A stretch of DNA of 64,000 bases from Parcubacteria group bacterium (GTDB lineage Bacteria; Patescibacteriota; Minisyncoccia; Phycocordibacterales; DATDWN01). The position numbers were made by a program, and so were the translations under genes. Positions 1 through 64,000 of the stretch are shown one piece after another (position 1 is the stretch's first letter; every line of letters begins with the position of its first letter). The stretch covers positions 258-64,257 of the forward strand of contig JBCLGS010000002.1 of NCBI GenBank assembly GCA_039740895.1, in the 5' to 3' direction. The notes beneath the pieces were generated by a model that was given only the letters and a program-made list of their open reading frames with translations, ran no database searches and had not been told where the DNA came from.

Positions 1-715
1 CTTCAACCAATTGTTTTAGAAGTTTATCTAAATCAATTTTCTTGAAAATATTGTAAATTGCCTCCGCACCAATTCCAGCTTCGAACATTGTTCCATACTT
101 CATTGAGAAGTTGTGGTACTCAATTTCATCAAAAACTTTTCCTTCTTGAATTGATTCGATTTCTCGTTTTGCTTTAAGAAGCATCTCCTTGATAGCATCC
201 TTTGTCTTTTCATCCTGAAGAGATTTAATTTTTGATTTATATTCTGAATCAAGATCCTTCAAATATCGGATTCTATCTTCCTCAGAAACTTTTGTAACGA
301 TATAACCAGCGAAGTAAATAACTTTTTCTAGGTCGCCAGTTGGAATACCCAAAACAAGACCGATTCTACTTGGCATTGATTTCAAGAACCAAATGTGTGA
401 GACAGGAGAAGCTAGTTCAATATGTCCCATTCTCTCTCGTCGAACAATTGACCTTGTAATTTCCACTCCACATTTTTCACAAACGATACCTTTGTACCTT
501 ATGCCTCGGTATTTTCCACAGTAACACTCGTAATCTTTATCTGGGCCGAAGATTTTCTCATCGAATAGACCAGATTTTTCACTTCTCTGTGTACGGTAGT
601 TGATTGTCTCTGGCTTTGTTATTTCACCAAATGACCATTCTCGAATGACTTCCGGCGAAGCGATTTTCAAAGCAATGGTCTCGAAGTCGTTAGAGTTTTG
701 TGTTTTTGTTTTCAT
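1..715 (-). CDS. rpoC: DNA-directed RNA polymerase subunit beta-prime, N-terminal ~238 aa (continues past window start)
   Basis: Reverse translation from ATG at 715 gives [93 protein letters not shown], the canonical RpoC N-terminus with zinc-binding Cys and the ERMGHI motif; immediately downstream of rpoB on the same strand. Confidence 0.93.
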
Positions 716-821
716 AAGTGTTTTAATTGTAAATTTCAAATTATAAATTATAAAACAATGATTTAATTTAAAATTATAAAATTATTTTGAAATTTGAAAT
801 TTATAATTTGTAATTATTTTA

Positions 822-3800
822 TTATCTTTCATCTCCCGCCTTTCTAATCTGAACATCCAATGCTAATCCTCGTAAATTGTTTAGTAACACATTAAATGAT
901 GCCGGTGTGTTCATTTCAGTAATTGGAAGACCTTTAACTATTGCGTCAAACGCTGCTGACCGTCCTGTGATATCGTCAGACTTAATAGTCAAAATTTCTT
1001 GCAATGTGTGAGCGGCTCCATGACCTAGAAGTGCCCAAACTTCCATTTCTCCAAATCTCTGTCCTCCTTTCTGTGCCTTTCCTCCAAGTGGCTGTTGAGT
1101 GATGAGAGAGTATGGTCCGGTTGAACGCATGTGAATCTTGTCTTCCACCATGTGGTGAAGCTTCATGATGTACATGTATCCAACAGAAATATCTCTTTCG
1201 AAAGCTTCTCCGGTGTGACCATCGTAAAGTTTCATTTTTCCATCTGGAGAAAATCCTGCTTTCTTCAATTCTTCTTTGATTTCATCTCCAGTAGCCCCTG
1301 CGAAGGGAGGAACAATAGCTTGATACCCTAGAGTGTGTGCGGCAAGGCCAAGGTGAAGTTCCAAAATCTGTCCCAAGTTCATACGCGATGGCACTCCAAG
1401 TGGTGTAAGAATAACATCAATAGGTGTACCGTCTGCCATGTATGGCATATCTTCTTCTGGAAGGATTCGAGAAATAACTCCTTTGTTTCCGTGTCGTCCA
1501 GCAAGCTTGTCCCCAACAGAGACATTTCTAAGCTCTGCTACTTCTATATATATAGTCTTGATGATACCTGACTCAAGTTTGTCTCCTTTCTCTCGAGAGA
1601 AAACTTTAACATTGATAACTCGACCTCTCTTTCCACCTTCCATTCTCTTTGATGTATCTTTGACATCGCGAGCTTTCTCACCGAATAATGACCTAAGTAG
1701 GCGCTCTTCAGGTGTAAGTTGTGTCTCACCCTTTGGTGTAATTTTTCCAACCAAGATATCTCCTGTTCGGACCTCTGCACCAATTCGGACTATACCGTCC
1801 TCTGCTAGATTTTTTAGTTTTCCTTCTCCAACATTTGGAATGTCACATGTTGTAACTTCAGGTCCAAGTTTTGTCTCTCGAACGTTCACTGTAAACTCCT
1901 CAATGTGGATTGATGTAAATTTACTATCCTTTACAACTCTTTCTGAAAGAATAATAGCGTCTTCATAGTTTGAACCATACCATGACATGAAAGCGACGAG
2001 CATATTTTGACCGATAGCTGACTGGCCATGTTCTGAAGCGGAAGTATCCGCTATAATGTCTCCGACTTTCACTTTGTCTCCTATATTAACTGATGGTCGC
2101 TGATTAAATATTGTAAATCCGTTTGTTCGTGAAAAATTAACAAATTTATATTCTGTTTCTTTTCCTTTTGAATTTTTTGTAACTGCTTTTGTACCATCAA
2201 CTGCTGTAACAACTCCTTCATCTGTAGCAATAACTAGTCTTCCTGTGTCCTTCAAAGCATCCTTCTCCATACCAGTAGCCACAAGTGGTGCTTCTGGAAT
2301 AATACAAGGTGTTGCTTGCTTCTGCATGTTTGAGGCCATCAACGCACGGCTTGCTTCATCGTGGTTTAGGAAAGGAATCATTGATGTAGCAATAGAAAAT
2401 GCTTGGTTTGTAGCTACATCTATATAATCAACTTTGTCTCTTGAAATTGTTTTAGGATCACCCTCGATTCTAACTTCAACTTCATCCACTGTAATCCTAC
2501 CGTCAACATCCACAGGAGTAGCGGCGTGAGCAATAGCAAAACCTTCTTCTTCAGAAGCGTTTAGGAAAACAATCTCGTCTGTGATTTTTCCATGTTTTAC
2601 TTTAGCATATGGAGTTTCAATCATTCCGAAATCATTTATTCGAGCATAAATAGCTAGACGCAACACAAGACCAATGTTTGGGCCTTCTGGTGTTTGAATG
2701 GGACAAAGTCTTCCGTAGTGAGATACGTGAACGTCACGAACTTCAAAACCTGCTCGAGATCGGTTCAAACCGCCGGGGCCAAGTGCGGATAACATCCTCA
2801 AATGTTCCATTTCGCAAAGCGGGTTGTACTGCTCCATAAATTGTGAAAGCTGATTGGTTGTGAAGAATTCTTTTATTCTTGCCTGAAGTGGTTTTGGTGA
2901 AATGAATTGAACTGGAAGAGTAACATCAGTGTCTATAGTAGACATCCTGTTCTGAATATTTCTCTTGATTTGTGCCATACCTTTTCGAATATTTTGTTGA
3001 AAAAGCTCCCCTACAAATCGAACTCGTCTTGAACCTAAGTGGTCAATATCATCCTCAACAGCATGAGGAGTATTGTTTAACATTGCGATATTACCAACGA
3101 TTGTAACTAAATCTGCAATAGAAAGTGTTTTTTGTTCAAGCTCTTTCTCTGACATGCTCTTATTAAATCTTTTGTTGAATCGGAAACGTCCAACACGAGA
3201 AAGGTCGTATCTTTCTTTATTAAATATTGAATTAACAAACTCTTTTGCGTTTTCTGCTGTGGCAAGGTCGCCATCTCGAAGTCTTTTGTGTATTTCTATA
3301 TATGCATCTTCAACTGTCTTTGCATGGTCCTTTAGAAGTGTTTTCTCAATTGCAGTCTTTGCAAACTCATCTTTATCAAACAATTTTATAATATCGGTAT
3401 CTTTGTGCGCTCCCAATACTCGAAGTAGTGTTGTACCAGCAAATTTTCGTTTTCTGTCGATTCGAACATAAATCACACCATTGACATCGGACTCTATTTC
3501 TACCCATGCTCCTCGTGAAGGGATAATCTTTGCACCAAAAAGCTTTCGTCCTTTAACTTCAGAAGCTGTGAAGAAAACTCCGTATGAACGAGCTAACTGA
3601 GGGACTATGATTCTCTCAATACCTGAAACAATGAAAGTTCCGTGGGAAGTCATAAGTGGAAAATCCGCCATAAAGATTTCCTGCTCCTTTTCTGTACCTA
3701 AAATTAGGTTCTTAAGCCTAACCTTAACCTTTAGTGATGCTTCGTATGTTAGTTTGTTTTCCTTAGCATGATATTCGTCATACTTTGGCTGTGCCAATTC

Positions 3801-4004
3801 AAATCCAGTGAAGTCCAATTGAAACTTCTTCTCAGAATAATCCTTTATTGATGAGAATTCACTGAAAACCTCCTTGATACCCTTTTCAATAAGCCATTTG
3901 AAAGAGTTCAATTGTGGCTCAACGAAGTTGGGGGTTGGAATAAGTGGCTTTCTAAAACGACCGAAAAATTTCTGTGGACGAGCAGACGTTATGTTTTTTG
4001 ACAT
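822..4004 (-). CDS. rpoB: DNA-directed RNA polymerase subunit beta
   Basis: 1060 aa ORF with conserved RpoB blocks (GLVLRLAIYARI, NMQKQA, MMYIMKLHHMVEDKIHMRSTGPYSLITQQPLGGKAQKGGQRFGEMEVWAL); TTGAAG-16-TATAAT promoter-like sequence directly upstream of the ATG. Confidence 0.97.
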   Translation of the reverse strand: MSKNITSARPQKFFGRFRKPLIPTPNFVEPQLNSFKWLIEKGIKEVFSEFSSIKDYSEKKFQLDFTGFELAQPKYDEYHAKENKLTYEASLKVKVRLKNLILGTEKEQEIFMADFPLMTSHGTFIVSGIERIIVPQLARSYGVFFTASEVKGRKLFGAKIIPSRGAWVEIESDVNGVIYVRIDRKRKFAGTTLLRVLGAHKDTDIIKLFDKDEFAKTAIEKTLLKDHAKTVEDAYIEIHKRLRDGDLATAENAKEFVNSIFNKERYDLSRVGRFRFNKRFNKSMSEKELEQKTLSIADLVTIVGNIAMLNNTPHAVEDDIDHLGSRRVRFVGELFQQNIRKGMAQIKRNIQNRMSTIDTDVTLPVQFISPKPLQARIKEFFTTNQLSQFMEQYNPLCEMEHLRMLSALGPGGLNRSRAGFEVRDVHVSHYGRLCPIQTPEGPNIGLVLRLAIYARINDFGMIETPYAKVKHGKITDEIVFLNASEEEGFAIAHAATPVDVDGRITVDEVEVRIEGDPKTISRDKVDYIDVATNQAFSIATSMIPFLNHDEASRALMASNMQKQATPCIIPEAPLVATGMEKDALKDTGRLVIATDEGVVTAVDGTKAVTKNSKGKETEYKFVNFSRTNGFTIFNQRPSVNIGDKVKVGDIIADTSASEHGQSAIGQNMLVAFMSWYGSNYEDAIILSERVVKDSKFTSIHIEEFTVNVRETKLGPEVTTCDIPNVGEGKLKNLAEDGIVRIGAEVRTGDILVGKITPKGETQLTPEERLLRSLFGEKARDVKDTSKRMEGGKRGRVINVKVFSREKGDKLESGIIKTIYIEVAELRNVSVGDKLAGRHGNKGVISRILPEEDMPYMADGTPIDVILTPLGVPSRMNLGQILELHLGLAAHTLGYQAIVPPFAGATGDEIKEELKKAGFSPDGKMKLYDGHTGEAFERDISVGYMYIMKLHHMVEDKIHMRSTGPYSLITQQPLGGKAQKGGQRFGEMEVWALLGHGAAHTLQEILTIKSDDITGRSAAFDAIVKGLPITEMNTPASFNVLLNNLRGLALDVQIRKAGDER

Positions 4005-4382
4005 ATATATTATAGTATTAAAATTTGAAACTTCAATCGTGAATAATAAAAAACCTAATAATGGAGTCCCTAAATCTATTTTTATACAAACAAAAAGTGA
4101 CTCCCTAAGAGCTTATTTTTTATTTACACAATTTTTTTAGCGATAGTTTCGCAAAATAGTTTTAGAGAACCAATAACCTTGTAATTCCCTTCTCTTTCGG
4201 TCGCAACTCAATCTATCGAAGATAAGAGTCAGCATACTCCCTATTCTCTAATCCGTCAACCCCCAAATAGGCAAATAGTTGTCAAGCACCGCTTGTGTAT
4301 ATCTTTTTTACCAATATATGGCTATAAATATAGCTTATATCGAAGTTAAAAGTCTATATTTTGTAAAGTAAAGTCAAGACAC

Positions 4383-4391
4383 TTATCCACA
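4383..4391 (+). promoter_or_regulatory. perfect DnaA-box 9-mer TTATCCACA
   Basis: Exact match to the DnaA box consensus; further perfect copies (as TGTGGATAA) at 4697-4705, 6069-6077, 13676-13684, 46904-46912. Confidence 0.3.
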
Positions 4392-4429
4392 GCTATCCCC
4401 TGAGAGCCTAATTGTGGTAGAATAAAAGT

Positions 4430-4591
4430 ATGGAAATAATCTTCGGAATACTAGCATTTATTTGGATGATAATAGGTTCTATAATTAAGTTTATTATCTA
4501 TATTGCTTACTTCTTTCCTCTAATAGGGGCACGGATTTTAGAATGGGCTAACTTATGGCCGACTACATGGCCATTCGGAATTATTTTATAA
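4430..4591 (+). CDS. possible small hydrophobic protein (53 aa, MEIIFGILAFIWMIIGSIIKFIIYIAYFFPLIGARILEWANLWPTTWPFGIIL)
   Basis: Short ORF found by eye in the 790-bp noncoding stretch upstream of rpoB; single predicted TM helix; no homology evidence. Confidence 0.15.
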   Translation: MEIIFGILAFIWMIIGSIIKFIIYIAYFFPLIGARILEWANLWPTTWPFGIIL

Positions 4592-4771
4592 AAGTTTATT
4601 GCTTATTTTTCTTTCTGCTATTACCCCATATGTGTATTTTAACATTATTTAATAAATAATTGCAAAACCTAACCAGTATCACACTCTTCTCTTTCCTTGT
4701 GGATAACTCACTTTGACATTTTATTACTAACTTGCTAATATAATTAAATTATGGCTTCGGCCTCCGAGAAA

Positions 4772-4799
4772 ATCCGCTTTATGCGGGTTTTCGTTTTAT
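4772..4799. terminator. rho-independent terminator-like hairpin (ATCCGC..GCGGGT + T-run), bidirectional
   Basis: aaaatccgctttatgcgggttttcgtttta immediately 3-prime of the minus-strand 129-aa gene stop (4796). Confidence 0.45.
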
Positions 4800-5185
4800 T
4801 GAGGGAAAAATTCCAAAACTCCTCTGATTATAGATTTAAAATCATCATTTGAGATTGTTCCAACCTTTCTTACAAATCTCTTCGTACTAACAGTTCTAAT
4901 CTGGGTCAAAACAACAAAATATTCATTTTTATCGAAAATAAATTTATAATGAAACTTGTCACTTTTCATCTTAGAAGTTATAGGTAAAACCCAAGTCATT
5001 TGTTTGTTAAACTTTCTCAAGACTAAAGCTGTTCTCTCATATTGATTATTTTTACCATCAATCTCAATTCCGATATTTAACCCGAGTGACATCCACCAAA
5101 TTTCTCTTTCATTAACTCCCAAATTATCAGATTTTTTATCTATTATTTTCTTTAACTTATTCCAACTATCAAAATCTTTTTCCAT
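4796..5185 (-). CDS. MazF/PemK-family mRNA interferase-like toxin
   Basis: 129 aa; EREIWWMSLGLNIGIEIDGKNNQYERTALVL...VLPITS...FVVLTQIRTVSTKRFVRKVGTISNDDFKSIIRGVL follows the MazF/PemK pattern (RGDIW.V.L.P..G.E..G.RP.LV.S......V.P.T......Q.R..D..R); lies 15 bp downstream of lexA in the same operon. Confidence 0.5.
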   Translation of the reverse strand: MEKDFDSWNKLKKIIDKKSDNLGVNEREIWWMSLGLNIGIEIDGKNNQYERTALVLRKFNKQMTWVLPITSKMKSDKFHYKFIFDKNEYFVVLTQIRTVSTKRFVRKVGTISNDDFKSIIRGVLEFFPQ

Positions 5186-5200
5186 TATAGTTAAACAATT

Positions 5201-5776
5201 TTAATACTTCCGTATGACCCCTTTGACGATTGCTGCGACGCGAAGTTCATATTGAGGGTAAATGGGTCGGTAATTTTTATTTGCTGGTAATAAATAAACT
5301 TTACCGTCTTTTTTCTTGTAGTATTTCATAGTCCAGCCCCCATCCACTTCGGCAATAACAATGTCACCGTCTTTTGGTTCTCCTTTTCTTTCTGCCACAA
5401 CTAAATCTCCTTCTTTAATTCCTTCATCAATCATTGAATCTCCTTTAACCTCCAATAGGTATGTGGAATCTTTATATCGTATTAAATAATCATCAATATT
5501 TATCATATTTAAAGTCTCTTCTTCTGCCAGTGTAGGAAACCCTGCTTCTACAAGACCGAGAAGTGGGATTTCTCCCATTAGTCTCTTCGGCGTAAGCTTT
5601 CCTCGCGAGTCTTTGTCTACCGTTCCGTCATCAACTAATTTATTTATGAGTTTGTAAACAGCATTTTTAGACTTGAAGTCGACAAGGTCCATGATTTCCT
5701 TGTAGCCAGGCATTCTTTTATTACTTTTATAGAAAGCAATAATTTTATTTTTTTGTCGTAAAAAATTATTTTCCAT
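5201..5776 (-). CDS. lexA: LexA repressor (SOS transcriptional repressor, S24 peptidase)
   Basis: 191 aa; N-terminal winged HTH, LVEAG cleavage region, GDSM serine and a downstream Lys (WTMKYYKK) typical of the LexA Ser-Lys dyad. Confidence 0.85.
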   Translation of the reverse strand: MENNFLRQKNKIIAFYKSNKRMPGYKEIMDLVDFKSKNAVYKLINKLVDDGTVDKDSRGKLTPKRLMGEIPLLGLVEAGFPTLAEEETLNMINIDDYLIRYKDSTYLLEVKGDSMIDEGIKEGDLVVAERKGEPKDGDIVIAEVDGGWTMKYYKKKDGKVYLLPANKNYRPIYPQYELRVAAIVKGVIRKY

Positions 5777-5781
5777 AGTAT

Positions 5782-6003
5782 TTAAAATATAAAAACATTA
5801 GAAAGACTAAGTGGTCGACCAAACCACCCAGAGTTTACTTCACGATTTATCTCGTTATCCAAACCTTTGAGACTACAAAGAATAAATTTATGTCTTTTGG
5901 CCTCCCGAATATATGAGAGACCCTTAATGATTTTCTCATCAATCTGATCATTTAAAACTTCTAACTCACTTCTCAATGTTTTTTCTAAATTTTGTTTACT
6001 CAT
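5782..6003 (-). CDS. hypothetical small protein (73 aa), first gene of the lexA operon; possible antitoxin partner of the MazF-like gene
   Basis: ORF ends 5 bp upstream of lexA; no recognisable family; the GAAC-N4-GTTC box lies just upstream of its start. Confidence 0.3.
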   Translation of the reverse strand: MSKQNLEKTLRSELEVLNDQIDEKIIKGLSYIREAKRHKFILCSLKGLDNEINREVNSGWFGRPLSLSNVFIF

Positions 6004-6038
6004 GGTTTTTTGCTGTTATTTATATATAGATAGTATAA

Positions 6039-6054
6039 GTGAACCCAAGTTCAC
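6039..6054. promoter_or_regulatory. putative LexA (SOS, Cheo-type) box GTGAACCCAAGTTCAC overlapping the promoter of the 73aa-lexA-mazF-like operon
   Basis: Perfect palindrome matching the Gram-positive-type SOS box GAAC-N4-GTTC; located about 35 bp upstream of the operon start, adjacent to TTGCTG ... TAGTAT/TATAAG promoter-like hexamers. Confidence 0.5.
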
Positions 6055-6069
6055 TGTCAAGAAAATACT

Positions 6070-6145
6070 GTGGATAAGGGAAACGAAGTGGATAAGGGAA
6101 ACGAAGTGGACACTTATGCATCAAGTACTCTTGAGGCCACTTATG
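6070..6145 (+). repeat. inverted copy (~76 bp, ~1 mismatch) of the tandem-repeat block that forms the C-terminal extension of rpsP (16403-16479)
   Basis: gtggataagggaaacgaagtggataagggaaacgaagtggacacttatgcatcaagtactcttgaggccacttatgc is the reverse complement of the rpsP 3-prime coding repeat; here intergenic with no start codon. Confidence 0.85.
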
Positions 6146-6361
6146 CCTGAAGTAAACTTCAGGCCAGCGAATATAGAAAACAAAAAATCACCTCTCGCAA
6201 GCCCTGTGGTGATTTATTGTTGTCTTACCTAGCTATATTTACTTAACCTTCTTTGGTTTCTTCTTCTCTTTTTTGTGTCCGTCTCCCTTTGCCATATATT
6301 TGTTTGATTAAAATTTATAATTGCACACTAATAAACGAGCATGGATTAATTATATCATCAT

Positions 6362-8038
6362 TTATGATTCAAGAAAAAGTCTAGCCAGTCGTATTTTCAA
6401 ATAACTTGGTTTCTTTTTTTGTTTCTGCAAAATATTATAAACTGGTGACAAAGTTTTTGTTCCTGCTTTTTCAAATGCTGACAAAATATCATCTAGCTCT
6501 GAACGCTTAAACTCACGACGAAGATATGCGAAGTCTGGACACTTGTCTTTTTCATCTTCTAGGATTTTTTCAATATGAGAAACAATTGTTTCTTGTTTCA
6601 ATCCCCTAACTTCAGCGAGTTTCTCAAGTGGCACTTCCAGCCTAAGCATATCTGCTGTAATCTGCTCTGTTGTTTTCTTCAAAAGTTTTTCTTTCTTTTT
6701 TATTTTAACTTTTTCTTCTGGCTCTATTGATTTCAAATATTTTTCTTGTTTTTCACGAAGCTCTGTTTTTAGTATTTCTTTTAATTTTTCCACGGCCTCT
6801 TGTGACATTTTCTGAAACTCTTTGTCATATTCCAAAACCTCTCCGTCCACTTGAAGTGACATATCATTAAACCCCAAAAGTTTCATTCCGTTCAGAGAAC
6901 GAACACGAGATAAAGCCACATATCCCATTCCTTTTACAAACGACTTGGACAAATCCACCTCCATAGCGTCCAGTGACATTCCTTGACTCTTGTGCACGGT
7001 AATAGCCCAGGCTAAGCGAAGCGGAAACTGCGTAATCTCAGCCTTCACTTTTCCATCTTCTTCTATCTGCCATGACTCATGTCTCGCATATATAGTCTTG
7101 CCATTTGTGGTGACTATGACGGGGTCACCGTATGCATTAAAACTATCTACTACTCCGAGCGTTCCGTTCACATATTCACCTTCTTTATCATTTTTGGTAA
7201 ACATCACGCGTGCTCCGATTTTTAAAACTAATTTCTCAGGTGACAAGCAACTTTTTTTCAGTGCTTCAATAATAAAACTTGAACCTCGTGAGGTCATCTC
7301 AAATTGATTTATATCCCCAGGAATTAAATCTAAGTGTCTGCGGTTAATGACATCCACATCTATATTGTGAGTGTGAAGCTTTGTCGGCTTTGCCCCGGAC
7401 TCCGGCTCTTTATTAAATCTAGTTTTTAAAAGTTCAATGGTTTCCTTCGTAACTTTATTCTCGCGAATCTGATTTAATATCGTGAGATATATGTCATCTT
7501 TCTGACGATGTTGTTCGGACAAATGACAAATAGTGAGCTTTGAGTTCTGCCATGAGTCTGCTTTGAAAGCAAATTCACTCTCTGAAATATCGCCTCGCGT
7601 AACAGGTGGGAGTTGAAAAAAATCCCCAGAAAGAATAACTTGCATTCCACCAAAAGGTTTTTCATTTCGTTTGAACTGTCTGCAAATCCATTCAATGAGG
7701 TCCAGTCGGTAATGGTGAAGCATTGAAACTTCGTCAATTATCAAAACTTTTGTTTTTTCAAAACGCTTGTAGAGATACTGTTTCTCCATCATATTTTCAA
7801 TATCATAATCCGTCAGAACATCTCTGATACCGAGCCCAGACCATGAGTGAATAGTCTGACCACCAAGGTGCGTTGCGGCAATACCAGTGGACGCTGTTAC
7901 GGCTACATCCACAGCATTTGATTTCAGATATTTTATATACTCATTTAAGACATGAGTTTTTCCGCTCCCAGCAGGTCCTGTAAGAAAAACATTTTTACCC
8001 AGTTTTAATATATCGAGTGCTTCGCTTTGTAACATCAC
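6362..8038 (-). CDS. Pif1/RecD-family ATP-dependent DNA helicase with C-terminal HTH-like domain
   Basis: 558 aa; Walker A TGPAGSGKTH, DEVSM Walker B, GGMQVILSGDFFQLPPV, and a C-terminal HKSQGMSLD motif typical of AAA_30/UvrD_C_2 (Pif1-like) helicases. Confidence 0.8.
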   Translation of the reverse strand: MMLQSEALDILKLGKNVFLTGPAGSGKTHVLNEYIKYLKSNAVDVAVTASTGIAATHLGGQTIHSWSGLGIRDVLTDYDIENMMEKQYLYKRFEKTKVLIIDEVSMLHHYRLDLIEWICRQFKRNEKPFGGMQVILSGDFFQLPPVTRGDISESEFAFKADSWQNSKLTICHLSEQHRQKDDIYLTILNQIRENKVTKETIELLKTRFNKEPESGAKPTKLHTHNIDVDVINRRHLDLIPGDINQFEMTSRGSSFIIEALKKSCLSPEKLVLKIGARVMFTKNDKEGEYVNGTLGVVDSFNAYGDPVIVTTNGKTIYARHESWQIEEDGKVKAEITQFPLRLAWAITVHKSQGMSLDAMEVDLSKSFVKGMGYVALSRVRSLNGMKLLGFNDMSLQVDGEVLEYDKEFQKMSQEAVEKLKEILKTELREKQEKYLKSIEPEEKVKIKKKEKLLKKTTEQITADMLRLEVPLEKLAEVRGLKQETIVSHIEKILEDEKDKCPDFAYLRREFKRSELDDILSAFEKAGTKTLSPVYNILQKQKKKPSYLKIRLARLFLES

Positions 8039-8074
8039 CCCATTGTACCAGCTCTGTACCTAAATGGACAAATA
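7616..8074. repeat. 459-bp exact direct repeat, copy 1 (helicase 5-prime coding region plus 36 bp of leader); copy 2 at 11681-12134
   Basis: Spot-checked identical sequence; identical 142-aa N-terminal translations in ORFs 6362..8038 and 11660..12103; offset 4065 bp. Confidence 0.9.
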
Positions 8075-8170
8075 AATACTTTGTACAGATTTAATATATG
8101 GTATACATACCTAGCCGACATCTGTTATTAAAGCTCTTCCTATGGAGATATTTTAGAACAATTACTTTTA

Positions 8171-8205
8171 AAATCAAAGGTACCTGACACCGATTCCTGA
8201 CACCG
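8171..8205. promoter_or_regulatory. promoter-proximal motif AAATCAAAGGTACCTGACACC followed by tandem GATTCCTGACACC repeats, upstream of the helicase gene; the same 21-mer recurs at 19311-19331
   Basis: On the minus strand the motif supplies a TTGATT -35 hexamer 16 nt from a TAAAAT -10; the shared 21-mer plus local direct repeats suggest a transcription-factor binding site. Confidence 0.35.
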
Positions 8206-8219
8206 ATTCTCACATAAGT

Positions 8220-9446
8220 TTATACAAGCGGATATTCTCCTTCAAGAAGTTTGTTCGTCACTTCACGCAATTTACTAAGTTTTTCTTTTACAATTTTTTG
8301 TACTATCTTTATATCAATAGATTTTACAGAATTTATGACGACAAATGCTGGATCATCAAGGGGACGATCAATTTCGCTTATCATAAAAACTTCACATGGA
8401 ACTTTTTGCTGTTCAAATATTTGTTGCGCGATATCCCAGGCTGCAACGGAATAAATCTTACCGGCATGATACGATGGATTTTTTCCACTTAATCCTTCAA
8501 TACTGAATGGTCTGCATGAAGAAATAACTCCGCCCAATCTATTCCCTCTGCTAACTTGTCCCTCGTCACCAGATTCAATGCATGATCCAGTGAAGCGGAG
8601 GTACAACATTTCCTTATCGGTGTTATCTCCCGGATTGAGGGTAACTAAGACATTTTTAAATTGAGACCCATCGATTATCTTGTTGATAATGGTGAGAGTT
8701 ACATTGTAATTTTCTTTATATTCAAAAATAGAATGTACATGTGTCGAAAGCTGCGGGATTGAGATGATTAAATTAATCTCTTCTTTTATGCGACAAGCCA
8801 TTATTTTACAATCGGATCCCATCCATGGATATTTCACCCACATATCATCGGAAGTTAAGGTTTTTTCAATATCAAGTACAAGTTTTTCAAGTGGAGTAAA
8901 CGGTGCCCACGCACAACCTACTGCAGTATCATTTGATATCGGATTTGATGACTCCGGCAAATCTTTCAAACTCCGAGGATGAAATCTATGGTGTATTGCC
9001 GAAGTACCACCATTTGCACCATCTATCATTCCACGTGTACTATTTGATGTATTTTCCCACATCACCCGACAATCAGTCAGAAAATTGAAATTTCTTAATT
9101 CCTTTTCTAAAAACTTAGTGGCAGTATTGATAAGCAAATCTCGAAAGTCAATATTTTCATCTCCAATTTTTGGAGTGGCTCTGCCGTTAATGAGAAGTCG
9201 AATCGGTGATCTGAAATTGCCTCCTCCAAATCTTATGTCGCATTTTCCACCCATAAGCGAGAGTTTATCAAACTGATGTCGCAATATTGCTCCATATTTG
9301 TCGCGAGTGAATTTACTGTATGTACGAGAAAAAAGTTCAGCTAACCGATCAGAAAGCGTATCAGGATGTCCACGACCTTTCCGCTCCACAATTTCAAAAT
9401 CATTATCTGCTGGATTTTTTATGTTATAAGTTATATTTACTTTCAT
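8220..9446 (-). CDS. mat: archaeal-type S-adenosylmethionine synthetase (methionine adenosyltransferase)
   Basis: 408 aa; N-terminal ERKGRGHPDTLSDRLAE matches the archaeal MAT signature (ERKGxGHPD); this class is known in CPR genomes. Confidence 0.8.
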   Translation of the reverse strand: MKVNITYNIKNPADNDFEIVERKGRGHPDTLSDRLAELFSRTYSKFTRDKYGAILRHQFDKLSLMGGKCDIRFGGGNFRSPIRLLINGRATPKIGDENIDFRDLLINTATKFLEKELRNFNFLTDCRVMWENTSNSTRGMIDGANGGTSAIHHRFHPRSLKDLPESSNPISNDTAVGCAWAPFTPLEKLVLDIEKTLTSDDMWVKYPWMGSDCKIMACRIKEEINLIISIPQLSTHVHSIFEYKENYNVTLTIINKIIDGSQFKNVLVTLNPGDNTDKEMLYLRFTGSCIESGDEGQVSRGNRLGGVISSCRPFSIEGLSGKNPSYHAGKIYSVAAWDIAQQIFEQQKVPCEVFMISEIDRPLDDPAFVVINSVKSIDIKIVQKIVKEKLSKLREVTNKLLEGEYPLV

Positions 9447-10498
9447 GATGCTGTATTAGTTAATTTCAATCGTTCACTTTCGACAATCCTACCAACTAGC
9501 TCAATTTGATTCTCAGAGGCTTTTGCTCTTTTTTCTTCATTATCAGGTCTAAATTTTATTATTTTTCTTACATCTTTTGAATACAAACTCTTCACATTAT
9601 CCATATCTAATTTTTCTTTTTCTGTCAGTCTAATATTCCAAAGCCTACTGACATTGAGTATAAAGTTTTTTGTTAAATCGTTGTAGTCTACAAATAAACT
9701 CTGATCTGATCCAAAATCACCAGCAATTTTACAAAAAACACCGAGCAGTCTTGCTACATATTCATCTTGACTCATTGTGCGTATAATCGCTACATCTATC
9801 TGCAATAGATTAGAAAAATATTCTATATACAAAGCACGGCTTCTAAGCCATCCCGGTGGTTTTTCCATAACTGACGGAAGCACCTCAAGGCCATAACGAT
9901 GAACAAACATCCATCTCACATCTGGAAATTCTGTAAGAATAAGATTAATAAAAAAGGTGTTCCAACTTCTGAATTTTATAAATACTCGTTCACACATAAC
10001 TGGCGAGCATTTAATTAACATAACCATGGAAGCTCTGAACAATGCCCTTCTATTCTCAGGTGATATTATTAACGCTGGATCCAAAACTGCGTTAATAATA
10101 GTGGGCTCTGATAAGACAAAAAATCTATCGCTCTGGGCAAGCATTTGTGTCATCAAAGTCGAGCCACATCGAGACATGTGAAAAATGAAACCAACCTCCT
10201 TTTTGATTTTTTCGTCCGAATACTCTGATATAAATTCATTTACAGGCGTATAAACGACTCGTTTATCATTTTGATCGTAATGAACAGGGTGCACAAGTAG
10301 TTCATCTTCTTTCGAAAGCTTAATTTCTGACTTTAAAATGTTGAAAGACTTAGCAAGAGAATCTATAAAAAATGGCTCTCTGAAATAAGTCCTTGGTAAC
10401 AGCAAAGATACAACAAATAAACCTTGTTCATTTCTCAACAAATCAACAGGAATTCTAATATTCTCGCTGGTTGTATATTCCTTATTGATATTGGACAT
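9443..10498 (-). CDS. sulfotransferase-family protein (putative)
   Basis: 351 aa; FIFHMSRCGSTLMTQMLA resembles the PAPS-binding P-loop (RSGSTLL) of bacterial Sulfotransfer_3/Stf0-like enzymes; a second motif VHRYGLEVLPS is plausible. Confidence 0.4.
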   Translation of the reverse strand: MSNINKEYTTSENIRIPVDLLRNEQGLFVVSLLLPRTYFREPFFIDSLAKSFNILKSEIKLSKEDELLVHPVHYDQNDKRVVYTPVNEFISEYSDEKIKKEVGFIFHMSRCGSTLMTQMLAQSDRFFVLSEPTIINAVLDPALIISPENRRALFRASMVMLIKCSPVMCERVFIKFRSWNTFFINLILTEFPDVRWMFVHRYGLEVLPSVMEKPPGWLRSRALYIEYFSNLLQIDVAIIRTMSQDEYVARLLGVFCKIAGDFGSDQSLFVDYNDLTKNFILNVSRLWNIRLTEKEKLDMDNVKSLYSKDVRKIIKFRPDNEEKRAKASENQIELVGRIVESERLKLTNTAS

Positions 10499-10509
10499 AA
10501 TAGTTAAGT

Positions 10510-11013
10510 CTATCTAATCTCTTTTAGTACATCTGCCCAGCTTTCTACCCTGGTAACTTTTGGTAAAAACTGTCTATATTCGTCAATCTCTGCTTGATCA
10601 GGTTGATATAAGAACAGATGCGATACGGTTTCAATCATATGACTTAATACCTCAAGACGATCATCAATAAAGTAGGTGATATTATTATCTTTACAAATTT
10701 TGTCTTTTTCATGCCTCTCTCTACAAAAGAACACATTTTTAGGATTAACTCCGGTTCCAGCATAAAAATTATTGTCTCTAAGCCAAGCAAGAATCTTTTC
10801 TTCTGCCCATGGGGTACATTTTGATATTAAGAAAATATTCCCATTAAATTTCGTGTCATTTAATTTTTTGATTACGTTAAACACATCTTCTGCGGCTGGA
10901 ATCGTGGAATAACGCTCTTCGTGCAAGGTTTTGTCGTCTTTGTCAGTAAGACGATGATTGATAATGACATTTCCTATATCAATACCTAATGCTTCATTGT
11001 TTTTTGTAGTCAT
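10510..11013 (-). CDS. hypothetical protein, possible HAD/NT5C-like fold; paralog of 11081..11578 (start taken at internal Met; ORF extends to 11103)
   Basis: Shares LG[IV]D[IL]GNVII, FNGNIF and HF[IV]DDRLEVLSH blocks with the neighbouring gene; the DDR block resembles a HAD motif but the N-terminal DxD is degenerate. Confidence 0.3.
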   Translation of the reverse strand: MTTKNNEALGIDIGNVIINHRLTDKDDKTLHEERYSTIPAAEDVFNVIKKLNDTKFNGNIFLISKCTPWAEEKILAWLRDNNFYAGTGVNPKNVFFCRERHEKDKICKDNNITYFIDDRLEVLSHMIETVSHLFLYQPDQAEIDEYRQFLPKVTRVESWADVLKEIR

Positions 11014-11080
11014 AGTATAATACATTATAAAGTAATTTAATAAAAAAATACAGCCCCCAAAAAAATCTGAGAGGCTGTAA

Positions 11081-11578
11081 CTATCTAAGCAGTAAACGTA
11101 CAATTTCGTTCCACGCGACAGTCTGTTGGACGTGAATGAGAAAATCCTGCTGATACTGCTCGACTTCTTTTTGTTGTGGCCGAAACAGATACAGGTTTCT
11201 CACTTTACCAACAAGGTGACTGAGAACCTCAAGGCGATCATCGACAAAGTGTGTGGCATGATACAGTTCACACACTGACAACTTGTTACGACCATTCTGT
11301 GTTCTTCTCACACAATCTGGAGAGATGCCTGTGCGATTAAAAAAATTGTGCGACTTCAGCCAAGAAACGATTTTTTGGTCGGCAACATCCGAGGAATTAT
11401 AGACCACGAAGATATTGCCATTAAACCGCTCTTGATTTAGACGTAACAAAGCATCAAAGACTCCTGACACGGGTGGAATGATGTTGTAATCACCTGTTTG
11501 AAAGAACTCAGGCGTTGTCCCAAATCCGACATGATCAATGATTACGTTTCCAAGGTCAACACCAAGACATTCTTGCAT
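11081..11578 (-). CDS. hypothetical protein, paralog of 10510..11013 (higher-GC copy)
   Basis: 165 aa with the same three conserved blocks; GC visibly higher than the adjacent paralog. Confidence 0.3.
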   Translation of the reverse strand: MQECLGVDLGNVIIDHVGFGTTPEFFQTGDYNIIPPVSGVFDALLRLNQERFNGNIFVVYNSSDVADQKIVSWLKSHNFFNRTGISPDCVRRTQNGRNKLSVCELYHATHFVDDRLEVLSHLVGKVRNLYLFRPQQKEVEQYQQDFLIHVQQTVAWNEIVRLLLR

Positions 11579-11659
11579 GTGATACCTCCTTTCTGGTTTT
11601 CTGTGTGTATAGTAACATAGCGAATTTGGTATGTAAATGTGTCTTACTTTCGGGTATTT

Positions 11660-12103
11660 CTAGTCAACTAAAATTGACTTAAAAAAATCCCCAGAAAGAA
11701 TAACTTGCATTCCACCAAAAGGTTTTTCATTTCGTTTGAACTGTCTGCAAATCCATTCAATGAGGTCCAGTCGGTAATGGTGAAGCATTGAAACTTCGTC
11801 AATTATCAAAACTTTTGTTTTTTCAAAACGCTTGTAGAGATACTGTTTCTCCATCATATTTTCAATATCATAATCCGTCAGAACATCTCTGATACCGAGC
11901 CCAGACCATGAGTGAATAGTCTGACCACCAAGGTGCGTTGCGGCAATACCAGTGGACGCTGTTACGGCTACATCCACAGCATTTGATTTCAGATATTTTA
12001 TATACTCATTTAAGACATGAGTTTTTCCGCTCCCAGCAGGTCCTGTAAGAAAAACATTTTTACCCAGTTTTAATATATCGAGTGCTTCGCTTTGTAACAT
12101 CAC
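11660..12103 (-). pseudogene. truncated duplicate of the Pif1-like helicase 5-prime end (first 142 codons, then frame runs into a stop)
   Basis: Lies within direct-repeat copy 2 (11681-12134); identical N-terminal 142 aa to the full-length gene; lacks the rest of the helicase. Confidence 0.8.
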
Positions 12104-12266
12104 CCCATTGTACCAGCTCTGTACCTAAATGGACAAATACTGCACTGGGTTAGTATACAATTGACACTGATTCTTAAATTAAGCACTCAAGAGAGGTTAC
12201 TTTTTTTGCTACCTGTGAATAGGTTGATGTTCCCTCTTAAAAAAAATCTCAAAAGATTTAAACAAA

Positions 12267-12300
12267 GAAAAGTCCCACCGTTCGCATTTCGCTACTAAGT
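12267..12300 (-). terminator. rho-independent terminator for the M16 peptidase gene (AGTCCCAC..GTGGGACT stem, T-run on minus strand)
   Basis: Hairpin 25 bp downstream of the stop at 12326, followed by ttttctttgttt on the minus strand. Confidence 0.5.
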
Positions 12301-12325
12301 GGGACTTAGATTCCATAGTTAATCC

Positions 12326-13576
12326 TTACGGATGTGCTATGAAAGTGTACTGCTGTTCTGGGTTAAGAAACTTGACTGCTTCCTCCATTTGGTCAAAAGT
12401 AACTTTGTGCAGATTGTCCCATACCTCCTGCATCGGAATGATTCGATGATGACCAATCAACTCCTCGGCAGATTCTCCACACAGATCCGCTCCAGAATGA
12501 TCGATCATTAAACACTGCTTGATGCAAGACTCGAGGTTGCGATCAAAGAGATCGTGTCGTGATGAAACCATCGAGATGCACTTGCGTACAAGATCGTTGA
12601 TGTATGGCGTAGCTTCTGGACTGATCTGTCCCACGATTTGATACTCGCACACATCTTGCCAATCTTGCAGATTGATACCGATACTGTATGCGAGTCCGCG
12701 TTTCTCGCGAACCTCATCAAACAGAATCTTCCCAAGAACCAAATTGAACACTCTGCGTGCTTGTTGAGGAAAATCTAACGGCCACGCCCATACTGCCCTG
12801 TAGCCCGTCTGGTCAACTTTGAAGTTGACATGATCAGACATTTTCACCGTTCGCGATTGTTCCATCGGGATTGCAAATTGATTGAACATGGGAGGAATAG
12901 GATTTCTCCGCCCCTCCTTTTTCTTTCCGAACGGACTCTGTTCAAGCTCAGCAATTACTTCTTTGGTTGTGAGACCTCCGAGAATTACCAAGCTTATGTT
13001 TGCTGGCGTGTAGTGCTCGTCGTAGAAACCTTGTAGGTCAGTTTCCATTGCCGAAAAAAAACCCTCAGGACGACCGAGTGGGCGATTATATGTTTCGAGA
13101 CGGTGCCCTTTGAAAAGCGATCTCCGTATTGCCATGTCCCATTCCAGTTTTTTCAGAAACGGGTACCCTTGATTAAACTCACAGTAGATGACTTTACGCT
13201 CTCTATCGATGTCTTTTTCCAGACGAGCCTCGAGAAGCATTGAACCGAAAATTGAAACTACTTCTCGAAATGTTGGCAGGTCTGCTGGAACAGCAAACTT
13301 GTATTGAGTCGAGAGATATGAGGTACTACCGTATTCGGCACGACCACCAACACTCTCTATAAACTGCTTCACCCAGTCGTGTGTACGATCGGGAATGTTT
13401 TGGCTGACACAGTGTTCAACGAAATGAGCGAGACCTGGCATAGTAACCTGATCCTCGCGAGCTCCGCTGTGAACGACTATTTCCATTCTGATCCATGGGC
13501 GATCCCATGACATCGAATGAACTTCAAGACCGTTCGGAAGAATGCACTTAGTGAATGCTGCATATGGATCGTACAT
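12326..13576 (-). CDS. M16-family (pitrilysin/insulinase-like) zinc peptidase
   Basis: 416 aa; inverted zincin motif HFVEH (HxxEH) near the N-terminus; GC clearly above the window average. Confidence 0.75.
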   Translation of the reverse strand: MYDPYAAFTKCILPNGLEVHSMSWDRPWIRMEIVVHSGAREDQVTMPGLAHFVEHCVSQNIPDRTHDWVKQFIESVGGRAEYGSTSYLSTQYKFAVPADLPTFREVVSIFGSMLLEARLEKDIDRERKVIYCEFNQGYPFLKKLEWDMAIRRSLFKGHRLETYNRPLGRPEGFFSAMETDLQGFYDEHYTPANISLVILGGLTTKEVIAELEQSPFGKKKEGRRNPIPPMFNQFAIPMEQSRTVKMSDHVNFKVDQTGYRAVWAWPLDFPQQARRVFNLVLGKILFDEVREKRGLAYSIGINLQDWQDVCEYQIVGQISPEATPYINDLVRKCISMVSSRHDLFDRNLESCIKQCLMIDHSGADLCGESAEELIGHHRIIPMQEVWDNLHKVTFDQMEEAVKFLNPEQQYTFIAHP

Positions 13577-13758
13577 TTTTTACTCTCCTATCAAAGAACT
13601 TTTAGCTTCGTTGCCATCATAACACACTAAGTATACCTTTGTCAAAACCTTTTCAGGAAGTGTGGACACTTACACTGTGGATAAGCAAGTTTCCAGGAGG
13701 GTACCCTCCGTGGACCCCTATAATTCTTTAACTTTCAAATCACCAAGCGAATCAATTT

Positions 13759-14259
13759 CTATAGGCATGATTTCTTTACAAATGTAAAAATTTCCTTTAT
13801 TTTCTCAGATGTTTCTTCTAGTTGGTTATCAAAAAGAAGATAATCTTTTAAATCTTCATAAGGAACCCATTTGTATGACCTGATTTCACCTTCTTGTAAT
13901 TTAATTTCGTTATCATTACCAATAAATTTAAATCCAAAAAAGTGACGCTCCATACCATCATATTCAATACCCTCACGATTTAATTTTCCTAGTTTAAATG
14001 TAATTTGTAAAGACTCTTTACTTTTACCAATTAAGTCTAGATTATTTTTAGTTATACCGAGTTCTTCTTCTATTTCTCTATAAACAGCATCTTCAAGTGT
14101 TTCTTTTAATTCTAGACCACCGCCTGGAATTGCGAAAAAATGAGTAATAAAAGCTTCTAAATTGACTAGCAAAAATTCGTTTTTGTTGTTAATTATTAAA
14201 GTTGAAACTCCCTTACGAAATTTAAGAATATTTTTTTCTGGTTGTTCAGATTTTTCCAT
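13759..14259 (-). CDS. NUDIX hydrolase
   Basis: Nudix box GGGLELKETLEDAVYREIEEELGI. Confidence 0.7.
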   Translation of the reverse strand: MEKSEQPEKNILKFRKGVSTLIINNKNEFLLVNLEAFITHFFAIPGGGLELKETLEDAVYREIEEELGITKNNLDLIGKSKESLQITFKLGKLNREGIEYDGMERHFFGFKFIGNDNEIKLQEGEIRSYKWVPYEDLKDYLLFDNQLEETSEKIKEIFTFVKKSCL

Positions 14260-14282
14260 ATTATTTTTTCTTTTTAAAAGAT

Positions 14283-14573
14283 TTAAAGTTTATAAGCATC
14301 TTTTCTATGCTTAACTCGTAAAACTATGAGAATATTTATAGAACCTTTATCATTTATTTCAAACAAAACTCGATAATCTCCTATTCTATATCTACATATA
14401 TTAGTAAACACACCAGAAAGTTGCTTAGCTCGAATGAGAGGATTTTTTAGTTCGCTGTTCTCTTTTATTTTTGCAACAATTCGAAGAGCTATTTTTTTAT
14501 CAATCTTTTTTAAATCGGAAAGCGCGTGCTCTGTATATTTAAGATTAAATATCCCAATCATATTAACTTGCAT
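14283..14573 (-). CDS. RelE/ParE-family type II toxin
   Basis: 96 aa; RIGDYRVLFEI...ILIVLRVKHRKDAYK pattern; start codon 1 nt after the upstream antitoxin stop. Confidence 0.6.
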   Translation of the reverse strand: MQVNMIGIFNLKYTEHALSDLKKIDKKIALRIVAKIKENSELKNPLIRAKQLSGVFTNICRYRIGDYRVLFEINDKGSINILIVLRVKHRKDAYKL

Positions 14574-14574
14574 A

Positions 14575-14817
14575 TTAACTTAATTGTGCCAATACTTCTT
14601 TATGTGAATAGAGTCGTCCTTTCTCTACATCTTTTTTAGCATCAATAATATCCTCAATTATACTATTAAGATTCACATTTTTCGCAAAAGGCTTAATCTC
14701 AAAGAGTGGAGTATTACGATTCATAATAATAAATCGCTCTTTCCCAAGTTGAGCATTCTCTGAATATTTAGCTATGTTTTGACGAAAATCTTTAATATTT
14801 ATGAATTTTGTAGTCAT
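14575..14817 (-). CDS. Phd/YefM-family antitoxin (start at internal Met MTTKF; the ORF as tracked extends into trmD)
   Basis: TKFINIKDFRQNIAKYSENAQLGKERFIIMNRNTPLFEIKP matches the Phd_YefM fold pattern; translationally coupled to the RelE-like gene. Confidence 0.6.
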   Translation of the reverse strand: MTTKFINIKDFRQNIAKYSENAQLGKERFIIMNRNTPLFEIKPFAKNVNLNSIIEDIIDAKKDVEKGRLYSHKEVLAQLS

Positions 14818-14863
14818 AGGTTTAGTGTATCTTAAGTGTACACCAAAGTCAAATACCAGCGTT

Positions 14864-15553
14864 TTACTTTTTCTCTTTCCAAGCTTCAATCTTCTTATGG
14901 TCGCCAGACAAAAGTACTTTTGGCACACGATATTTTTTACCTTTATATTCAAAAACTTCTGGTCTTGTATAAACATTATGAGAGGAGGCGCGTGACTCTT
15001 CTAGAGAATTAAAATTGCCGAGGACTCCTTCTATCTGGCGAGCCATGCAGTCTATAACAATCATCGCTGGCAATTCTCCGCCAGTTAGCACAAATGGACC
15101 GACAGAAATATTTTCGGTTTTAAAAATTTTTTGAACACGAGCATCAATACCTTCATACCTGCCGGAGATTAAAATAATGTCGGTGAATTTATGCACAGTC
15201 TTTTTTGCGTATTCAGTATCAAATTGTTTTCCACCAGGAGAGAACCATATAATCTTTACTCTCTTTGTGTCAAAAGATACCTTTGACACTTTTGAATTTG
15301 TAACTTTTTTTCTTTTTTCAATAATTTTCAGAGCCGCTTCTATTGCTTTGACCACAGGCAATGCCTGAATGACCATACCCGGACCTCCGCTATATGGCTT
15401 TTGGTCAATGTGTCTGAATTTGTTGTCAGAAAAATCTCGAGGATTATAAAATTTAACCTTGATTTTCTTATCCTCTATGGCTCGCGACATAATAGACTCG
15501 CCTAGGTACGAGTCAAATGCTACCGGAAACAGTGTTACTATATGAAATATCAT
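14864..15553 (-). CDS. trmD: tRNA (guanine37-N1)-methyltransferase
   Basis: 229 aa; SPOUT-knot blocks (ISGRYEGIDARV, GPFVLTGGELPAMIVIDC); classic position downstream of rpsP and the KH protein. Confidence 0.9.
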   Translation of the reverse strand: MIFHIVTLFPVAFDSYLGESIMSRAIEDKKIKVKFYNPRDFSDNKFRHIDQKPYSGGPGMVIQALPVVKAIEAALKIIEKRKKVTNSKVSKVSFDTKRVKIIWFSPGGKQFDTEYAKKTVHKFTDIILISGRYEGIDARVQKIFKTENISVGPFVLTGGELPAMIVIDCMARQIEGVLGNFNSLEESRASSHNVYTRPEVFEYKGKKYRVPKVLLSGDHKKIEAWKEKK

Positions 15554-15610
15554 AGTTTTTAATTCAAATTTGGCGCATTTCGTTGTTGGACTTCAAAAAA
15601 TTATTCTTTT

Positions 15611-15690
15611 CCTTACAGAAACAGTACACCTTTCACATTTTGATTACAAAATGCTCAAGGTCTTGCGAAGTGATAACATCACTTCTCACC
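15611..15690 (+). repeat. family A hairpin repeat, copy 1 (ccttacagNNNcagtacacctttcaca...gaagtgataacatcacttctcacc)
   Basis: ~80 bp unit with two internal hairpins; copy 2 at 15728-15807, inverted copy 3 at 22596-22674. Confidence 0.8.
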
Positions 15691-15727
15691 TTACAATGAG
15701 TAAGGCTTGAATTATTTTTATCGTCCG

Positions 15728-15807
15728 CCTTACAGGCGCAGTACACCTTTCACACTTTGACTACAAAGTATTCAAGGTTTTACGAAGTGATAAAATCACT
15801 TCTCACC
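15728..15807 (+). repeat. family A hairpin repeat, copy 2
   Basis: About 85% identical to copy 1, tandem with a ~37 bp spacer, inside the rpsP-KH-trmD operon spacer. Confidence 0.8.
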
Positions 15808-15908
15808 TAGAACTACACTCAAATCTGAATTAAAAACACAATAACACATTTTTTATAAAAAGAAAAGTCCTGATTTCTCAGAACTTTTTTTTTAAATATT
15901 TATTTAAA

Positions 15909-16235
15909 TTATAGCTTTAAGTCAGCCATTGCCTCGTCTACAGTTTTGCTAGCAGATACGGGTTTTACTTCCCCTTCTTCTCGTATACTTCCAGCTGGTT
16001 CATTAATTTTCAAATTAACTCGAGCGTTGTTTTTCATTCCAACAACTCGTAGTAATGTTCGGATAGCCTTTGCTGTGTTACCTTCTCGTCCGATAATCTT
16101 TCCCATATCTGCTGCATTGACATTTAATGTCATCAGTACACCCATCTCATCCACTGTTCTTGTGATTTTTACATCTTGTGGATACTCTACTAATGCCTTA
16201 ACAACAAACTCTAAAAATTGTACATCGTTTTCCAT
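15909..16235 (-). CDS. KH-domain RNA-binding protein (KhpA/YlqC-like)
   Basis: 108 aa with GKIIGREGNTAKAIRTL KH motif; conserved position between rpsP and trmD. Confidence 0.75.
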   Translation of the reverse strand: MENDVQFLEFVVKALVEYPQDVKITRTVDEMGVLMTLNVNAADMGKIIGREGNTAKAIRTLLRVVGMKNNARVNLKINEPAGSIREEGEVKPVSASKTVDEAMADLKL

Positions 16236-16293
16236 GAATTTCTATCTTAATGATAATAAATCTACCTGATATTATTTTAACAAAATACAACTA

Positions 16294-16803
16294 TTACGCA
16301 ATAGTTTCCTCCACAGATGGAGCAACGACTGGGACATCTTGAGCTGGAGTGACTGGCGCCTCAGGATTACCTGATGCGTAAGTGGCCTCAAGAGTACTTG
16401 ATGCATAAGTGGCCTCAAGAGTACTTGATGCATAAGTGTCCACTTCGTTTCCCTTATCCACTTCGTTTCCCTTATCCGCTTCGCTTTCCTTAGCTGGAGC
16501 AGTTACAACAGGAACTTCTTTTACAATGGCATTTTTCAAAGGAAGAACATTGACTTTCTTTCCTTCTATAATTTTCCTACTAACCAAAAGATTATGAACG
16601 GTGCCTGAAGTTTGTGCTCCTTGTAACATCCAATAATTTATTCTCTCTGCATTGAAGACAGCTTTCTCTCCGCTTCTTGAATCATAGTTACCCAAAATCT
16701 CAAGTGATTTACCACTTTTTGTAGAGTTCTTTGAATCAGTTAGAACAAGTCTAAAAACTGGTTCGTGTTTTCGTCCTACTCTTTGTAATCGTATTTTTAA
16801 CAT
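16294..16803 (-). CDS. rpsP: 30S ribosomal protein S16 with ~80-aa repetitive C-terminal extension
   Basis: Start at internal Met MLKIRLQRVGRKHEPVFRLVLTD (canonical S16 N-terminus); the tracked ORF runs further upstream antisense to rnr, which is probably not translated. C-terminus carries tandem DKGNEV x2 and TYASSTLEA x2 repeats. Confidence 0.85.
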   Translation of the reverse strand: MLKIRLQRVGRKHEPVFRLVLTDSKNSTKSGKSLEILGNYDSRSGEKAVFNAERINYWMLQGAQTSGTVHNLLVSRKIIEGKKVNVLPLKNAIVKEVPVVTAPAKESEADKGNEVDKGNEVDTYASSTLEATYASSTLEATYASGNPEAPVTPAQDVPVVAPSVEETIA

Positions 16804-16857
16804 GTGGCCATGATAACAGAATTGGTGAAAATGGTCAACTATGTTAGTATATTGGGC

Positions 16858-18936
16858 ATGAATAAAAATACTCCAGAAAAAAAACAACAAAACGAGAACG
16901 AGTCTTTGATAGGAACAATTAGCGTAAATACAAAAGGTGTTGGATTTTTTGATAGACTGGAAAAAGAAGCTACATTGGAGATTCAACCAGAGAATTTGAA
17001 CCGCGCTTTTCACGGGGATACTGTTGAAGTCACCTCCCTTGGCACAAAAGTGAAAGACAGGGAGCAAGGTAAAGTGGTCAAAATAATTTCAAGAATAAAA
17101 AACAAATTTGTCGGAATAATTCGAGAAACTGACGGCTTAGTTTTCCTCGTTCCTGACGACAGGAGAATGTACACCGATATCAGAATCGCAGACAAAGAAC
17201 TTCCCACTGATTTAGAAAATAAAAAAGTTTTGGTTGAAATAATAGACTGGGAGGGCGACCGAAATGGACCAATCGGCAAAATAGAAAAAGTGGTTGGAAC
17301 CATCGGCGAAAACAATACTGAAATGGAGTCTATCGTTTTGGAAAAAGGTTTCAATGTTGGTTTCCCCGCCGATGTTGAAGAAGAAGCACACAACTTGAAA
17401 ATTAAATTTGACGCTGAGGTAAAATCCGGATTTTCAGATTTGGATGCAGTTCAAGGCGCCGGCGAGGCTCGTGACCAAGCTGTACTTAATGGTACTGCGC
17501 GTGGAACGAACGCAGCCGGCAACGAAGAAATGCGCCAAATCTGGAAATCTGGTCGCAGGGATATGAGGGGAACGACTACAATGACCATCGACCCAGCTGA
17601 CGCCAAGGACTTTGACGACGCCATTTCTTTCAAAGAAATTAGTGAAAATTTATATGAAATTGGAATTCACATCGCCGATGTGTCTTACTTTGTTACACCA
17701 GGAACAGCTTTGGATCGTGAATCAGAAAAGCGAGGGCTTTCAGTGTATCTTGTAGACAGAACGATTCCCATGCTTCCAGAAGTGCTTTCAAATGACCTTT
17801 GTTCACTCAATCCAAATGAAGACAAGTACACTTTTTCAGCGGTATTCAAAATTAATTCTGAAGGTGTAGTGCAAGATAAATGGTTTGGACGAACTGTTAT
17901 ACATAGTGATAAGAGATTTTCATATGAAGAAGCTCAGGATGTTTTAAATGGAAAGTTAGAAAGTCCATACGGAAAACAGCTTCAGACACTCCAAGCTATC
18001 GCCAAAAAACTTGAAAAACAAAAATTCAGTAACGGTGCAATCGCCTTTGAAACAGAGGAAGTGAAGTTTGAGCTAGACGCGACAGGCAAACCTATCCGCG
18101 TTTACAAAAAAAGCCGACTTGATACACATAAACTTGTTGAGGAATATATGCTACTTGCAAACCGTGAGGTCGCAAAATACATTTTCCATTCACAAGGAAA
18201 TATAAATAAAAAAGGTTCGCAGTCCGTTTATCGTATCCACGGCTCACCAGACAAAGATAGAATTCAGAGCCTCGCAATATTTCTAAAAGCTTTAGGTTTT
18301 GATTTGACAAATAAAGATGGAGAGGTTACTTCCCGAGATATCAATAAACTTTTGAAAGAAGTTGAAGGAACACCAAACGAAGAACTTATTAAAACTGCCA
18401 CAATCCGCTCAATGCAGAAAGCTATTTATTCTACAAAAAATATTGGCCATTTTGGGCTTGCTTTCACATTTTACACACACTTCACTTCACCTATCCGCCG
18501 ATATCCAGACTTGCTCGTGCATCGATTCTTACAGCGAGAACTGACTGGCGGAAAAATAGAACAAAATGAATACGAAAAATTTGAACGCATTTGTATGTCC
18601 TCTTCAGAATCAGAAAAGAGAGCTTCAGACGCAGAGCGAGCAAGTATCAAATACAAACAAGTTGAATACATGCAGGGTCATATCGGAGAAAGTTTTGACG
18701 GTATAATTACAGGTGTCACGGAGTGGGGTATCTACATTGAAGAAAAAGAAACCAAATGCGAAGGTATGGCAAAACTTCGCGACCTTACAGACGACTTTTA
18801 TGTTTTAGATGAGAAAAATTACACGATCAGAGGTCAGAAAACTGGCAAAAAATACACCCTCGGCGACAGTGTCAGATTCAAAGTTGTCTCGGCAGACTTA
18901 GAAAGGCGAGTTTTGGATTATGTTTTAATAAGTTAG
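16858..18936 (+). CDS. rnr: ribonuclease R (RNB-family 3-prime to 5-prime exoribonuclease)
   Basis: Cold-shock-like N-terminus, RNB catalytic block MTIDPADAKDFDDAISF, C-terminal S1 domain; start placed at MNKNT (the ORF opens at 16804, abutting the rpsP start; 16831 is another candidate). Confidence 0.88.
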   Translation: MNKNTPEKKQQNENESLIGTISVNTKGVGFFDRLEKEATLEIQPENLNRAFHGDTVEVTSLGTKVKDREQGKVVKIISRIKNKFVGIIRETDGLVFLVPDDRRMYTDIRIADKELPTDLENKKVLVEIIDWEGDRNGPIGKIEKVVGTIGENNTEMESIVLEKGFNVGFPADVEEEAHNLKIKFDAEVKSGFSDLDAVQGAGEARDQAVLNGTARGTNAAGNEEMRQIWKSGRRDMRGTTTMTIDPADAKDFDDAISFKEISENLYEIGIHIADVSYFVTPGTALDRESEKRGLSVYLVDRTIPMLPEVLSNDLCSLNPNEDKYTFSAVFKINSEGVVQDKWFGRTVIHSDKRFSYEEAQDVLNGKLESPYGKQLQTLQAIAKKLEKQKFSNGAIAFETEEVKFELDATGKPIRVYKKSRLDTHKLVEEYMLLANREVAKYIFHSQGNINKKGSQSVYRIHGSPDKDRIQSLAIFLKALGFDLTNKDGEVTSRDINKLLKEVEGTPNEELIKTATIRSMQKAIYSTKNIGHFGLAFTFYTHFTSPIRRYPDLLVHRFLQRELTGGKIEQNEYEKFERICMSSSESEKRASDAERASIKYKQVEYMQGHIGESFDGIITGVTEWGIYIEEKETKCEGMAKLRDLTDDFYVLDEKNYTIRGQKTGKKYTLGDSVRFKVVSADLERRVLDYVLIS

Positions 18937-18967
18937 ATTCTCTTAATTGATTCCTCTTGGCATATTT

Positions 18968-19276
18968 TTATGAAAGGACCCTTTCTCCGAAACTGTAGAT
19001 TTGATATGGAGATTTTATTGGTTTAGGAGAATTTAATTTTTTCCAAAGATTTTCATACTCAATATCAGAAACTTGATTCAATATATAAGGACGAATTTTT
19101 GCTTTTTTTGCAGAAATAACATACCCACGAATAGCTTCGTCAAGCATAAGAAAAACTTCTCGAGGATCATCTCCTGTTTCAACAAGATTAAACTCTAGAG
19201 CAACTCCGACCCAAACATTTTTATCTTTAAAGATAATAGTCCGAACAGAGCCTTTTTGATATGTGTTCATATACAA
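18968..19276 (-). CDS. hypothetical protein, HicB-like (UPF0150) fold suspected
   Basis: 102 aa; WVGVALEFNLVETGDDPREVFLMLDEAIRGYV resembles the HicB/UPF0150 pattern; no partner toxin identified. Confidence 0.2.
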   Translation of the reverse strand: MYMNTYQKGSVRTIIFKDKNVWVGVALEFNLVETGDDPREVFLMLDEAIRGYVISAKKAKIRPYILNQVSDIEYENLWKKLNSPKPIKSPYQIYSFGERVLS

Positions 19277-19310
19277 AATATATCATAATTCCTTTGAATT
19301 GCGAAACTCG

Positions 19311-19331
19311 AAATCAAAGGTACCTGACACC
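19311..19331. promoter_or_regulatory. second copy of the AAATCAAAGGTACCTGACACC motif, followed by GGTATAGG-type direct repeats, upstream of the 102-aa gene
   Basis: 21/21 identity with 8171-8191; both sit 5-prime of minus-strand genes. Confidence 0.35.
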
Positions 19332-19390
19332 TATACCACCCCTATACCCAAATGTCTCACCTATATCCAAATTGGTATATACATAAAAGT

Positions 19391-19912
19391 TTAAAAAATT
19401 GGACTGATACCGCCTCCAATTTGTAAAAGCAAAAATGCATAAATAAAATCAAACCAGAAAAAACTTAACTTATTAGCAATCCAGATAAGAATAAAAAATG
19501 GGTAAGACAAATAATGTAAAGTAGATCCTTCATTTTTTAGATAATGTTTACTTGTTTCCAAAATATTTTTTGCATCATGATCACTAGGAAACGAGTGAGC
19601 TCCGATAGATAAAGCTAACCAAAGTAATAAATAATTTAAAAAACTTTGTGGTAATGTTTGAGAAGCAATGGCACTCAAAATTACACATCCGAGCGAATTT
19701 ACAACAAGTGGTCCGACAGATATCCAGAAAGTTTTTTTAAAAGTAGATGGAGCTTCATGTGTAACATACCCTGCTGTTTTTTGCCAAAATCTAAAATAAG
19801 CCACTTCGTAAACCTTAACCCCAAACCACTCACAGAATTTTTTGTGTGCCCATTCGTGAACTATCACTCCTGGAAAGGTTAAAAGTGATATTAATTGTCC
19901 TGGTAAAAACAT
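19391..19912 (-). CDS. polytopic membrane protein with HExxH motif (DUF3267-like putative zincin)
   Basis: 173 aa; HEWAH near the N-terminus, several predicted TM helices. Confidence 0.35.
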   Translation of the reverse strand: MFLPGQLISLLTFPGVIVHEWAHKKFCEWFGVKVYEVAYFRFWQKTAGYVTHEAPSTFKKTFWISVGPLVVNSLGCVILSAIASQTLPQSFLNYLLLWLALSIGAHSFPSDHDAKNILETSKHYLKNEGSTLHYLSYPFFILIWIANKLSFFWFDFIYAFLLLQIGGGISPIF

Positions 19913-20179
19913 AAATTTATTTTAAAAAATAATTAATATCCTTATTATAAATCCTCGAAAAAACTTGAAGTTCCACAACATCAACCATTTGCTGTCCCGA
20001 TTCGACATTAGAAATACGCGATTACGGACGCTTTAATTTATTTGCCACCTACACTTTAGTAAATCCTGCCTCCTTGCGAGCTTTCCGCAATCGCTCGACA
20101 AAGTATGCATATTCCTTTATTCTTATTGACCTTGTCATATATTACCATTGTCTATCTAAATATTCAATACAAAAAAATC

Positions 20180-22522
20180 CTACTTCGCTACGGAAACTGC
20201 TTGGTCAAAAGCGACAGAGAGAAGTTTTGAGCCGCCACCCATTCCCATTGTCACGCCGTATAAAATACCAGCGCGGGACATTGTTTCGCGGTTGTGAGTG
20301 ATAACAATAAGCTGAGAAAACTTGGAAAGATTTTCCACCATATCGGCATATTTTTTGGAATTGGCTTCGTCCAGTGCCGCATCTGTTTCGTCCAAAATAA
20401 TAAATGGCGGAGGATTGACTTGGGTCACGGCGAAAATTAAAGCGATGGATGTCAAAGCTCTTTCACCACCAGAAAGCATCATCAATCCCTTCACTTTCTT
20501 TTTTGGCAAACTAACTTCAATATCAATTCCCTCTTCGCTCAACAAAGCTTCTTCATACGCTTGTTCGCCATCGTCCAATAAACCACTTATGTCGTCGTCC
20601 TTTCCGCCAAAGGCGGATCCGTCCGATGAGGCGGACTTTTTTTTCTTTGGTGGATTTATTACAGACAAGTGTGCCTCTCCTCCTCCGAACATCATCGCAA
20701 AATATTCTTTGAATTGTACATTGATTTTCTCCACACCATTTTTAAATTCAGTTGAAAGTCTTTCGTCTAAATCTTTTATAAGCTCTGTCAGTGACACAGC
20801 CGATTGTTCCAAATCAATAATTTCCTTTGCAAGAAATTCATCTCTCTCAGTAGCATCTGTGTATTCTTTCATTGTTTCGGAACCGCCAATACCTCCAGCG
20901 TCTTCCAATCGGATTTTTATTTTCTCAATAGCCCGCCTGCGTTCTTCCTGGATATTACGTGGCTCATCATAATTAAAAGGAATACTTTCTCCGCCAAAGG
21001 CGGATCCGTCCGATGAGGCGGAAAATTGCAAAATACTCGTACCAAGCATCATCCCAAGCTCTGTAAGTTCCCGCTTGAAATCTTCTTTGATTAACCTAAG
21101 TGTTTCTTCTTCGGCAGAAACAGTATGAAGTTTTGACCGAGCTTCCTGTCCTCCCGCCATAATTCTGAAAATGTCTTTTTCTGCATCACGATTTGAATCT
21201 TTTTCTTTTTCTATTTTATTTTTCAGTGAATTATACTGCGTTGCAAGTTCTGTCTCACGAGATTTCATTCCATTTATTTTTGAATCAATTTCACCCTTTG
21301 AACTCTTCAGATTTTCAATATCCCTCTCCGCCTCAGCAAGAAGTGACACCTGCCCGACTACATTCAGGCGGGTGTCCACTCGGTCTTTATTATCATCAAC
21401 AAAATCTTGTAGGGCTCTACTTATTTCATCAATGACTCGCAAGAGTGTCTCAGTGTCTCTGGTCTCTCTAGCTTGAACTATTTTTTCCTCCAAACTTTTT
21501 TGCAAAGCTTCCACTGAAACTAGAGTAACTGTCTTGTGTAAATAAGATGAGGTGACTTCTTCTTGTTTTCGGACCATTCGTGCGAGGGAAGAAAGTTCAC
21601 CGTCAATTCTTCCAAACTCTTTGAAGAGCGAATCTTTTTCTTCGCGGATATCATGCAAAGATTTTTCAAGAATCATCAGTTCGTCACTGACCAAGTCTTT
21701 GTGCGTAACATTTTCTAAAACAGACCGAGCTTTCGTCAATTCTTCTTCAAGTTTTTTTATTTCTTTTTCCAGTGGTTCTTTTTCACTAGATATTTTTTCT
21801 GATTTACTTTTTATATATTGGCCTTCGCGATTGCAGTATTCCATTGCCCTCTGCTTTAAATCCTCTTTCATCTCTAATGTCTTCTGGACTTTCTCTACTT
21901 GTTTTCTCAAAAATTTAATATGAGGCATTATTTCGCGACGGAGCGATTCTACCTGAGCAATATTCTCCCGAGTTTTTTCTAACTTTCTCTGACTCTCATG
22001 TTTTTTATATTGATATAGTTTCAAGCCAAGTGCATCCTCTATCATTGCCTTACGCTCTTTGATACTAGCGTTCAAAATTCTATCCGCTTCACCTTGAGAA
22101 ATAATATGATGTCCAGAAGCTCCAATATGTGCTGAGTTCAAAAGCTCCACTACATCTCGAAGTCGCACATGGGAACCATTTATTAAATATTCATTTACAG
22201 AATCTCGATGGACCACTCGCTCTATAACAACCTCCTCAAAATCAACCGGTAAAAATCGTGAGGTATTGTCTAAGACAAGCTTAACGCTTGCCCGATTCGC
22301 CCGGGGTGAATCACCAGTGCCGTTGAATATCAAATCCTCACCCTTTTTTCCTCGAAGAGACTTGATAGACTGTTCGCCGAGCACAAATCGAAAGGCCTCA
22401 GCCACATTGGACTTGCCTGAGCCGTTTGGACCTACGATAGCAGAAATAGGAGATGAAAATGTCAGCTCGCTTTTCTTAGCAAATGATTTAAAACCAGTAA
22501 GCTCGATACTTTTCAGATACAT
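20180..22522 (-). CDS. smc: SMC-family chromosome segregation ATPase (short form)
   Basis: N-terminal Walker A GPNGSGKSN, long coiled coil, C-terminal signature LSGGERALTSIAL and Walker B ILDETDAALD; contains two in-frame 35-bp palindromic inserts. Confidence 0.85.
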   Translation of the reverse strand: MYLKSIELTGFKSFAKKSELTFSSPISAIVGPNGSGKSNVAEAFRFVLGEQSIKSLRGKKGEDLIFNGTGDSPRANRASVKLVLDNTSRFLPVDFEEVVIERVVHRDSVNEYLINGSHVRLRDVVELLNSAHIGASGHHIISQGEADRILNASIKERKAMIEDALGLKLYQYKKHESQRKLEKTRENIAQVESLRREIMPHIKFLRKQVEKVQKTLEMKEDLKQRAMEYCNREGQYIKSKSEKISSEKEPLEKEIKKLEEELTKARSVLENVTHKDLVSDELMILEKSLHDIREEKDSLFKEFGRIDGELSSLARMVRKQEEVTSSYLHKTVTLVSVEALQKSLEEKIVQARETRDTETLLRVIDEISRALQDFVDDNKDRVDTRLNVVGQVSLLAEAERDIENLKSSKGEIDSKINGMKSRETELATQYNSLKNKIEKEKDSNRDAEKDIFRIMAGGQEARSKLHTVSAEEETLRLIKEDFKRELTELGMMLGTSILQFSASSDGSAFGGESIPFNYDEPRNIQEERRRAIEKIKIRLEDAGGIGGSETMKEYTDATERDEFLAKEIIDLEQSAVSLTELIKDLDERLSTEFKNGVEKINVQFKEYFAMMFGGGEAHLSVINPPKKKKSASSDGSAFGGKDDDISGLLDDGEQAYEEALLSEEGIDIEVSLPKKKVKGLMMLSGGERALTSIALIFAVTQVNPPPFIILDETDAALDEANSKKYADMVENLSKFSQLIVITHNRETMSRAGILYGVTMGMGGGSKLLSVAFDQAVSVAK
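20601..20635. repeat. GC-rich palindromic element inserted in-frame in smc (copy 1; encodes SASSDGSAFGG)
   Basis: TTCCGCCAAAGGCGGATCCGTCCGATGAGGCGGA contains the TCCGCC-AAA-GGCGGA hairpin; identical copy at 20988-21022. Confidence 0.8.
20988..21022. repeat. GC-rich palindromic element inserted in-frame in smc (copy 2)
   Basis: 35/35 match to copy 1, 387 bp away, same frame. Confidence 0.8.
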
Positions 22523-22583
22523 TATATTTAGTATACCAAAAAAATGAACGGTCGTGGAAATTTTTTATAAATTTTCAGATTTG

Positions 22584-22745
22584 AGCCAAGGTCGAGTGAG
22601 AAATGATATTATCATTTCGCAAGACCTTGAGCATTTTGTAATCAAAATGTGAAAGGTGTACTGCTCCTGTAAGGAGGAAAATTAAAAAATGATTAGAGCC
22701 ATACTTAGTGGTATGGTGAGAATTATTTTTGTTTTTTAGACGATG
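22584..22745 (+). repeat. composite intergenic element: family B structured repeat (copy 1) with a nested inverted family A insertion (22596-22674)
   Basis: ccaaggtcg lead-in, then inverted family A, then the gagccatacttagtggtatggtgag inner hairpin flanked by an AT-rich outer stem. Confidence 0.75.
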
Positions 22746-22790
22746 CTCCCTGTTTGCTCAAGAGCGAAGCGATTGATTTGCAAACAGCAG
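22745..22790 (+). repeat. family D hairpin element gctccCTGTTTGCtcaagagcgaagcgattgatttGCAAACAGcag; inverted copy at 49884-49929
   Basis: 8-bp stem; the second copy carries a compensatory C:G to T:A change (ctgtttgt / acaaacag). Confidence 0.75.
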
Positions 22791-22805
22791 TCCTTTAGGG
22801 CTCCA

Positions 22806-22863
22806 TTATTTTCTTATGAGCGAAGCGAGTTAGAAAATAAGCAGTACCCTTGTGGTAAGATTG
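22806..22863 (+). repeat. family C element ttttCTTATgagcgaagcgagttagaaaATAAGcagtacccttgtggtaagattg; second copy 23738-23797
   Basis: ~58-bp near-identical copies in the smc-rnc and rnc-nusB spacers. Confidence 0.8.
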
Positions 22864-22882
22864 TCCAAATATGAAAGTTTAT

Positions 22883-23578
22883 TTAATTCCAGCCCCGAAC
22901 TTCAAGTGCCAATCGGGCCGCCACCTGTTCCGCATCTTGCTTTGAATCGCCTACACCTTCAGCAACCAAATTTCTGCCAATATAAACACCAACGGTGAAT
23001 TTCTTGTCATGGTCTGGACCAGTTTCTTTGATCGTTTTGTATGATGGAGTAACACCATCAAACTCTTGAGCTTTTTCCTGAAACAATGATTTTGAATCAA
23101 TAAAACTTTTTGCAGAAATAATATCATCAATAAGTGGAGTGAAATTTCTTTCGATAAAACCCTTGGCAGAATCATATCCTTGGTCAAGATAAATTGCTCC
23201 GATAAGTGCCTCTAAGACATTGGCTAAAATATATTGTCTAGCTCGTCCTATGTCCTTACTCTCACCTTTTGAAAGAAGTAGATAATCGTTTATAGAAAGT
23301 CTGGTGGCAATCTCTGAACATGTAGTAGCATTCACGAGCGAAGAACGATAAGCGGTCAACTCTCCTTCCGGCTTAGTTGGGTATTTTGCGTATAGGAAGT
23401 CTGTGATAACAAGCTCCAAAACAGCGTCGCCTAAAAACTCTAATCTCTCATTATGAGAAAGTCCTGATGCTTTGTTTTCGTTGATATATGAGCGGTGTAC
23501 AAAAGCTTGCGTCAAAAGACCAACATCTTTGAATGCTAGCCCCGCTTTCATTTGAAATTCTGTAAAATCTATAATCAT
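22883..23578 (-). CDS. rnc: ribonuclease III
   Basis: RNase III signature ERLEFLGDAVLELVITDFLY and C-terminal dsRBD; start taken at MIIDFTEF (the ORF extends to 23623). Confidence 0.9.
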   Translation of the reverse strand: MIIDFTEFQMKAGLAFKDVGLLTQAFVHRSYINENKASGLSHNERLEFLGDAVLELVITDFLYAKYPTKPEGELTAYRSSLVNATTCSEIATRLSINDYLLLSKGESKDIGRARQYILANVLEALIGAIYLDQGYDSAKGFIERNFTPLIDDIISAKSFIDSKSLFQEKAQEFDGVTPSYKTIKETGPDHDKKFTVGVYIGRNLVAEGVGDSKQDAEQVAARLALEVRGWN

Positions 23579-23651
23579 GTTTGTAATATAACACAAAACC
23601 AGCTTATTGCAAAAAACCCTCAATTCTTTGCCGAGCTCTGTGGATTTTTGA

Positions 23652-23726
23652 CCAAGGTCGCGTATAAAATTTAAAAATGTGCGAAGCCATACTTAGTAGT
23701 ATGGTGACAAACATTTTTAAATTTTA
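23652..23726 (+). repeat. family B structured repeat, copy 2
   Basis: Perfect 14-bp outer stem AAATTTAAAAATGT / ACATTTTTAAATTT enclosing the conserved GCCATACTTAGTAGTATGG inner hairpin; preceded by ccaaggtcg. Confidence 0.8.
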
Positions 23727-23737
23727 GACAATGCTCC

Positions 23738-23797
23738 ATTATTTTCTTATGAGCGAAGCGAGTTAGAAAATAAGCAGTACCCTTGTGGTAAGATTGG
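23738..23797 (+). repeat. family C element, copy 2
   Basis: See 22806-22863. Confidence 0.8.
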
Positions 23798-23812
23798 ACA
23801 AAAAGACCAGAG

Positions 23813-24706
23813 TTATTTTTTCAATAGAATGTTAATAGCTTTCGTGACCAGCGGCATAATGTCATTATAAAAATTCAAGTCAAGTATATCACCCATTTTA
23901 AACCACTTTGCGTCATCCAGTCCACCCGAGTTTTTTAATTTGATTTCTACATAAGGCGCTTCCACTAGATAATATGTAACATTCTTTTTTATCTTTCCTT
24001 TTTCTGGGTGGTATGTCAGATATTCATTCGAACCAAGTTTTTCTTTTACTTCCACAGGTAAGGAAATCTCATCCTCTATTACCTGAGCAACTTCTTTTTC
24101 TGGATCCGTTCCTGTGATGTGTCCCTTTGATAAAGTCCATCGCCCAAAAACATCATGGACAAGTGCAAGATAAACATCTTCTCCTTCTTTAGCGTAAACC
24201 ACAGCTCCTGCGAGATATTCAATAGGAATATTTACAGGACCCATCTCTTTGTTTTTCTTGTCTTTAGAAGTTTCGTCTTTGCCGGGCTCGCCAAGCTCTT
24301 TGTATACTGCTCCAAGAACTCCGTTTACAAACTTACTGGAAGTATCCCCTCCAAATGTTTTAGAAAGCTCAATAGCTTCATTGATAGCTACCTTTGGTGG
24401 CACTTGTCCTCTGTCGGAAAAAAGGAGCTCATAAAGGCCAATACGGAGAATATTTCGGTCCATCACAGAGATTTTATCTATTGGCCAGTCAGGGGCAGCC
24501 TTCTCTATTATTAAATCAATATCTTTTTGTTTGTCTATAACCCCTTTCATCAAATTTTCCATAAAAGAAAAATCGCCCATGCCAGCTCCAAATTCTTTGG
24601 CATTGCGATTAAATATCTCCACAGATTCTGAGGATGTTTTCTGATTGAAGTCCCATTCAAATAAGGACTGCAGAACTATGCTTCTGGAAAGGTGCCTGTT
24701 AGCCAT
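23813..24706 (-). CDS. nusB: transcription antitermination factor NusB fused to a C-terminal Nudix-like domain
   Basis: N-terminal ~140 aa is NusB-like (RSIVLQSLFEWDF, DRNILRIGLYELLF); C-terminal ~150 aa carries a degenerate Nudix-box-like segment (GHITGTDPEKEVAQVIEDEISL). Confidence 0.7.
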   Translation of the reverse strand: MANRHLSRSIVLQSLFEWDFNQKTSSESVEIFNRNAKEFGAGMGDFSFMENLMKGVIDKQKDIDLIIEKAAPDWPIDKISVMDRNILRIGLYELLFSDRGQVPPKVAINEAIELSKTFGGDTSSKFVNGVLGAVYKELGEPGKDETSKDKKNKEMGPVNIPIEYLAGAVVYAKEGEDVYLALVHDVFGRWTLSKGHITGTDPEKEVAQVIEDEISLPVEVKEKLGSNEYLTYHPEKGKIKKNVTYYLVEAPYVEIKLKNSGGLDDAKWFKMGDILDLNFYNDIMPLVTKAINILLKK

Positions 24707-24778
24707 TTATGTGTACAGTATAACAAAAATATTAAAAGAAAGTAAATGTACATCTCAAAAAAAGGCATAATCCTCTTT

Positions 24779-25000
24779 TTATTTTTTATTATTTGTTTTT
24801 TCCTTCTTGGCTTTCTTAGCTAGTTTTGCTGTTACATCAATAACTGTTCTGCCTTTATACTGACCAGTCTGAAGAGACGCTCGATGTCGCAAATGAGGAA
24901 CATTTGTAGTTTTGTCTAGAGTAACAGCAGGGTTGAACAATCTGTGGTGAGATCGTGTATTTCCTCGCTGGCTCCTTGTGTGTCGCATTCTTACAACCAT
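24779..25000 (-). CDS. rpmF: 50S ribosomal protein L32
   Basis: 73 aa; RMRHTRSQRGNTRSHHRL ... LRHRASLQTGQYKGRTVI matches the bL32 pattern (K/R-rich N-terminus, LRHH..G.Y.GR.VI). Confidence 0.7.
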   Translation of the reverse strand: MVVRMRHTRSQRGNTRSHHRLFNPAVTLDKTTNVPHLRHRASLQTGQYKGRTVIDVTAKLAKKAKKEKTNNKK

Positions 25001-25039
25001 AATATTAGAACATTATCATATTCCTTCTAAAATCACAAG

Positions 25040-25062
25040 CGAATTTGCCACCAGCAAATTCG
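25040..25062. promoter_or_regulatory. operator-like palindrome CGAATTTGC-CACCA-GCAAATTCG upstream of rpmF; a second copy at 35142-35163 lies between the divergent gyrB and pheS
   Basis: 9-bp perfect arms with a 5-bp spacer; both copies sit 40-45 bp upstream of gene starts. Confidence 0.4.
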
Positions 25063-25213
25063 TGCATGAAATAATGTTTGCTGTAAGCAGAACATTTTTC
25101 AAGCCTATGTTTTTAGAACTGCATAAAATAAAGTGTTTTCGGAGCACGGATAAATCGTTGGTACGATTTTCCTCAAGTCTCGGCTACCCGCCTGCGAAGT
25201 CTCCTAAAATACT

Positions 25214-25852
25214 TTATTTTATGCAATTCTTACAAAAAGACTTTCTGTGGAGTTTTGACAAACCAAATTTCTTTATAGCTTCTCTGTGTTTTTTCGTTCC
25301 ATAACCTTTGTGTTCATGGAAACCATACTCTGGAAATTTTTTGTGGGATTTGACCATAATAGCGTCGCGAGAAACTTTTGCCAAAATACTTGCCCAAGCA
25401 ATAATCTGCTCCTTTTCATCACCTTTAATTATTGTTTTCTGATTTACAAATTCCTTCGGAGCTTTTAGCCCTCCATCAAGAAGAATCTGATAACTATCCA
25501 AGGACCGCTCTTGGATAACTTTTTTTATACCTTTCTCAATCGCATATTTAATAGCAAATGAAAGACCTTTTTTATCAATTATTGTATTTGAAATATGTAC
25601 AATCTGAATCTGCAGATGGTCCCCATCTGCAGATTCTGCAGATGGGGACCATCTGCAGATTTCATTTAAATAGTTTGAATACTTTTGACGGGATTCGAGA
25701 GAGAGTTTTTTGCTGTCTTTTCCCAGTGGTGGTAGGCGTTTGTCTTTCTTTAGTTTGGTATAAAACTTTGACTGACAAACAACCACACAGACTGAAACTG
25801 GACCCGCCAGTGGCCCTCTCCCAACTTCATCTATTCCGACAATATATTTCAT
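25214..25852 (-). CDS. rnhB: ribonuclease HII, carrying an in-frame palindromic insertion
   Basis: N-terminal GIDEVGRGPLAGPV RNase HII motif; two adjacent copies of CTGCAGATGG(TCC/GGGA)CCATCTGCAG at 25610-25659 encode SAESADGDHLQIQ inside the protein. Confidence 0.85.
   Translation of the reverse strand: MKYIVGIDEVGRGPLAGPVSVCVVVCQSKFYTKLKKDKRLPPLGKDSKKLSLESRQKYSNYLNEICRWSPSAESADGDHLQIQIVHISNTIIDKKGLSFAIKYAIEKGIKKVIQERSLDSYQILLDGGLKAPKEFVNQKTIIKGDEKEQIIAWASILAKVSRDAIMVKSHKKFPEYGFHEHKGYGTKKHREAIKKFGLSKLHRKSFCKNCIK
25610..25659. repeat. two abutting 23-bp perfect palindromes CTGCAGATGGTCCCCATCTGCAG inserted in-frame within rnhB; a third copy at 55335-55357 inside another gene
   Basis: Exact palindrome; the same 23-mer recurs within the CDS 55158..55556, in both cases encoding SADGDHLQ. 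Confidence 0.85.
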
Positions 25853-25880
25853 TTCGCTATTTTAGCATAAGAATTAAGAC

Positions 25881-26831
25881 CTATTTAGTCAGGTGTGGGC
25901 GCATACGGTCAATGTAGTAAGTGAGTGCTTCGTATGTTTGTGTTCCATCGTCTTTTAGAATTACATGAGCAATGATTCCCTTTTTTCCATTTTCATCTGT
26001 TTGGTCAAATATAAAATTGCCAAGTGAATAAAAAATGGTTTTACCTTTGTACACTTCAATTGGTTCTATAACATGAGGATGATGCCCAAAAATAACATCT
26101 GCTCCAGCATCTACAAGTGCGTGTCCTGTTTCTATTTGTTTTTGAGTTGGTAGAGCTAAATATTCTTCACCCCAATGAATATTTATCAAAACATAATCAT
26201 TCCTCTTTTTCAATTCCGTAATTTTCAAACCGATTTCAGATATGTTTGGATTTGAAAGTGTCATATCTATTCCCACAAGTGCTATGGTGTGACCTTTTAC
26301 AACAACCTCTTTTGTATTTTCAGCATTTTCAAATCCACCAAAACCAACTACCCCTGCCTCTTCCAAATATTTTTTAGTATCTTCAAAACCTTTCTGAAAA
26401 CAATCCATTGAATGATTGTTCGCCATGTTGACAGCATCAATACCATTTTTCTTCAAAAGAAATCCTGTGGTGGTAGCGAATTTAAACGAATATGCTTTAA
26501 CCTGACAATTTGTAGCATCTGTAATCGGACCCTCAAGATTTCCCATTACAAAATCCACTTTTACTTTAAAACTATTATTATTAAAATGTATAAATTCAAA
26601 AGGATTTGTGCCTTTGTTCATCGCCTGTTCCACCCCTCTGTCAAACATCATATCTCCGAGAGAGATAATGGAAATCCCTAAATCCTCTGTTTGATTATTT
26701 TTTATTACTAAAATAGACGCCCGCTCTATATCTGGCACTTTCTTAAAATCATCCTTGTTGTATATTAAATATGCCCACGATATCAACGCAAGAAATATAA
26801 CAAAACACACAGCTGGAAATCTCCAAGTCAT
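25881..26831 (-). CDS. CapA/PGA_cap-family metallophosphoesterase-like membrane-anchored protein
   Basis: Conserved blocks GNLEGPITD, VNMANNHSMD, GHHPHV and N-terminal TM anchor; start taken at MTWRF (the ORF extends to 26903, overlapping the dnaE start). Confidence 0.6.
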   Translation of the reverse strand: MTWRFPAVCFVIFLALISWAYLIYNKDDFKKVPDIERASILVIKNNQTEDLGISIISLGDMMFDRGVEQAMNKGTNPFEFIHFNNNSFKVKVDFVMGNLEGPITDATNCQVKAYSFKFATTTGFLLKKNGIDAVNMANNHSMDCFQKGFEDTKKYLEEAGVVGFGGFENAENTKEVVVKGHTIALVGIDMTLSNPNISEIGLKITELKKRNDYVLINIHWGEEYLALPTQKQIETGHALVDAGADVIFGHHPHVIEPIEVYKGKTIFYSLGNFIFDQTDENGKKGIIAHVILKDDGTQTYEALTYYIDRMRPHLTK

Positions 26832-26896
26832 TAGACTAATTTTAGCATAAAAAGCAACAGAGCTGAAAAGTAAAATCATGCTACAATTGTGGCAAC

Positions 26897-29800
26897 ATGA
26901 CATCCAAATTTACTCACCTACATACGCACTCACACTATTCCCTACTCAATGCTCTACCGAAAATTCCAGAGTTGGTAAAAACAGCCAAGAAAATGGGTAT
27001 GACTTCTCTTGCTTTGACTGACAATTGCAACTTATACGGAGCGATTGAATTCTATAAAGAATGTCGGAAACATGAAATCAAACCAATCATCGGTATTGAT
27101 GCCTATGTCGCCTATCGCTCACGGCACGACAAACAAGGTATCGACAAGGAGAGATATCGACTTGTGCTACTTGCAGAAAATGAAACCGGTTATAGGAATT
27201 TAATAAAACTGGTGACAGAGGCGCATCTAGAGGGTTTTTATTACAAGTCTCGTGTGGACAAAGAAATTTTGGAAAAATACCACGAAGGTCTTATCGCTAT
27301 AATTCCATCTTTTTCAAATGATATTTTACAATCATTAAGCACTTCACATGAGGAACAAGCTCTTGAAAGACTAAATTGGTATAAAAAAACTTTTGGAGAA
27401 AATAATTTTTTCATTGAAGTGACTCATCATCCTGAAATGAAAGGTCATACGGAAAAAATGGCTTTGATGATTGATTTTGCAAAAAGAACAAAAACTCAGG
27501 TAGTGGCAGCACATGATGTGTATTATCTTCTTCCAGAAGACAGGCTGGCTCGTGAGACACTAATGGCTGTGCAATCAAACGGTGATATTTCAGAAAAAAT
27601 TAATTCTGGAGATATTGATGATTTTTCTTTCATCTCCCCAGAACTAGCGAAAAAATATTTCAAAGATTTACCAGAGGCATTGGAGAACACGGAAAAAATC
27701 GCTGAGAGATGTAATTTCACACTAAAACTTGGTAGTTGGGTTTTTCCAAACTTCATTGTAGAAAGTGGTCTATCATACGACGATGAGCTTCGTAGGATGA
27801 CACTTCTGGGCATTGAAAAGCGTGGTCTCGAAAAAACGGATGAAGTGACGAAGCGTATGGAATATGAACTTAAGGTTATTAAAGATAAGGGTTACTCACC
27901 TTACTTTCTCGTGGTGTCTGACCTCCTAAAATTTGCTGATGAAAATGGAATCTTCACAAACATTCGAGGGTCTGTCGCAGGCTCCCTTGTCACCTACCTC
28001 TGTGGAATTACAAAAGTTAATCCTCTTGTTTACAAACTTCCGTTCGAGCGATTCCTAAATCCCGAAAGACCTTCTGCTCCCGATATCGACATGGATTACG
28101 CCGACAACCGTCGTGATGAAGTGATTGAATATGCCAGACGAAAATATGGAAATGATAAAGTGGCTCAAATAGGAACATTCGGCACCATGGCCGCTCGTGG
28201 CTCTGTCCGTGATGTGACGCGTGCAATGGGTCTTCCATACGGTACAGGAGACAATATCGCCAAATTAATACCTATGGGCGCTCAGGGTTTTCCCATGACT
28301 ATTGAGCGTGCAGTCAAAGAAGTTCCAGAACTAAAAGAGCTGTATAAAAAAGATGCCGATGTCAAAAAAATTATTGATATGGCAAAAAAAATTGAAGGTT
28401 CTGCTCGCCATATTTCTGTACACGCCGCTGGTGTGGTTATTTCCCCCACACCACTTACTGACTTCATTGCACTGCAATACGACACGAAAGGAGACAACAA
28501 AATTATTACTCAGTACGATATGTATGCTGTAGAGGACGCAGGTCTTTTAAAGTTTGACTTCCTTGGTATTAGAAACCTTTCCATTCTGGCTGATGCAGTA
28601 CATAGAGTTGAAAAAATTGAAGGAATTAAAATGGATATTGAAGCCATACCGCTAGACGACAAAAAAACTTTTGCCATGCTTGCTCGAGGAGAAACTATTG
28701 GTCTTTTTCAGCTCAACGGTGATGGTATGACACGATGGCTCAAAGAACTCAGACCCACGACAATTTTTGATATTAACGCCATGGTCGCACTTTATCGCCC
28801 TGGTCCAATGGAATGTATTCCTCAGTATATTGAGAGAAAACACAATCCAAAGCTCATCAAATTTCTTGATCCGAGAATGAAAAATATTTTGGACCAATCT
28901 TTTGGAGTTATTACCTACCAAGACGATGTTATGCTTATTGCTATTGAGCTAGGTGGGTATTCTTGGCTTGAAGCTGATAAGCTCCGAAAAGCCATGGGAA
29001 AGAAAATCCCAGCCGTGATGCAAGCTGAAAAAGAAAAGCTTCTGGCTGGTCTTATTAAGAACGGAATGACAGAAGCAAAGGCAAATGAGCTCTGGAAACT
29101 GATTGAGCCTTTTGCTGCGTACGGATTCAACAAAGCTCACGCCGCCAGCTATGGCAGAGTGTCGTATCAGACTTCGTACATGAAAGCCAACTTCCCTGCT
29201 ATATATATGTCTGCAGTACTTACGGCTGAGTCAGGCGATATAGAAAAAATCGCCGAAATAATCAACGAGTGTAAGCGTATGAATATTCCAGTTCTTCCTC
29301 CAGATATAAATCAATCATTCAGTGGATTTTCTGTTGTTAAGGGAAGTCAGATGAGCGAAGCGAAAACTGACGGACACTTAGGCACGATGTACTCATCGGA
29401 CAGTAACCACAAAAATTCTGCAGAAGAGATCCTTCTGCAAAAAAATTCAACTGAAAAAAAAGATTCCATCCGCTTCGGGCTTACTACTATCAAAAACTTT
29501 GGTGAAGGTATCGGGCAATCCATAATTACAGAAAGAAAAACAAATGGTGAATTCAAATCACTGTCAGATTTTTTACGAAGAATAAAAGATAAAAATTTAA
29601 ATAAAAAATCTCTTGAGTCACTTATCAAAGTTGGAGCGATGGATGCTTTTAGAGACAGAGCCACGCTCTTATTTAATTTGGAAAAATTACTTCAATTCAA
29701 CAAAGAGGAACGAAACAAAGAAAATGCTCAAGACTCACTTTTCGGATTACTCCCAACACACGACAGTAGTGAAGACATACATTTGGAAAAAGCTCCGGAA

Positions 29801-30187
29801 ACAAATCCGACCGACAGATTGGTCTGGGAAAAGGAACTTCTTGGTTTGTATATTTCTGGTCATCCACTAGACAGTTTCAAAAACAAACTTGAAGGAAGAG
29901 GTTTAGATATAAAAAAACTTAAGGAAACAGCTAAAGACAAACAGCCAATTGTTGTAGCAGGTATTATAGAAGAAGTCAGAGATGTAATGACAAAAAAAGG
30001 TGACAAAATGATTTTCATGCGACTAGCAGATTTGTCTGACTCTATTGAATGCGTGGTTTTTCCAAAAATATTTGAAGAATTTCAGGATATCCTAATCCCC
30101 GAGAGTTGCGTAGTGGTCAAAGGGTCTTTCTCTACAAGAAATGAGGGGAAGAGTATCGTGGTAGATAAATTAAAAGCGTTGGAGTAA
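26897..30187 (+). CDS. dnaE: DNA polymerase III alpha subunit
   Basis: 1096 aa; N-terminal PHP domain HLHTHSHYSLL, polymerase core blocks and C-terminal OB fold; low-complexity insert around residue 815-850. Confidence 0.95.
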   Translation: MTSKFTHLHTHSHYSLLNALPKIPELVKTAKKMGMTSLALTDNCNLYGAIEFYKECRKHEIKPIIGIDAYVAYRSRHDKQGIDKERYRLVLLAENETGYRNLIKLVTEAHLEGFYYKSRVDKEILEKYHEGLIAIIPSFSNDILQSLSTSHEEQALERLNWYKKTFGENNFFIEVTHHPEMKGHTEKMALMIDFAKRTKTQVVAAHDVYYLLPEDRLARETLMAVQSNGDISEKINSGDIDDFSFISPELAKKYFKDLPEALENTEKIAERCNFTLKLGSWVFPNFIVESGLSYDDELRRMTLLGIEKRGLEKTDEVTKRMEYELKVIKDKGYSPYFLVVSDLLKFADENGIFTNIRGSVAGSLVTYLCGITKVNPLVYKLPFERFLNPERPSAPDIDMDYADNRRDEVIEYARRKYGNDKVAQIGTFGTMAARGSVRDVTRAMGLPYGTGDNIAKLIPMGAQGFPMTIERAVKEVPELKELYKKDADVKKIIDMAKKIEGSARHISVHAAGVVISPTPLTDFIALQYDTKGDNKIITQYDMYAVEDAGLLKFDFLGIRNLSILADAVHRVEKIEGIKMDIEAIPLDDKKTFAMLARGETIGLFQLNGDGMTRWLKELRPTTIFDINAMVALYRPGPMECIPQYIERKHNPKLIKFLDPRMKNILDQSFGVITYQDDVMLIAIELGGYSWLEADKLRKAMGKKIPAVMQAEKEKLLAGLIKNGMTEAKANELWKLIEPFAAYGFNKAHAASYGRVSYQTSYMKANFPAIYMSAVLTAESGDIEKIAEIINECKRMNIPVLPPDINQSFSGFSVVKGSQMSEAKTDGHLGTMYSSDSNHKNSAEEILLQKNSTEKKDSIRFGLTTIKNFGEGIGQSIITERKTNGEFKSLSDFLRRIKDKNLNKKSLESLIKVGAMDAFRDRATLLFNLEKLLQFNKEERNKENAQDSLFGLLPTHDSSEDIHLEKAPETNPTDRLVWEKELLGLYISGHPLDSFKNKLEGRGLDIKKLKETAKDKQPIVVAGIIEEVRDVMTKKGDKMIFMRLADLSDSIECVVFPKIFEEFQDILIPESCVVVKGSFSTRNEGKSIVVDKLKALE

Positions 30188-30215
30188 AAAATCAAAATAT
30201 AATATAAAAAGAAAA

Positions 30216-30252
30216 CCGCCTCACCTGAGAAAACGACGAGGCGTTTCTCTTG
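30216..30252 (+). terminator. rho-independent terminator after dnaE (GCCTC..GAGGC stem + T-run)
   Basis: ccgcctcacctgagaaaacgacgaggcgtttctctt 30 bp after the dnaE stop. Confidence 0.45.
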
Positions 30253-30272
30253 GTGTGGCGGTTTGGGCAACT

Positions 30273-30659
30273 CTAGGAGACAGTTGCGAGGATCTTCGCC
30301 AAGATGGACTCGGCGTTGTCTATCCCTTTGTCAGCAAATGGTAATTTCATAAGCTTTCCTTTGGGAAAAGTGAAGTCGACTCCAAATTCTGGATGTCTCC
30401 CAATCTCCCTCAGAAAGCCATCGTCAACGGATACTGCTACAACTTTTGATTTCAGCGACCCAAGTCGCTTGAAATTTGAGACGTAGTCTGAACCACCCGT
30501 GAGGATGTTCATTCCTGAGAGAAAGAACAAGTCAATTGTTACACCCTCAGGAACATTGTCTTTGTGGCAGACGACCTTTTTGCCAAAATAGGCACGAAGG
30601 TTTTCTGCGATTGTGTCCGTGTGATAACTATCACGGACAAGAATGTGAATAAGGCTCAT
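30273..30659 (-). CDS. hypothetical protein, possibly a degenerate CheY-like receiver domain
   Basis: 128 aa; alternating hydrophobic beta/alpha pattern with ILVRD and IDLFFLSG reminiscent of receiver domains; weak. Confidence 0.2.
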   Translation of the reverse strand: MSLIHILVRDSYHTDTIAENLRAYFGKKVVCHKDNVPEGVTIDLFFLSGMNILTGGSDYVSNFKRLGSLKSKVVAVSVDDGFLREIGRHPEFGVDFTFPKGKLMKLPFADKGIDNAESILAKILATVS

Positions 30660-30754
30660 AGAGCCCTCCTTTTTTTATCTCCATTAGCAATTATATACCC
30701 TTTTTAACTAATTGTCAAGCATACACATAGCGAAAAAACTGTTATGATAAATAA

Positions 30755-32512
30755 ATGGAACAAACACAAATTCAACAAAATAGACACTCGCTCGCCCATT
30801 TATTAGCGGCTGCCATTTTAAAAATTTGGCCAGATGCATTACCCACTCTTGGACCTGCTATAGACACAGGTTTTTACTATGACTTTGATTTTAAGACCCC
30901 AATCTCGGATAAGGATTTTGAAAAGATAGAAAACAAGATGCGAGAAATTGCAAAAAAATGGAAAGGTTTTGAGAAAAAAGAAATTTCTATAGACGAAGCT
31001 AGAAAACTTTTTGCTGGAAATCCGTACAAACTAGAGCTCATTGAGGAAATTAATAAGAAAAAAGAATCAATCACTCTATACACATCCGGAACTGGCGACA
31101 CAGAATCCACTGACCTTTGTCGTGGAGGTCACACCGATGACATGGCAAGGACGGTCCTTGCCATGGGGTGGAAACTCGAACGAGTTGCTGGTGCATACTG
31201 GCGAGGTGACGAGAAAAACAAAATGCTCACTCGTGTTTATGGATTGGCTTTTGAGTCAAAAGAAAAATTAGAAGAATATATAAAACTTCGAGAAGAAGCG
31301 GAAAAACGAGATCATAAAAAAATAGGAAAAGAAATGGGTCTTTTCACTGTTTCGGATTTGGTCGGCAAAGGATTACCAATGTATCTTCCAAAAGGAAATA
31401 TAATCAGAACTGAATTGGAAAAAATGATCCGATATGAAAAAGAAAAACTTGGATATTCGTTTGTTACGATTCCACATATTGCTAGAAAAGAGTTGTACAT
31501 CCGTAGCGGTCATATGGGTAAATATGATGCAATGATGCCAACTATGACAGACGAAAATGGTGATGAGTTTGTAATGAAAGCTATGAATTGTCCTCACCAC
31601 TTTGAGATATACAATGCTGAGCAACATACATACAAGGACTTACCTCTTCGACTTGCCGAAAATACAACAGTATATCGAAACGAAAAAAGTGGTGAACTTT
31701 CTGGACTTTTGCGGGTAAAAAATCTTACACAAGATGACACTCACCATTTTATAAGACAAGACCAAATTCAATCAGAAATAAAAATGATTATTGGTCTAAT
31801 GCAAAAAGTTTATAGTATGTTTGGTTTTAATGATTACAAAGTTAAAATTTCAATCCGGGATCCAAAAAATAAAGAAAAATATTTTGGCAGTGATGAAGTC
31901 TGGGAAAAAGCTGAAGGAATTTTGATTGATGAAGTAAAAAAATGGGGTGTGAAATATAGTGTTGAAGAAGGTGAAGCCGCATTTTATGGTCCTAAAATTG
32001 ATATTGGGGTGAAAGACTCAATTGGTCGTGATTGGCAGTTAACGACTATCCAACTTGATTTCAACCAACCAGAAAACTTTGAAATGGACTATATCGGTGA
32101 TGATGGAAAAAAACATCGAGTGGTTGTTCTACATGTTGCCATCTTTGGATCATTTGAAAGATTTATGGGAATTATTATTGAACACTATGCCGGAAACTTC
32201 CCTGTTTGGCTTGCACCAGTACAAGTCAAAGTCATTCCTGTCAGAACAAGTCACAATGAATATGCTAAAAAGGTTTATGAGACACTTCGCGCAAATGACA
32301 TTCGCGCAGAGTTTGATGATGATGATGAAAACCTGGGTAAAAAAGTCCATGCTACAAAAAATGATAGAACTCCGTATTGGATTGTACTAGGTGATAAAGA
32401 GGTTGAGGCAAACACTGTCACACTCGAATCCCGTGACTCCGGTCAGCTCGGCCAGATGACGGTTAATGAACTTGTCGCAAAACTCACCACAGAGATTAAA
32501 GACAGAAAATAA
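30755..32512 (+). CDS. thrS: threonyl-tRNA synthetase (lacking N-terminal TGS domain)
   Basis: 585 aa; second additional domain HSLAHLLAAAI, class II core motifs and C-terminal anticodon-binding domain. Confidence 0.93.
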   Translation: MEQTQIQQNRHSLAHLLAAAILKIWPDALPTLGPAIDTGFYYDFDFKTPISDKDFEKIENKMREIAKKWKGFEKKEISIDEARKLFAGNPYKLELIEEINKKKESITLYTSGTGDTESTDLCRGGHTDDMARTVLAMGWKLERVAGAYWRGDEKNKMLTRVYGLAFESKEKLEEYIKLREEAEKRDHKKIGKEMGLFTVSDLVGKGLPMYLPKGNIIRTELEKMIRYEKEKLGYSFVTIPHIARKELYIRSGHMGKYDAMMPTMTDENGDEFVMKAMNCPHHFEIYNAEQHTYKDLPLRLAENTTVYRNEKSGELSGLLRVKNLTQDDTHHFIRQDQIQSEIKMIIGLMQKVYSMFGFNDYKVKISIRDPKNKEKYFGSDEVWEKAEGILIDEVKKWGVKYSVEEGEAAFYGPKIDIGVKDSIGRDWQLTTIQLDFNQPENFEMDYIGDDGKKHRVVVLHVAIFGSFERFMGIIIEHYAGNFPVWLAPVQVKVIPVRTSHNEYAKKVYETLRANDIRAEFDDDDENLGKKVHATKNDRTPYWIVLGDKEVEANTVTLESRDSGQLGQMTVNELVAKLTTEIKDRK

Positions 32513-32730
32513 TGAAAATTGTTTTCACTAATCATGCAAAATACCGAATTATGAAACGAGGTATTTCAGCAGTGTTAGTGAAAAATGTAATTAAAAATCC
32601 AGATAGCCAAAGCCTATCTGAAAATGGTATGATGGTAGTAAGAAAATCGATTGAAAGAAAAGTAATAGAAGTAGTGTATAAAGTGGACAGATCAAACTAT
32701 GTTATAATAACTGCATATTATGGAAATTAA
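32512..32730 (+). CDS. DUF4258-family protein (toxin-like)
   Basis: 72 aa; HAKYRIMKRGIS ... VVYKVDRSNYVIITAYY pattern of DUF4258; overlaps the next gene by 11 nt. Confidence 0.45.
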   Translation: MKIVFTNHAKYRIMKRGISAVLVKNVIKNPDSQSLSENGMMVVRKSIERKVIEVVYKVDRSNYVIITAYYGN

Positions 32731-32935
32731 TTACGACAAAACAGCAGATGCTGTTTACATAAGAATAAAGAAAGGAGTTGTTAAAAAAACAGCCCGTCTT
32801 GCTAATCTCGTACTCGCAGATATGGATAAAGATGGTAATGTGCTTGGTGTGGAGATACTCAATGCTTCACTAAAATTTTCAAAGAAAGAAATATCGAACT
32901 CTCTGTTTACAATACCAGTTTCAATAACTGCTTAA
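32720..32935 (+). CDS. DUF2283-family protein (antitoxin-like partner of DUF4258)
   Basis: 71 aa; YDKTADAVYIRI ... DMDKDGNVLGVEILNAS matches the DUF2283 pattern. Confidence 0.45.
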   Translation: MEINYDKTADAVYIRIKKGVVKKTARLANLVLADMDKDGNVLGVEILNASLKFSKKEISNSLFTIPVSITA

Positions 32936-32962
32936 AAAATATCCAGACAATGATTTTTTAAA

Positions 32963-35077
32963 TTATATATCCAATGTAGCGATTTTGGCGTTGGATTGTA
33001 TGAAGGATTTTCTGGCTGGCACATCAGAGCCCATCAGAATACCAAATACCTTGTCGGCAGCCACAGTACTATCAACTTTGACTTGAAGCAGAATTCGTCT
33101 AGCGGGATCCATTGTTGTTTCCCAAAGTTCTTCGGCGTTCATTTCTCCGAGACCTTTGTAGCGTTGTATGTTTACTTTTTGGTTTTTCGGTTTGTCACCT
33201 TTCTGCGAAGGACTAACCTTCGCAGAATCATCATCTTCATTGTTTAATTCTTCATCTACATTCTCTAGAGTATCTGATATATCAATGTTCATTACACTTC
33301 CATTATCCTTTTTGAAAGTTTCCATTTCTCCCTCAGTATAGACATAATGAATTTCCTTACCAATTTTTATTTTGAAAAGTGGGGGTTGAGCTATGTAAAC
33401 AAATCCGCCATCAATAAGTGGTCGGAAAAATCTATACAACAAAGTCAAAATAAGTGTACGAATATGAGCACCGTCCACATCGGCATCTGTTGCTATGATT
33501 ATTTTGTGATATCGAAGTTTTTCAATATTGAATGTGTCGCCAATCGCAGTGCCGAGTGCAAGAACCAAGTTTTTGATTTGTTCTGATTCAAGCATTCTAT
33601 CAAGTCGTGCTCTCTCAATGTTTAAAATCTTTCCTCGAAGCGGCAAAATGGCCTGAGTCTTTCGGTCGCGACCAGCTTTCGCTGTACCACCGGCAGAATC
33701 TCCCTCCACAATGAAGAGTTCTGAATCTGATGGTGAATTTGATTGACAGTCAGCTAGCTTTCCTGGAAGAGTCATTCCTTCGAGTGCCCCCTTGCGAAAT
33801 ACAGAGTCCTTAGCAGCTTTTGCTGCCTTGCGGGCTTTGAGTGCAAGCACCACCTTTCCTATGATGGCTCTGGCGTCTTCTGGGTTTTCTTCTAGAAAGT
33901 AATTAAAAGCCTCAGAAAAAACAGCATTAACTGATGCCTGTGCCTCCACAGTTCCGAGCTTAGCCTTTGTCTGGCCTTCAAATTGAATCTCTTGAAGCTT
34001 TATGGAAATTACCGCAGTCAAACCTTCGAGTACATCATCTCCAGTGAAGTTGTCATCACTTTCTTTAATCAAATTATTTTTTCGTCCATAAGCATTTAGC
34101 GTGCGAGTCAGAGCTGTTTTGAAACCAGTGACATGTGTTCCTCCTTCTGAGTTGTAAATGTTGTTTGCAAAAGGCAGTATACGAGATGAAATATCATCCA
34201 CATATTGTAGAGAAACTTCCACGGACTCCCATTCATTTGTTTTCTTTTCAATATAGAAAACATTTTTGTGAATTGGTTTGAAATCGTGATTGTAAAATTT
34301 CACAAGTGAGAGTAACCCCCCTTCAAAATAGAAAGACATACTTGGAATTTCTAAGCCGAGCTCAGCAAAAGAATCAGACAGTTTAAAAACATCGTCGTCT
34401 TTTATTTTTCCTGTATAAGCGCTAGCATCATTTATAGTAATATGTAAACCTTTAACTAAATATGCCTGCTGTCTTAAGTGGTCAATAACTTTATTGAAGT
34501 CAAAAATAATTTCAGGGAAGATTGCTTTGTCTGGTTCAAAAGTAACAATAGTACCTTTTAATTTTGTGTTTCCAATTTTCTTTACACTAGTTTTCTTTTT
34601 TCCTTGCGAATATTCTTGTACATAAATACCGCCATCTTTGTGAACGACAACCTTACAATAAATAGAAAGTGCATTCACCACTGATGCTCCCACTCCGTGT
34701 AAACCTCCGGAAACTTTGTAGCCACCCTCACCGCCAAATTTTCCTCCAGCGTGAAGTGTGGTCATAATAGTTTCAAGAGCAGAAACTTTTGTTTGTTTGT
34801 GTATATCAACTGGAATACCGCGACCGTTGTCTGTTACTCGAATACGATTACCAGGTAAAAGTGTTACCTCAATTTCATCAGCAAAACCACCCATGGCCTC
34901 ATCACGAGCGTTATCAAAAATTTCCCAAATAAGGTGATGCAGACCGTCTTGTCCCGTGGTACCAATGTACATTCCGGGTCGCTTTCTAACAGGCTCCAAA
35001 CCCTCCAGCACCTGGATCGCATCCGCTCCGTATCCGTCTCCATTCTTAACCTTCTTTTCTGCTTGTTTTTTAGCCAT
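32963..35077 (-). CDS. gyrB: DNA gyrase subunit B
   Basis: 704 aa; GHKL ATPase block, Toprim block and C-terminal GLGEMN motif; gyrA is not adjacent. Confidence 0.97.
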   Translation of the reverse strand: MAKKQAEKKVKNGDGYGADAIQVLEGLEPVRKRPGMYIGTTGQDGLHHLIWEIFDNARDEAMGGFADEIEVTLLPGNRIRVTDNGRGIPVDIHKQTKVSALETIMTTLHAGGKFGGEGGYKVSGGLHGVGASVVNALSIYCKVVVHKDGGIYVQEYSQGKKKTSVKKIGNTKLKGTIVTFEPDKAIFPEIIFDFNKVIDHLRQQAYLVKGLHITINDASAYTGKIKDDDVFKLSDSFAELGLEIPSMSFYFEGGLLSLVKFYNHDFKPIHKNVFYIEKKTNEWESVEVSLQYVDDISSRILPFANNIYNSEGGTHVTGFKTALTRTLNAYGRKNNLIKESDDNFTGDDVLEGLTAVISIKLQEIQFEGQTKAKLGTVEAQASVNAVFSEAFNYFLEENPEDARAIIGKVVLALKARKAAKAAKDSVFRKGALEGMTLPGKLADCQSNSPSDSELFIVEGDSAGGTAKAGRDRKTQAILPLRGKILNIERARLDRMLESEQIKNLVLALGTAIGDTFNIEKLRYHKIIIATDADVDGAHIRTLILTLLYRFFRPLIDGGFVYIAQPPLFKIKIGKEIHYVYTEGEMETFKKDNGSVMNIDISDTLENVDEELNNEDDDSAKVSPSQKGDKPKNQKVNIQRYKGLGEMNAEELWETTMDPARRILLQVKVDSTVAADKVFGILMGSDVPARKSFIQSNAKIATLDI

Positions 35078-35141
35078 ATTTTAGATATTTTTTGTAAATA
35101 ATGTAATCTACATTATAGCAAAAAAAACTATCAACAGCAAC

Positions 35142-35163
35142 CGAATTTGCCACCAGCAAATTT
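35142..35163. promoter_or_regulatory. second copy of the GAATTTGC-CACCA-GCAAATT palindrome in the divergent gyrB/pheS promoter region
   Basis: See 25040-25062. Confidence 0.4.
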
Positions 35164-35181
35164 TTTACATATACTGTCTTT

Positions 35182-36348
35182 ATGAATGAAATATACCAAT
35201 CAAAAGATTTGTTACGAACTAAATTTTTAATATCTCGAGATGAAGAAAATGCCCTTAAAGAAGAACTTGCGAGGAGAACTGATGCCGAAGCAGTCCGTAT
35301 TAGACACTATATTGATATGCCTGACCTTAGCAGGACGGAAGGTAATCCTCTATACGAAATAAAAGAAAAAGTAATTTCCCTTCCAATTCTAAAAGAATTT
35401 GACCATATTGATATTCCAGAAATTATTGGGACTGATATTCTTTTTGATTTATTTGACTTTGCCCCAGACCATGTTGCCCGTAGTAAATCTGATACATACT
35501 ATGTAGATGAAAAAAATGTTCTCCGTACACACGACACTGTCATGTGGTACTACTATTTAAACCTTCCAGAAATCAAACAAAAGATTGCGGAAAATAAAGT
35601 CCTTGGGGTTATGTGTTACGGAAAAGTGTATAGAAAAGATGAGATTGACCGTAGACACATGAATATCTTTCACCAGATGGGCGGGCTTTTTCTTCAGCCA
35701 GATAGTATGGGTATAATACCAGTTGATGAACTCCGAAATATACTAACTGAAATTGTCCATAATACATTTGGAAAAGATGTAAAATATCGTTTTCTAGATG
35801 ATACTTTCCCCTATACAGACCCATCGCTTCAGATAGAAGTTGAAATCAACGGCAACTGGGTAGAAATTATGGGCGGAGGAATGCCTAAAAAAAACATACT
35901 CGAAAAGATGGGGCTCACTGGCTATAACGGCTGGGCATTCGGATTTGGTTTGGAGAGACTTGCAATCATCAGCATGGAGCTTCCTGACATTCGACTACTC
36001 TGGTCAAAAGATTCTCGCGTCACAAAACAATTAAAACTTGGACAAAAATTTATTGATGTTTCAAAATATCCTCCAATCGTTAGAGACATTTCATTTATAG
36101 TAAAAAACGATTTCATTCCAAACAATTATTTTGACCTAGTTCGAGATATTGCAGGTGATATGGCCGAAGAAGTTGAACTGCTAGATAAATATGAAAATGT
36201 AGCAAAATTTGGCGAGGGAAATATAAGCTACGCATATCGCATCACTTACAGATCCCTCGATCGGACTCTTACAGCAGAAGAAATCAACGCTTTACACAAA
36301 AAACTCGAGGAAACTACCGTCTCAATATATAGTGCCACCATTAGATAA
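35182..36348 (+). CDS. pheS: phenylalanyl-tRNA synthetase alpha subunit
   Basis: 388 aa; class II core (GLERLAIISMELPDIRLLW); pheT does not follow. Confidence 0.88.
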   Translation: MNEIYQSKDLLRTKFLISRDEENALKEELARRTDAEAVRIRHYIDMPDLSRTEGNPLYEIKEKVISLPILKEFDHIDIPEIIGTDILFDLFDFAPDHVARSKSDTYYVDEKNVLRTHDTVMWYYYLNLPEIKQKIAENKVLGVMCYGKVYRKDEIDRRHMNIFHQMGGLFLQPDSMGIIPVDELRNILTEIVHNTFGKDVKYRFLDDTFPYTDPSLQIEVEINGNWVEIMGGGMPKKNILEKMGLTGYNGWAFGFGLERLAIISMELPDIRLLWSKDSRVTKQLKLGQKFIDVSKYPPIVRDISFIVKNDFIPNNYFDLVRDIAGDMAEEVELLDKYENVAKFGEGNISYAYRITYRSLDRTLTAEEINALHKKLEETTVSIYSATIR

Positions 36349-36405
36349 AAAGTGATAAAAACTCTTGAAATACTTGGGTAAGGGTGGTATGATACGAAAA
36401 CAAAG

Positions 36406-37653
36406 ATGACAGACGCGACAAACATGGTTATATATGTGTTTCTTTTTATATCCCTCTATTTTGAGGTGTTTATTCTTATAACATATTTTGAAAATCGACT
36501 TGGAATTAAAGAGGATAGCGAAAAAGCAAAACGCGGGGTAAAGAAATATCCAACCGTTACCATTATGGTTCCTTGTTGGAATGAAGAGCTCACCATATCA
36601 AAAACCATTCATTCTTTACTTAATCTTGATTACCCAAAAAATAAATTAAAAATTATTATTATTGATGACGGATCCACAGACAATACTTGGGAAATAATTC
36701 AGAAATTTAAAAACAAAGAACAAATAGAAATTTATCACAAGGAAAACGGGGGAAAATATACGGCACTTAATTTTGGTTTAACCAAAGTTACATCAGAGTT
36801 GGTCGGCTGTTTAGACGCTGATTCGTATGTTGACAAAGATGCACTGAAAAATATTGTGACATATTTCCAAGACAAGAAAACTATGGCAGTGATACCGTCC
36901 ATCAAAATCTGGCAACCAAAAACAATCGTCCAGTTAATTCAGAAAGTTGAATACATCTGGAATATATTCATAAAAAAAATATTATCATATATTGGGGCAA
37001 TATATGTTGCTCACGGAGCATTCTCTATTTTCCGCAAAGAAGTTTTTGAGAACCTTGGAGGCTACCGCTTCGCCCATCAAACTGAGGATATGGAAATGGC
37101 ACTTAGAATGCAATCAAACCATTATAAAATAGTCATCTCGCACGACGCTTATGTTTACACTGTCGCCCCGTCAACAGTTAGAAAACTCTACAAACAAAGA
37201 CTGCGTTGGGCTTACGGCTTTATAAAAAATTCCATAGATTACCGCTTTCTTTTCTTCAAGAAAAAATATGGAAATCTCGGGATACTTATTCTTCCCGTTG
37301 CTAGCTTATCCATTATTTCTGCGGTTTATCTTGTCCTAATGATATTAATTGGTTTCGGAAAAGCTGTTTTAAAAGGATATACCAAATTCCAAACTGTGGG
37401 ATTTAATTTCAGACTACCACAATTTAATCTTGATTGGTTCTCTATCAATACAGAATTTTTAGCAATTATCAGCCTTATGGTTTTTATAGGCACATTAGCT
37501 ATAATCCTATTATCTAGAAAAATGTCTGAGGGCAAAATAACACTTGGTATGGATTTGTTTTACTTTTTAACTCTATACACTTTTCTTGCACCATTATGGC
37601 TAGGAAAAGCACTTTATAACGCGGTCTTTTCTGTTAAAACCAACTGGAGATAA
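36406..37653 (+). CDS. family 2 glycosyltransferase, membrane-integrated (processive GT2-like)
   Basis: IIIIDDGSTDNT and DADS motifs, multiple TM helices at both ends. Confidence 0.8.
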   Translation: MTDATNMVIYVFLFISLYFEVFILITYFENRLGIKEDSEKAKRGVKKYPTVTIMVPCWNEELTISKTIHSLLNLDYPKNKLKIIIIDDGSTDNTWEIIQKFKNKEQIEIYHKENGGKYTALNFGLTKVTSELVGCLDADSYVDKDALKNIVTYFQDKKTMAVIPSIKIWQPKTIVQLIQKVEYIWNIFIKKILSYIGAIYVAHGAFSIFRKEVFENLGGYRFAHQTEDMEMALRMQSNHYKIVISHDAYVYTVAPSTVRKLYKQRLRWAYGFIKNSIDYRFLFFKKKYGNLGILILPVASLSIISAVYLVLMILIGFGKAVLKGYTKFQTVGFNFRLPQFNLDWFSINTEFLAIISLMVFIGTLAIILLSRKMSEGKITLGMDLFYFLTLYTFLAPLWLGKALYNAVFSVKTNWR

Positions 37654-37663
37654 TAATAAAACT

Positions 37664-38365
37664 ATGCAAAACGAAATAAATTGGAAAAAATACTTCTTCT
37701 CATTTGTCATCACTGCGATTATATTCGCTACAGCAATTTATCTAAGCAGTTATTTCAGCCAGAAAAAAATCGACGAAATTAGAGGGATTCAGGATAAAAT
37801 ATATATTGATATTTTATCCAGTGAAACTCAATTTGCTTTGTTAGAAGAATCTGTTTGCAAAGATGTTGGTTCTGAAACTTTATCCAAAGAGCTTGGTATA
37901 TTGGAAGAAAAGCTATCTTCCACAGAGCGAGAGCGAGGTTTTGATGACCCAGAAGTACAGAATCTAAAAAAATACTACTCCCTATTAGAAATAAAAGATT
38001 ATCTTTTAATGAATAAGATAAGTCAAAAATGTAATAAAACACCCTTATCAATTATATATTTCTACTCAACAGATCCCACTTGCTCTGACTGTGAAAGACA
38101 GGGCTATGTCCTGACAAAGCTAAGGCAAGATTATCCTGATCTTCGTGTATATTCATTTGACTACAATATTGATTTATCTGCAGTTAAAACTTTAATTTCT
38201 ATCAATAAAGTCAAAAATAATTTACCGGCATTAATTATAAAGGATAAATCTTATTATGGTTTTCAAAGCATTGAGATGCTAGAAAAATCTGTACCAGAAC
38301 TAAAAGCTCTTAAGGATGCAAAAATTGCAAGTACGACAAAAGCATCTTTGATTCCAAAGAAATAA
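37664..38365 (+). CDS. membrane-anchored hypothetical protein with CxxC (thioredoxin-like) motif
   Basis: N-terminal TM helix; FYSTDPTCSDCERQGYVL resembles a thioredoxin-fold CxxC active site. Confidence 0.25.
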   Translation: MQNEINWKKYFFSFVITAIIFATAIYLSSYFSQKKIDEIRGIQDKIYIDILSSETQFALLEESVCKDVGSETLSKELGILEEKLSSTERERGFDDPEVQNLKKYYSLLEIKDYLLMNKISQKCNKTPLSIIYFYSTDPTCSDCERQGYVLTKLRQDYPDLRVYSFDYNIDLSAVKTLISINKVKNNLPALIIKDKSYYGFQSIEMLEKSVPELKALKDAKIASTTKASLIPKK

Positions 38366-38414
38366 TTCACTAATTTATAAGATTAGTAATAAACTTCCAA
38401 ATCTGGATGCAGTT

Positions 38415-38510
38415 CTAGGCGGAAAGTGAAAAATAATCCGAGCCTTACTTTTTGTAAGGTGAGGATAATTTTTTGCTTTCCAACGACGAAATGCGCCAGA
38501 TTTGGAAGTT
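38415..38510 (+). repeat. family B structured repeat, copy 3 (between convergent genes)
   Basis: gaaagtgaaaaataat-ccgaGCCTTACtttttGTAAGGtgagg-ataattttttgc ... ccaacgacgaaatgcgccagatttggaagtttt; the inner stem CCTTAC/GTAAGG covaries with CCATAC/GTATGG in the other copies. Confidence 0.75.
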
Positions 38511-39749
38511 TTAAACAAAGGTCAGAGCTTTACCCATCTTGCCGGCTCTACCAGTTCGTCCTATTCGGTGAACATAGTCCTCGTAAGTAGCTGGTAAGTC
38601 AAAGTTTATTACATGTGAGACATCGTTGATATCCAAACCTCTAGCAGCTACATCTGTAGCTACAAGAACCTGAACACGATTGTCTTTAAAAAGCCCCAGT
38701 GCTCGTTGTCGTCCAGACTGGTTTTTATTTCCATGAATTGACTCGGCCTTGAATCCTCTTTTCGTCAGATTTTCAGAAAGCTTTTCTACGCCGTGTTTTG
38801 TTCGTCCGAATATAAGAACTTTGTTGAATTCTTTTTGAATAAGCAAGGAGTGAAGAATGTCCATTTTATCATCACCGTGTTTGACACGGACAACATCTTG
38901 GTCAATATTTTTTGCAGTATCTTGCGTTTTCACTGAAATCATTACAGGGTTATTTAAAAATTCTTTAATGAGCCCTTGAATTTCTTGTGAAAAAGTCGCT
39001 GAGAAAAATAATGTATGTCTATCTTTGGGCATCTGAGCCATCATAAAACGCATATCGTTTATAAATCCCATATCGAGCATTCTATCTGCTTCGTCCAACA
39101 CAACAGTTTTGAAGTGTATAAGGTTTAGAACTCTTCGCTCTATCAAATCCTTTATTCTTCCTGGAGTACCTATAACAAATTCATTTCTAAATTTAAGGTC
39201 TCGGATTTGCTTACCGATGGGTGAACCACCGACAACGCAAGTTGAAAATAAATTGAGACCAATAATGAAGTCTTTCAACTCTTCTTGAATCTGAATTGCT
39301 AATTCTCTTGTAGGAACAACAATGAGAGCATTCTCATTTGGCTGTGAGAGTATCTTATGAATTAAAGGAATAAGAAATGCCGCAGTCTTGCCTGTACCGG
39401 TGTTGGCAATACCAACAACATCTCTTCCAGTCAAAACATTTGGAATAGCCTTATCCTGAATTGGAGTTGGTAGTACATAACCCTTTTTAATAATGTTTGT
39501 CTTTAACCTTTGGTCTATGACGAAGTCAGCAAATTTATTTTCTGGTATGTATTTTGGAGCAGATTCGATAGCTACCGCTCTGTTTACAAATCGAGCGTGA
39601 TCAATTCTGGCTGTTTTTCCACCACCAAATCCTCCACGAGAATGACTTCGTGAATTTCTTGAAGAAAATCCCTGAGATCTTCCTCCACCATTAAAACTGG
39701 GTTTTCTAAAAACCCGTCCTTTCGGACTATTATTTCTTCTTGTTTCCAT
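38511..39749 (-). CDS. DEAD-box ATP-dependent RNA helicase with RG-rich N-terminus
   Basis: Q-motif, ANTGTGKT Walker A, VLDEADRMLDMGF DEAD box, SAT, HRIGRTGR. Confidence 0.9.
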   Translation of the reverse strand: METRRNNSPKGRVFRKPSFNGGGRSQGFSSRNSRSHSRGGFGGGKTARIDHARFVNRAVAIESAPKYIPENKFADFVIDQRLKTNIIKKGYVLPTPIQDKAIPNVLTGRDVVGIANTGTGKTAAFLIPLIHKILSQPNENALIVVPTRELAIQIQEELKDFIIGLNLFSTCVVGGSPIGKQIRDLKFRNEFVIGTPGRIKDLIERRVLNLIHFKTVVLDEADRMLDMGFINDMRFMMAQMPKDRHTLFFSATFSQEIQGLIKEFLNNPVMISVKTQDTAKNIDQDVVRVKHGDDKMDILHSLLIQKEFNKVLIFGRTKHGVEKLSENLTKRGFKAESIHGNKNQSGRQRALGLFKDNRVQVLVATDVAARGLDINDVSHVINFDLPATYEDYVHRIGRTGRAGKMGKALTFV

Positions 39750-40034
39750 TTTATTATTAATTGAGATTTTTACTTTCTCCTAGTTCAAATAAAGACTTAA
39801 TTGCCTCTAACAGTTGGAGAAATAAAATCTCAAACAGAAACTTCGAGTTTGGCTCAATTACAGACACTATATACTATCTTGGTTTATTTGTCAAATTTTG
39901 CCCTTCAAAATTTGTGTCGATAATAAAATCTCGCTTTTGTGAGGATTTTTTATCGACCAAAATTTGCCACTTAAAAAAATGTGTATCACAGATTTTTTGC
40001 CGTAGGCAGAAAAATTGTGGGACCAAATTTTGGA

Positions 40035-40454
40035 TTACTCAGAAGTAATAAAACTTTTTATTGTTGGTAAAATATTTGTGTAATATTCCCTTAGATTGTC
40101 ATAACTAAGTTTTGAAATAACATCTGTGTACGAAACCCATTCTATACTGTCATTATCAGATTCATTTTTCAAAGTTGAATCATCTTCAGATTGAACTAGG
40201 AACATTTTAGTTGAAACTATTTCTCCAGTTGAAGAGGTATAAGATAGGTCATTAAGTGATGTCAATATCTTTATAGATAAACCAGTTTCTTCTTTTATCT
40301 CACGAATCATTGCTTGAGTCGGCTCTTCTCCTGCATCTATATGGCCTTTAGGAAAGGACCAATCTTTTTGCTTACCACGATAAAGTAATGCAATGTTGTT
40401 TTTATTTTCATTGCTTAAAATAATAGCCCCAGCTTTTTGTGTTATTGTATTCAT
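40035..40454 (-). CDS. NUDIX hydrolase
   Basis: Nudix box GHIDAGEEPTQAMIREIKEETGL. Confidence 0.7.
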   Translation of the reverse strand: MNTITQKAGAIILSNENKNNIALLYRGKQKDWSFPKGHIDAGEEPTQAMIREIKEETGLSIKILTSLNDLSYTSSTGEIVSTKMFLVQSEDDSTLKNESDNDSIEWVSYTDVISKLSYDNLREYYTNILPTIKSFITSE

Positions 40455-40486
40455 GTTTATTTATGAAAAAGTGGCACTTTATTTAT

Positions 40487-41734
40487 TTAAACATCTTGCT
40501 GGGTATTTTCGGGGGTGACATCTATTTTTCCAGCTATTGTGTTCATAATCTTAGGAAGATTTTTAAGTTTTATACGCTTAAGAAAATCAGTTGTTCCTTC
40601 ACTTAATTTGTCTTGATTCATTAATTCTATTGCTTTTTTTAAATGATCTTTAGTAAACGTCTCTCCGTACTTCCAGATACCTTTTTGTTCCAATTCATAT
40701 TCAAGTACACGCTTACGAGCGTTCATTTCTGTAGGATTAGAAAAATATTCATTATCCTCTTTTGCATCCGAGGATAATGGACGATATGCTTCTTTGTACA
40801 AATTTTTAGCATACCTTGACATATATTTGTTATCATCTGTAATTGCATGCTCTCCCTCATGAATAGCCACGGGTTCATTCATTAAATAAGTATGAGGACT
40901 AAGAATATATTTACCTTCTAATTCAGGTCTTCCAGAATTATAAGGAGTATACTCCCCAGCAACTCCTGCATCCAGAGGGTGATGTTGATCCTGAATTCTT
41001 ACCTTGTCAGATACTGCAATATCTCTTCTACGTTCTATTTCCTTATCAGATAGACCCTCAAATTTTTTACCTTTATCAGCATATTCTTTAGAGTGTACTA
41101 TTCCTGCCAACCACTCTCTTTGTTCATCAGCATCTATATAATTAAGTTCAGCTTCAATCTTAAGTTTATCAAATTCAGATTCCCCTTCTAAATTATATGT
41201 AGGATGAGCTTTTACATATTTTTGATACTCATCATAACTTTCAAATGCTTTTCGTTGAGGATTATCCTTTTTAACTTCTATATGTGCTCTTTCATTACTT
41301 GAAGGTGTCCCCGCAACAACCTGTTCTTGTGCAGAAGTAGTTTGCAACTCCTCAGTAGGATTTTTTGCTGATTGTGCTTCTGCGGTGGTTGCCATGGAAG
41401 CTAGTACTCCAACAGCCATAATTTTTTTAAAACTTTTATATAATTCACTAGCTGAATCTTTGATGCCACTTAGTGCAGAATTTGTGCCACTTGATTCCAT
41501 GCGTGATGTAACCTCATCAGAAGTAAATCCTAACTTTTCGCCAAAACCAATCACATTTGGAGTTACAGTGTCTGCTTTTTCGTCAAATGAAGCTATTTCC
41601 GCATCAGATTTTAGATCTAATTCTTTTATTTCTTCTGTTTCTGTTAAGGGTAATGCTTCGGGTGATACTTCGGGCAGTACGGTACCCTCTTTTAAAGACA
41701 AGTCATCTTCTTTTTGTTTTTGTTCAAAATTCAT
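40487..41734 (-). CDS. hypothetical membrane-anchored protein with HEGEH (HExxH) motif; possible zincin-like
   Basis: 415 aa; acidic N-terminal region, one TM helix, C-terminal domain with AIHEGEHAITDD. Confidence 0.3.
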   Translation of the reverse strand: MNFEQKQKEDDLSLKEGTVLPEVSPEALPLTETEEIKELDLKSDAEIASFDEKADTVTPNVIGFGEKLGFTSDEVTSRMESSGTNSALSGIKDSASELYKSFKKIMAVGVLASMATTAEAQSAKNPTEELQTTSAQEQVVAGTPSSNERAHIEVKKDNPQRKAFESYDEYQKYVKAHPTYNLEGESEFDKLKIEAELNYIDADEQREWLAGIVHSKEYADKGKKFEGLSDKEIERRRDIAVSDKVRIQDQHHPLDAGVAGEYTPYNSGRPELEGKYILSPHTYLMNEPVAIHEGEHAITDDNKYMSRYAKNLYKEAYRPLSSDAKEDNEYFSNPTEMNARKRVLEYELEQKGIWKYGETFTKDHLKKAIELMNQDKLSEGTTDFLKRIKLKNLPKIMNTIAGKIDVTPENTQQDV

Positions 41735-41736
41735 AA

Positions 41737-41895
41737 TTACATTTTTAAATCTTTACGCAACCTTTCTATTTTTTCTTTTTCAAGCTGTCGTCTAAAATTA
41801 GAAATTATTTTTTCTTGCTCTTCACTCAATTCACCTAATTGCTCTTTGAATTTTAGAAAAGCTATTTTAATTTTTGATATGTTATCTTGAGACAT
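41737..41895 (-). CDS. possible small coiled-coil protein (52 aa, MSQDNISKIKIAFLKFKEQLGELSEEQEKIISNFRRQLEKEKIERLRKDLKM)
   Basis: Found by eye; start-stop overlaps the start of the downstream 415-aa gene, suggesting coupling. Confidence 0.2.
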   Translation of the reverse strand: MSQDNISKIKIAFLKFKEQLGELSEEQEKIISNFRRQLEKEKIERLRKDLKM

Positions 41896-41988
41896 TTGAA
41901 TTATATTATTTCACATTTACTTCTATATGAAAAGAGGTATCGGAAATTACTTTAAGTCATTTTCCATACCATGTGATAGGATTGAACA

Positions 41989-43254
41989 ATGACAAACAAA
42001 GAAGAAACAGTCTGGGATGTGGCTGTAATAGGCGGTGGTCCTGCAGGATTGATGGCGGCTGGGCGAGCAGGAGAAAATGGCTCTCGTGTCATTTTGCTTG
42101 AAAAAAACTCTATTTTGGGCAAAAAACTCCTTATAACAGGTGGTGGGCGATGCAACATGACAAATGCCGAGATGGACATTCGTAAGCTCCTTGAAAAATT
42201 TGAGGAGGCTGGCAAATTTCTATTTTCTACATTCTCACAATTTAGTAGCAAAGAAACTCTAGAATTTTTCAATACCCGAGGACTCCAAACAAAAGTAGAG
42301 CCAGGTCTCCGTGTCTTCCCTATCACGGACAAATCGCAATCTGTTTTAGATGTTTTGGAAAAATATATACAAGATAATAATGTAACAATTCAGTGCAACT
42401 CGGCTGTTTCTGGATTTAAAACTTCTGAAAATAAAATTATTTCAGCCACATTAGAAGATGGACGAGAAATAAAAGCCAAAAACTTTATACTCGCAACTGG
42501 CGGAAAATCCCGACCAGAAACTGGTTCAACAGGTGAAGGATTTTCGTGGCTTCGAAAAATTGGTCATACTATAATTGAACCGAGCTCAGCCTTAGTGCCA
42601 ATTGCTATTCTAGACGAATGGGTCAAAAAACTTCAAGGATTAAGTCTGTCAGATGTAAAAATCTCACTAGTTCAATATGAAAAAAAAGTAGAAGCAAAAA
42701 AAGGAAAGATGCTTTTCACTCACTTTGGCATAAGTGGCCCAACCATTTTAAATATGAGTAAACATGTTGGAGATCTTTTGAAACATGATGATGTTACTAT
42801 TTCTATCGATTTATTTCCCCAATATGGTTTGGACAAAATGAATACAGAGCTTCAAGAACTTTTTAAAAAACAAAACAAAAAACAATTAAAAAATTGTCTA
42901 CCAGATATTATTCCAAGCACATTGGTCCCTGTAATTCTTGAACTTACCGACATCAATCCAAAAACCCCAGCTAATAGCGTGACCAGAGAAGACAGAATAA
43001 AACTTATGGAAATTCTCAAATCACTTAATATGAAAGTTAAAGGTCTTCTAGGCGTTGAAAACGCGATTGTCTCTAGTGGAGGTGTAAGTTTGGACGAAGT
43101 TGATTTTAAAACTATGTCCTCTCGCCTATTTCCAAATCTCTATCTTGTGGGTGATATACTAAATGTAAACCGTCCATCTGGTGGCTTCAGTCTACAGCTT
43201 TGCTGGACTACAGGATTTGTCGCAGGCACATCTGCAAGTAAAAATAATAATTAA
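41989..43254 (+). CDS. FAD-dependent oxidoreductase, HI0933/YhiN (aminoacetone oxidase-like) family
   Basis: N-terminal DVAVIGGGPAGLMAA dinucleotide-binding motif and GGGRCN block. Confidence 0.75.
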   Translation: MTNKEETVWDVAVIGGGPAGLMAAGRAGENGSRVILLEKNSILGKKLLITGGGRCNMTNAEMDIRKLLEKFEEAGKFLFSTFSQFSSKETLEFFNTRGLQTKVEPGLRVFPITDKSQSVLDVLEKYIQDNNVTIQCNSAVSGFKTSENKIISATLEDGREIKAKNFILATGGKSRPETGSTGEGFSWLRKIGHTIIEPSSALVPIAILDEWVKKLQGLSLSDVKISLVQYEKKVEAKKGKMLFTHFGISGPTILNMSKHVGDLLKHDDVTISIDLFPQYGLDKMNTELQELFKKQNKKQLKNCLPDIIPSTLVPVILELTDINPKTPANSVTREDRIKLMEILKSLNMKVKGLLGVENAIVSSGGVSLDEVDFKTMSSRLFPNLYLVGDILNVNRPSGGFSLQLCWTTGFVAGTSASKNNN

Positions 43255-43315
43255 ACCCTATTAACAAAAAAATTATTTAGGGTTATAATTGTATTGATAT
43301 TAATAATTTTTTATT

Positions 43316-43804
43316 ATGAGCCCAGCACCTATTATTTCTTTCGAGGATTTTAATCTTATTAAAAATGGTTTAGGAAAAATAGTTTGTACCTCAGGAGGAT
43401 TTGACCCAATACACCCTGGGCACGCATCCTATCTTTTTGAGTCAAAAAAATATGGAGATGTCTTAGTAGTTGTGGTAAAAGGAGATACTTTTCTGAAAAA
43501 TAAAAAAGGAAAACCTTTCATGGACTTACAAACAAGGTGCTATCTAGTCTCTCATATAATAGGAGTGGATTTCGTTATCCCTTTTGAAATAGAGAATGAT
43601 CAGACTGTTTGTGAAGCGTTAAAGAAAATAAAACCTCATGTTTTTACGAGGGGAGGAAATAGAGTAGACGCTACATCAATTCCGGAATGGAACATCTGCG
43701 AAGAACATAATATTGAAATAATTTTTGGCGTTGGACTACAAAAACTTTGGAGTAGCACTGATTTCTTGGAAGAGTGGGGAGAATTTTGGGTTACAAAAAA
43801 ATAG
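43316..43804 (+). CDS. cytidylyltransferase-like nucleotidyltransferase (HxGH family)
   Basis: CTSGGFDPIHPGH matches the HIGH-type motif of the CTP-transferase / RfaE domain II family. Confidence 0.55.
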   Translation: MSPAPIISFEDFNLIKNGLGKIVCTSGGFDPIHPGHASYLFESKKYGDVLVVVVKGDTFLKNKKGKPFMDLQTRCYLVSHIIGVDFVIPFEIENDQTVCEALKKIKPHVFTRGGNRVDATSIPEWNICEEHNIEIIFGVGLQKLWSSTDFLEEWGEFWVTKK

Positions 43805-43850
43805 CCTCACTCCAGACCAACTCTAGGAGTGAAGCTATTTTTTATTTTTT

Positions 43851-44144
43851 CTAATTCTTCAAAACTGCTGGTGCTGGTTGCGCAGTAGCAGTAGGAGTTA
43901 CAACATCCCATTGTCCACCACGCATCATTTTTCCATATCCATGTCGATATGAACCACCACCATACTCACCTCCAAGCATACCTTTGAATTCTCCGACTTT
44001 CATACCTAGGGAGAAAATCATATAAACAACTACGATGACAAGTACCCATCTCAAAAGACCGTATTGATGATGATACTTACCACTGCAATTTCCCATGTGA
44101 CCTTTGCAAACTTCACATGAATTTTGATTCGTATTCTGCTCCAT
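43851..44144 (-). CDS. hypothetical small membrane protein with N-terminal Cys/His cluster and Gly-rich tail
   Basis: 97 aa; CEVCKGHMGNC, one TM helix. Confidence 0.25.
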   Translation of the reverse strand: MEQNTNQNSCEVCKGHMGNCSGKYHHQYGLLRWVLVIVVVYMIFSLGMKVGEFKGMLGGEYGGGSYRHGYGKMMRGGQWDVVTPTATAQPAPAVLKN

Positions 44145-44226
44145 TAGTTTGATGCAAGTTATTAATAATTCAACATGTAAATTATACTACATACTATTTT
44201 TGTTGTCATCATCACACTGGGGAAAA

Positions 44227-45420
44227 CTAAGAAGTAATTTTTGATGGAATGATTTTATATCTAAATATTACAAAAAAACAAAGTGCTACTGAAGTTATTA
44301 CCGCAGCAAAAAGAAAAGCGTAAGTAGGATGAAGTGCCCATAGAAGACCTGCGATAATCGAAGCTGGAAGATATGCTAAACCAGTAATAAAATTATACAC
44401 ACCAATAGCAGTGGCGCGTCTGTCTGTTTCAATGTCTGCGATGAAGGCCTTGCTCTGTGCTTCATCAATACTGTAAAAAATTCCAAACAAAACAAATAAA
44501 TAAATAACTTGCCATTTGTTTGTGGCGAAAATAAAACCAAAAGACATTATAATATAAATCAAATAACCTAAAACAACTATGTATTTTCTACCCACCCAAT
44601 CCCCTAGCTTGCCAATAGGAATTGAAACGATAACAAACACAATATTAAATAGTGCGTAAAGTAAAACAACATCCTTAATTGCGAAACCAACAGTGTATGC
44701 TCTCAAAAGAAGAAAACCGAAACTAAAATATGCCAAGGAGAATATGCTGGCTGGAATAAGATAAAATTTAAACCCATCATTTAAAGTCGTCCAGGCTTTG
44801 AAAATGTTCTCTCTTTCGTGCGGTGTTCCCGGTCTATCTTTCATAAAAGAAAGGACAATCACTGAAAGTATTGCCAAAACAATTGCGATAATGAAAATAA
44901 TATGGAAAGTGCTTAGTTTCTCCCCTAGTGTGGTCAAAAGTGCATAAGCAAGTAGTGGACCAAGAATTGCACCAAATTTGTCCATTGCTTTATGTAATCC
45001 AAAAGCATACCCACGGTTCCTCTGCTCAGTCACATCTGAAAGCCATGCATCTCGCGGTGGGCCATGAAAACTTTTTCCCAGGCGTTCTATCACTCTAAAA
45101 AGAGCAAGTGAGGTAACAGAACTTGCTATGAGCAAGGAGACTTTTGCTAAAGTAGAAAAACCGTAGCCGACAAGAACTAGTGGCTTTCTCTTGCCAGACC
45201 TATCAGAAAACCAGCCCGCAAAATAGTCAAGTGATGATGATGAAAAGTCTGCAAGCCCTTCTATTATTCCCAAAAGAGCCGAGGACGCTCCCATAATTAC
45301 TGTAAAGAAAATTGAAAATACAGAAAAAATAGCTTCCGAGCTTACGTCAGTAAGAAAACTTACAACTCCCAATTTCAGTACGTCTGGATGAACATCTAAA
45401 AATCTTTTTTCTTCTTCCAT
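44227..45420 (-). CDS. MFS transporter
   Basis: 397 aa, 12 predicted TM helices, GRKY/R loop motifs. Confidence 0.75.
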   Translation of the reverse strand: MEEEKRFLDVHPDVLKLGVVSFLTDVSSEAIFSVFSIFFTVIMGASSALLGIIEGLADFSSSSLDYFAGWFSDRSGKRKPLVLVGYGFSTLAKVSLLIASSVTSLALFRVIERLGKSFHGPPRDAWLSDVTEQRNRGYAFGLHKAMDKFGAILGPLLAYALLTTLGEKLSTFHIIFIIAIVLAILSVIVLSFMKDRPGTPHERENIFKAWTTLNDGFKFYLIPASIFSLAYFSFGFLLLRAYTVGFAIKDVVLLYALFNIVFVIVSIPIGKLGDWVGRKYIVVLGYLIYIIMSFGFIFATNKWQVIYLFVLFGIFYSIDEAQSKAFIADIETDRRATAIGVYNFITGLAYLPASIIAGLLWALHPTYAFLFAAVITSVALCFFVIFRYKIIPSKITS

Positions 45421-45442
45421 AGCATAAGTATAACAAAAATTA

Positions 45443-45730
45443 TTATTTTAAAGGAATTTTAGTGCTTTTTATTAGTTGCAATTTTTGTTCCCTGCTCAAC
45501 ATTTTTATCTCACCTTCCCGGCGGCGAGATTCACTATATGTTTCAAATTTTTCTGAGTGCATCAAAACAGTCGGCCTGCGAATTTTTGTGTAGTGCGCTC
45601 CAGATTTTAAATTGTTATGTTGATGCAGTCTCTTTTTAAGATTATTCGTGGACCCGATATAGAAAGTTTTATCTGCACATTGAAGGATGTAAACGAAATA
45701 AGGTATTTTAACTAAAATTTTTTCGCTCAT
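45443..45730 (-). CDS. GIY-YIG nuclease-domain protein
   Basis: KIPYFVYILQCADKTFYIGSTNNLKKRLHQHN; start taken at MSEKI (the ORF extends to 45766). Confidence 0.7.
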   Translation of the reverse strand: MSEKILVKIPYFVYILQCADKTFYIGSTNNLKKRLHQHNNLKSGAHYTKIRRPTVLMHSEKFETYSESRRREGEIKMLSREQKLQLIKSTKIPLK

Positions 45731-45818
45731 ATTTATATTATATCGTAAATGGCGGCTGACCCCCATTTCCCTTGCTACTTTTACATGGAGAAGTGTTTTA
45801 TTTGTGCTAGAATACTAA

Positions 45819-46631
45819 ATGGAGGTTCCAATGGAACAAGACAAAAACTTCCCCTTAAACAAGGGAATAGCAGTGATTATGGGGCTGTTCCACATCGGAG
45901 CCGTCCTCGCTTTGTTCTTTACAACCCCAAACAGAATCCTTCTTGGATTCACTGTTTGGGCAATCGTAAGCAGTGTCGGCATCGGAGTCTGCTACCATCG
46001 TCTACTCACCCATAGGGGATACGAGACATATAAATGGCTAGAGTATTTGATGGCGACAATCGCTGCACTCGGTCAACAAAGCTTGGCAATCATCTGGGTG
46101 GCTCTTCATAGGATTCACCATAAGTTCACCGAACAACCAGGCAAAGACCCGCACACACCTCGAGATGGTCGCTGGTGGAGCCATATGGATTGGATTCTGC
46201 ATCCAAATCCAGAGTTCCAAAATAGCGTCTTCCTGAACAAGTGGGTACCTGACCTCATCCGACAACCATTCTACCGGAAACGCTACATTCAGTGGTTACC
46301 GACTGTAGTACTAGCTACACTCTGCCTTATCTTTGGTGGAGTTCCTGCTGTACTGTGGGGAGTCACATTACCGGTTGTGGTCGGCTGGCACCAAACATGG
46401 CTTGTCAATTCGGCAACTCATATCTGGGGTAAAAGACGCTTCGATACACCAGACGATTCTCGCAATCTCTGGTGGGTCGGGTTGCTGGCTTGGGGCGAGG
46501 GGTGGCATAACAACCATCATTACGACCCAGTTCGGGCACGGCATGGTATTGTTTGGTACGAGTTCGATGTGAACTGGTACTTCATCAAAACCCTTCAGTT
46601 CTTTGGGTTAGTATGGAAGGTAAAAGACTAA
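45819..46631 (+). CDS. acyl-CoA/acyl-lipid delta-9 fatty acid desaturase (membrane, three His boxes)
   Basis: HRLLTH, HRIHHKF and GEGWHNNHHYDP match the stearoyl-CoA desaturase His-box signature; GC near 50%, well above the window average. Confidence 0.8.
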   Translation: MEVPMEQDKNFPLNKGIAVIMGLFHIGAVLALFFTTPNRILLGFTVWAIVSSVGIGVCYHRLLTHRGYETYKWLEYLMATIAALGQQSLAIIWVALHRIHHKFTEQPGKDPHTPRDGRWWSHMDWILHPNPEFQNSVFLNKWVPDLIRQPFYRKRYIQWLPTVVLATLCLIFGGVPAVLWGVTLPVVVGWHQTWLVNSATHIWGKRRFDTPDDSRNLWWVGLLAWGEGWHNNHHYDPVRARHGIVWYEFDVNWYFIKTLQFFGLVWKVKD

Positions 46632-46647
46632 CTCGGTATCAATCGCA

Positions 46648-46690
46648 ATCCGCTTCACAACAAAATCTGTTGGAGGAGCGGATTTTGTTT
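46648..46690 (+). terminator. rho-independent terminator after the desaturase gene (ATCCGCT..AGCGGAT + TTTTGTTT)
   Basis: Hairpin 17 bp after the desaturase stop. Confidence 0.5.
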
Positions 46691-46916
46691 AGTTAGCAAG
46701 GGCGACATTTGCGAAGTTCGTCAGAATGCTCGAGTACACAATTAGGGCAACAAATTATTTTGTATTTCATATAGTAAATAACTCACCTTTTGAATTCTTC
46801 CGTGCGGTAAGTATACCAGAGTTTGCGTCCAAAGTATTTAATACTCTATACCCCTCGTTACCTATGGGTATAAATTTATCGTTTAGATTTATAAAATATG
46901 GATGTGGATAACTTAG

Positions 46917-46958
46917 CTTTGCCTTTCGGCTTCCGTTCGGTTATAATCAAATGGTAGC
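46917..46958 (+). promoter_or_regulatory. sigma70-like promoter TTGCCT-17-TATAAT for the LexA-methyltransferase gene
   Basis: Near-consensus hexamers ending 25 bp upstream of the ATG at 46981; the spacer contains a TTCGG direct repeat and is followed by the ATTGCAAT palindrome. Confidence 0.45.
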
Positions 46959-46980
46959 GTAAATTGATCTTAATTGCAAT

Positions 46981-48558
46981 ATGTCAAACCTCACAAAAAA
47001 GCAAAAACAAGTCTTCGACTTTATAAATACCTATATTGCCGAAAATGGCATATCTCCGACCATAGAAGAAATACGAAAAAAACTGAAACTCAAAGCAGTT
47101 TCTACTATTCACGAACATATCAATTCCCTCAGAGATAAGGGATATCTCTCAAAGTCTGAAAATTCAGCTAGAAGTCTATTGTTAAAGAAAGAAATCAAGT
47201 CTGTTGTTGAGATTCCTATTGTTGGGCGAATTACTGCGGGATATCCAATAGAAGCGATTGAAAATACAGAAGACACAATTTCCATAATCAATCCTAGTAT
47301 AAAAACTGCCGAGGGATACTATGCTTTGCGTGTTGTTGGGGACAGTATGATTGGTGAAGGAATTTTTGATAACGATATCGTGATAATCAAAAAACAATCG
47401 GTGGCTGAAAATGGACAAACAGTGGTTGCTATTATTGACGATAATGAAGCAACTTTAAAGAAATTGTATCGAGATAAAAATAGATTTAGATTGGAACCTA
47501 GAAATCAATCGATGCTTCCTTTTTACAGAAAAGAAGTAGAGGTCAGAGGTGTTGTCGTTCAAATAATAAGTAATATAAATAATGAAACAGTAGATATTCC
47601 TTCTAAAAAGACTAAGCATGGATTCAAAACAATCGATCTTTTTGCTGGAGTCGGTGGTATACGATTAGGTTTTGAAAATGCCGGATTCAAAACAGTTTTT
47701 GCAAATGATTTTGAGCCAAAATGTAAAGACACTTATGACCTTAATTTTAAAGATTCAAAGTTGGTTATTGAGGATATTAGAAAAATCGGGATTGACGATT
47801 TACCAAAGTTTGATTTCTTGCTCGGAGGATTCCCTTGTCAGGCTTTTTCTATTGCAGGATATAGGCAAGGTTTTAATGATGAGAAAGGCAGAGGCAATTT
47901 ATTTTTTGATATTGTAAGAATTCTTGATGCACGAAAACCTGAAGGTTTTCTACTTGAAAATGTAAAAAACTTGAAAAGCCATGATGGAGGTAAAACATTT
48001 CAAATAATTCTAGACACCTTAGAAAGTCTTGGCTATTATGTCAAAACAAAAGTTTTAAATAGTATGGAGTACGGAAATATCCCGCAAAATAGAGAGCGTA
48101 TTTATATCATAGGTTTTAGAAATAAAGACTATTCAGATAAATTTGAGTTTCCTAGCCCAGTAAAATTAACTGTAAAAATTACTGATTTATTAGAGAAAAA
48201 TGTACCTGAAAAATACTATTACAATGGCAAGCCATTGTTCGAAAAATTAAAAGGCTCTATAAAAGAAGAAGGAAAAGTATATCAATGGCGTAGGCAGTAT
48301 GTCCGAGAAAACAAAAGAGGTGTTTGTCCGACACTAACCGCAAATATGGGTACAGGTGGACATAATGTGCCAATCATAAAAGATAAAAAAGGTATCAGAA
48401 AATTAACCCCGCTTGAATGTGCACGAATACAAGGTTTTCCAAGTAGTTATAAAATACCTAAACTTGCAGATTCTGCTTTATATAAGCAATTTGGGAACTC
48501 TGTTAGTGTCCCAGTTATTGAAGCTGTCGGAAAACAGATGATGAAAGCAATGGAATAA
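46981..48558 (+). CDS. fusion protein: full LexA-like repressor (wHTH + S24 self-cleaving peptidase) joined to a C5 cytosine-specific DNA methyltransferase
   Basis: Residues 1-~200: LexA DNA-binding domain (QVFDFINTYIAENGISPTIEEIRKKL), cleavage-site region GRITAGYPIEA, catalytic GDSM Ser and TLKKLY Lys, C-terminal VRGVVVQIIS. Residues ~215-525: MTase motif I DLFAGVGG, IV GFPCQAFS, VI ENV, VIII QNRERIY, X GNSVSVPV. Single uninterrupted frame verified across the junction (47521-47700). Confidence 0.85.
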   Translation: MSNLTKKQKQVFDFINTYIAENGISPTIEEIRKKLKLKAVSTIHEHINSLRDKGYLSKSENSARSLLLKKEIKSVVEIPIVGRITAGYPIEAIENTEDTISIINPSIKTAEGYYALRVVGDSMIGEGIFDNDIVIIKKQSVAENGQTVVAIIDDNEATLKKLYRDKNRFRLEPRNQSMLPFYRKEVEVRGVVVQIISNINNETVDIPSKKTKHGFKTIDLFAGVGGIRLGFENAGFKTVFANDFEPKCKDTYDLNFKDSKLVIEDIRKIGIDDLPKFDFLLGGFPCQAFSIAGYRQGFNDEKGRGNLFFDIVRILDARKPEGFLLENVKNLKSHDGGKTFQIILDTLESLGYYVKTKVLNSMEYGNIPQNRERIYIIGFRNKDYSDKFEFPSPVKLTVKITDLLEKNVPEKYYYNGKPLFEKLKGSIKEEGKVYQWRRQYVRENKRGVCPTLTANMGTGGHNVPIIKDKKGIRKLTPLECARIQGFPSSYKIPKLADSALYKQFGNSVSVPVIEAVGKQMMKAME

Positions 48559-48563
48559 GAAAA

Positions 48564-49655
48564 TTATTTTATATATTTCCTTATATTATCAAGCATAACA
48601 TTCTCCTTATTTGGGATTTTATCTATAATAGATTTATGCATAAAATATTCACCATTTTTTGAACTAGACCTATCTAATAACTGGAACTTGATGATATAGG
48701 TTTTATTTGTTTCTAATTCTATGTCATTTATTTTTGCCTTACCTATTGTATATATTGTAATTGAGCTTTTACTGTTTTTCAAAACCTGAATTTTGTCTGC
48801 ATTTTCAACATATATATCAATTAATTTGTGCTTTCTATTGTTATCCAATTTATTTTCTTTCCAACTATATAAATTATCTATTTTTTTATTTACCCAATCT
48901 GAAAAAGACGCGGTTCGTGGTAGTATTCTTGGTGTTCGAGTTTCGTTTATTCCCTTTATGTAAAATGGACTTTCTCCTTCATTGCATAAGTTGGAATACT
49001 GCATAAAATCACTCGCTAAACAAACTGTAATAAGTCTCAGGGAGCCTAAATTCGTGTTATCCCGTCTAATCTTTGTAACTGATGATAGATCTTTATCTAC
49101 ATTTGTCTTTATAAAAACACTGTCGTCCATTTTTAATTTATCATAAACATCTTCACTTATAACTGTTTTCTCAAAAAAAGGCAGTAAATAATCACTATCA
49201 AGATCTGTCTCAACCATTACAAGATATTGCTTGTCGTAACCTTGATTTCTCAAACTAACCATATACTGTCCTTTTTTGAATGATTTAACTTCAATTTGCG
49301 GAGCATTATCTAAGGCACACCATTTATTCACATACTCGACAAATGGTATTGCCTTTGTTCCAATTTTTACACCCAGAACATCTGGGGCAATACCAGATTT
49401 TTTAGGGTTATATTCATAATAATCAGATATAACTTCTAGATTATCTGCTATTTTAGGAAGAAAATATTTATTAAAAATAATACTTTCAGGAATGATATTA
49501 ATCCAACGATCAAATACGCCTCCAATATAATCGCTTTTCCCACTAAGACCCCCGTACATTCTGCCTCGCTGAGCCATTGAGCAGACAAAATAGATGTATG
49601 GAACGACATCTTGTTTACTGATTATAATTTTATTGATTTTTGGCATCATTTTCAT
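48564..49655 (-). CDS. putative type II restriction endonuclease cognate to the adjacent C5-MTase (hypothetical protein by sequence)
   Basis: 363 aa; convergent with the MTase gene and 5 bp from it, the typical R-M arrangement; candidate PD...EVK catalytic residues (IAPDV ... LDNAPQIEVK); no family-level similarity recognised. Confidence 0.4.
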   Translation of the reverse strand: MKMMPKINKIIISKQDVVPYIYFVCSMAQRGRMYGGLSGKSDYIGGVFDRWINIIPESIIFNKYFLPKIADNLEVISDYYEYNPKKSGIAPDVLGVKIGTKAIPFVEYVNKWCALDNAPQIEVKSFKKGQYMVSLRNQGYDKQYLVMVETDLDSDYLLPFFEKTVISEDVYDKLKMDDSVFIKTNVDKDLSSVTKIRRDNTNLGSLRLITVCLASDFMQYSNLCNEGESPFYIKGINETRTPRILPRTASFSDWVNKKIDNLYSWKENKLDNNRKHKLIDIYVENADKIQVLKNSKSSITIYTIGKAKINDIELETNKTYIIKFQLLDRSSSKNGEYFMHKSIIDKIPNKENVMLDNIRKYIK

Positions 49656-49753
49656 ATTACTTAACGAAATAGTCTAAAGGCTTTTTGTAAAGTTTTGCGA
49701 ATTCTTTCAACTGTAAAACATCAAATCGTCTTTATCCTGATTCTATTTTTTGG

Positions 49754-49822
49754 CTGCGGGACTTGGGGTCGAACCAAGATTCACGCTTTCAGAGAGCGTT
49801 TGCCTACCATTAGCAGATCCCG
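49754..49822 (-). tRNA. tRNA-Gln (anticodon CUG)
   Basis: Cloverleaf: acceptor GCGGGAT/GTCCCGC, anticodon stem ACGCT/AGCGT with loop CTCTGAA (CUG), T-arm CTTGG-TTCGACC-CCAAG; no encoded CCA. Confidence 0.7.
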
Positions 49823-49883
49823 CAATATTTTATTATCAAACTTACTAATCCCCCTCTATTTTAAGTAATATTTAGTTGCGTTA

Positions 49884-49929
49884 CTGCTGTTTGTATTCAA
49901 TCGCTTTGCTCTTGAACAAACAGGGAGCC
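49884..49929 (-). repeat. family D hairpin element, inverted copy 2
   Basis: ctgctgtttgtattcaatcgctttgctcttgaacaaacagggagcc is the reverse complement of 22745-22790 with a compensatory stem change. Confidence 0.75.
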
Positions 49930-49977
49930 TTACCCGCCCGCCACGCAAGCCGAAGTGTGCGAGGCGTTGCGGGCGGG

Positions 49978-49999
49978 CCATTAGCAGATCCCGCAATAC
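49978..49999. repeat. 21-bp duplicate of the 5-prime end of tRNA-Gln (ccattagcagatcccgcaata), 155 bp beyond the intact tRNA
   Basis: Exact repeat of 49806-49826; the intervening segment holds a family D hairpin and a GC-rich inverted repeat (cccgcccgc...gcgggcggg). Confidence 0.8.
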
Positions 50000-50170
50000 A
50001 AACACTTATCAGAATACCCGAAAAACGGCATTTTTACAAGGAAAAAAGACATAAAAAAAGGCGTCGACTGAGTGGAGAAGGATGTCAGCGCCTTTGAACA
50101 GCTGGAGTTCCGTTACTCAGCAGTTCGTCATAATAATTCTAGACCTTTGCAAAACAAAGTCAAGCAAAAA

Positions 50171-51850
50171 TTATTTCTTCCCTTTTATACAAGCCAACAC
50201 GAATGCAGAAAAAAGAGGGTGGGGGTGAAGTGGGCGAGCTTTAAACTCTGGATGGAATTGTGTGCCAAGGAAAAATGGGTGAACTTCTTTTGGCAATTCT
50301 ACGATTTCCATAAGTCGTCCATCAGGTGAAGTGGCTGAGAAAATCATTCCAGCTTTTTCTATTTCGGCGATGTATTCTGGATTTACTTCGTAGCGATGTC
50401 GATGTCTCTCGGATATCTCACAAACACTAGGTGTCTGTAAATAATTGTATGATCCGTACGCGATAGTCCCTTCTTTCAAAATTGCAGGATAAGCTCCGAG
50501 TCGCATGGTTGCACCGTATTTGTTTTCTTCCAAAAGTTTTTTCTGCTCTGGCATAATATCAATAACAACATGCGAAGAGTTTGGATTTATTTCCGCTGTG
50601 TGTGCATCCTCCCATCCGACAACATTTCTGGCATATTCAATGACAGCGAGCTGCATACCATAGCAAAGTCCAAAATATGGAATTTTATTTTTTCGAACAT
50701 ATTCAATAGCCATGAGAACACCTTCAATACCACTTTCTCCGAAACCTCCAGGAACAATCACTCCATCATATTTTTTTAATTCTGCAATTTTATTTCCTGG
50801 TTTCTTTGGGTCAGTTTCATACTCTTTGGAATTTATCCATGTTAGATTTGTATTTGCGTCATTCCAGTATGAAGAAAACTTCACAGCCTCAATGACAGAA
50901 ACATAAGCGTCCGAGAGAACAAAATCCCCTGTGTCAAAATATTTTCCAACAACAGCAATGTTTAATTCTTTCTTTCCATTTTTTGATTTCTGAACAAATT
51001 TTCTCCATTCATATAAATCACCATTGTGTGATTTGGTTCTCATGTGGAGCGCCTTCATTATTACGCTAGCTATTTTATCTTTCTCAAAGTTTAGCGGTAC
51101 ATCATACACACTTTCTATATCAGGAGCAGAAATAACATTTTCTGTTGGAAGAGCACAAGAAAAAGCTATTTTTTCTTTTCTCTTGTAGTCCAGTGGCAAT
51201 GCGCTACGAGCAATGATGATGTCTGGTTGAACACCGTATGAATTTAGCTGTCGAACAGCATTCTGTGTAGGTCGTGTTTTCATCTCACCGAGAGAGCCTG
51301 GAATAGGAAGATAGGAAACCATGACAAAAGCCACATCATGCGGAGATTTTATTTTCAAAATTCTGGACGCCTCGATAAACATGATATTTTGATAATCCCC
51401 AATCGTTCCTCCGATTTCAATAAGTGATACATCGGACTGGTGGTCGTTTGCGGACTTTCTCCAACGACGAATAATTTCTTCTGTAATGTGTGGAATAGCT
51501 TCTACACACTTACCTTTGTAACCAAGATTTCTTTCTTTCTCAATAACATATTTATAGACCATACCAGATGTAATGTAGTCATCTGGACCAAGCTCGATCT
51601 CCATAAATCGCTCATAGTTTCCCATGTCCTGATCTGTCTCAAGTCCAGAATCAAGCACAAAAACTTCACCATGCTCAGTAGGGTTCATGTTTCCAGCATC
51701 CACATTTAAATAAGGGTCAACCTTTATTGGGTTGACCTTGAAGCCCTTGCTCTGAAGAATTTTTCCGATTGATGCTGATGCTATACCTTTGCCGACTCCT
51801 GACATTACTCCCCCAACAATAAATATGAATTTGTGATTTTTCTTTTTCAT
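50171..51850 (-). CDS. pyrG: CTP synthase
   Basis: N-terminal synthetase domain (FIFIVGGVMSGVGKG) and C-terminal class I glutamine amidotransferase (GLCYGMQLAVIEYARN, HPEF); start taken at MKKKN. Confidence 0.95.
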   Translation of the reverse strand: MKKKNHKFIFIVGGVMSGVGKGIASASIGKILQSKGFKVNPIKVDPYLNVDAGNMNPTEHGEVFVLDSGLETDQDMGNYERFMEIELGPDDYITSGMVYKYVIEKERNLGYKGKCVEAIPHITEEIIRRWRKSANDHQSDVSLIEIGGTIGDYQNIMFIEASRILKIKSPHDVAFVMVSYLPIPGSLGEMKTRPTQNAVRQLNSYGVQPDIIIARSALPLDYKRKEKIAFSCALPTENVISAPDIESVYDVPLNFEKDKIASVIMKALHMRTKSHNGDLYEWRKFVQKSKNGKKELNIAVVGKYFDTGDFVLSDAYVSVIEAVKFSSYWNDANTNLTWINSKEYETDPKKPGNKIAELKKYDGVIVPGGFGESGIEGVLMAIEYVRKNKIPYFGLCYGMQLAVIEYARNVVGWEDAHTAEINPNSSHVVIDIMPEQKKLLEENKYGATMRLGAYPAILKEGTIAYGSYNYLQTPSVCEISERHRHRYEVNPEYIAEIEKAGMIFSATSPDGRLMEIVELPKEVHPFFLGTQFHPEFKARPLHPHPLFSAFVLACIKGKK

Positions 51851-51911
51851 TCTGATTTCTGAGTTCTGATTAATTAAATAATAAAACATCATCCCAACCA
51901 AATTGGAAAGC

Positions 51912-52841
51912 TTAAACTTTTAAATACTTGCGTATGGCGAAATAACTGGAAACCGCTCCGAGGGCAATACCAGAACCAACTAATATCATGAAAATTTGTC
52001 CGAAGTTTGCCGTGTAATAGTGGAAAATATTTAGACCGACGAAAAAGTCCTCTGTCTTGCTTCCAAGCCAAATGGTGACAGGGTAGAAAATAATCAGAGT
52101 GATTATGGCTGATATAAATCCGTAAATAACACCGGCTACGAAAAATGGCCCACGGATGTAGCTGGCCGAAGCCCCCACAAGACGCATAACAGAAATCTCA
52201 TCTCTAGACATATAAATAACTAATCTAATTGTGTTAAATGTGATTAACAAAGAAATAACAATAAGGAAAATAGTCAATGCAAAACCAAGACTATTGGCAG
52301 AATTTATAATTTTTGTTAGACGGTCAATAGCATCTTTGTTCTGCAAATAATTTACCTTATCTATCAGATTCCCACCATCTGAGGGGAGTGCATTCTTACC
52401 CTGCAAAAACTGAGCGATACTTTCATACTGTGAAGGGTCTTTTGCTTTTATATTTAAAGTTGCACCAAGTGGATTGTCTCCGAGTTCGTCTAGTGCTTGA
52501 AGGGTGAACTGGTCATTCTGATGGCGTTGTTTGAAAGTAGCCAAAGCATCTTCTCGAGATACATATATTACAGGAGGGGCAACCTCAGCAAGTTGTTCTA
52601 GATTTTTCTTCAGTGACATTATATCGTCCTCTCCAGCTGTGTTAACAAAATAAACATTTATATCAACTTTGTTTTTTATTTCTGTTAGGGTCGATTTCAA
52701 TATTGCTCCAGAAAAAATAGTTGAGCCGATGACAAAAAGAGTTACCACCATAACCAGTACGGAAGAAAGTGAAACAAATCCGTTACGCCAAAAACTAAAA
52801 AAGCCCGCACGAATTATTCTTTTTGTATTTACCCAAATCAT
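51912..52841 (-). CDS. ftsX: cell division protein FtsX-like permease
   Basis: 309 aa, four TM helices with a large extracellular loop, immediately downstream of ftsE. Confidence 0.8.
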   Translation of the reverse strand: MIWVNTKRIIRAGFFSFWRNGFVSLSSVLVMVVTLFVIGSTIFSGAILKSTLTEIKNKVDINVYFVNTAGEDDIMSLKKNLEQLAEVAPPVIYVSREDALATFKQRHQNDQFTLQALDELGDNPLGATLNIKAKDPSQYESIAQFLQGKNALPSDGGNLIDKVNYLQNKDAIDRLTKIINSANSLGFALTIFLIVISLLITFNTIRLVIYMSRDEISVMRLVGASASYIRGPFFVAGVIYGFISAIITLIIFYPVTIWLGSKTEDFFVGLNIFHYYTANFGQIFMILVGSGIALGAVSSYFAIRKYLKV

Positions 52842-52902
52842 GTTATGTATATATATTATCTTAAAAATCTATCTAAGTCACTATTGAAACTTTCTAATTT
52901 TA

Positions 52903-53008
52903 GCCAAGGTCAAGGCGAAATGTGAAAAATAATTCGAGCCATACTTGTCGTATGGTGAGGATTATTTTTCACATTTCAACGCAGAGATTGGCCAAATTTG
53001 GAAGTTTC
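52903..53008 (+). repeat. family B structured repeat, copy 4
   Basis: ccaaggtcaaggc-GAAATGTGAAAAATAAT-tcgaGCCATACttgtcGTATGGtgagg-ATTATTTTTCACATTTC-aacgcagagattggccaaatttggaagtttcag; 17-bp perfect outer stem. Confidence 0.8.
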
Positions 53009-53687
53009 AGATTATGTATTTTCCTTGCTTATCATCTCGCACAATACGACCATTCTCCATAGTAATCACTCTTTTCCCTAGTGAATCAATTACCCCCTTA
53101 TTATGTGTAGTCAGAATCACTGTCGTTCCAAGGTCGTTTATTTTCTTCAATATCTGGACAATATCATATGTATTATGTGGGTCTAGGTTTCCAGTGGGTT
53201 CGTCGGCAATAATGACATCTGGCTGGTTCACTATGGCTCGTGCAATAGCCACTCTCTGCTTCTCTCCTCCAGAAAGCTCGTGTGGGAAGTTCCATATTTT
53301 CTTTCCTATATCAACCAATTCCAAAACATGTGGCACATCTGCTTCTATTTCGTCATCAGATCGTCCCGCTGCTTCCATAGCAAAAGCAATGTTTTCATAA
53401 ACATTTTTATTTGGAATAAGCCGAAAATCTTGAAAAACTACGCCAATTTTTCGACGAAATTCGTTTATCTGATTTTTATTTAGAGTGTGAATATCTGTTG
53501 ATTCAAAAAATATTTTACCCTCGCTTGGCTTTTCCTCAGCCAAAAACATTTTAAGAAGAGTTGTCTTGCCAGCACCAGAATGTCCCACAATAGAAACAAA
53601 TTCCTTTGGCTCAACTGAGAAAGAAATGTTTTCCAAAGCTATTGAATTGTCCGCGTAAATTTTAGATACTTTATCAAAATAAATCAT
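53007..53687 (-). CDS. ftsE: cell division ABC transporter ATP-binding protein FtsE
   Basis: Walker A GHSGAGKTT, signature LSGGEKQRVAIARA, Walker B IIADEPTGNLD; start taken at MIYFDKV. Confidence 0.85.
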   Translation of the reverse strand: MIYFDKVSKIYADNSIALENISFSVEPKEFVSIVGHSGAGKTTLLKMFLAEEKPSEGKIFFESTDIHTLNKNQINEFRRKIGVVFQDFRLIPNKNVYENIAFAMEAAGRSDDEIEADVPHVLELVDIGKKIWNFPHELSGGEKQRVAIARAIVNQPDVIIADEPTGNLDPHNTYDIVQILKKINDLGTTVILTTHNKGVIDSLGKRVITMENGRIVRDDKQGKYII

Positions 53688-53826
53688 ACTTTCATTATAC
53701 TCTAAATGCCACAATGCACCAAATACTTTTTGCAGACTATTTCCGCACAACGGAAATCGAACAGAAATAATGTTTTGTCGTAGACAAGAACATTTTTCTG
53801 AAGGCAGAAAAGTTTTGGGACCAAAA

Positions 53827-54711
53827 TTATTTTAAGTCTTTTTCGGCTTCAATAAACTCGTCTAGGTCGCCATCAAGAACTTTATCTACATTCCCTGTCT
53901 CTACGCCTGTACGGTGGTCTTTGACCATTTTGTATGGATGGAGGACATATGAGCGAATCTGATTACCCCATTCTATCTGGGTTGTTTTGGAAACATACAT
54001 ACCCTTTTCTTTGGAAATTCTGTCCTCCTCAAGAGCTTTGTATATCTTGCCGTACAAAATCTGCATAGCCTTCTCCTTGTTCTGTGCCTGGCTTCTTTGA
54101 TTATCACTCTGAGCAGAAAGATTTGTAGGAATGTGAACTACTCGAACAGCAGTCTCTCGTTTGTTTACATTTTGCCCACCAGGACCACTAGACTTTGAAA
54201 ATTCAACTCGAATATCATCGTCTGGAATATCGTTTTCCATTTCTTTTGCAGTCATTTTTTCAAATTCTGGGATTACCTCAACCATTGAAAAAGATGTGTG
54301 GCGAAGTGATTTGGCATTGAAAGGTGAGATGCGAACGAGACGGTGGACACCTGACTCATGCTTTAATGTTCCGTACGCATTTTTTCCAGAAATCTCTATG
54401 GTGACATTTCTGTATCCTCCGTGGTCATTGTCGTTTTTGTGCAATATAGAAACACTGAAATTTTTCCTATCGCAAAATTTTAAATACATATTAAGAAGTA
54501 TTGCTGAAAAATCCTCTGCGTCGTCCCCCCCTGCTCCAGAAAAAATAGTCATTAAAGCATTACCTTTATCATATTTTCCCTCACCAGCAATTTCTGTTTT
54601 AAGTTCGGCAATTCTGCGCAAGGTCGCTTGTGCCCTATCTTTGTCACTCCAAAAATCCGCGCTGTTCATAGCTTCTTCTAGAGTTTCCAGTTCTATTTTT
54701 AATTCGTCCAT
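53827..54711 (-). CDS. prfB: peptide chain release factor 2 (short N-terminal domain, no programmed frameshift)
   Basis: SPF tripeptide (RISPFNAKS) and GGQ motif; start taken at MDELKIE because the tracked ORF's first 9 codons overlap tRNA-Thr. Confidence 0.88.
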   Translation of the reverse strand: MDELKIELETLEEAMNSADFWSDKDRAQATLRRIAELKTEIAGEGKYDKGNALMTIFSGAGGDDAEDFSAILLNMYLKFCDRKNFSVSILHKNDNDHGGYRNVTIEISGKNAYGTLKHESGVHRLVRISPFNAKSLRHTSFSMVEVIPEFEKMTAKEMENDIPDDDIRVEFSKSSGPGGQNVNKRETAVRVVHIPTNLSAQSDNQRSQAQNKEKAMQILYGKIYKALEEDRISKEKGMYVSKTTQIEWGNQIRSYVLHPYKMVKDHRTGVETGNVDKVLDGDLDEFIEAEKDLK

Positions 54712-54713
54712 TG

Positions 54714-54784
54714 AGCCAAGGGTGAGAATCGGACTCACGTTCCTGCTTTACGAAAGCAGTGTTCTACCACTGAACTACTTTGGC
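54714..54784 (-). tRNA. tRNA-Thr (anticodon CGU)
   Basis: Acceptor GCCAAAG/CCTTGGC (one A-C mismatch), D-arm GTTC-AGTGGTA-GAAC, anticodon stem CTGCT/AGCAG loop TTCGTAA, T-arm GTGAG-TCCGATT-CTCAC (unusual T-loop). Confidence 0.55.
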
Positions 54785-54852
54785 ACTGGCTAAAAACAAT
54801 TTTTATTAAAAAATTGTTCGCCTGAACATTTTGTACTCAAAATGTTTTAGGG

Positions 54853-54924
54853 AGCCATTGATGGGGATCGAACCCATGGTCTCGTCATTACCAATGACGT
54901 GCTTTACCGCTAAGCTACAATGGC
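54853..54924 (-). tRNA. tRNA-Thr (anticodon GGU)
   Basis: Acceptor GCCATTG/CAATGGC, D-arm GCTT-AGCGGTAA-AAGC, anticodon stem CGTCA/TGACG loop TTGGTAA, T-arm ATGGG-TTCGATC-CCCAT. Confidence 0.75.
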
Positions 54925-55104
54925 TACTGCCTTTTATATATTATTATAAAAATCGATTATATCATATTCATTGCAAAATTTGGAGTTTATTCGAAAAATA
55001 CCTCGCTGCTGATTGAACACAATCACCTACTGGGTCATCAGCGAGGATTGGTAAAACAGTATCGGCGGTGGCCGATACTTCTACGAACATAAGAGCCCTG
55101 GTTC

Positions 55105-55150
55105 CTGTCGTCCATCCTCGCTAGCCTCGCTGACGAGGATGGACGACAGG
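55105..55150. terminator. 17-bp-stem GC-rich hairpin (CCTGTCGTCCATCCTCG..CGAGGATGGACGACAGG) followed by a T-rich tract; candidate bidirectional terminator or structured RNA
   Basis: Lies 8 bp 3-prime of the minus-strand gene 55158..55556; additional hairpins at 55000-55100. Confidence 0.4.
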
Positions 55151-55157
55151 ACTGCTT

Positions 55158-55556
55158 TTATTTCAATCCCTTACAGTTTCTGCCTGCAACAAATCCTGCT
55201 TTTTTTGCTTCTTCAATCGATGCAAATTTAATCTGATTTTCTGGCTTTATCATCTTCACTGTTCCACACCACGGAAAATAATACTTTTTACCATTTTTGG
55301 ACCCAATCACTTCCCCGCTCGTATTATTTGACTTCTGCAGATGGTCCCCATCTGCAGAAGTCAAAGGAGTGCTATTCACCACGGTGGCAGATTGGTCGCT
55401 GTTGGGGTAAATAATTTTAATAGGAGATTTGTGCTCTTCCAAAGCTGAAAGTCGGCCCAAAGCGAAGAAAAGACTGGCTATTACAAGAATTAGTACCAGT
55501 GTGTAGAATTGTTTGATTTGGAGCTTTACTTTTTCTACAATATCCTTTATACTCAT
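55158..55556 (-). CDS. membrane-anchored hypothetical protein with an Ada-like metal-binding C-terminus; carries an in-frame 23-bp palindrome
   Basis: N-terminal TM helix; C-terminal KKYYFPWCGTVKMIKPENQIKFASIEEAKKAGFVAGRNCKG resembles the Ada N-terminal zinc-binding domain pattern (weak); the palindrome at 55335-55357 encodes SADGDHLQ. Confidence 0.3.
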   Translation of the reverse strand: MSIKDIVEKVKLQIKQFYTLVLILVIASLFFALGRLSALEEHKSPIKIIYPNSDQSATVVNSTPLTSADGDHLQKSNNTSGEVIGSKNGKKYYFPWCGTVKMIKPENQIKFASIEEAKKAGFVAGRNCKGLK

Positions 55557-55613
55557 GACATTGTAATTTTAACAATTATTCGGAATAAATACGAGGCACA
55601 CAGATACGGATGC

Positions 55614-55705
55614 GATTCAAGGCGGATAAGAAAAAGAATTGGAGACATACTTAGTGGTATGTTGACAATTATTTTTTGAAATCCAACGCAGAAGCACGCC
55701 GGATA
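55614..55705 (+). repeat. family B structured repeat, copy 5 (upstream of rpmA)
   Basis: attcaaggcggataag-AAAAAGAATT-ggaGACATACttagtGGTATGTtgac-AATTATTTTT-tgaaatccaacgcagaagcacgcc. Confidence 0.7.
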
Positions 55706-55727
55706 TGTGAGCCGTAACACAAAAAAA

Positions 55728-56000
55728 ATGGCACATAAAAAAAGCGCAGGAACAACAAAAAATGGTAGAGATTCAAACCCAAAATACCTTGGAATTAAAA
55801 TCACTGAAGGAGATGTAGCGCAAGCTGGATCAGTTATTATCCGACAACGAGGTACAGATGTACTTCCTGGCAAAGGCGTAGGTATGGGAAAAGATCATAC
55901 TATCTTTTCACTCATTGACGGAAAAGTTATGTTTGGAATAAAGCGACAGAAACATTTTGACAATACTATGGTTATCAAGAAGATCGTCTCGGTCGTCTAA
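55728..56000 (+). CDS. rpmA: 50S ribosomal protein L27
   Basis: [24 protein letters not shown] canonical bL27 N-terminus; start at the internal Met of the tracked ORF. Confidence 0.9.
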
Positions 56001-56029
56001 CTAAAAAATCCCCTCGGGGATTTTTTAGT

Positions 56030-56473
56030 TTATTGAGCTTCGATATTTAGTGTAAATTCTACTTTCTTTTTCATGGCCTCAACAGTAATCTTGTGTTCCC
56101 CAACAGTTTTTATTGGCTTTTCCAATTTAATAAAATCTGCATCTAAATTTAGTCTTGTGGCTTTAAGTATTTCTGAAGCCAAGATTTCTTTTGTTACTCC
56201 AGCAAACAAGTGACCCTTTTCGTTTGCCTTTTCTTTCAAAGTCAGTGTTAGGTTTTTAATTGTATCTAAATTCTTGAAAAGTAATGCTTCTTGTATTTTC
56301 TCCTCAGCACTTATCTTGTCTTTTTGCTGGCCTACCTTAACAATAGCTTGTGGAGTAGCTACCATAGCCAAACCTTTAGGAATAAGGAAATTCAAGGCGT
56401 GACCCTCGGCCACCTCTTTCACATCAAACTTCTTACCAACTTTTTGTATGTCTTTAAGTAATATTATTTTCAT
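56030..56473 (-). CDS. rplI: 50S ribosomal protein L9
   Basis: MKIILLKDIQKVGKKFDVKEVAEGHALNFLIPKGLA canonical bL9 N-domain. Confidence 0.85.
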   Translation of the reverse strand: MKIILLKDIQKVGKKFDVKEVAEGHALNFLIPKGLAMVATPQAIVKVGQQKDKISAEEKIQEALLFKNLDTIKNLTLTLKEKANEKGHLFAGVTKEILASEILKATRLNLDADFIKLEKPIKTVGEHKITVEAMKKKVEFTLNIEAQ

Positions 56474-56510
56474 CCAGTTATCTTAGCATAACTACTTAAA
56501 GTTGAGTAGT

Positions 56511-57791
56511 TTATTTTGAAAGTATCTCCAGAGCCTTATTCATTTGGGTATCATTGCCTTTCAAAAATTCTTTTGGGTCAAACTTCACCACAACATCAGG
56601 AGTAAGACCTCCGTTAGAAATGGATGTGCCATTTGGAGTAAGCCATCTTGCTATTGTTACTTTGATTGAAGTGTCTGATGTCACTGGAATAAGTTCTTGC
56701 ACCGAACCCTTACCAAATGACTGTGAGCCGACAAGAGTCGCTACACCATTTTCATGAAGGGCACCGGCTAGAATTTCAGAAGCACTAGCAGAACCGCCGT
56801 CAATAAGAACTACCATTTTCAAATTACTGTTGAATATATTGTAACCTTTACTTCTATAAACCTTCGCGTCCTCTGCGTTTCTGAAATCTTCTTTTACAAC
56901 TGTCTTGCCAGCTGGTAAGAACCAACTAGCCATGTCTATTGCAGCCTCCAAGTATCCTCCAGGATTTCCACGAACATCGAGAATTAGTTTAGTTTTTCCT
57001 GACTCTACAAACTTTCTAAGTGACTCTCTAAAAAGATTAGCTGATATGGCAGAGAAATTATAAAGTCGAATTATAAAAACATCATTTTTAATATCAGCCA
57101 GCTTTGGCGGAGTACTGCTACTTACAGCTATACTGCTTTTTACTTCAGTATCAATAGTAGGTATATCTATGACATCACGCACTATACTTATATCAAATAG
57201 GTCTGGCACTCCCTCCCGAATAATGGAAAGTTTTACTTCTGTTCCTTTTTTACCACGAATAAGTTTTATGGCTTCCTCAGAACTCAACTTGAGCGTCAAA
57301 GTATCGTTGATTTTAATTATTTTATCACCAGATTTTATACCGGCTCTGTATGCTGGAGTGCCTTTGAGTGGAGCCACGACGGTCAAGATATTATCGCGAA
57401 TTCCAACTTCCATTCCAACACCTTCAAAATTTCCGTTTATCGTCTCAGCAAAATTTTTTGATTCAACAGGAGGAAGGAATGTGGTATATGGGTCACCAAG
57501 AGAACTTGTCATTCCAGAAATAGCTCCCCAAACTCTAGTCTGGTCAGAAACCCGATCAGTAGTGGTGCTGTTGGTCGATACATACTTATCGTTAATTATC
57601 TGCCAAGCTCTCCAGAAAGGTGCGAAATCTGTTTTGGACCCTGTAGTGTCTGCTTTATTCAAGATGGAAGCTAGTTTACTTTCATCCGACTGAGTATATC
57701 TACCAAAATAAAAACCTGTGTAGAATAAACCGCCGATCGCAATAACAACTATTAATACCAGATGATATCTTTTAGAAAAAAATTCTTTCAT
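56511..57791 (-). CDS. ctpA: carboxy-terminal processing protease (S41 family, PDZ domain)
   Basis: PDZ segment, S41 catalytic block LDVRGNPGGYLEAAIDMASWFL and TASASE; N-terminal TM anchor; start taken at MKEFF. Confidence 0.85.
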   Translation of the reverse strand: MKEFFSKRYHLVLIVVIAIGGLFYTGFYFGRYTQSDESKLASILNKADTTGSKTDFAPFWRAWQIINDKYVSTNSTTTDRVSDQTRVWGAISGMTSSLGDPYTTFLPPVESKNFAETINGNFEGVGMEVGIRDNILTVVAPLKGTPAYRAGIKSGDKIIKINDTLTLKLSSEEAIKLIRGKKGTEVKLSIIREGVPDLFDISIVRDVIDIPTIDTEVKSSIAVSSSTPPKLADIKNDVFIIRLYNFSAISANLFRESLRKFVESGKTKLILDVRGNPGGYLEAAIDMASWFLPAGKTVVKEDFRNAEDAKVYRSKGYNIFNSNLKMVVLIDGGSASASEILAGALHENGVATLVGSQSFGKGSVQELIPVTSDTSIKVTIARWLTPNGTSISNGGLTPDVVVKFDPKEFLKGNDTQMNKALEILSK

Positions 57792-57887
57792 TCGTGTTAT
57801 TATCTCAAAAAAAATCAGTAAGGTCAATCAAAGAATTACCCGACTATTTAATTTTATTTATATGGAATAAAGATATATAATGTATGT

Positions 57888-58802
57888 ATGATTAATACAT
57901 ACAAATATAATAATGAAACTTGGGTTGATATTGACCATGGAACACCTGAGGAAATCCATGAAATAATGAACACTTACAATGTTCACCCCTTGGTAGCCAA
58001 AGAATTAACTTCAAGAACTCCGAAGCAAAGGCTGGAATTTCACGAAGGTTACATTTACTGCATTCTTCATTTTCCCGCTTTCAAACACACTCATTCAGAC
58101 GAAAAAAACCAAGAGGTTGATTTTGTTATAGGAAAAAATGTATTGATCACAGCGAGATACGACACTATTGATGCTCTCCATAAGTTTGGTAAGGTGCTTG
58201 AGGTGAAAGAAATCTTGGAAAAGAAAAATGGTTACCTTCCAAGCCACTCCATTTTTGTCGGAATGCTTCATGAGTTATACGGCTCACTTTTTGAAGAATT
58301 GGAATATATAGAAAATCTTACAGAAAATATAACAAGTAAAATTTTCAAAGGGGAAGAGAAAAAAATGGTTATTTCACTTTCTGAAGTGACACGAACACTT
58401 CTTGATTTCAAAAAAGTGACGGACGGTCACCACGAAATTCTTGAGATGTTAAAACACCGAGGAAAAGAGATGTTCGGCGAATCATTTTGGAGCGAAATGG
58501 AATTGGTCACTTTGGAATACTTAAAAATAAATACTGCAATAAGGTCAAACTTGGATACTTTACATGAATTGAGAGATACAAATAATTCCCTTCTGACGAA
58601 TAAACAAAACGAAACCGTAATACAATTGACCGTGATTAATTTCATTATATTACCCCTAAATGTCATCGCCTTCATCTTTTCAATGAGAACAGAAGGTATG
58701 CCTATAATAAGTAACCCTAATGCATTTTGGATTATTATTGGTATAATGCTGACTTCTGCAGCTATTACCCTAGCTTATGTGATTCATAAGAAATGGGCAT
58801 AG
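57888..58802 (+). CDS. CorA-family divalent cation transporter-like protein with degenerate GMN motif
   Basis: Cytoplasmic domain plus two C-terminal TM helices; the signature position reads FSMRTEGMP instead of YGMNF. Confidence 0.5.
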   Translation: MINTYKYNNETWVDIDHGTPEEIHEIMNTYNVHPLVAKELTSRTPKQRLEFHEGYIYCILHFPAFKHTHSDEKNQEVDFVIGKNVLITARYDTIDALHKFGKVLEVKEILEKKNGYLPSHSIFVGMLHELYGSLFEELEYIENLTENITSKIFKGEEKKMVISLSEVTRTLLDFKKVTDGHHEILEMLKHRGKEMFGESFWSEMELVTLEYLKINTAIRSNLDTLHELRDTNNSLLTNKQNETVIQLTVINFIILPLNVIAFIFSMRTEGMPIISNPNAFWIIIGIMLTSAAITLAYVIHKKWA

Positions 58803-58809
58803 AAAGATT

Positions 58810-60219
58810 ATGGACATTTATTTACACAACACACTGACGGGAAAAAAGGAAATTTTCAAGCCAATCAGCAAAGATGAGGTGGGTATTTATTCTTGCGGGC
58901 CAACAGTTTACTGGAACCAACACATCGGCCATATGTACGCCTATGTGCAGTGGGACACTCTTGTCCGTTCTCTAAACTATCTTGGCTATAAAACAAAATG
59001 GGTTATGAACCTGACTGATGTCGGACATCTGACTGGAGACAATCTTGGCGATGCTGACACAGGTGAAGACAAAATGGAAAAAGGTGCAGAACGCGAAGGT
59101 ATTACCGTCTGGGAAATTGCTGACAAATATATTGAGCAGTTTAAAGAAAGTTTAAGATTTCTGAACATCATAGAACCAGATATTTTGTGTCGTGCCACAG
59201 AGCATATTCCAGAGCAAATTAATTTAATAAAAAAAATTGAAGAAAATGGTTTTACATACATGACAAAAACTGGACTGGTTTTTGATACTGAAAAATTTCC
59301 AGACTACGCAAAATTCGGACATCTCAATTTAGAAAACCAAGAAGCCGGAAGTCGCGTGACTGTAGACCCAGAAAAGAAAAAACCATGGGACTTTCTGCTC
59401 TGGATTACAAACCAACCAAATCATATTATGAAATGGGAAACTCCATGGGGCATGGGTTTCCCTGGCTGGCATATAGAATGTACTGCAATGTCTATAAAAT
59501 ATCTTGGAGAAACTTTCGATATTCACACTGGAGGAAATGAGCACATCCCAGTACACCATACAAATGAAATTGCCCAGGCGTTTGGGGCTTTTGGCCACCA
59601 GACTGCTAACTACTGGCTACACAATGAATGGCTGCTTTTAGATGGTCAAAAAATCAGTAAGTCTCTCGGAAATTCAATCCTAGTATCTGACCTGCAAGCA
59701 AAAGGCTTTGATCCTTTAATTCTCCGATACCTGATACTTACAACACATTATAAAACCGGTTTGAATTTCACCTGGGAAAGTCTCGAGGCAATACAGACTG
59801 CATACAACAAACTGAAAGAAACGATTCAAAATATAAAAAAAGAGAGCACTGACTCCCATTCACTCGACCAAAAAATATTTGACGAAAATAAAAAAGCATT
59901 TTCAGAATGTGTTGCAGATGATTTAAATATTGCAAAAGGTATAGGCTTGTTGTGGCAGATAGTAAAATCAAAAGAAATAAATTCTAAAACAAAACTCGCC
60001 CTTATTTTTGACTTTGACCAAGTGCTTGGTTTGAAACTGGATGAAGCCATGACCTCAAATTTTGAAATTTCTGAAAATATTCAAAAATTAATTGACCAGA
60101 GAGAGAAAGCTCGAACTGAAAAAGATTTTGTAAAAAGTGATGAACTTCGTCTAGAAATAGAATCTCTTGGGTTTGAAATCAAAGACACTTCTGAGGGAAC
60201 AAAAATTACTAAAAAATAA
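58810..60219 (+). CDS. cysS: cysteinyl-tRNA synthetase
   Basis: HIGH-type motif ([10 protein letters not shown]), KMSKS as KISKSLGN, zinc-binding Cys/His residues. Confidence 0.93.
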
Positions 60220-60346
60220 CTCTCTAAAAAAGTATTATTCAGAGAGTTATAATTTTAAATCAATAGTAACAATCCCCATCTTACCCACAGTTTCTACACT
60301 TTCTGTCTAGTAGCAAATAAAAAGCCTCGCATGATACAATCTCTTA

Positions 60347-61741
60347 ATGACTCAACAAATCAACCCACAGACAAATGTAACCCGATTTAGAATCCCCCCA
60401 CACAACCTCGATGCGGAGATGGCACTTCTCGGATCTGTCATGCTACGGCCAGATTGTCTTCACGACATTACTGATGTTGTTTCAATGGATTCATTTTACT
60501 CGGACAAGCACCGAATAGTTTTCGAAACCATGATGGAACTATTCTCAAAACATTCCCCTATTGATTTACTTTCTGTTTCCGCAAAATTAAAGGAAAAAGG
60601 TTGGCTTGACCAAATCGGCGGAAACACATACCTGACGGAAATCGTAAATGTCGTACCATCATCGGCAAATGTTGTTTATTATGCAGAAATAGTTCAAAAA
60701 AAATACATGATGAGGCGACTGATTGAGGCTTCAGACCACATCTCACACATTGGTTATGACGAAAATGCAGAACTAGAAGAAATGTTAGACGGTGCAGAAA
60801 AAAAACTTTTTGAAGTAACAAACTTTAATACCTCTCACAAATTCGTTCCACTAAAAGATGAGTTGGCAGAAGCTTGGGAAAGATTAGATAAACTTCACTC
60901 TGGTGGCCAAGGTCTTCGCGGAATTCCCACTGGCTTTTATGATTTAGATTTAAAACTTTCTGGTTTTCAAAAATCAGACTTGATTATTCTTGCAGCTAGA
61001 CCATCAATGGGAAAAACTGCACTGGCACTAGACATAGCTAGGCAAACAGCCGTAAACCACAATATACCAGTCGGTATTTTCTCACTGGAAATGAGTAGTC
61101 AGCAATTGGTAGATAGAATGCTTGCTGCTCAAGCCAATGTGGATGCTTGGAAAATGCGTACTGGAAAACTTTCCCGGCAGGATGATTTTGACGCTATCAA
61201 AGAAGCTTTAGATAAACTAAATAAAGCACCCATTTTCATTGATGACCAGCCTGGAAACAGTATTTTGAAAATGCGTTCTGTTGCCCGCAGAATGAAAAGT
61301 GAGCATGGTTTAGGACTTCTCATTGTGGACTACTTGCAACTGATGGTTCCATCAAACACAAAAGGAAATGACAACCTAGTCCAACAAGTTACTGAAATAT
61401 CTAGATCTCTAAAAAATCTAGCTCGTGAGTTTGATGTGCCTGTACTAGCCCTCTCTCAGCTCAATAGACAAGTTGAACAAAGAGGTGGCCGACCAAGACT
61501 CTCTGACCTACGAGACTCAGGTTCTATCGAGCAGGACGCCGATGTGGTTATGTTTATTCATCGCGAGGATAAATACAAAGATGAAGCAGAGAAAACAAAC
61601 ATTGCTGATATATTGATTGAGAAACACCGAAACGGCGAAACTGGAAAAGTTGAATTGTTTTTCAACGAGAAAAAAGCCACTTTCCAGAATATGGATAAGT
61701 CGCGTTATGGTGGTGTTGAAAAAGAATTTTCGGATTTTTAA
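60347..61741 (+). CDS. dnaB: replicative DNA helicase DnaB
   Basis: N-terminal DnaB domain ([15 protein letters not shown]), RecA-like core with Walker [13 protein letters not shown]. Confidence 0.95.
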
Positions 61742-61749
61742 TATACGAA

Positions 61750-61779
61750 AATAAAAATTTACGAATATTACGAATGACT
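61750..61779. repeat. left flank of the GxxExxY gene: TACGAAT-type short repeats (atatacgaaaat..ttacgaatattacgaatg)
   Basis: Inverted relative to 62133-62179 (cattcgtatacattcgtaa ... attcgcatattcgtatc) on the right flank. Confidence 0.6.
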
Positions 61780-62154
61780 ACAAATAAAACAGTAAACAAA
61801 AAAGTTTTATATCCAGAATTATCCTACATTATTACTGGTATTATATTTAGTGTCCATAATGAATTAGGACAATATGCTAAGGAAAAACAATATGGTGACT
61901 TAATTGAAAAAAAATTAAAGGAATTAAATATCCAATATCAAAGAGAGATAAATATTGGTGATAGCGGAAACATCTTAGATTTTATAATAGATAATAAAAT
62001 AGTTATTGAATTAAAAGCAACAAGAATAATTACCCAAGAACATTTCCGTCAAATACAAAATTATTTACAACAAACACATTTGGATCTTGGCATATTGGTA
62101 GATTTTAGGTATAAATATATAAAACCAATCAGAATTATTCGTATACATTCGTAA
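61774..62154 (+). CDS. GxxExxY-family protein (PD-(D/E)xK nuclease superfamily, PDDEXK_3)
   Basis: 126 aa; [15 protein letters not shown] ... [43 protein letters not shown] matches the GxxExxY family layout. Confidence 0.65.
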
Positions 62155-62179
62155 TTACCTTTATTCGCATATTCGTATC
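62133..62179. repeat. right flank of the GxxExxY gene: ATTCGTA-type repeats, inverted relative to the left flank
   Basis: See 61750-61779; together they bracket a 430-bp single-gene cassette between dnaB and recR. Confidence 0.6.
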
Positions 62180-62181
62180 TC

Positions 62182-62817
62182 ATGGACAACACACAAAAAC
62201 TTATAGAACTATTCAAAGAATTCCCCGGCATCGGACCAAGACAAGCAAAAAGGTTTGTTTATTTTTTACTAATGCGAAATAATGGCTACTCCGGCGAGCT
62301 AGCTCGGTTGATTTCAGAAATCAAATCAAATGTGACTGTCTGCAAATCATGTTTCCGATTTTATACGAAAAGCAGTTCAAAAAGTGATGTATGTCCTGTA
62401 TGCCTAGATGAAAATCGCGACAAATCGCTTCTTATGATTGTTTCCCACGATGTTGATTTTGAAAATATAGAGAAAACAAAATTTTTTAATGGCTATTATT
62501 TCGTACTCGGTGGAACTGTCCCAATATTGGAAAAAAATCCAGAGAAACGAATTCGTCAAACAGAATTATTGGGTATTGTTAAGAAAAAAATTTCTGAAGG
62601 TTTGAAAGAAATTATAATCGCCTTGAGTTACAACCCTGAAGGTGAAAATTCGTTGACTTACCTAAAACAAATTTTGTCGCCACTAACTAATCACGGAGGG
62701 GAACCCTCCGTAGTAAAAATAAAAATATCCACACTCGGCCGAGGTCTGTCCACAGGCACAGAGTTGGAATACTCCGACAGTGACACAATAAAAAACGCTT
62801 TGAAAAATAGACAGTAA
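62182..62817 (+). CDS. recR: recombination protein RecR (with palindromic in-frame element)
   Basis: HhH motif FPGIGPRQAKR, C4 zinc finger CKSCFRF..CPVC, Toprim domain; carries CGGAGGGGAACCCTCCG at 62695-62714 encoding NHGGEPSVV. Confidence 0.93.
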   Translation: MDNTQKLIELFKEFPGIGPRQAKRFVYFLLMRNNGYSGELARLISEIKSNVTVCKSCFRFYTKSSSKSDVCPVCLDENRDKSLLMIVSHDVDFENIEKTKFFNGYYFVLGGTVPILEKNPEKRIRQTELLGIVKKKISEGLKEIIIALSYNPEGENSLTYLKQILSPLTNHGGEPSVVKIKISTLGRGLSTGTELEYSDSDTIKNALKNRQ

Positions 62818-62995
62818 AAATTGATTTAAAATCTCATTGAAACATTTTCTTTTTGGAGCATCCGCAGGCCGTGAGCATGGTCTTGTCAACGACTCGAGTG
62901 CAACAAGAGCTCATTGACAAGTCACGGCCGAGGACCGAGAGAACTTTTCGCCGGAAAAGTGAACATCTCCAAAAAGGAAATACTGAGAAGAGATT

Positions 62996-63643
62996 TTATA
63001 CAACCTTATATTCAACAATCTTCCCTGCTTGAATTTCAATCTTATCTGCCTTACGCAGATTTTTTATTTGTTCACGAGAAAGTATAGGGTAATGTTTTAT
63101 TCCGTCCAAATATTCTGGGATTTCAAATAAATCTTTTTCAGAAGTTCTCCAATCAAATCGGTTAAAATAATTTAAATCCAAAAGTTTTGAATATTCCCTT
63201 AATGTTTTCTGTCCATTACTATTCAAGAAATACTCATGAAAATATGACAAAACCAACTCTTGAACGGTCTTATAAACTGGCTCGCGATACCTTAAAACTG
63301 CATGGTTGGTCTTTGAAATGGCTCCAAAATAGCCAAATTGCTTAAATACGGCCACTATATGGTCAAAGTCGTATGGCTTCTCGGTAGAGCGCAAATCCAA
63401 GATTAAGGGCTTATGTCCATGGAACTCCAAAACCGCGGACGCAAATACAGCTCCCTCCACACAATGAGCAGTCTTTGTTGTCAAAACTTTTCTTGGGGAA
63501 AAACATGTCCCTCCTTTCTCTTCAAAATTAAAAGGCAGGGTATTCAAATAATCTTGAATCTTTGCTGGTGTATTAAGTTTCTTAAAAATCCCTATTTCTT
63601 GCTTTGTATATCCAAAATTCTTCATAAAAAAATCATACCACAA
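62996..63643 (-). CDS. hypothetical protein, possibly transglutaminase-like cysteine protease fold
   Basis: 215 aa; Cys in TAHCVEGAVFASAVLEFHG and His/Asp in DFDHIVAVF spaced as in transglutaminase-like catalytic triads; weak. Confidence 0.25.
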   Translation of the reverse strand: MWYDFFMKNFGYTKQEIGIFKKLNTPAKIQDYLNTLPFNFEEKGGTCFSPRKVLTTKTAHCVEGAVFASAVLEFHGHKPLILDLRSTEKPYDFDHIVAVFKQFGYFGAISKTNHAVLRYREPVYKTVQELVLSYFHEYFLNSNGQKTLREYSKLLDLNYFNRFDWRTSEKDLFEIPEYLDGIKHYPILSREQIKNLRKADKIEIQAGKIVEYKVV

Positions 63644-63696
63644 TTAACTATTTTTCTATAAAGGCATCGATCATGGAGAGGGAACCCTCCGTGGAA

Positions 63697-64000
63697 TCAC
63701 TGATTCGTGTATATCATCTTCATAATCGGCAATTGAACTCCACTACTTTGCATTTTTTCTTCAGCTTGGTATCTTTCTCCCGTATCAACGAATCCTAATT
63801 TAGTATAAAAATCTATTGATTTTGTATGCTGTACTGGTTCGGTAAAAATCGTTTTATTAGATGGTAAAAATTTAAGTACTTCTTGCCACAGATTTGTGCC
63901 CACTCCTTTTCCTGTATATTCGGGATGTACATACATGCTCATCAATTCAATATCATCCGCATGAATTTTTAAACGAATAAAACCGACCACTTTTTCCTCA
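63697..64000 (-). CDS. GNAT-family N-acetyltransferase, C-terminal part (N-terminus beyond window end)
   Basis: Acetyl-CoA binding motif A (MYVHPEYTGKGVGTNL) within the last ~100 aa; ORF is open to the window edge. Confidence 0.55.
   Translation of the reverse strand, partial: EEKVVGFIRLKIHADDIELMSMYVHPEYTGKGVGTNLWQEVLKFLPSNKTIFTEPVQHTKSIDFYTKLGFVDTGERYQAEEKMQSSGVQLPIMKMIYTNQ

Follow-up and report, generated by a model that had tools for sequence, protein, structure and literature searches.

What kind of element occupies the spacer between ftsE (53007-53750, minus strand) and ftsX (51912-52841, minus strand), and what could account for the recurrence of the same hairpin elsewhere in the 64-kb stretch of DNA analysed here as a whole (hereafter the window)? 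A preliminary description had listed five copies of an intergenic element of about 100 nt and had read the base changes among them as selection on secondary structure, with decaying MITE copies as the alternative. On detailed examination, the copy in question (c4) was found to be a full-length rod hairpin that extends over 52885-53009 on the plus strand, with a predicted RNA folding energy of -57 kcal/mol and with 122 bits against the family model on the plus strand as compared to 42 bits on the minus strand. It ends in TCA, the ftsE stop codon (TGA) as read on the opposite strand, and these three bases pair with a TGA at 52885-52887.

Full copies of this element, termed Family B, measure about 120 nt (119-125 bp) and constitute one long imperfect palindrome, for which the extents and coordinates listed earlier are too short. 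The stretch earlier taken for a conserved 3' tail forms the 3' side of the two outer helices, pairing with a 5' arm that those extents omitted. RNA folding predicts the same rod for every copy, consisting of four stacked helices on one specific strand, with two internal loops of conserved sequence between the helices. The upper loop, GAG/UGA (tandem G.A plus one G.U), lies immediately beneath the apical CCUUAC...GUAAGG hairpin and the lower loop reads YAGGCG / CAACNANG; since the fold retains these two sequence-conserved loops, its recognition by a protein is suggested. The inverted repeat spans the whole element, and terminal inverted repeats are present (for example AAACTTCCAAATCTGG...CCAGATTTGGAAGTTT in c3), however, the termini are not conserved in sequence but vary and covary among copies. 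Two types of ends can be distinguished, type I and type II (GCTCTG...CAGAGC). Most reading frames of the element carry stop codons and it is non-coding.

The window was found to contain seven copies (c1-c7) rather than five, which together with the repeats nested in them make up about 2% of this core-gene stretch. For the five copies already listed, the plus-strand location, the inner hairpin and the complementary AT-rich stems were confirmed, and in copies 2 and 4 the two quoted arms match exactly when one is reverse-complemented. With up to 3 mismatches allowed, the core pattern was recovered three times, as against none in 100 shuffles. The best scoring copy against the family model is c3 (38391-38511, plus strand; 141 bits, -64.7 kcal/mol), a full-length element which adjoins the stop codon of a DEAD-box helicase gene (38511-39749, minus strand) and lies 27 nt past the end of an ORF at 37664-38365 (plus strand). 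The full-length copy c5 (55595-55713, plus strand; 109 bits) is located in a divergent intergenic region, in sense orientation, 17 nt upstream of the start of rpmA (L27) at 55731, and its outer stem has kept complementarity with strong divergence in sequence.

Among the listed copies, c1 and c2 proved to be complete elements within which other small repeats are nested. The first occupies approximately 22569-22881 on the plus strand (core 48 bits), 1-3 nt from the stop codon of rnc (22883-22885), and contains one Family A repeat (22597-22674) followed by two Family C units (22745-22799, 22800-22855). The second (approximately 23635-23812, plus strand; core 56 bits) adjoins the stop codon of the nusB-NUDIX gene (23813-23815), has an outer stem of the second type (GCTCTGTGGATTTTTG / CAAAAAGACCAGAG) and carries a Family C unit, a 56-nt hairpin, at 23733-23788 in its 3' arm. 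Both additional copies are unusual in their location. One of them, c6 (17426-17552, plus strand; -64 kcal/mol), lies in frame within the ORF of RNase R (16804-18936, plus strand), between the CSD2 and RNB domains, where it encodes a segment of 38-41 amino acids, FSDLDAVQGAGEARDQAVLNGTARGTNAAGNEEMRQIWKSG; with a GC content of 54%, it has kept the whole nested hairpin despite strong divergence in sequence and GC content. The other, c7 (15559-15833; core 31 bits), is the only minus-strand copy in the window, and lies in sense orientation between a KH-domain gene (15909-16235, minus strand) and trmD (14864-15553, minus strand), ending 5 nt before the trmD ATG. It contains Family A units at 15805..15728 and 15688..15611, and a copy in the same orientation is present at the corresponding position of locus L035. 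Families A and C were seen only inside Family B, at fixed points, and the nesting in the window is strictly one-way (A and C into B) and co-oriented.

The proposal of compensatory base changes was examined on 35 Family B copies from about 22 Patescibacteria genomes, with slid pairing partners and 500 shuffles as controls, and it was clearly borne out. As many as 84.9% of the cells are paired, compared to 33-48% with the partner slid, and double changes are seen in 227 cells, compared to 45-77 in the slid controls, at 37 of the 49 pairs; none of the 500 shuffles reached the observed values for pairing or double changes. The ratio of G.U to A.C on the element strand is 187:60, and this strand is the more stable one in each of 55 copies (-47.2 vs -35.3 kcal/mol). 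Covariation that is real, extensive and strand-asymmetric supports the view that a single-stranded fold, either RNA or ssDNA, has been under selection, as judged from the aligned copies. A mutation bias was also considered for the excess of G.U and was set aside, as the usual replication-strand bias would be expected to give A.C on the element strand.

One-strand G.U covariation together with conserved internal loops is a classic signature of functional RNA, and the family is conserved across many genomes. It could be argued that the copies are genes for a small structured RNA of about 120 nt, produced from the better-folding strand antisense to gene 3' ends and acting in trans or as an antisense regulator. 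However, no -10 box was observed at a fixed upstream distance across 55 copies, promoter and terminator predictions around the copies gave no consistent calls, and a scan with the consensus of intrinsic terminators, in which a U-tract directly follows a GC-rich hairpin, made a single weak call, in c3, with c4 and c5 negative. Copies are also found in frame within a gene or split by nested repeats, and their patchy distribution and presence or absence at orthologous sites (see below) do not suit independent RNA genes either, which we regard as unlikely. An Rfam search, suggested in the preliminary description, matched no family: only two tRNAs in the window reach the threshold at gathering score, and permissive E-value scans of c3 and c4 gave only sub-threshold matches to generic, miRNA-like hairpins, so that a known RNA family was rejected. 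Thus, of the earlier suggestion of a structured RNA or DNA under structural selection, covariation and strand asymmetry uphold the structural part, whereas a fixed promoter, a conserved terminator and an Rfam family were not found and the folding strand is usually antisense to the mRNA that contains it.

With respect to genes, about 30 (29-32) of 55 copies lie 0-7 nt from a stop codon belonging to an opposite-strand gene and only 3 abut the stop codon of a same-strand gene, amounting to an antisense bias of about 10:1, and the outermost stem usually includes or touches TAA, TAG or TGA. The idea that all copies share one orientation regardless of gene direction had to be abandoned, with c7 on the minus strand and copies mostly antisense to the gene that they abut. 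The 32 abutted genes represent 26 unrelated families, including fusA, secY, rplF, rplU, rpoD, nusG, smc and ftsE, and many of the stop-codon copies occur within operons of essential genes; the RNase R copy is the only intragenic one among about 60. Since the better-folding strand is nearly always antisense, the 3' UTR or operon spacer of the mRNA carries the weaker complement. In 22 of 23 loci of 8 kb, the gene-sense strand has positive GC skew, and therefore gene strand and replication strand are confounded as cues for orientation. In the window, 6 of the 7 copies are on the C-rich strand, two of them sense to their genes, which hints at a replication-strand rule for orientation, although this is not significant.

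A stable hairpin that begins at, or a few nucleotides from, a stop codon, and which often has one or two open frames when read in reverse complement, may bring to mind a recoding signal, where readthrough or frameshifting would extend the upstream protein. Over 29 abutting copies, however, no frame is consistently open past the stop codon (median extensions of 21, 12 and 21 codons in the 0, -1 and +1 frames) and the offset of the element from the stop codon ranges from 0 to 7 nt, making this the explanation to which we give hardly any credence.

The same placement agrees with a second possibility, that of a cis-acting 3'-end element used by the host, which would tune the upstream gene or separate cistrons by slowing or stalling ribosomes at termination, by blocking 3' exonucleases or by offering an RNase III site; such an element may have arrived by transposition and now be selected site by site. 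More than half of the copies being 0-7 nt from a stop codon, many of them inside essential-gene operons, agrees with such a role, as does the retention of the whole fold in the diverged RNase R copy. Several copies precede a distinct canonical terminator that lies further from the stop codon, and are therefore transcribed, and REP, ERIC and Correia elements provide published precedents. Further, positional orthologs in two genomes retain 72-76% identity and an intact fold, against saturation of four-fold sites at 0.33-0.47; these values fit purifying selection in place as well as recurrent site-specific insertion, and the former, if so, would imply a host or cis function. On the other hand, the strand with the selected pairing (G.U and tandem G.A) is antisense to the mRNA in about 30 of 33 abutting copies, the same genes occur in close relatives without the element, the abutted genes are functionally unrelated, and different subfamilies at one site indicate repeated arrival rather than conservation in place. 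On balance we consider a host-used cis element rather improbable as the primary explanation.

Evidence of mobility comes from comparison of orthologous junctions. The ftsE-ftsX junction is filled in the window and in locus L020 and is empty in L005 (ATA TAA AAAT ATG). The nusB-rnc junction, occupied by c2 in the window, is empty in L028, L036 and L042, and the rnc-smc junction, occupied by c1, is empty in L041 and L042. The smc stop codon, empty in the window, is filled in L028, L023 and L031, with type I or type II ends in different genomes, and at the secY stop codon the copies in L002 and L021 belong to different subfamilies which are 60% identical. For c6, 18 RNase R orthologs are without the 38-41 amino acid segment, and no homologue of the peptide was found among 5.8 billion protein clusters. 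Copies that are about 90% identical were also observed after unrelated genes in different genomes.

The distribution of the family is patchy. It was found in one part of Patescibacteria, in Zambryskibacteria/Paceibacteria-like genomes, with MHWY01, CAYRRP01, JBAZZC01 and SIBV01 among the element-rich ones and with up to 4 copies per 8-kb locus, and the 7 copies of the 64-kb window compare with only 5 in about 1 Mb around RNase R orthologs of other CPR genomes. Copies within a genome are at most 88% identical and no more alike than copies from different genomes, and hence there is no sign of a recent burst. At filled sites with type I ends, flanks of TAA...TAA (L020) or TAA...TAG (L028) are compatible with a TA, TAA or TAR duplication, however, the boundaries are ambiguous owing to the A/T-rich termini; for type II ends (L031 and c2), a filled-versus-empty comparison revealed no target-site duplication. 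A Pfam search of the roughly 45 window ORFs identified housekeeping proteins and no transposase, integrase or reverse transcriptase, a single, weak tblastn search of about 1.3 Mb of loci with an IS608 TnpA query gave no Y1 transposase match, and exact matches to the core were absent from IMG/VR, leaving carriage by phages unsupported.

Taken together, we consider Family B to be, with fair probability, a mobile palindromic repeat of the non-autonomous type, with selection acting on its single-strand fold. The alternative of decaying MITE copies thus holds as regards behaviour as mobile DNA (empty sites, in-frame insertion, patchiness and subfamily switches) and fails as regards decay, since copies that keep their fold cannot be described as simply decaying.

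Structured palindromes that directly follow ORFs, with an antisense folding strand and with structure conserved over sequence, are also represented by the attC sites of integrons, and Family B shares the location after ORFs and an antisense folding strand that is probably the leading-strand template. An attC-like site would be an imperfect palindrome just past an ORF, whose antisense ("bottom") strand is folded as ssDNA for a tyrosine recombinase. The core sites of attC, R''(RYYYAAC)...R'(GTTRRRY), lie at the base of the stem and are associated with cassette ORFs and the IntI integrase. The neighbours of Family B, in contrast, are core housekeeping genes in conserved operons and not cassettes, with no arrays and no integrase in the window, and its GTT/AAC-like motifs occur in reverse order, GTTC.AGG near the 5' side and CCAAC near the 3' side as against AAC first and GTT last. 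These two motifs oppose each other, unpaired, across an internal loop. A relationship to attC sites is thus very unlikely.

For Family B as a mobile repeat, the best reading would place it in the same kind as MITE, REP, ERIC and Rickettsia palindromic elements (RPE). Like MITEs, it is small (less than about 300 bp), non-coding and multi-copy, with terminal inverted repeats and presence/absence polymorphism at orthologous sites, but an autonomous IS with the same ends was not found by Pfam in the window ORFs or by the weak tblastn search of the other loci. ERIC and Correia elements are imperfect palindromes with sequence-conserved terminal inverted repeats and TA duplications, and occur in both orientations. 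Family B differs from them in terminal stems that vary and covary, in the absence of a clear TA duplication and in the 10:1 antisense bias, and resembles them in size and in strong lineage variation of copy number. ERIC (127 bp) and Correia elements (about 100-200 bp) do not code for protein and occupy intergenic regions that are transcribed, with conservation across genera and lineage-variable copy number; as hairpins in mRNA they are RNase targets, with effects that depend on orientation (PMC10969869).

REPs are extragenic palindromes that for the most part follow ORFs, in spacers of unidirectional or convergent gene pairs, with some intragenic cases; the flanking ORF often takes its stop codon from a REP terminus, and REPs constitute single hairpins of 20-40 nt with a GTAG or CGTC tag, often paired (PMC3733652). 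In E. coli, REPs located 15 nt or less from a stop codon influence how the gene upstream is translated (PMC12306157). Family B is likewise palindromic, located at gene 3' ends and touching stop codons, but forms a single 120-nt rod of four helices with two conserved internal loops, and its alignments show no conserved tetranucleotide tag of the GTAG/CGTC kind. Moreover, no RAYT-like gene was detected in the window (Pfam) or in the 8-20-kb loci of other genomes (weak tblastn). RAYT transposases, the Y1/HUH enzymes that mobilise REP and REPIN elements, recognise a folded single strand, and recognition of this type would explain covariation combined with strand asymmetry in Family B.

The RPE are similar to Family B as palindromic repeats of about 100-150 bp with many copies in a reduced-genome, host-dependent lineage, where in-frame copies in housekeeping genes can occur. 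RPE insert in frame into housekeeping genes, adding a peptide segment, and nearly half of them are intragenic (PMC10969869), as compared to 1 of about 60 copies here, and frequent in-frame insertion with a conserved peptide is not typical of Family B. The two are unrelated in sequence and belong to different phyla, and that review (PMC10969869) does not mention fixed-orientation docking at stop codons or a one-strand G.U excess for RPE. In pneumococcus, the coexisting small repeat families BOX, RUP and SPRITE insert into one another (PMC10969869), similar to the nesting of Families A and C in Family B, although the sequences and host phylum differ and nesting in the window is one-way and co-oriented. 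No description of MITEs or palindromic repeats in CPR/Patescibacteria was found in the searchable literature. Family B is thus new to Rfam and to that literature, and resembles known bacterial palindromic repeats with a fold that is kept unusually well.

As a mechanism, new copies would land at, or a few bases after, stop codons, where the present copies are placed. The fold may be kept by compensatory changes because the hairpin and its two loops would be read, as ssDNA or RNA, by a mobilising enzyme encoded in trans. Such an enzyme would resemble the hairpin-reading HUH/Y1 proteins of REP and IS200/IS605 more than a transposase acting on double-stranded terminal repeats. The orientation bias may be intrinsic to a strand-specific insertion step or may be left by selection, if harm would arise from a very stable hairpin that coincides with a stop codon or lies on the template of the lagging strand. 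By our own reasoning there is a counterpoint to an IS200/IS605-like route: the folding strand is antisense and probably the leading-strand template, and the behaviour of IS608 would lead one to expect the opposite for an ssDNA mechanism of this kind. More tentatively, one may envisage a candidate mobilisation system in CPR that reads single strands and delivers the hairpin to stop codons in one direction, recurrently "homing" to the 3' ends of essential genes, and/or a domestication of these hairpins to set the efficiency of translation termination or the boundaries of cistrons in compact operons.

CPR/Patescibacteria have very small genomes, which are commonly described as streamlined. It is such streamlined core-gene DNA that hosts this abundant repeat, with copies in ribosomal-protein, secY, fusA, ftsEX and smc operons and inside RNase R. 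With its unusually strong record of covariation, the family can serve as a natural experiment to learn which single-stranded molecule is employed by a bacterial palindromic repeat, and in what ways stop-codon hairpins are tolerated or put to use. In practice, its copies will mislead the calling of gene 3' ends, fragment assemblies made from short reads and mimic "novel ncRNA" in CPR metagenomes. The family model built here enables their annotation, and a model naive to the window detects every window copy, with forward versus reverse scores of 134 vs 58 bits for c3, 117 vs 40 for c4 and 109 vs 24 for c5, with 56.4 bits (E-value 1e-10) forward and less than 19 bits reverse for the RNase R copy c6, and with 32.8 bits (E-value 6e-5) for c7.

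Family B is a long palindromic repeat of Patescibacteria, strongly covarying and strand-asymmetric, that docks at stop codons and carries two other repeat families nested within it. The five plus-strand copies in the window (c1 to c5) that the preliminary description had reported, with their inner hairpin and complementary AT-rich stems, are all present as quoted, and the core occurs three times at ≤3 mismatches as against none in 100 shuffles. Repeat finding and a tail-motif search showed that the copy boundaries had been drawn too tightly, the full element being 119-125 nt (c4 at 52885-53009, c3 at 38391-38511 and c5 at 55595-55713, all +). The 3' tail, CAACG..GCGCCAAATYTGGAAGTTT, is conserved as described but is no separate feature, being the reverse complement of the 5' arm upstream of the start first assigned (in c3 the arm pair is AAACTTCCAAATCTGG...CCAGATTTGGAAGTTT), so that the element is one long imperfect palindrome. 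Every copy folds separately, as RNA, to the same stacked-helix rod (-35 to -65 kcal/mol). The same searches, with a covariance-model scan of the window, added two copies: c6, within the RNase R gene (17426-17552, +), and copy 7 (15833..15559, -).

The copies c1 and c2 are not short versions but full elements split by other small repeats. Within c1 (about 22569-22881, +) lie one 78-nt Family A unit (22597-22674, +) and two Family C hairpins of 55-56 nt (22745-22799 and 22800-22855, +); c2 (23635-23812, +) holds one Family C unit of 55-56 nt (23733-23788, +), and copy 7 two nested Family A units (15805..15728 and 15688..15611, -). In the window both families occur only inside Family B, co-oriented with their host and at fixed points. 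Family A is a two-hairpin repeat, TGAGAAGTGAT...CTGTAAGG, seen in the window and in three loci of other Patescibacteria genomes (L016, L019 and L026), only as nested, co-oriented units each directly after AGG; its two ends mimic the GTAAGG|TGAGAA junction of Family B. Family C is a hairpin repeat with GAGCGAAGCGAG, which includes GCGAAGC, a very stable DNA mini-hairpin motif; all three copies lie in the Family B 3' arm after GACGAT/GACAAT, and those of c1 and c2, taken with adjoining Family B sequence, show 97% identity across 70 nt. Two classes of outer stem, type I and type II (GCTC...GAGC), can be distinguished, and partial type II arms (GCTCTGAGGATTTTTG...) adjoin complete type I copies in L028 (~2560-2610) and L032 (~7110-7160), suggesting that one Family B copy can also insert within or next to another.

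Covariation was counted on 35 full-length copies under one nested 49-pair structure. Standard pairs fill 84.9% of the cells, as against 33-48% when the partner is slid by 1-3 columns and 70.8% in shuffles. Changes on both sides affect 37 of the 49 pairs (20-31 in slid controls) and 227 cells (45-77), bearing out the earlier proposal that compensatory changes keep a nested hairpin. None of 500 shuffles matched any observed covariation measure; relatedness is a caveat for the shuffle control, while the slid controls preserve relatedness and are still far below the observed values. The apical helix covaries too, its arms being CCTTAC/GTAAGG, CCATAC/GTATGG, GCGTAC/GTACGA and TTGTAT/ATACAA. Amid helices that vary, two internal loops keep their sequence, namely GAG/UGA immediately below the apical hairpin, which can be read as a G.U beside tandem G.A, and YAGGCG opposite CAACNANG.

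The pairing kept by evolution is that of one single strand, whose fold is under selection. This follows from the excess of G.U over A.C (187 to 60 in paired cells, 67 to 25 in copies outside the training set), from the greater RNA stability of the element strand, i.e. the better-folding one, in all 55 copies examined (means -47.2 versus -35.3 kcal/mol), and from model scores that are higher forward than reverse. A second model, built solely from other genomes' copies, recovered 7/7 window copies, each on its stated strand: c3 (forward 134 bits, reverse 58), c4 (117 and 40), c5 (109 and 24), the c2 core (56.6 and 21.4), c6 (56.4 bits, E 1e-10, reverse below 19) and the cores of c1 (forward 49.8 bits) and copy 7 (forward 32.8 bits). 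The usual replication-strand mutation bias would push the opposite way on the C-rich element strand. The strand asymmetry therefore excludes an account at the double-stranded level alone, with the two terminal repeats covarying through one protein that binds both ends.

Selection on secondary structure thus stands, but an independent structured-RNA gene, also proposed earlier, is unlikely: no -10 box was found at a fixed distance upstream across 55 copies, and Rfam gave no match to Family B, the window yielding only two tRNAs at gathering score; when c3 and c4 were scanned permissively, the hits were all generic hairpin models below threshold. Promoter and terminator predictions gave no consistent call across the family. 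Several copies have a stop codon on one side and a distinct canonical terminator on the other and are therefore transcribed in the 3' UTR of the upstream gene, in reverse-complement sense. A recoding role is disfavoured.

The copies sit directly at stop codons or adjacent to them, with one orientation preferred. The 3' end falls 0-7 nt from the stop codon of an opposite-strand ORF in 29-32 of 55 copies, while the 5' end adjoins that of a same-strand ORF in only 3 of 55 (binomial probability roughly 1e-6 by hand estimate); orientation regardless of gene direction, as first described, is wrong as a rule. The stem often has the stop codon at its outermost end: in c4, TGA (52885-52887) pairs with TCA (53007-53009), the ftsE stop codon, and at type II ends the first base of the palindrome is the G of TAG. 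The usual layout is a gene A stop codon, Family B in reverse complement, 15-50 nt and a gene B start, as for c1, c2 and c4, and also for c3 at a convergent gene pair; the departures, all in sense, are c5 (17 nt upstream of rpmA), c6 and copy 7 (between a KH-domain gene and trmD). The genes abutted number 32 and belong to 26 unrelated families, including fusA, secY, rplF, rplU, rpoD, nusG, ftsH, smc and ftsE, so Family B does not serve to regulate any one regulon. By GC skew, replication and gene direction could not be told apart as the orientation cue; the C-rich strand carries 6 of the 7 window copies, two of these sense to their genes, which is only a hint that orientation follows the replication strand. 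The degenerate 5' arm of c4 holds a sigma-70-like TTCACA-18-TAAAAT (10/12 matches; 52926..52897, -) aimed at ftsX, and in L020 TGATATAAT lies in the spacer following the orthologous copy, 6 nt upstream of the ftsX ATG; such insertions may have provided the downstream cistron with new promoters or made new ones necessary.

Family B differs in presence and absence between relatives. The ftsE-ftsX junction is empty in L005 (ATA TAA AAAT ATG; ftsE 87% identical), whereas in the window and L020 a copy follows the stop codon directly. The nusB-rnc spacer is 5-30 nt in L028, L036 and L042 versus 189 nt with c2 in the window, and the rnc-smc spacer 17-25 nt in L041 and L042 versus 360 nt with c1. After the smc stop codon a copy is present in L028, L023 and L031 and absent in the window. 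One stop codon may bear different subfamilies by genome, as seen after secY (L002 versus L021, 60% identity) and smc (type I ends in L028, type II in L031 and L023), and ~90% identical copies follow unrelated genes in different genomes. The in-frame copy c6 lies between the CSD2 and RNB domains of RNase R, where 18 orthologs are without the 38-41 residues it encodes; a homologue search with this peptide found none. Just upstream of that gene are three tandem 27-nt units of 85% identity (16358-16438).

The same-position copies share 72-76% identity between genomes with the fold intact, while four-fold degenerate sites of the same genome pairs are saturated (identity 0.33-0.47); these are not simply decaying MITE copies. 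After rplF, L002 and L021 have almost identical outer arms, while another module, paired equally well and bearing the same type of loop (GAG/UGA), takes the place of the inner 45 nt (12 double changes); this resembles a swap of modules within the family more than slow drift. Even c6, with 54% GC and a far lower model score, keeps about 50 pairs (-64 kcal/mol). No recent burst was seen, copies being no more alike within than between genomes (means 0.59 versus 0.58, maxima 0.88 versus 0.92).

The MITE alternative, which fails as a refutation of structural selection, is nevertheless the best frame: size, copy number, inverted termini and insertion polymorphism agree, although a demonstrated duplication and a partner IS are lacking. 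Type I ends are flanked by TAA...TAA and TAA...TAG, with nothing comparable at type II ends, and a target-site duplication is not established. Family B is without coding capacity; no transposase, integrase or reverse transcriptase is encoded among about 45 window ORFs, and tblastn with an approximate Y1 transposase query, a weak search, gave no match in the window or compared loci. Integron attC sites have a similar geometry, but neither the gene context nor the order of the core-site motifs agrees with an attC-like reading of Family B. Among the systems closest in behaviour are REP elements, found downstream of ORFs with termini supplying stop codons and some intragenic copies, although Family B falls outside their definition (20-40 nt, GTAG or CGTC tag; PMC3733652). 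Also in this group are ERIC, Correia elements, RPEs (in-frame copies) and nested pneumococcal repeats (PMC10969869), RPE and ERIC having no sequence relation to Family B. Family B would be mobilised in trans by an enzyme reading the folded strand and its two conserved loops, and the orientation bias would arise either from selection or from an insertion step specific for one strand. Selection is plausible, since the terminating ribosome has to open any hairpin that starts at the stop codon; the complement in mRNA sense is weaker than the element strand by about 12 kcal/mol, and E. coli REPs ≤15 nt from the stop codon are reported to stall ribosomes (PMC12306157).

With one genome per species scanned for the exact pattern, the 25-base core turned up at 34 loci. 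The metagenome-assembled genomes that carry them, about 22 in number, are labelled Zambryskibacteria, Paceibacterota, Parcubacteria, Patescibacteria or "Saccharibacteria", and the covariance model added 14 copies in these loci. Around RNase R orthologs on 80 other CPR metagenome contigs, only 5 copies occur in about 1 Mb; the family is thus dense in some lineages and absent from most. It was not found in the viral contigs searched, and the full-text literature, with incomplete coverage, gave no description of similar repeats in CPR/Patescibacteria. The window genes fit the Family B-bearing lineage, with best matches of 70-87% amino-acid identity to these genomes, a short SMC and an unusual NusB-NUDIX fusion (23813-24706). 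Another unusual fusion, at 46981-48558, joins a LexA DNA-binding/S24 peptidase to a C-5 cytosine methyltransferase.

Other repeats were also observed in the window. The smc ORF (20180-22522, -) contains a 33-nt direct repeat in two exact copies (20603-20635 and 20990-21022), which lie 387 nt apart and in frame; each encodes SASSDGSAFGG and holds a TCCGCC...GGCGGA hairpin, and together they bracket 354 nt of SMC coding sequence. A short GC-rich hairpin repeat, TTCTGCAGATGGnnCCCATCTGCAGA, occurs at 25608-25664 (two overlapping units) and 55333-55363. An exact 300-nt duplication (7616-7915 and 11681-11980) comprises the 5' part of a PIF1-like helicase gene, present in full (6362-8038) and truncated (11660-12103); the intervening region, with an archaeal-type SAM synthetase gene and three ORFs without Pfam match, has the look of a 4-kb island whose insertion duplicated the target.
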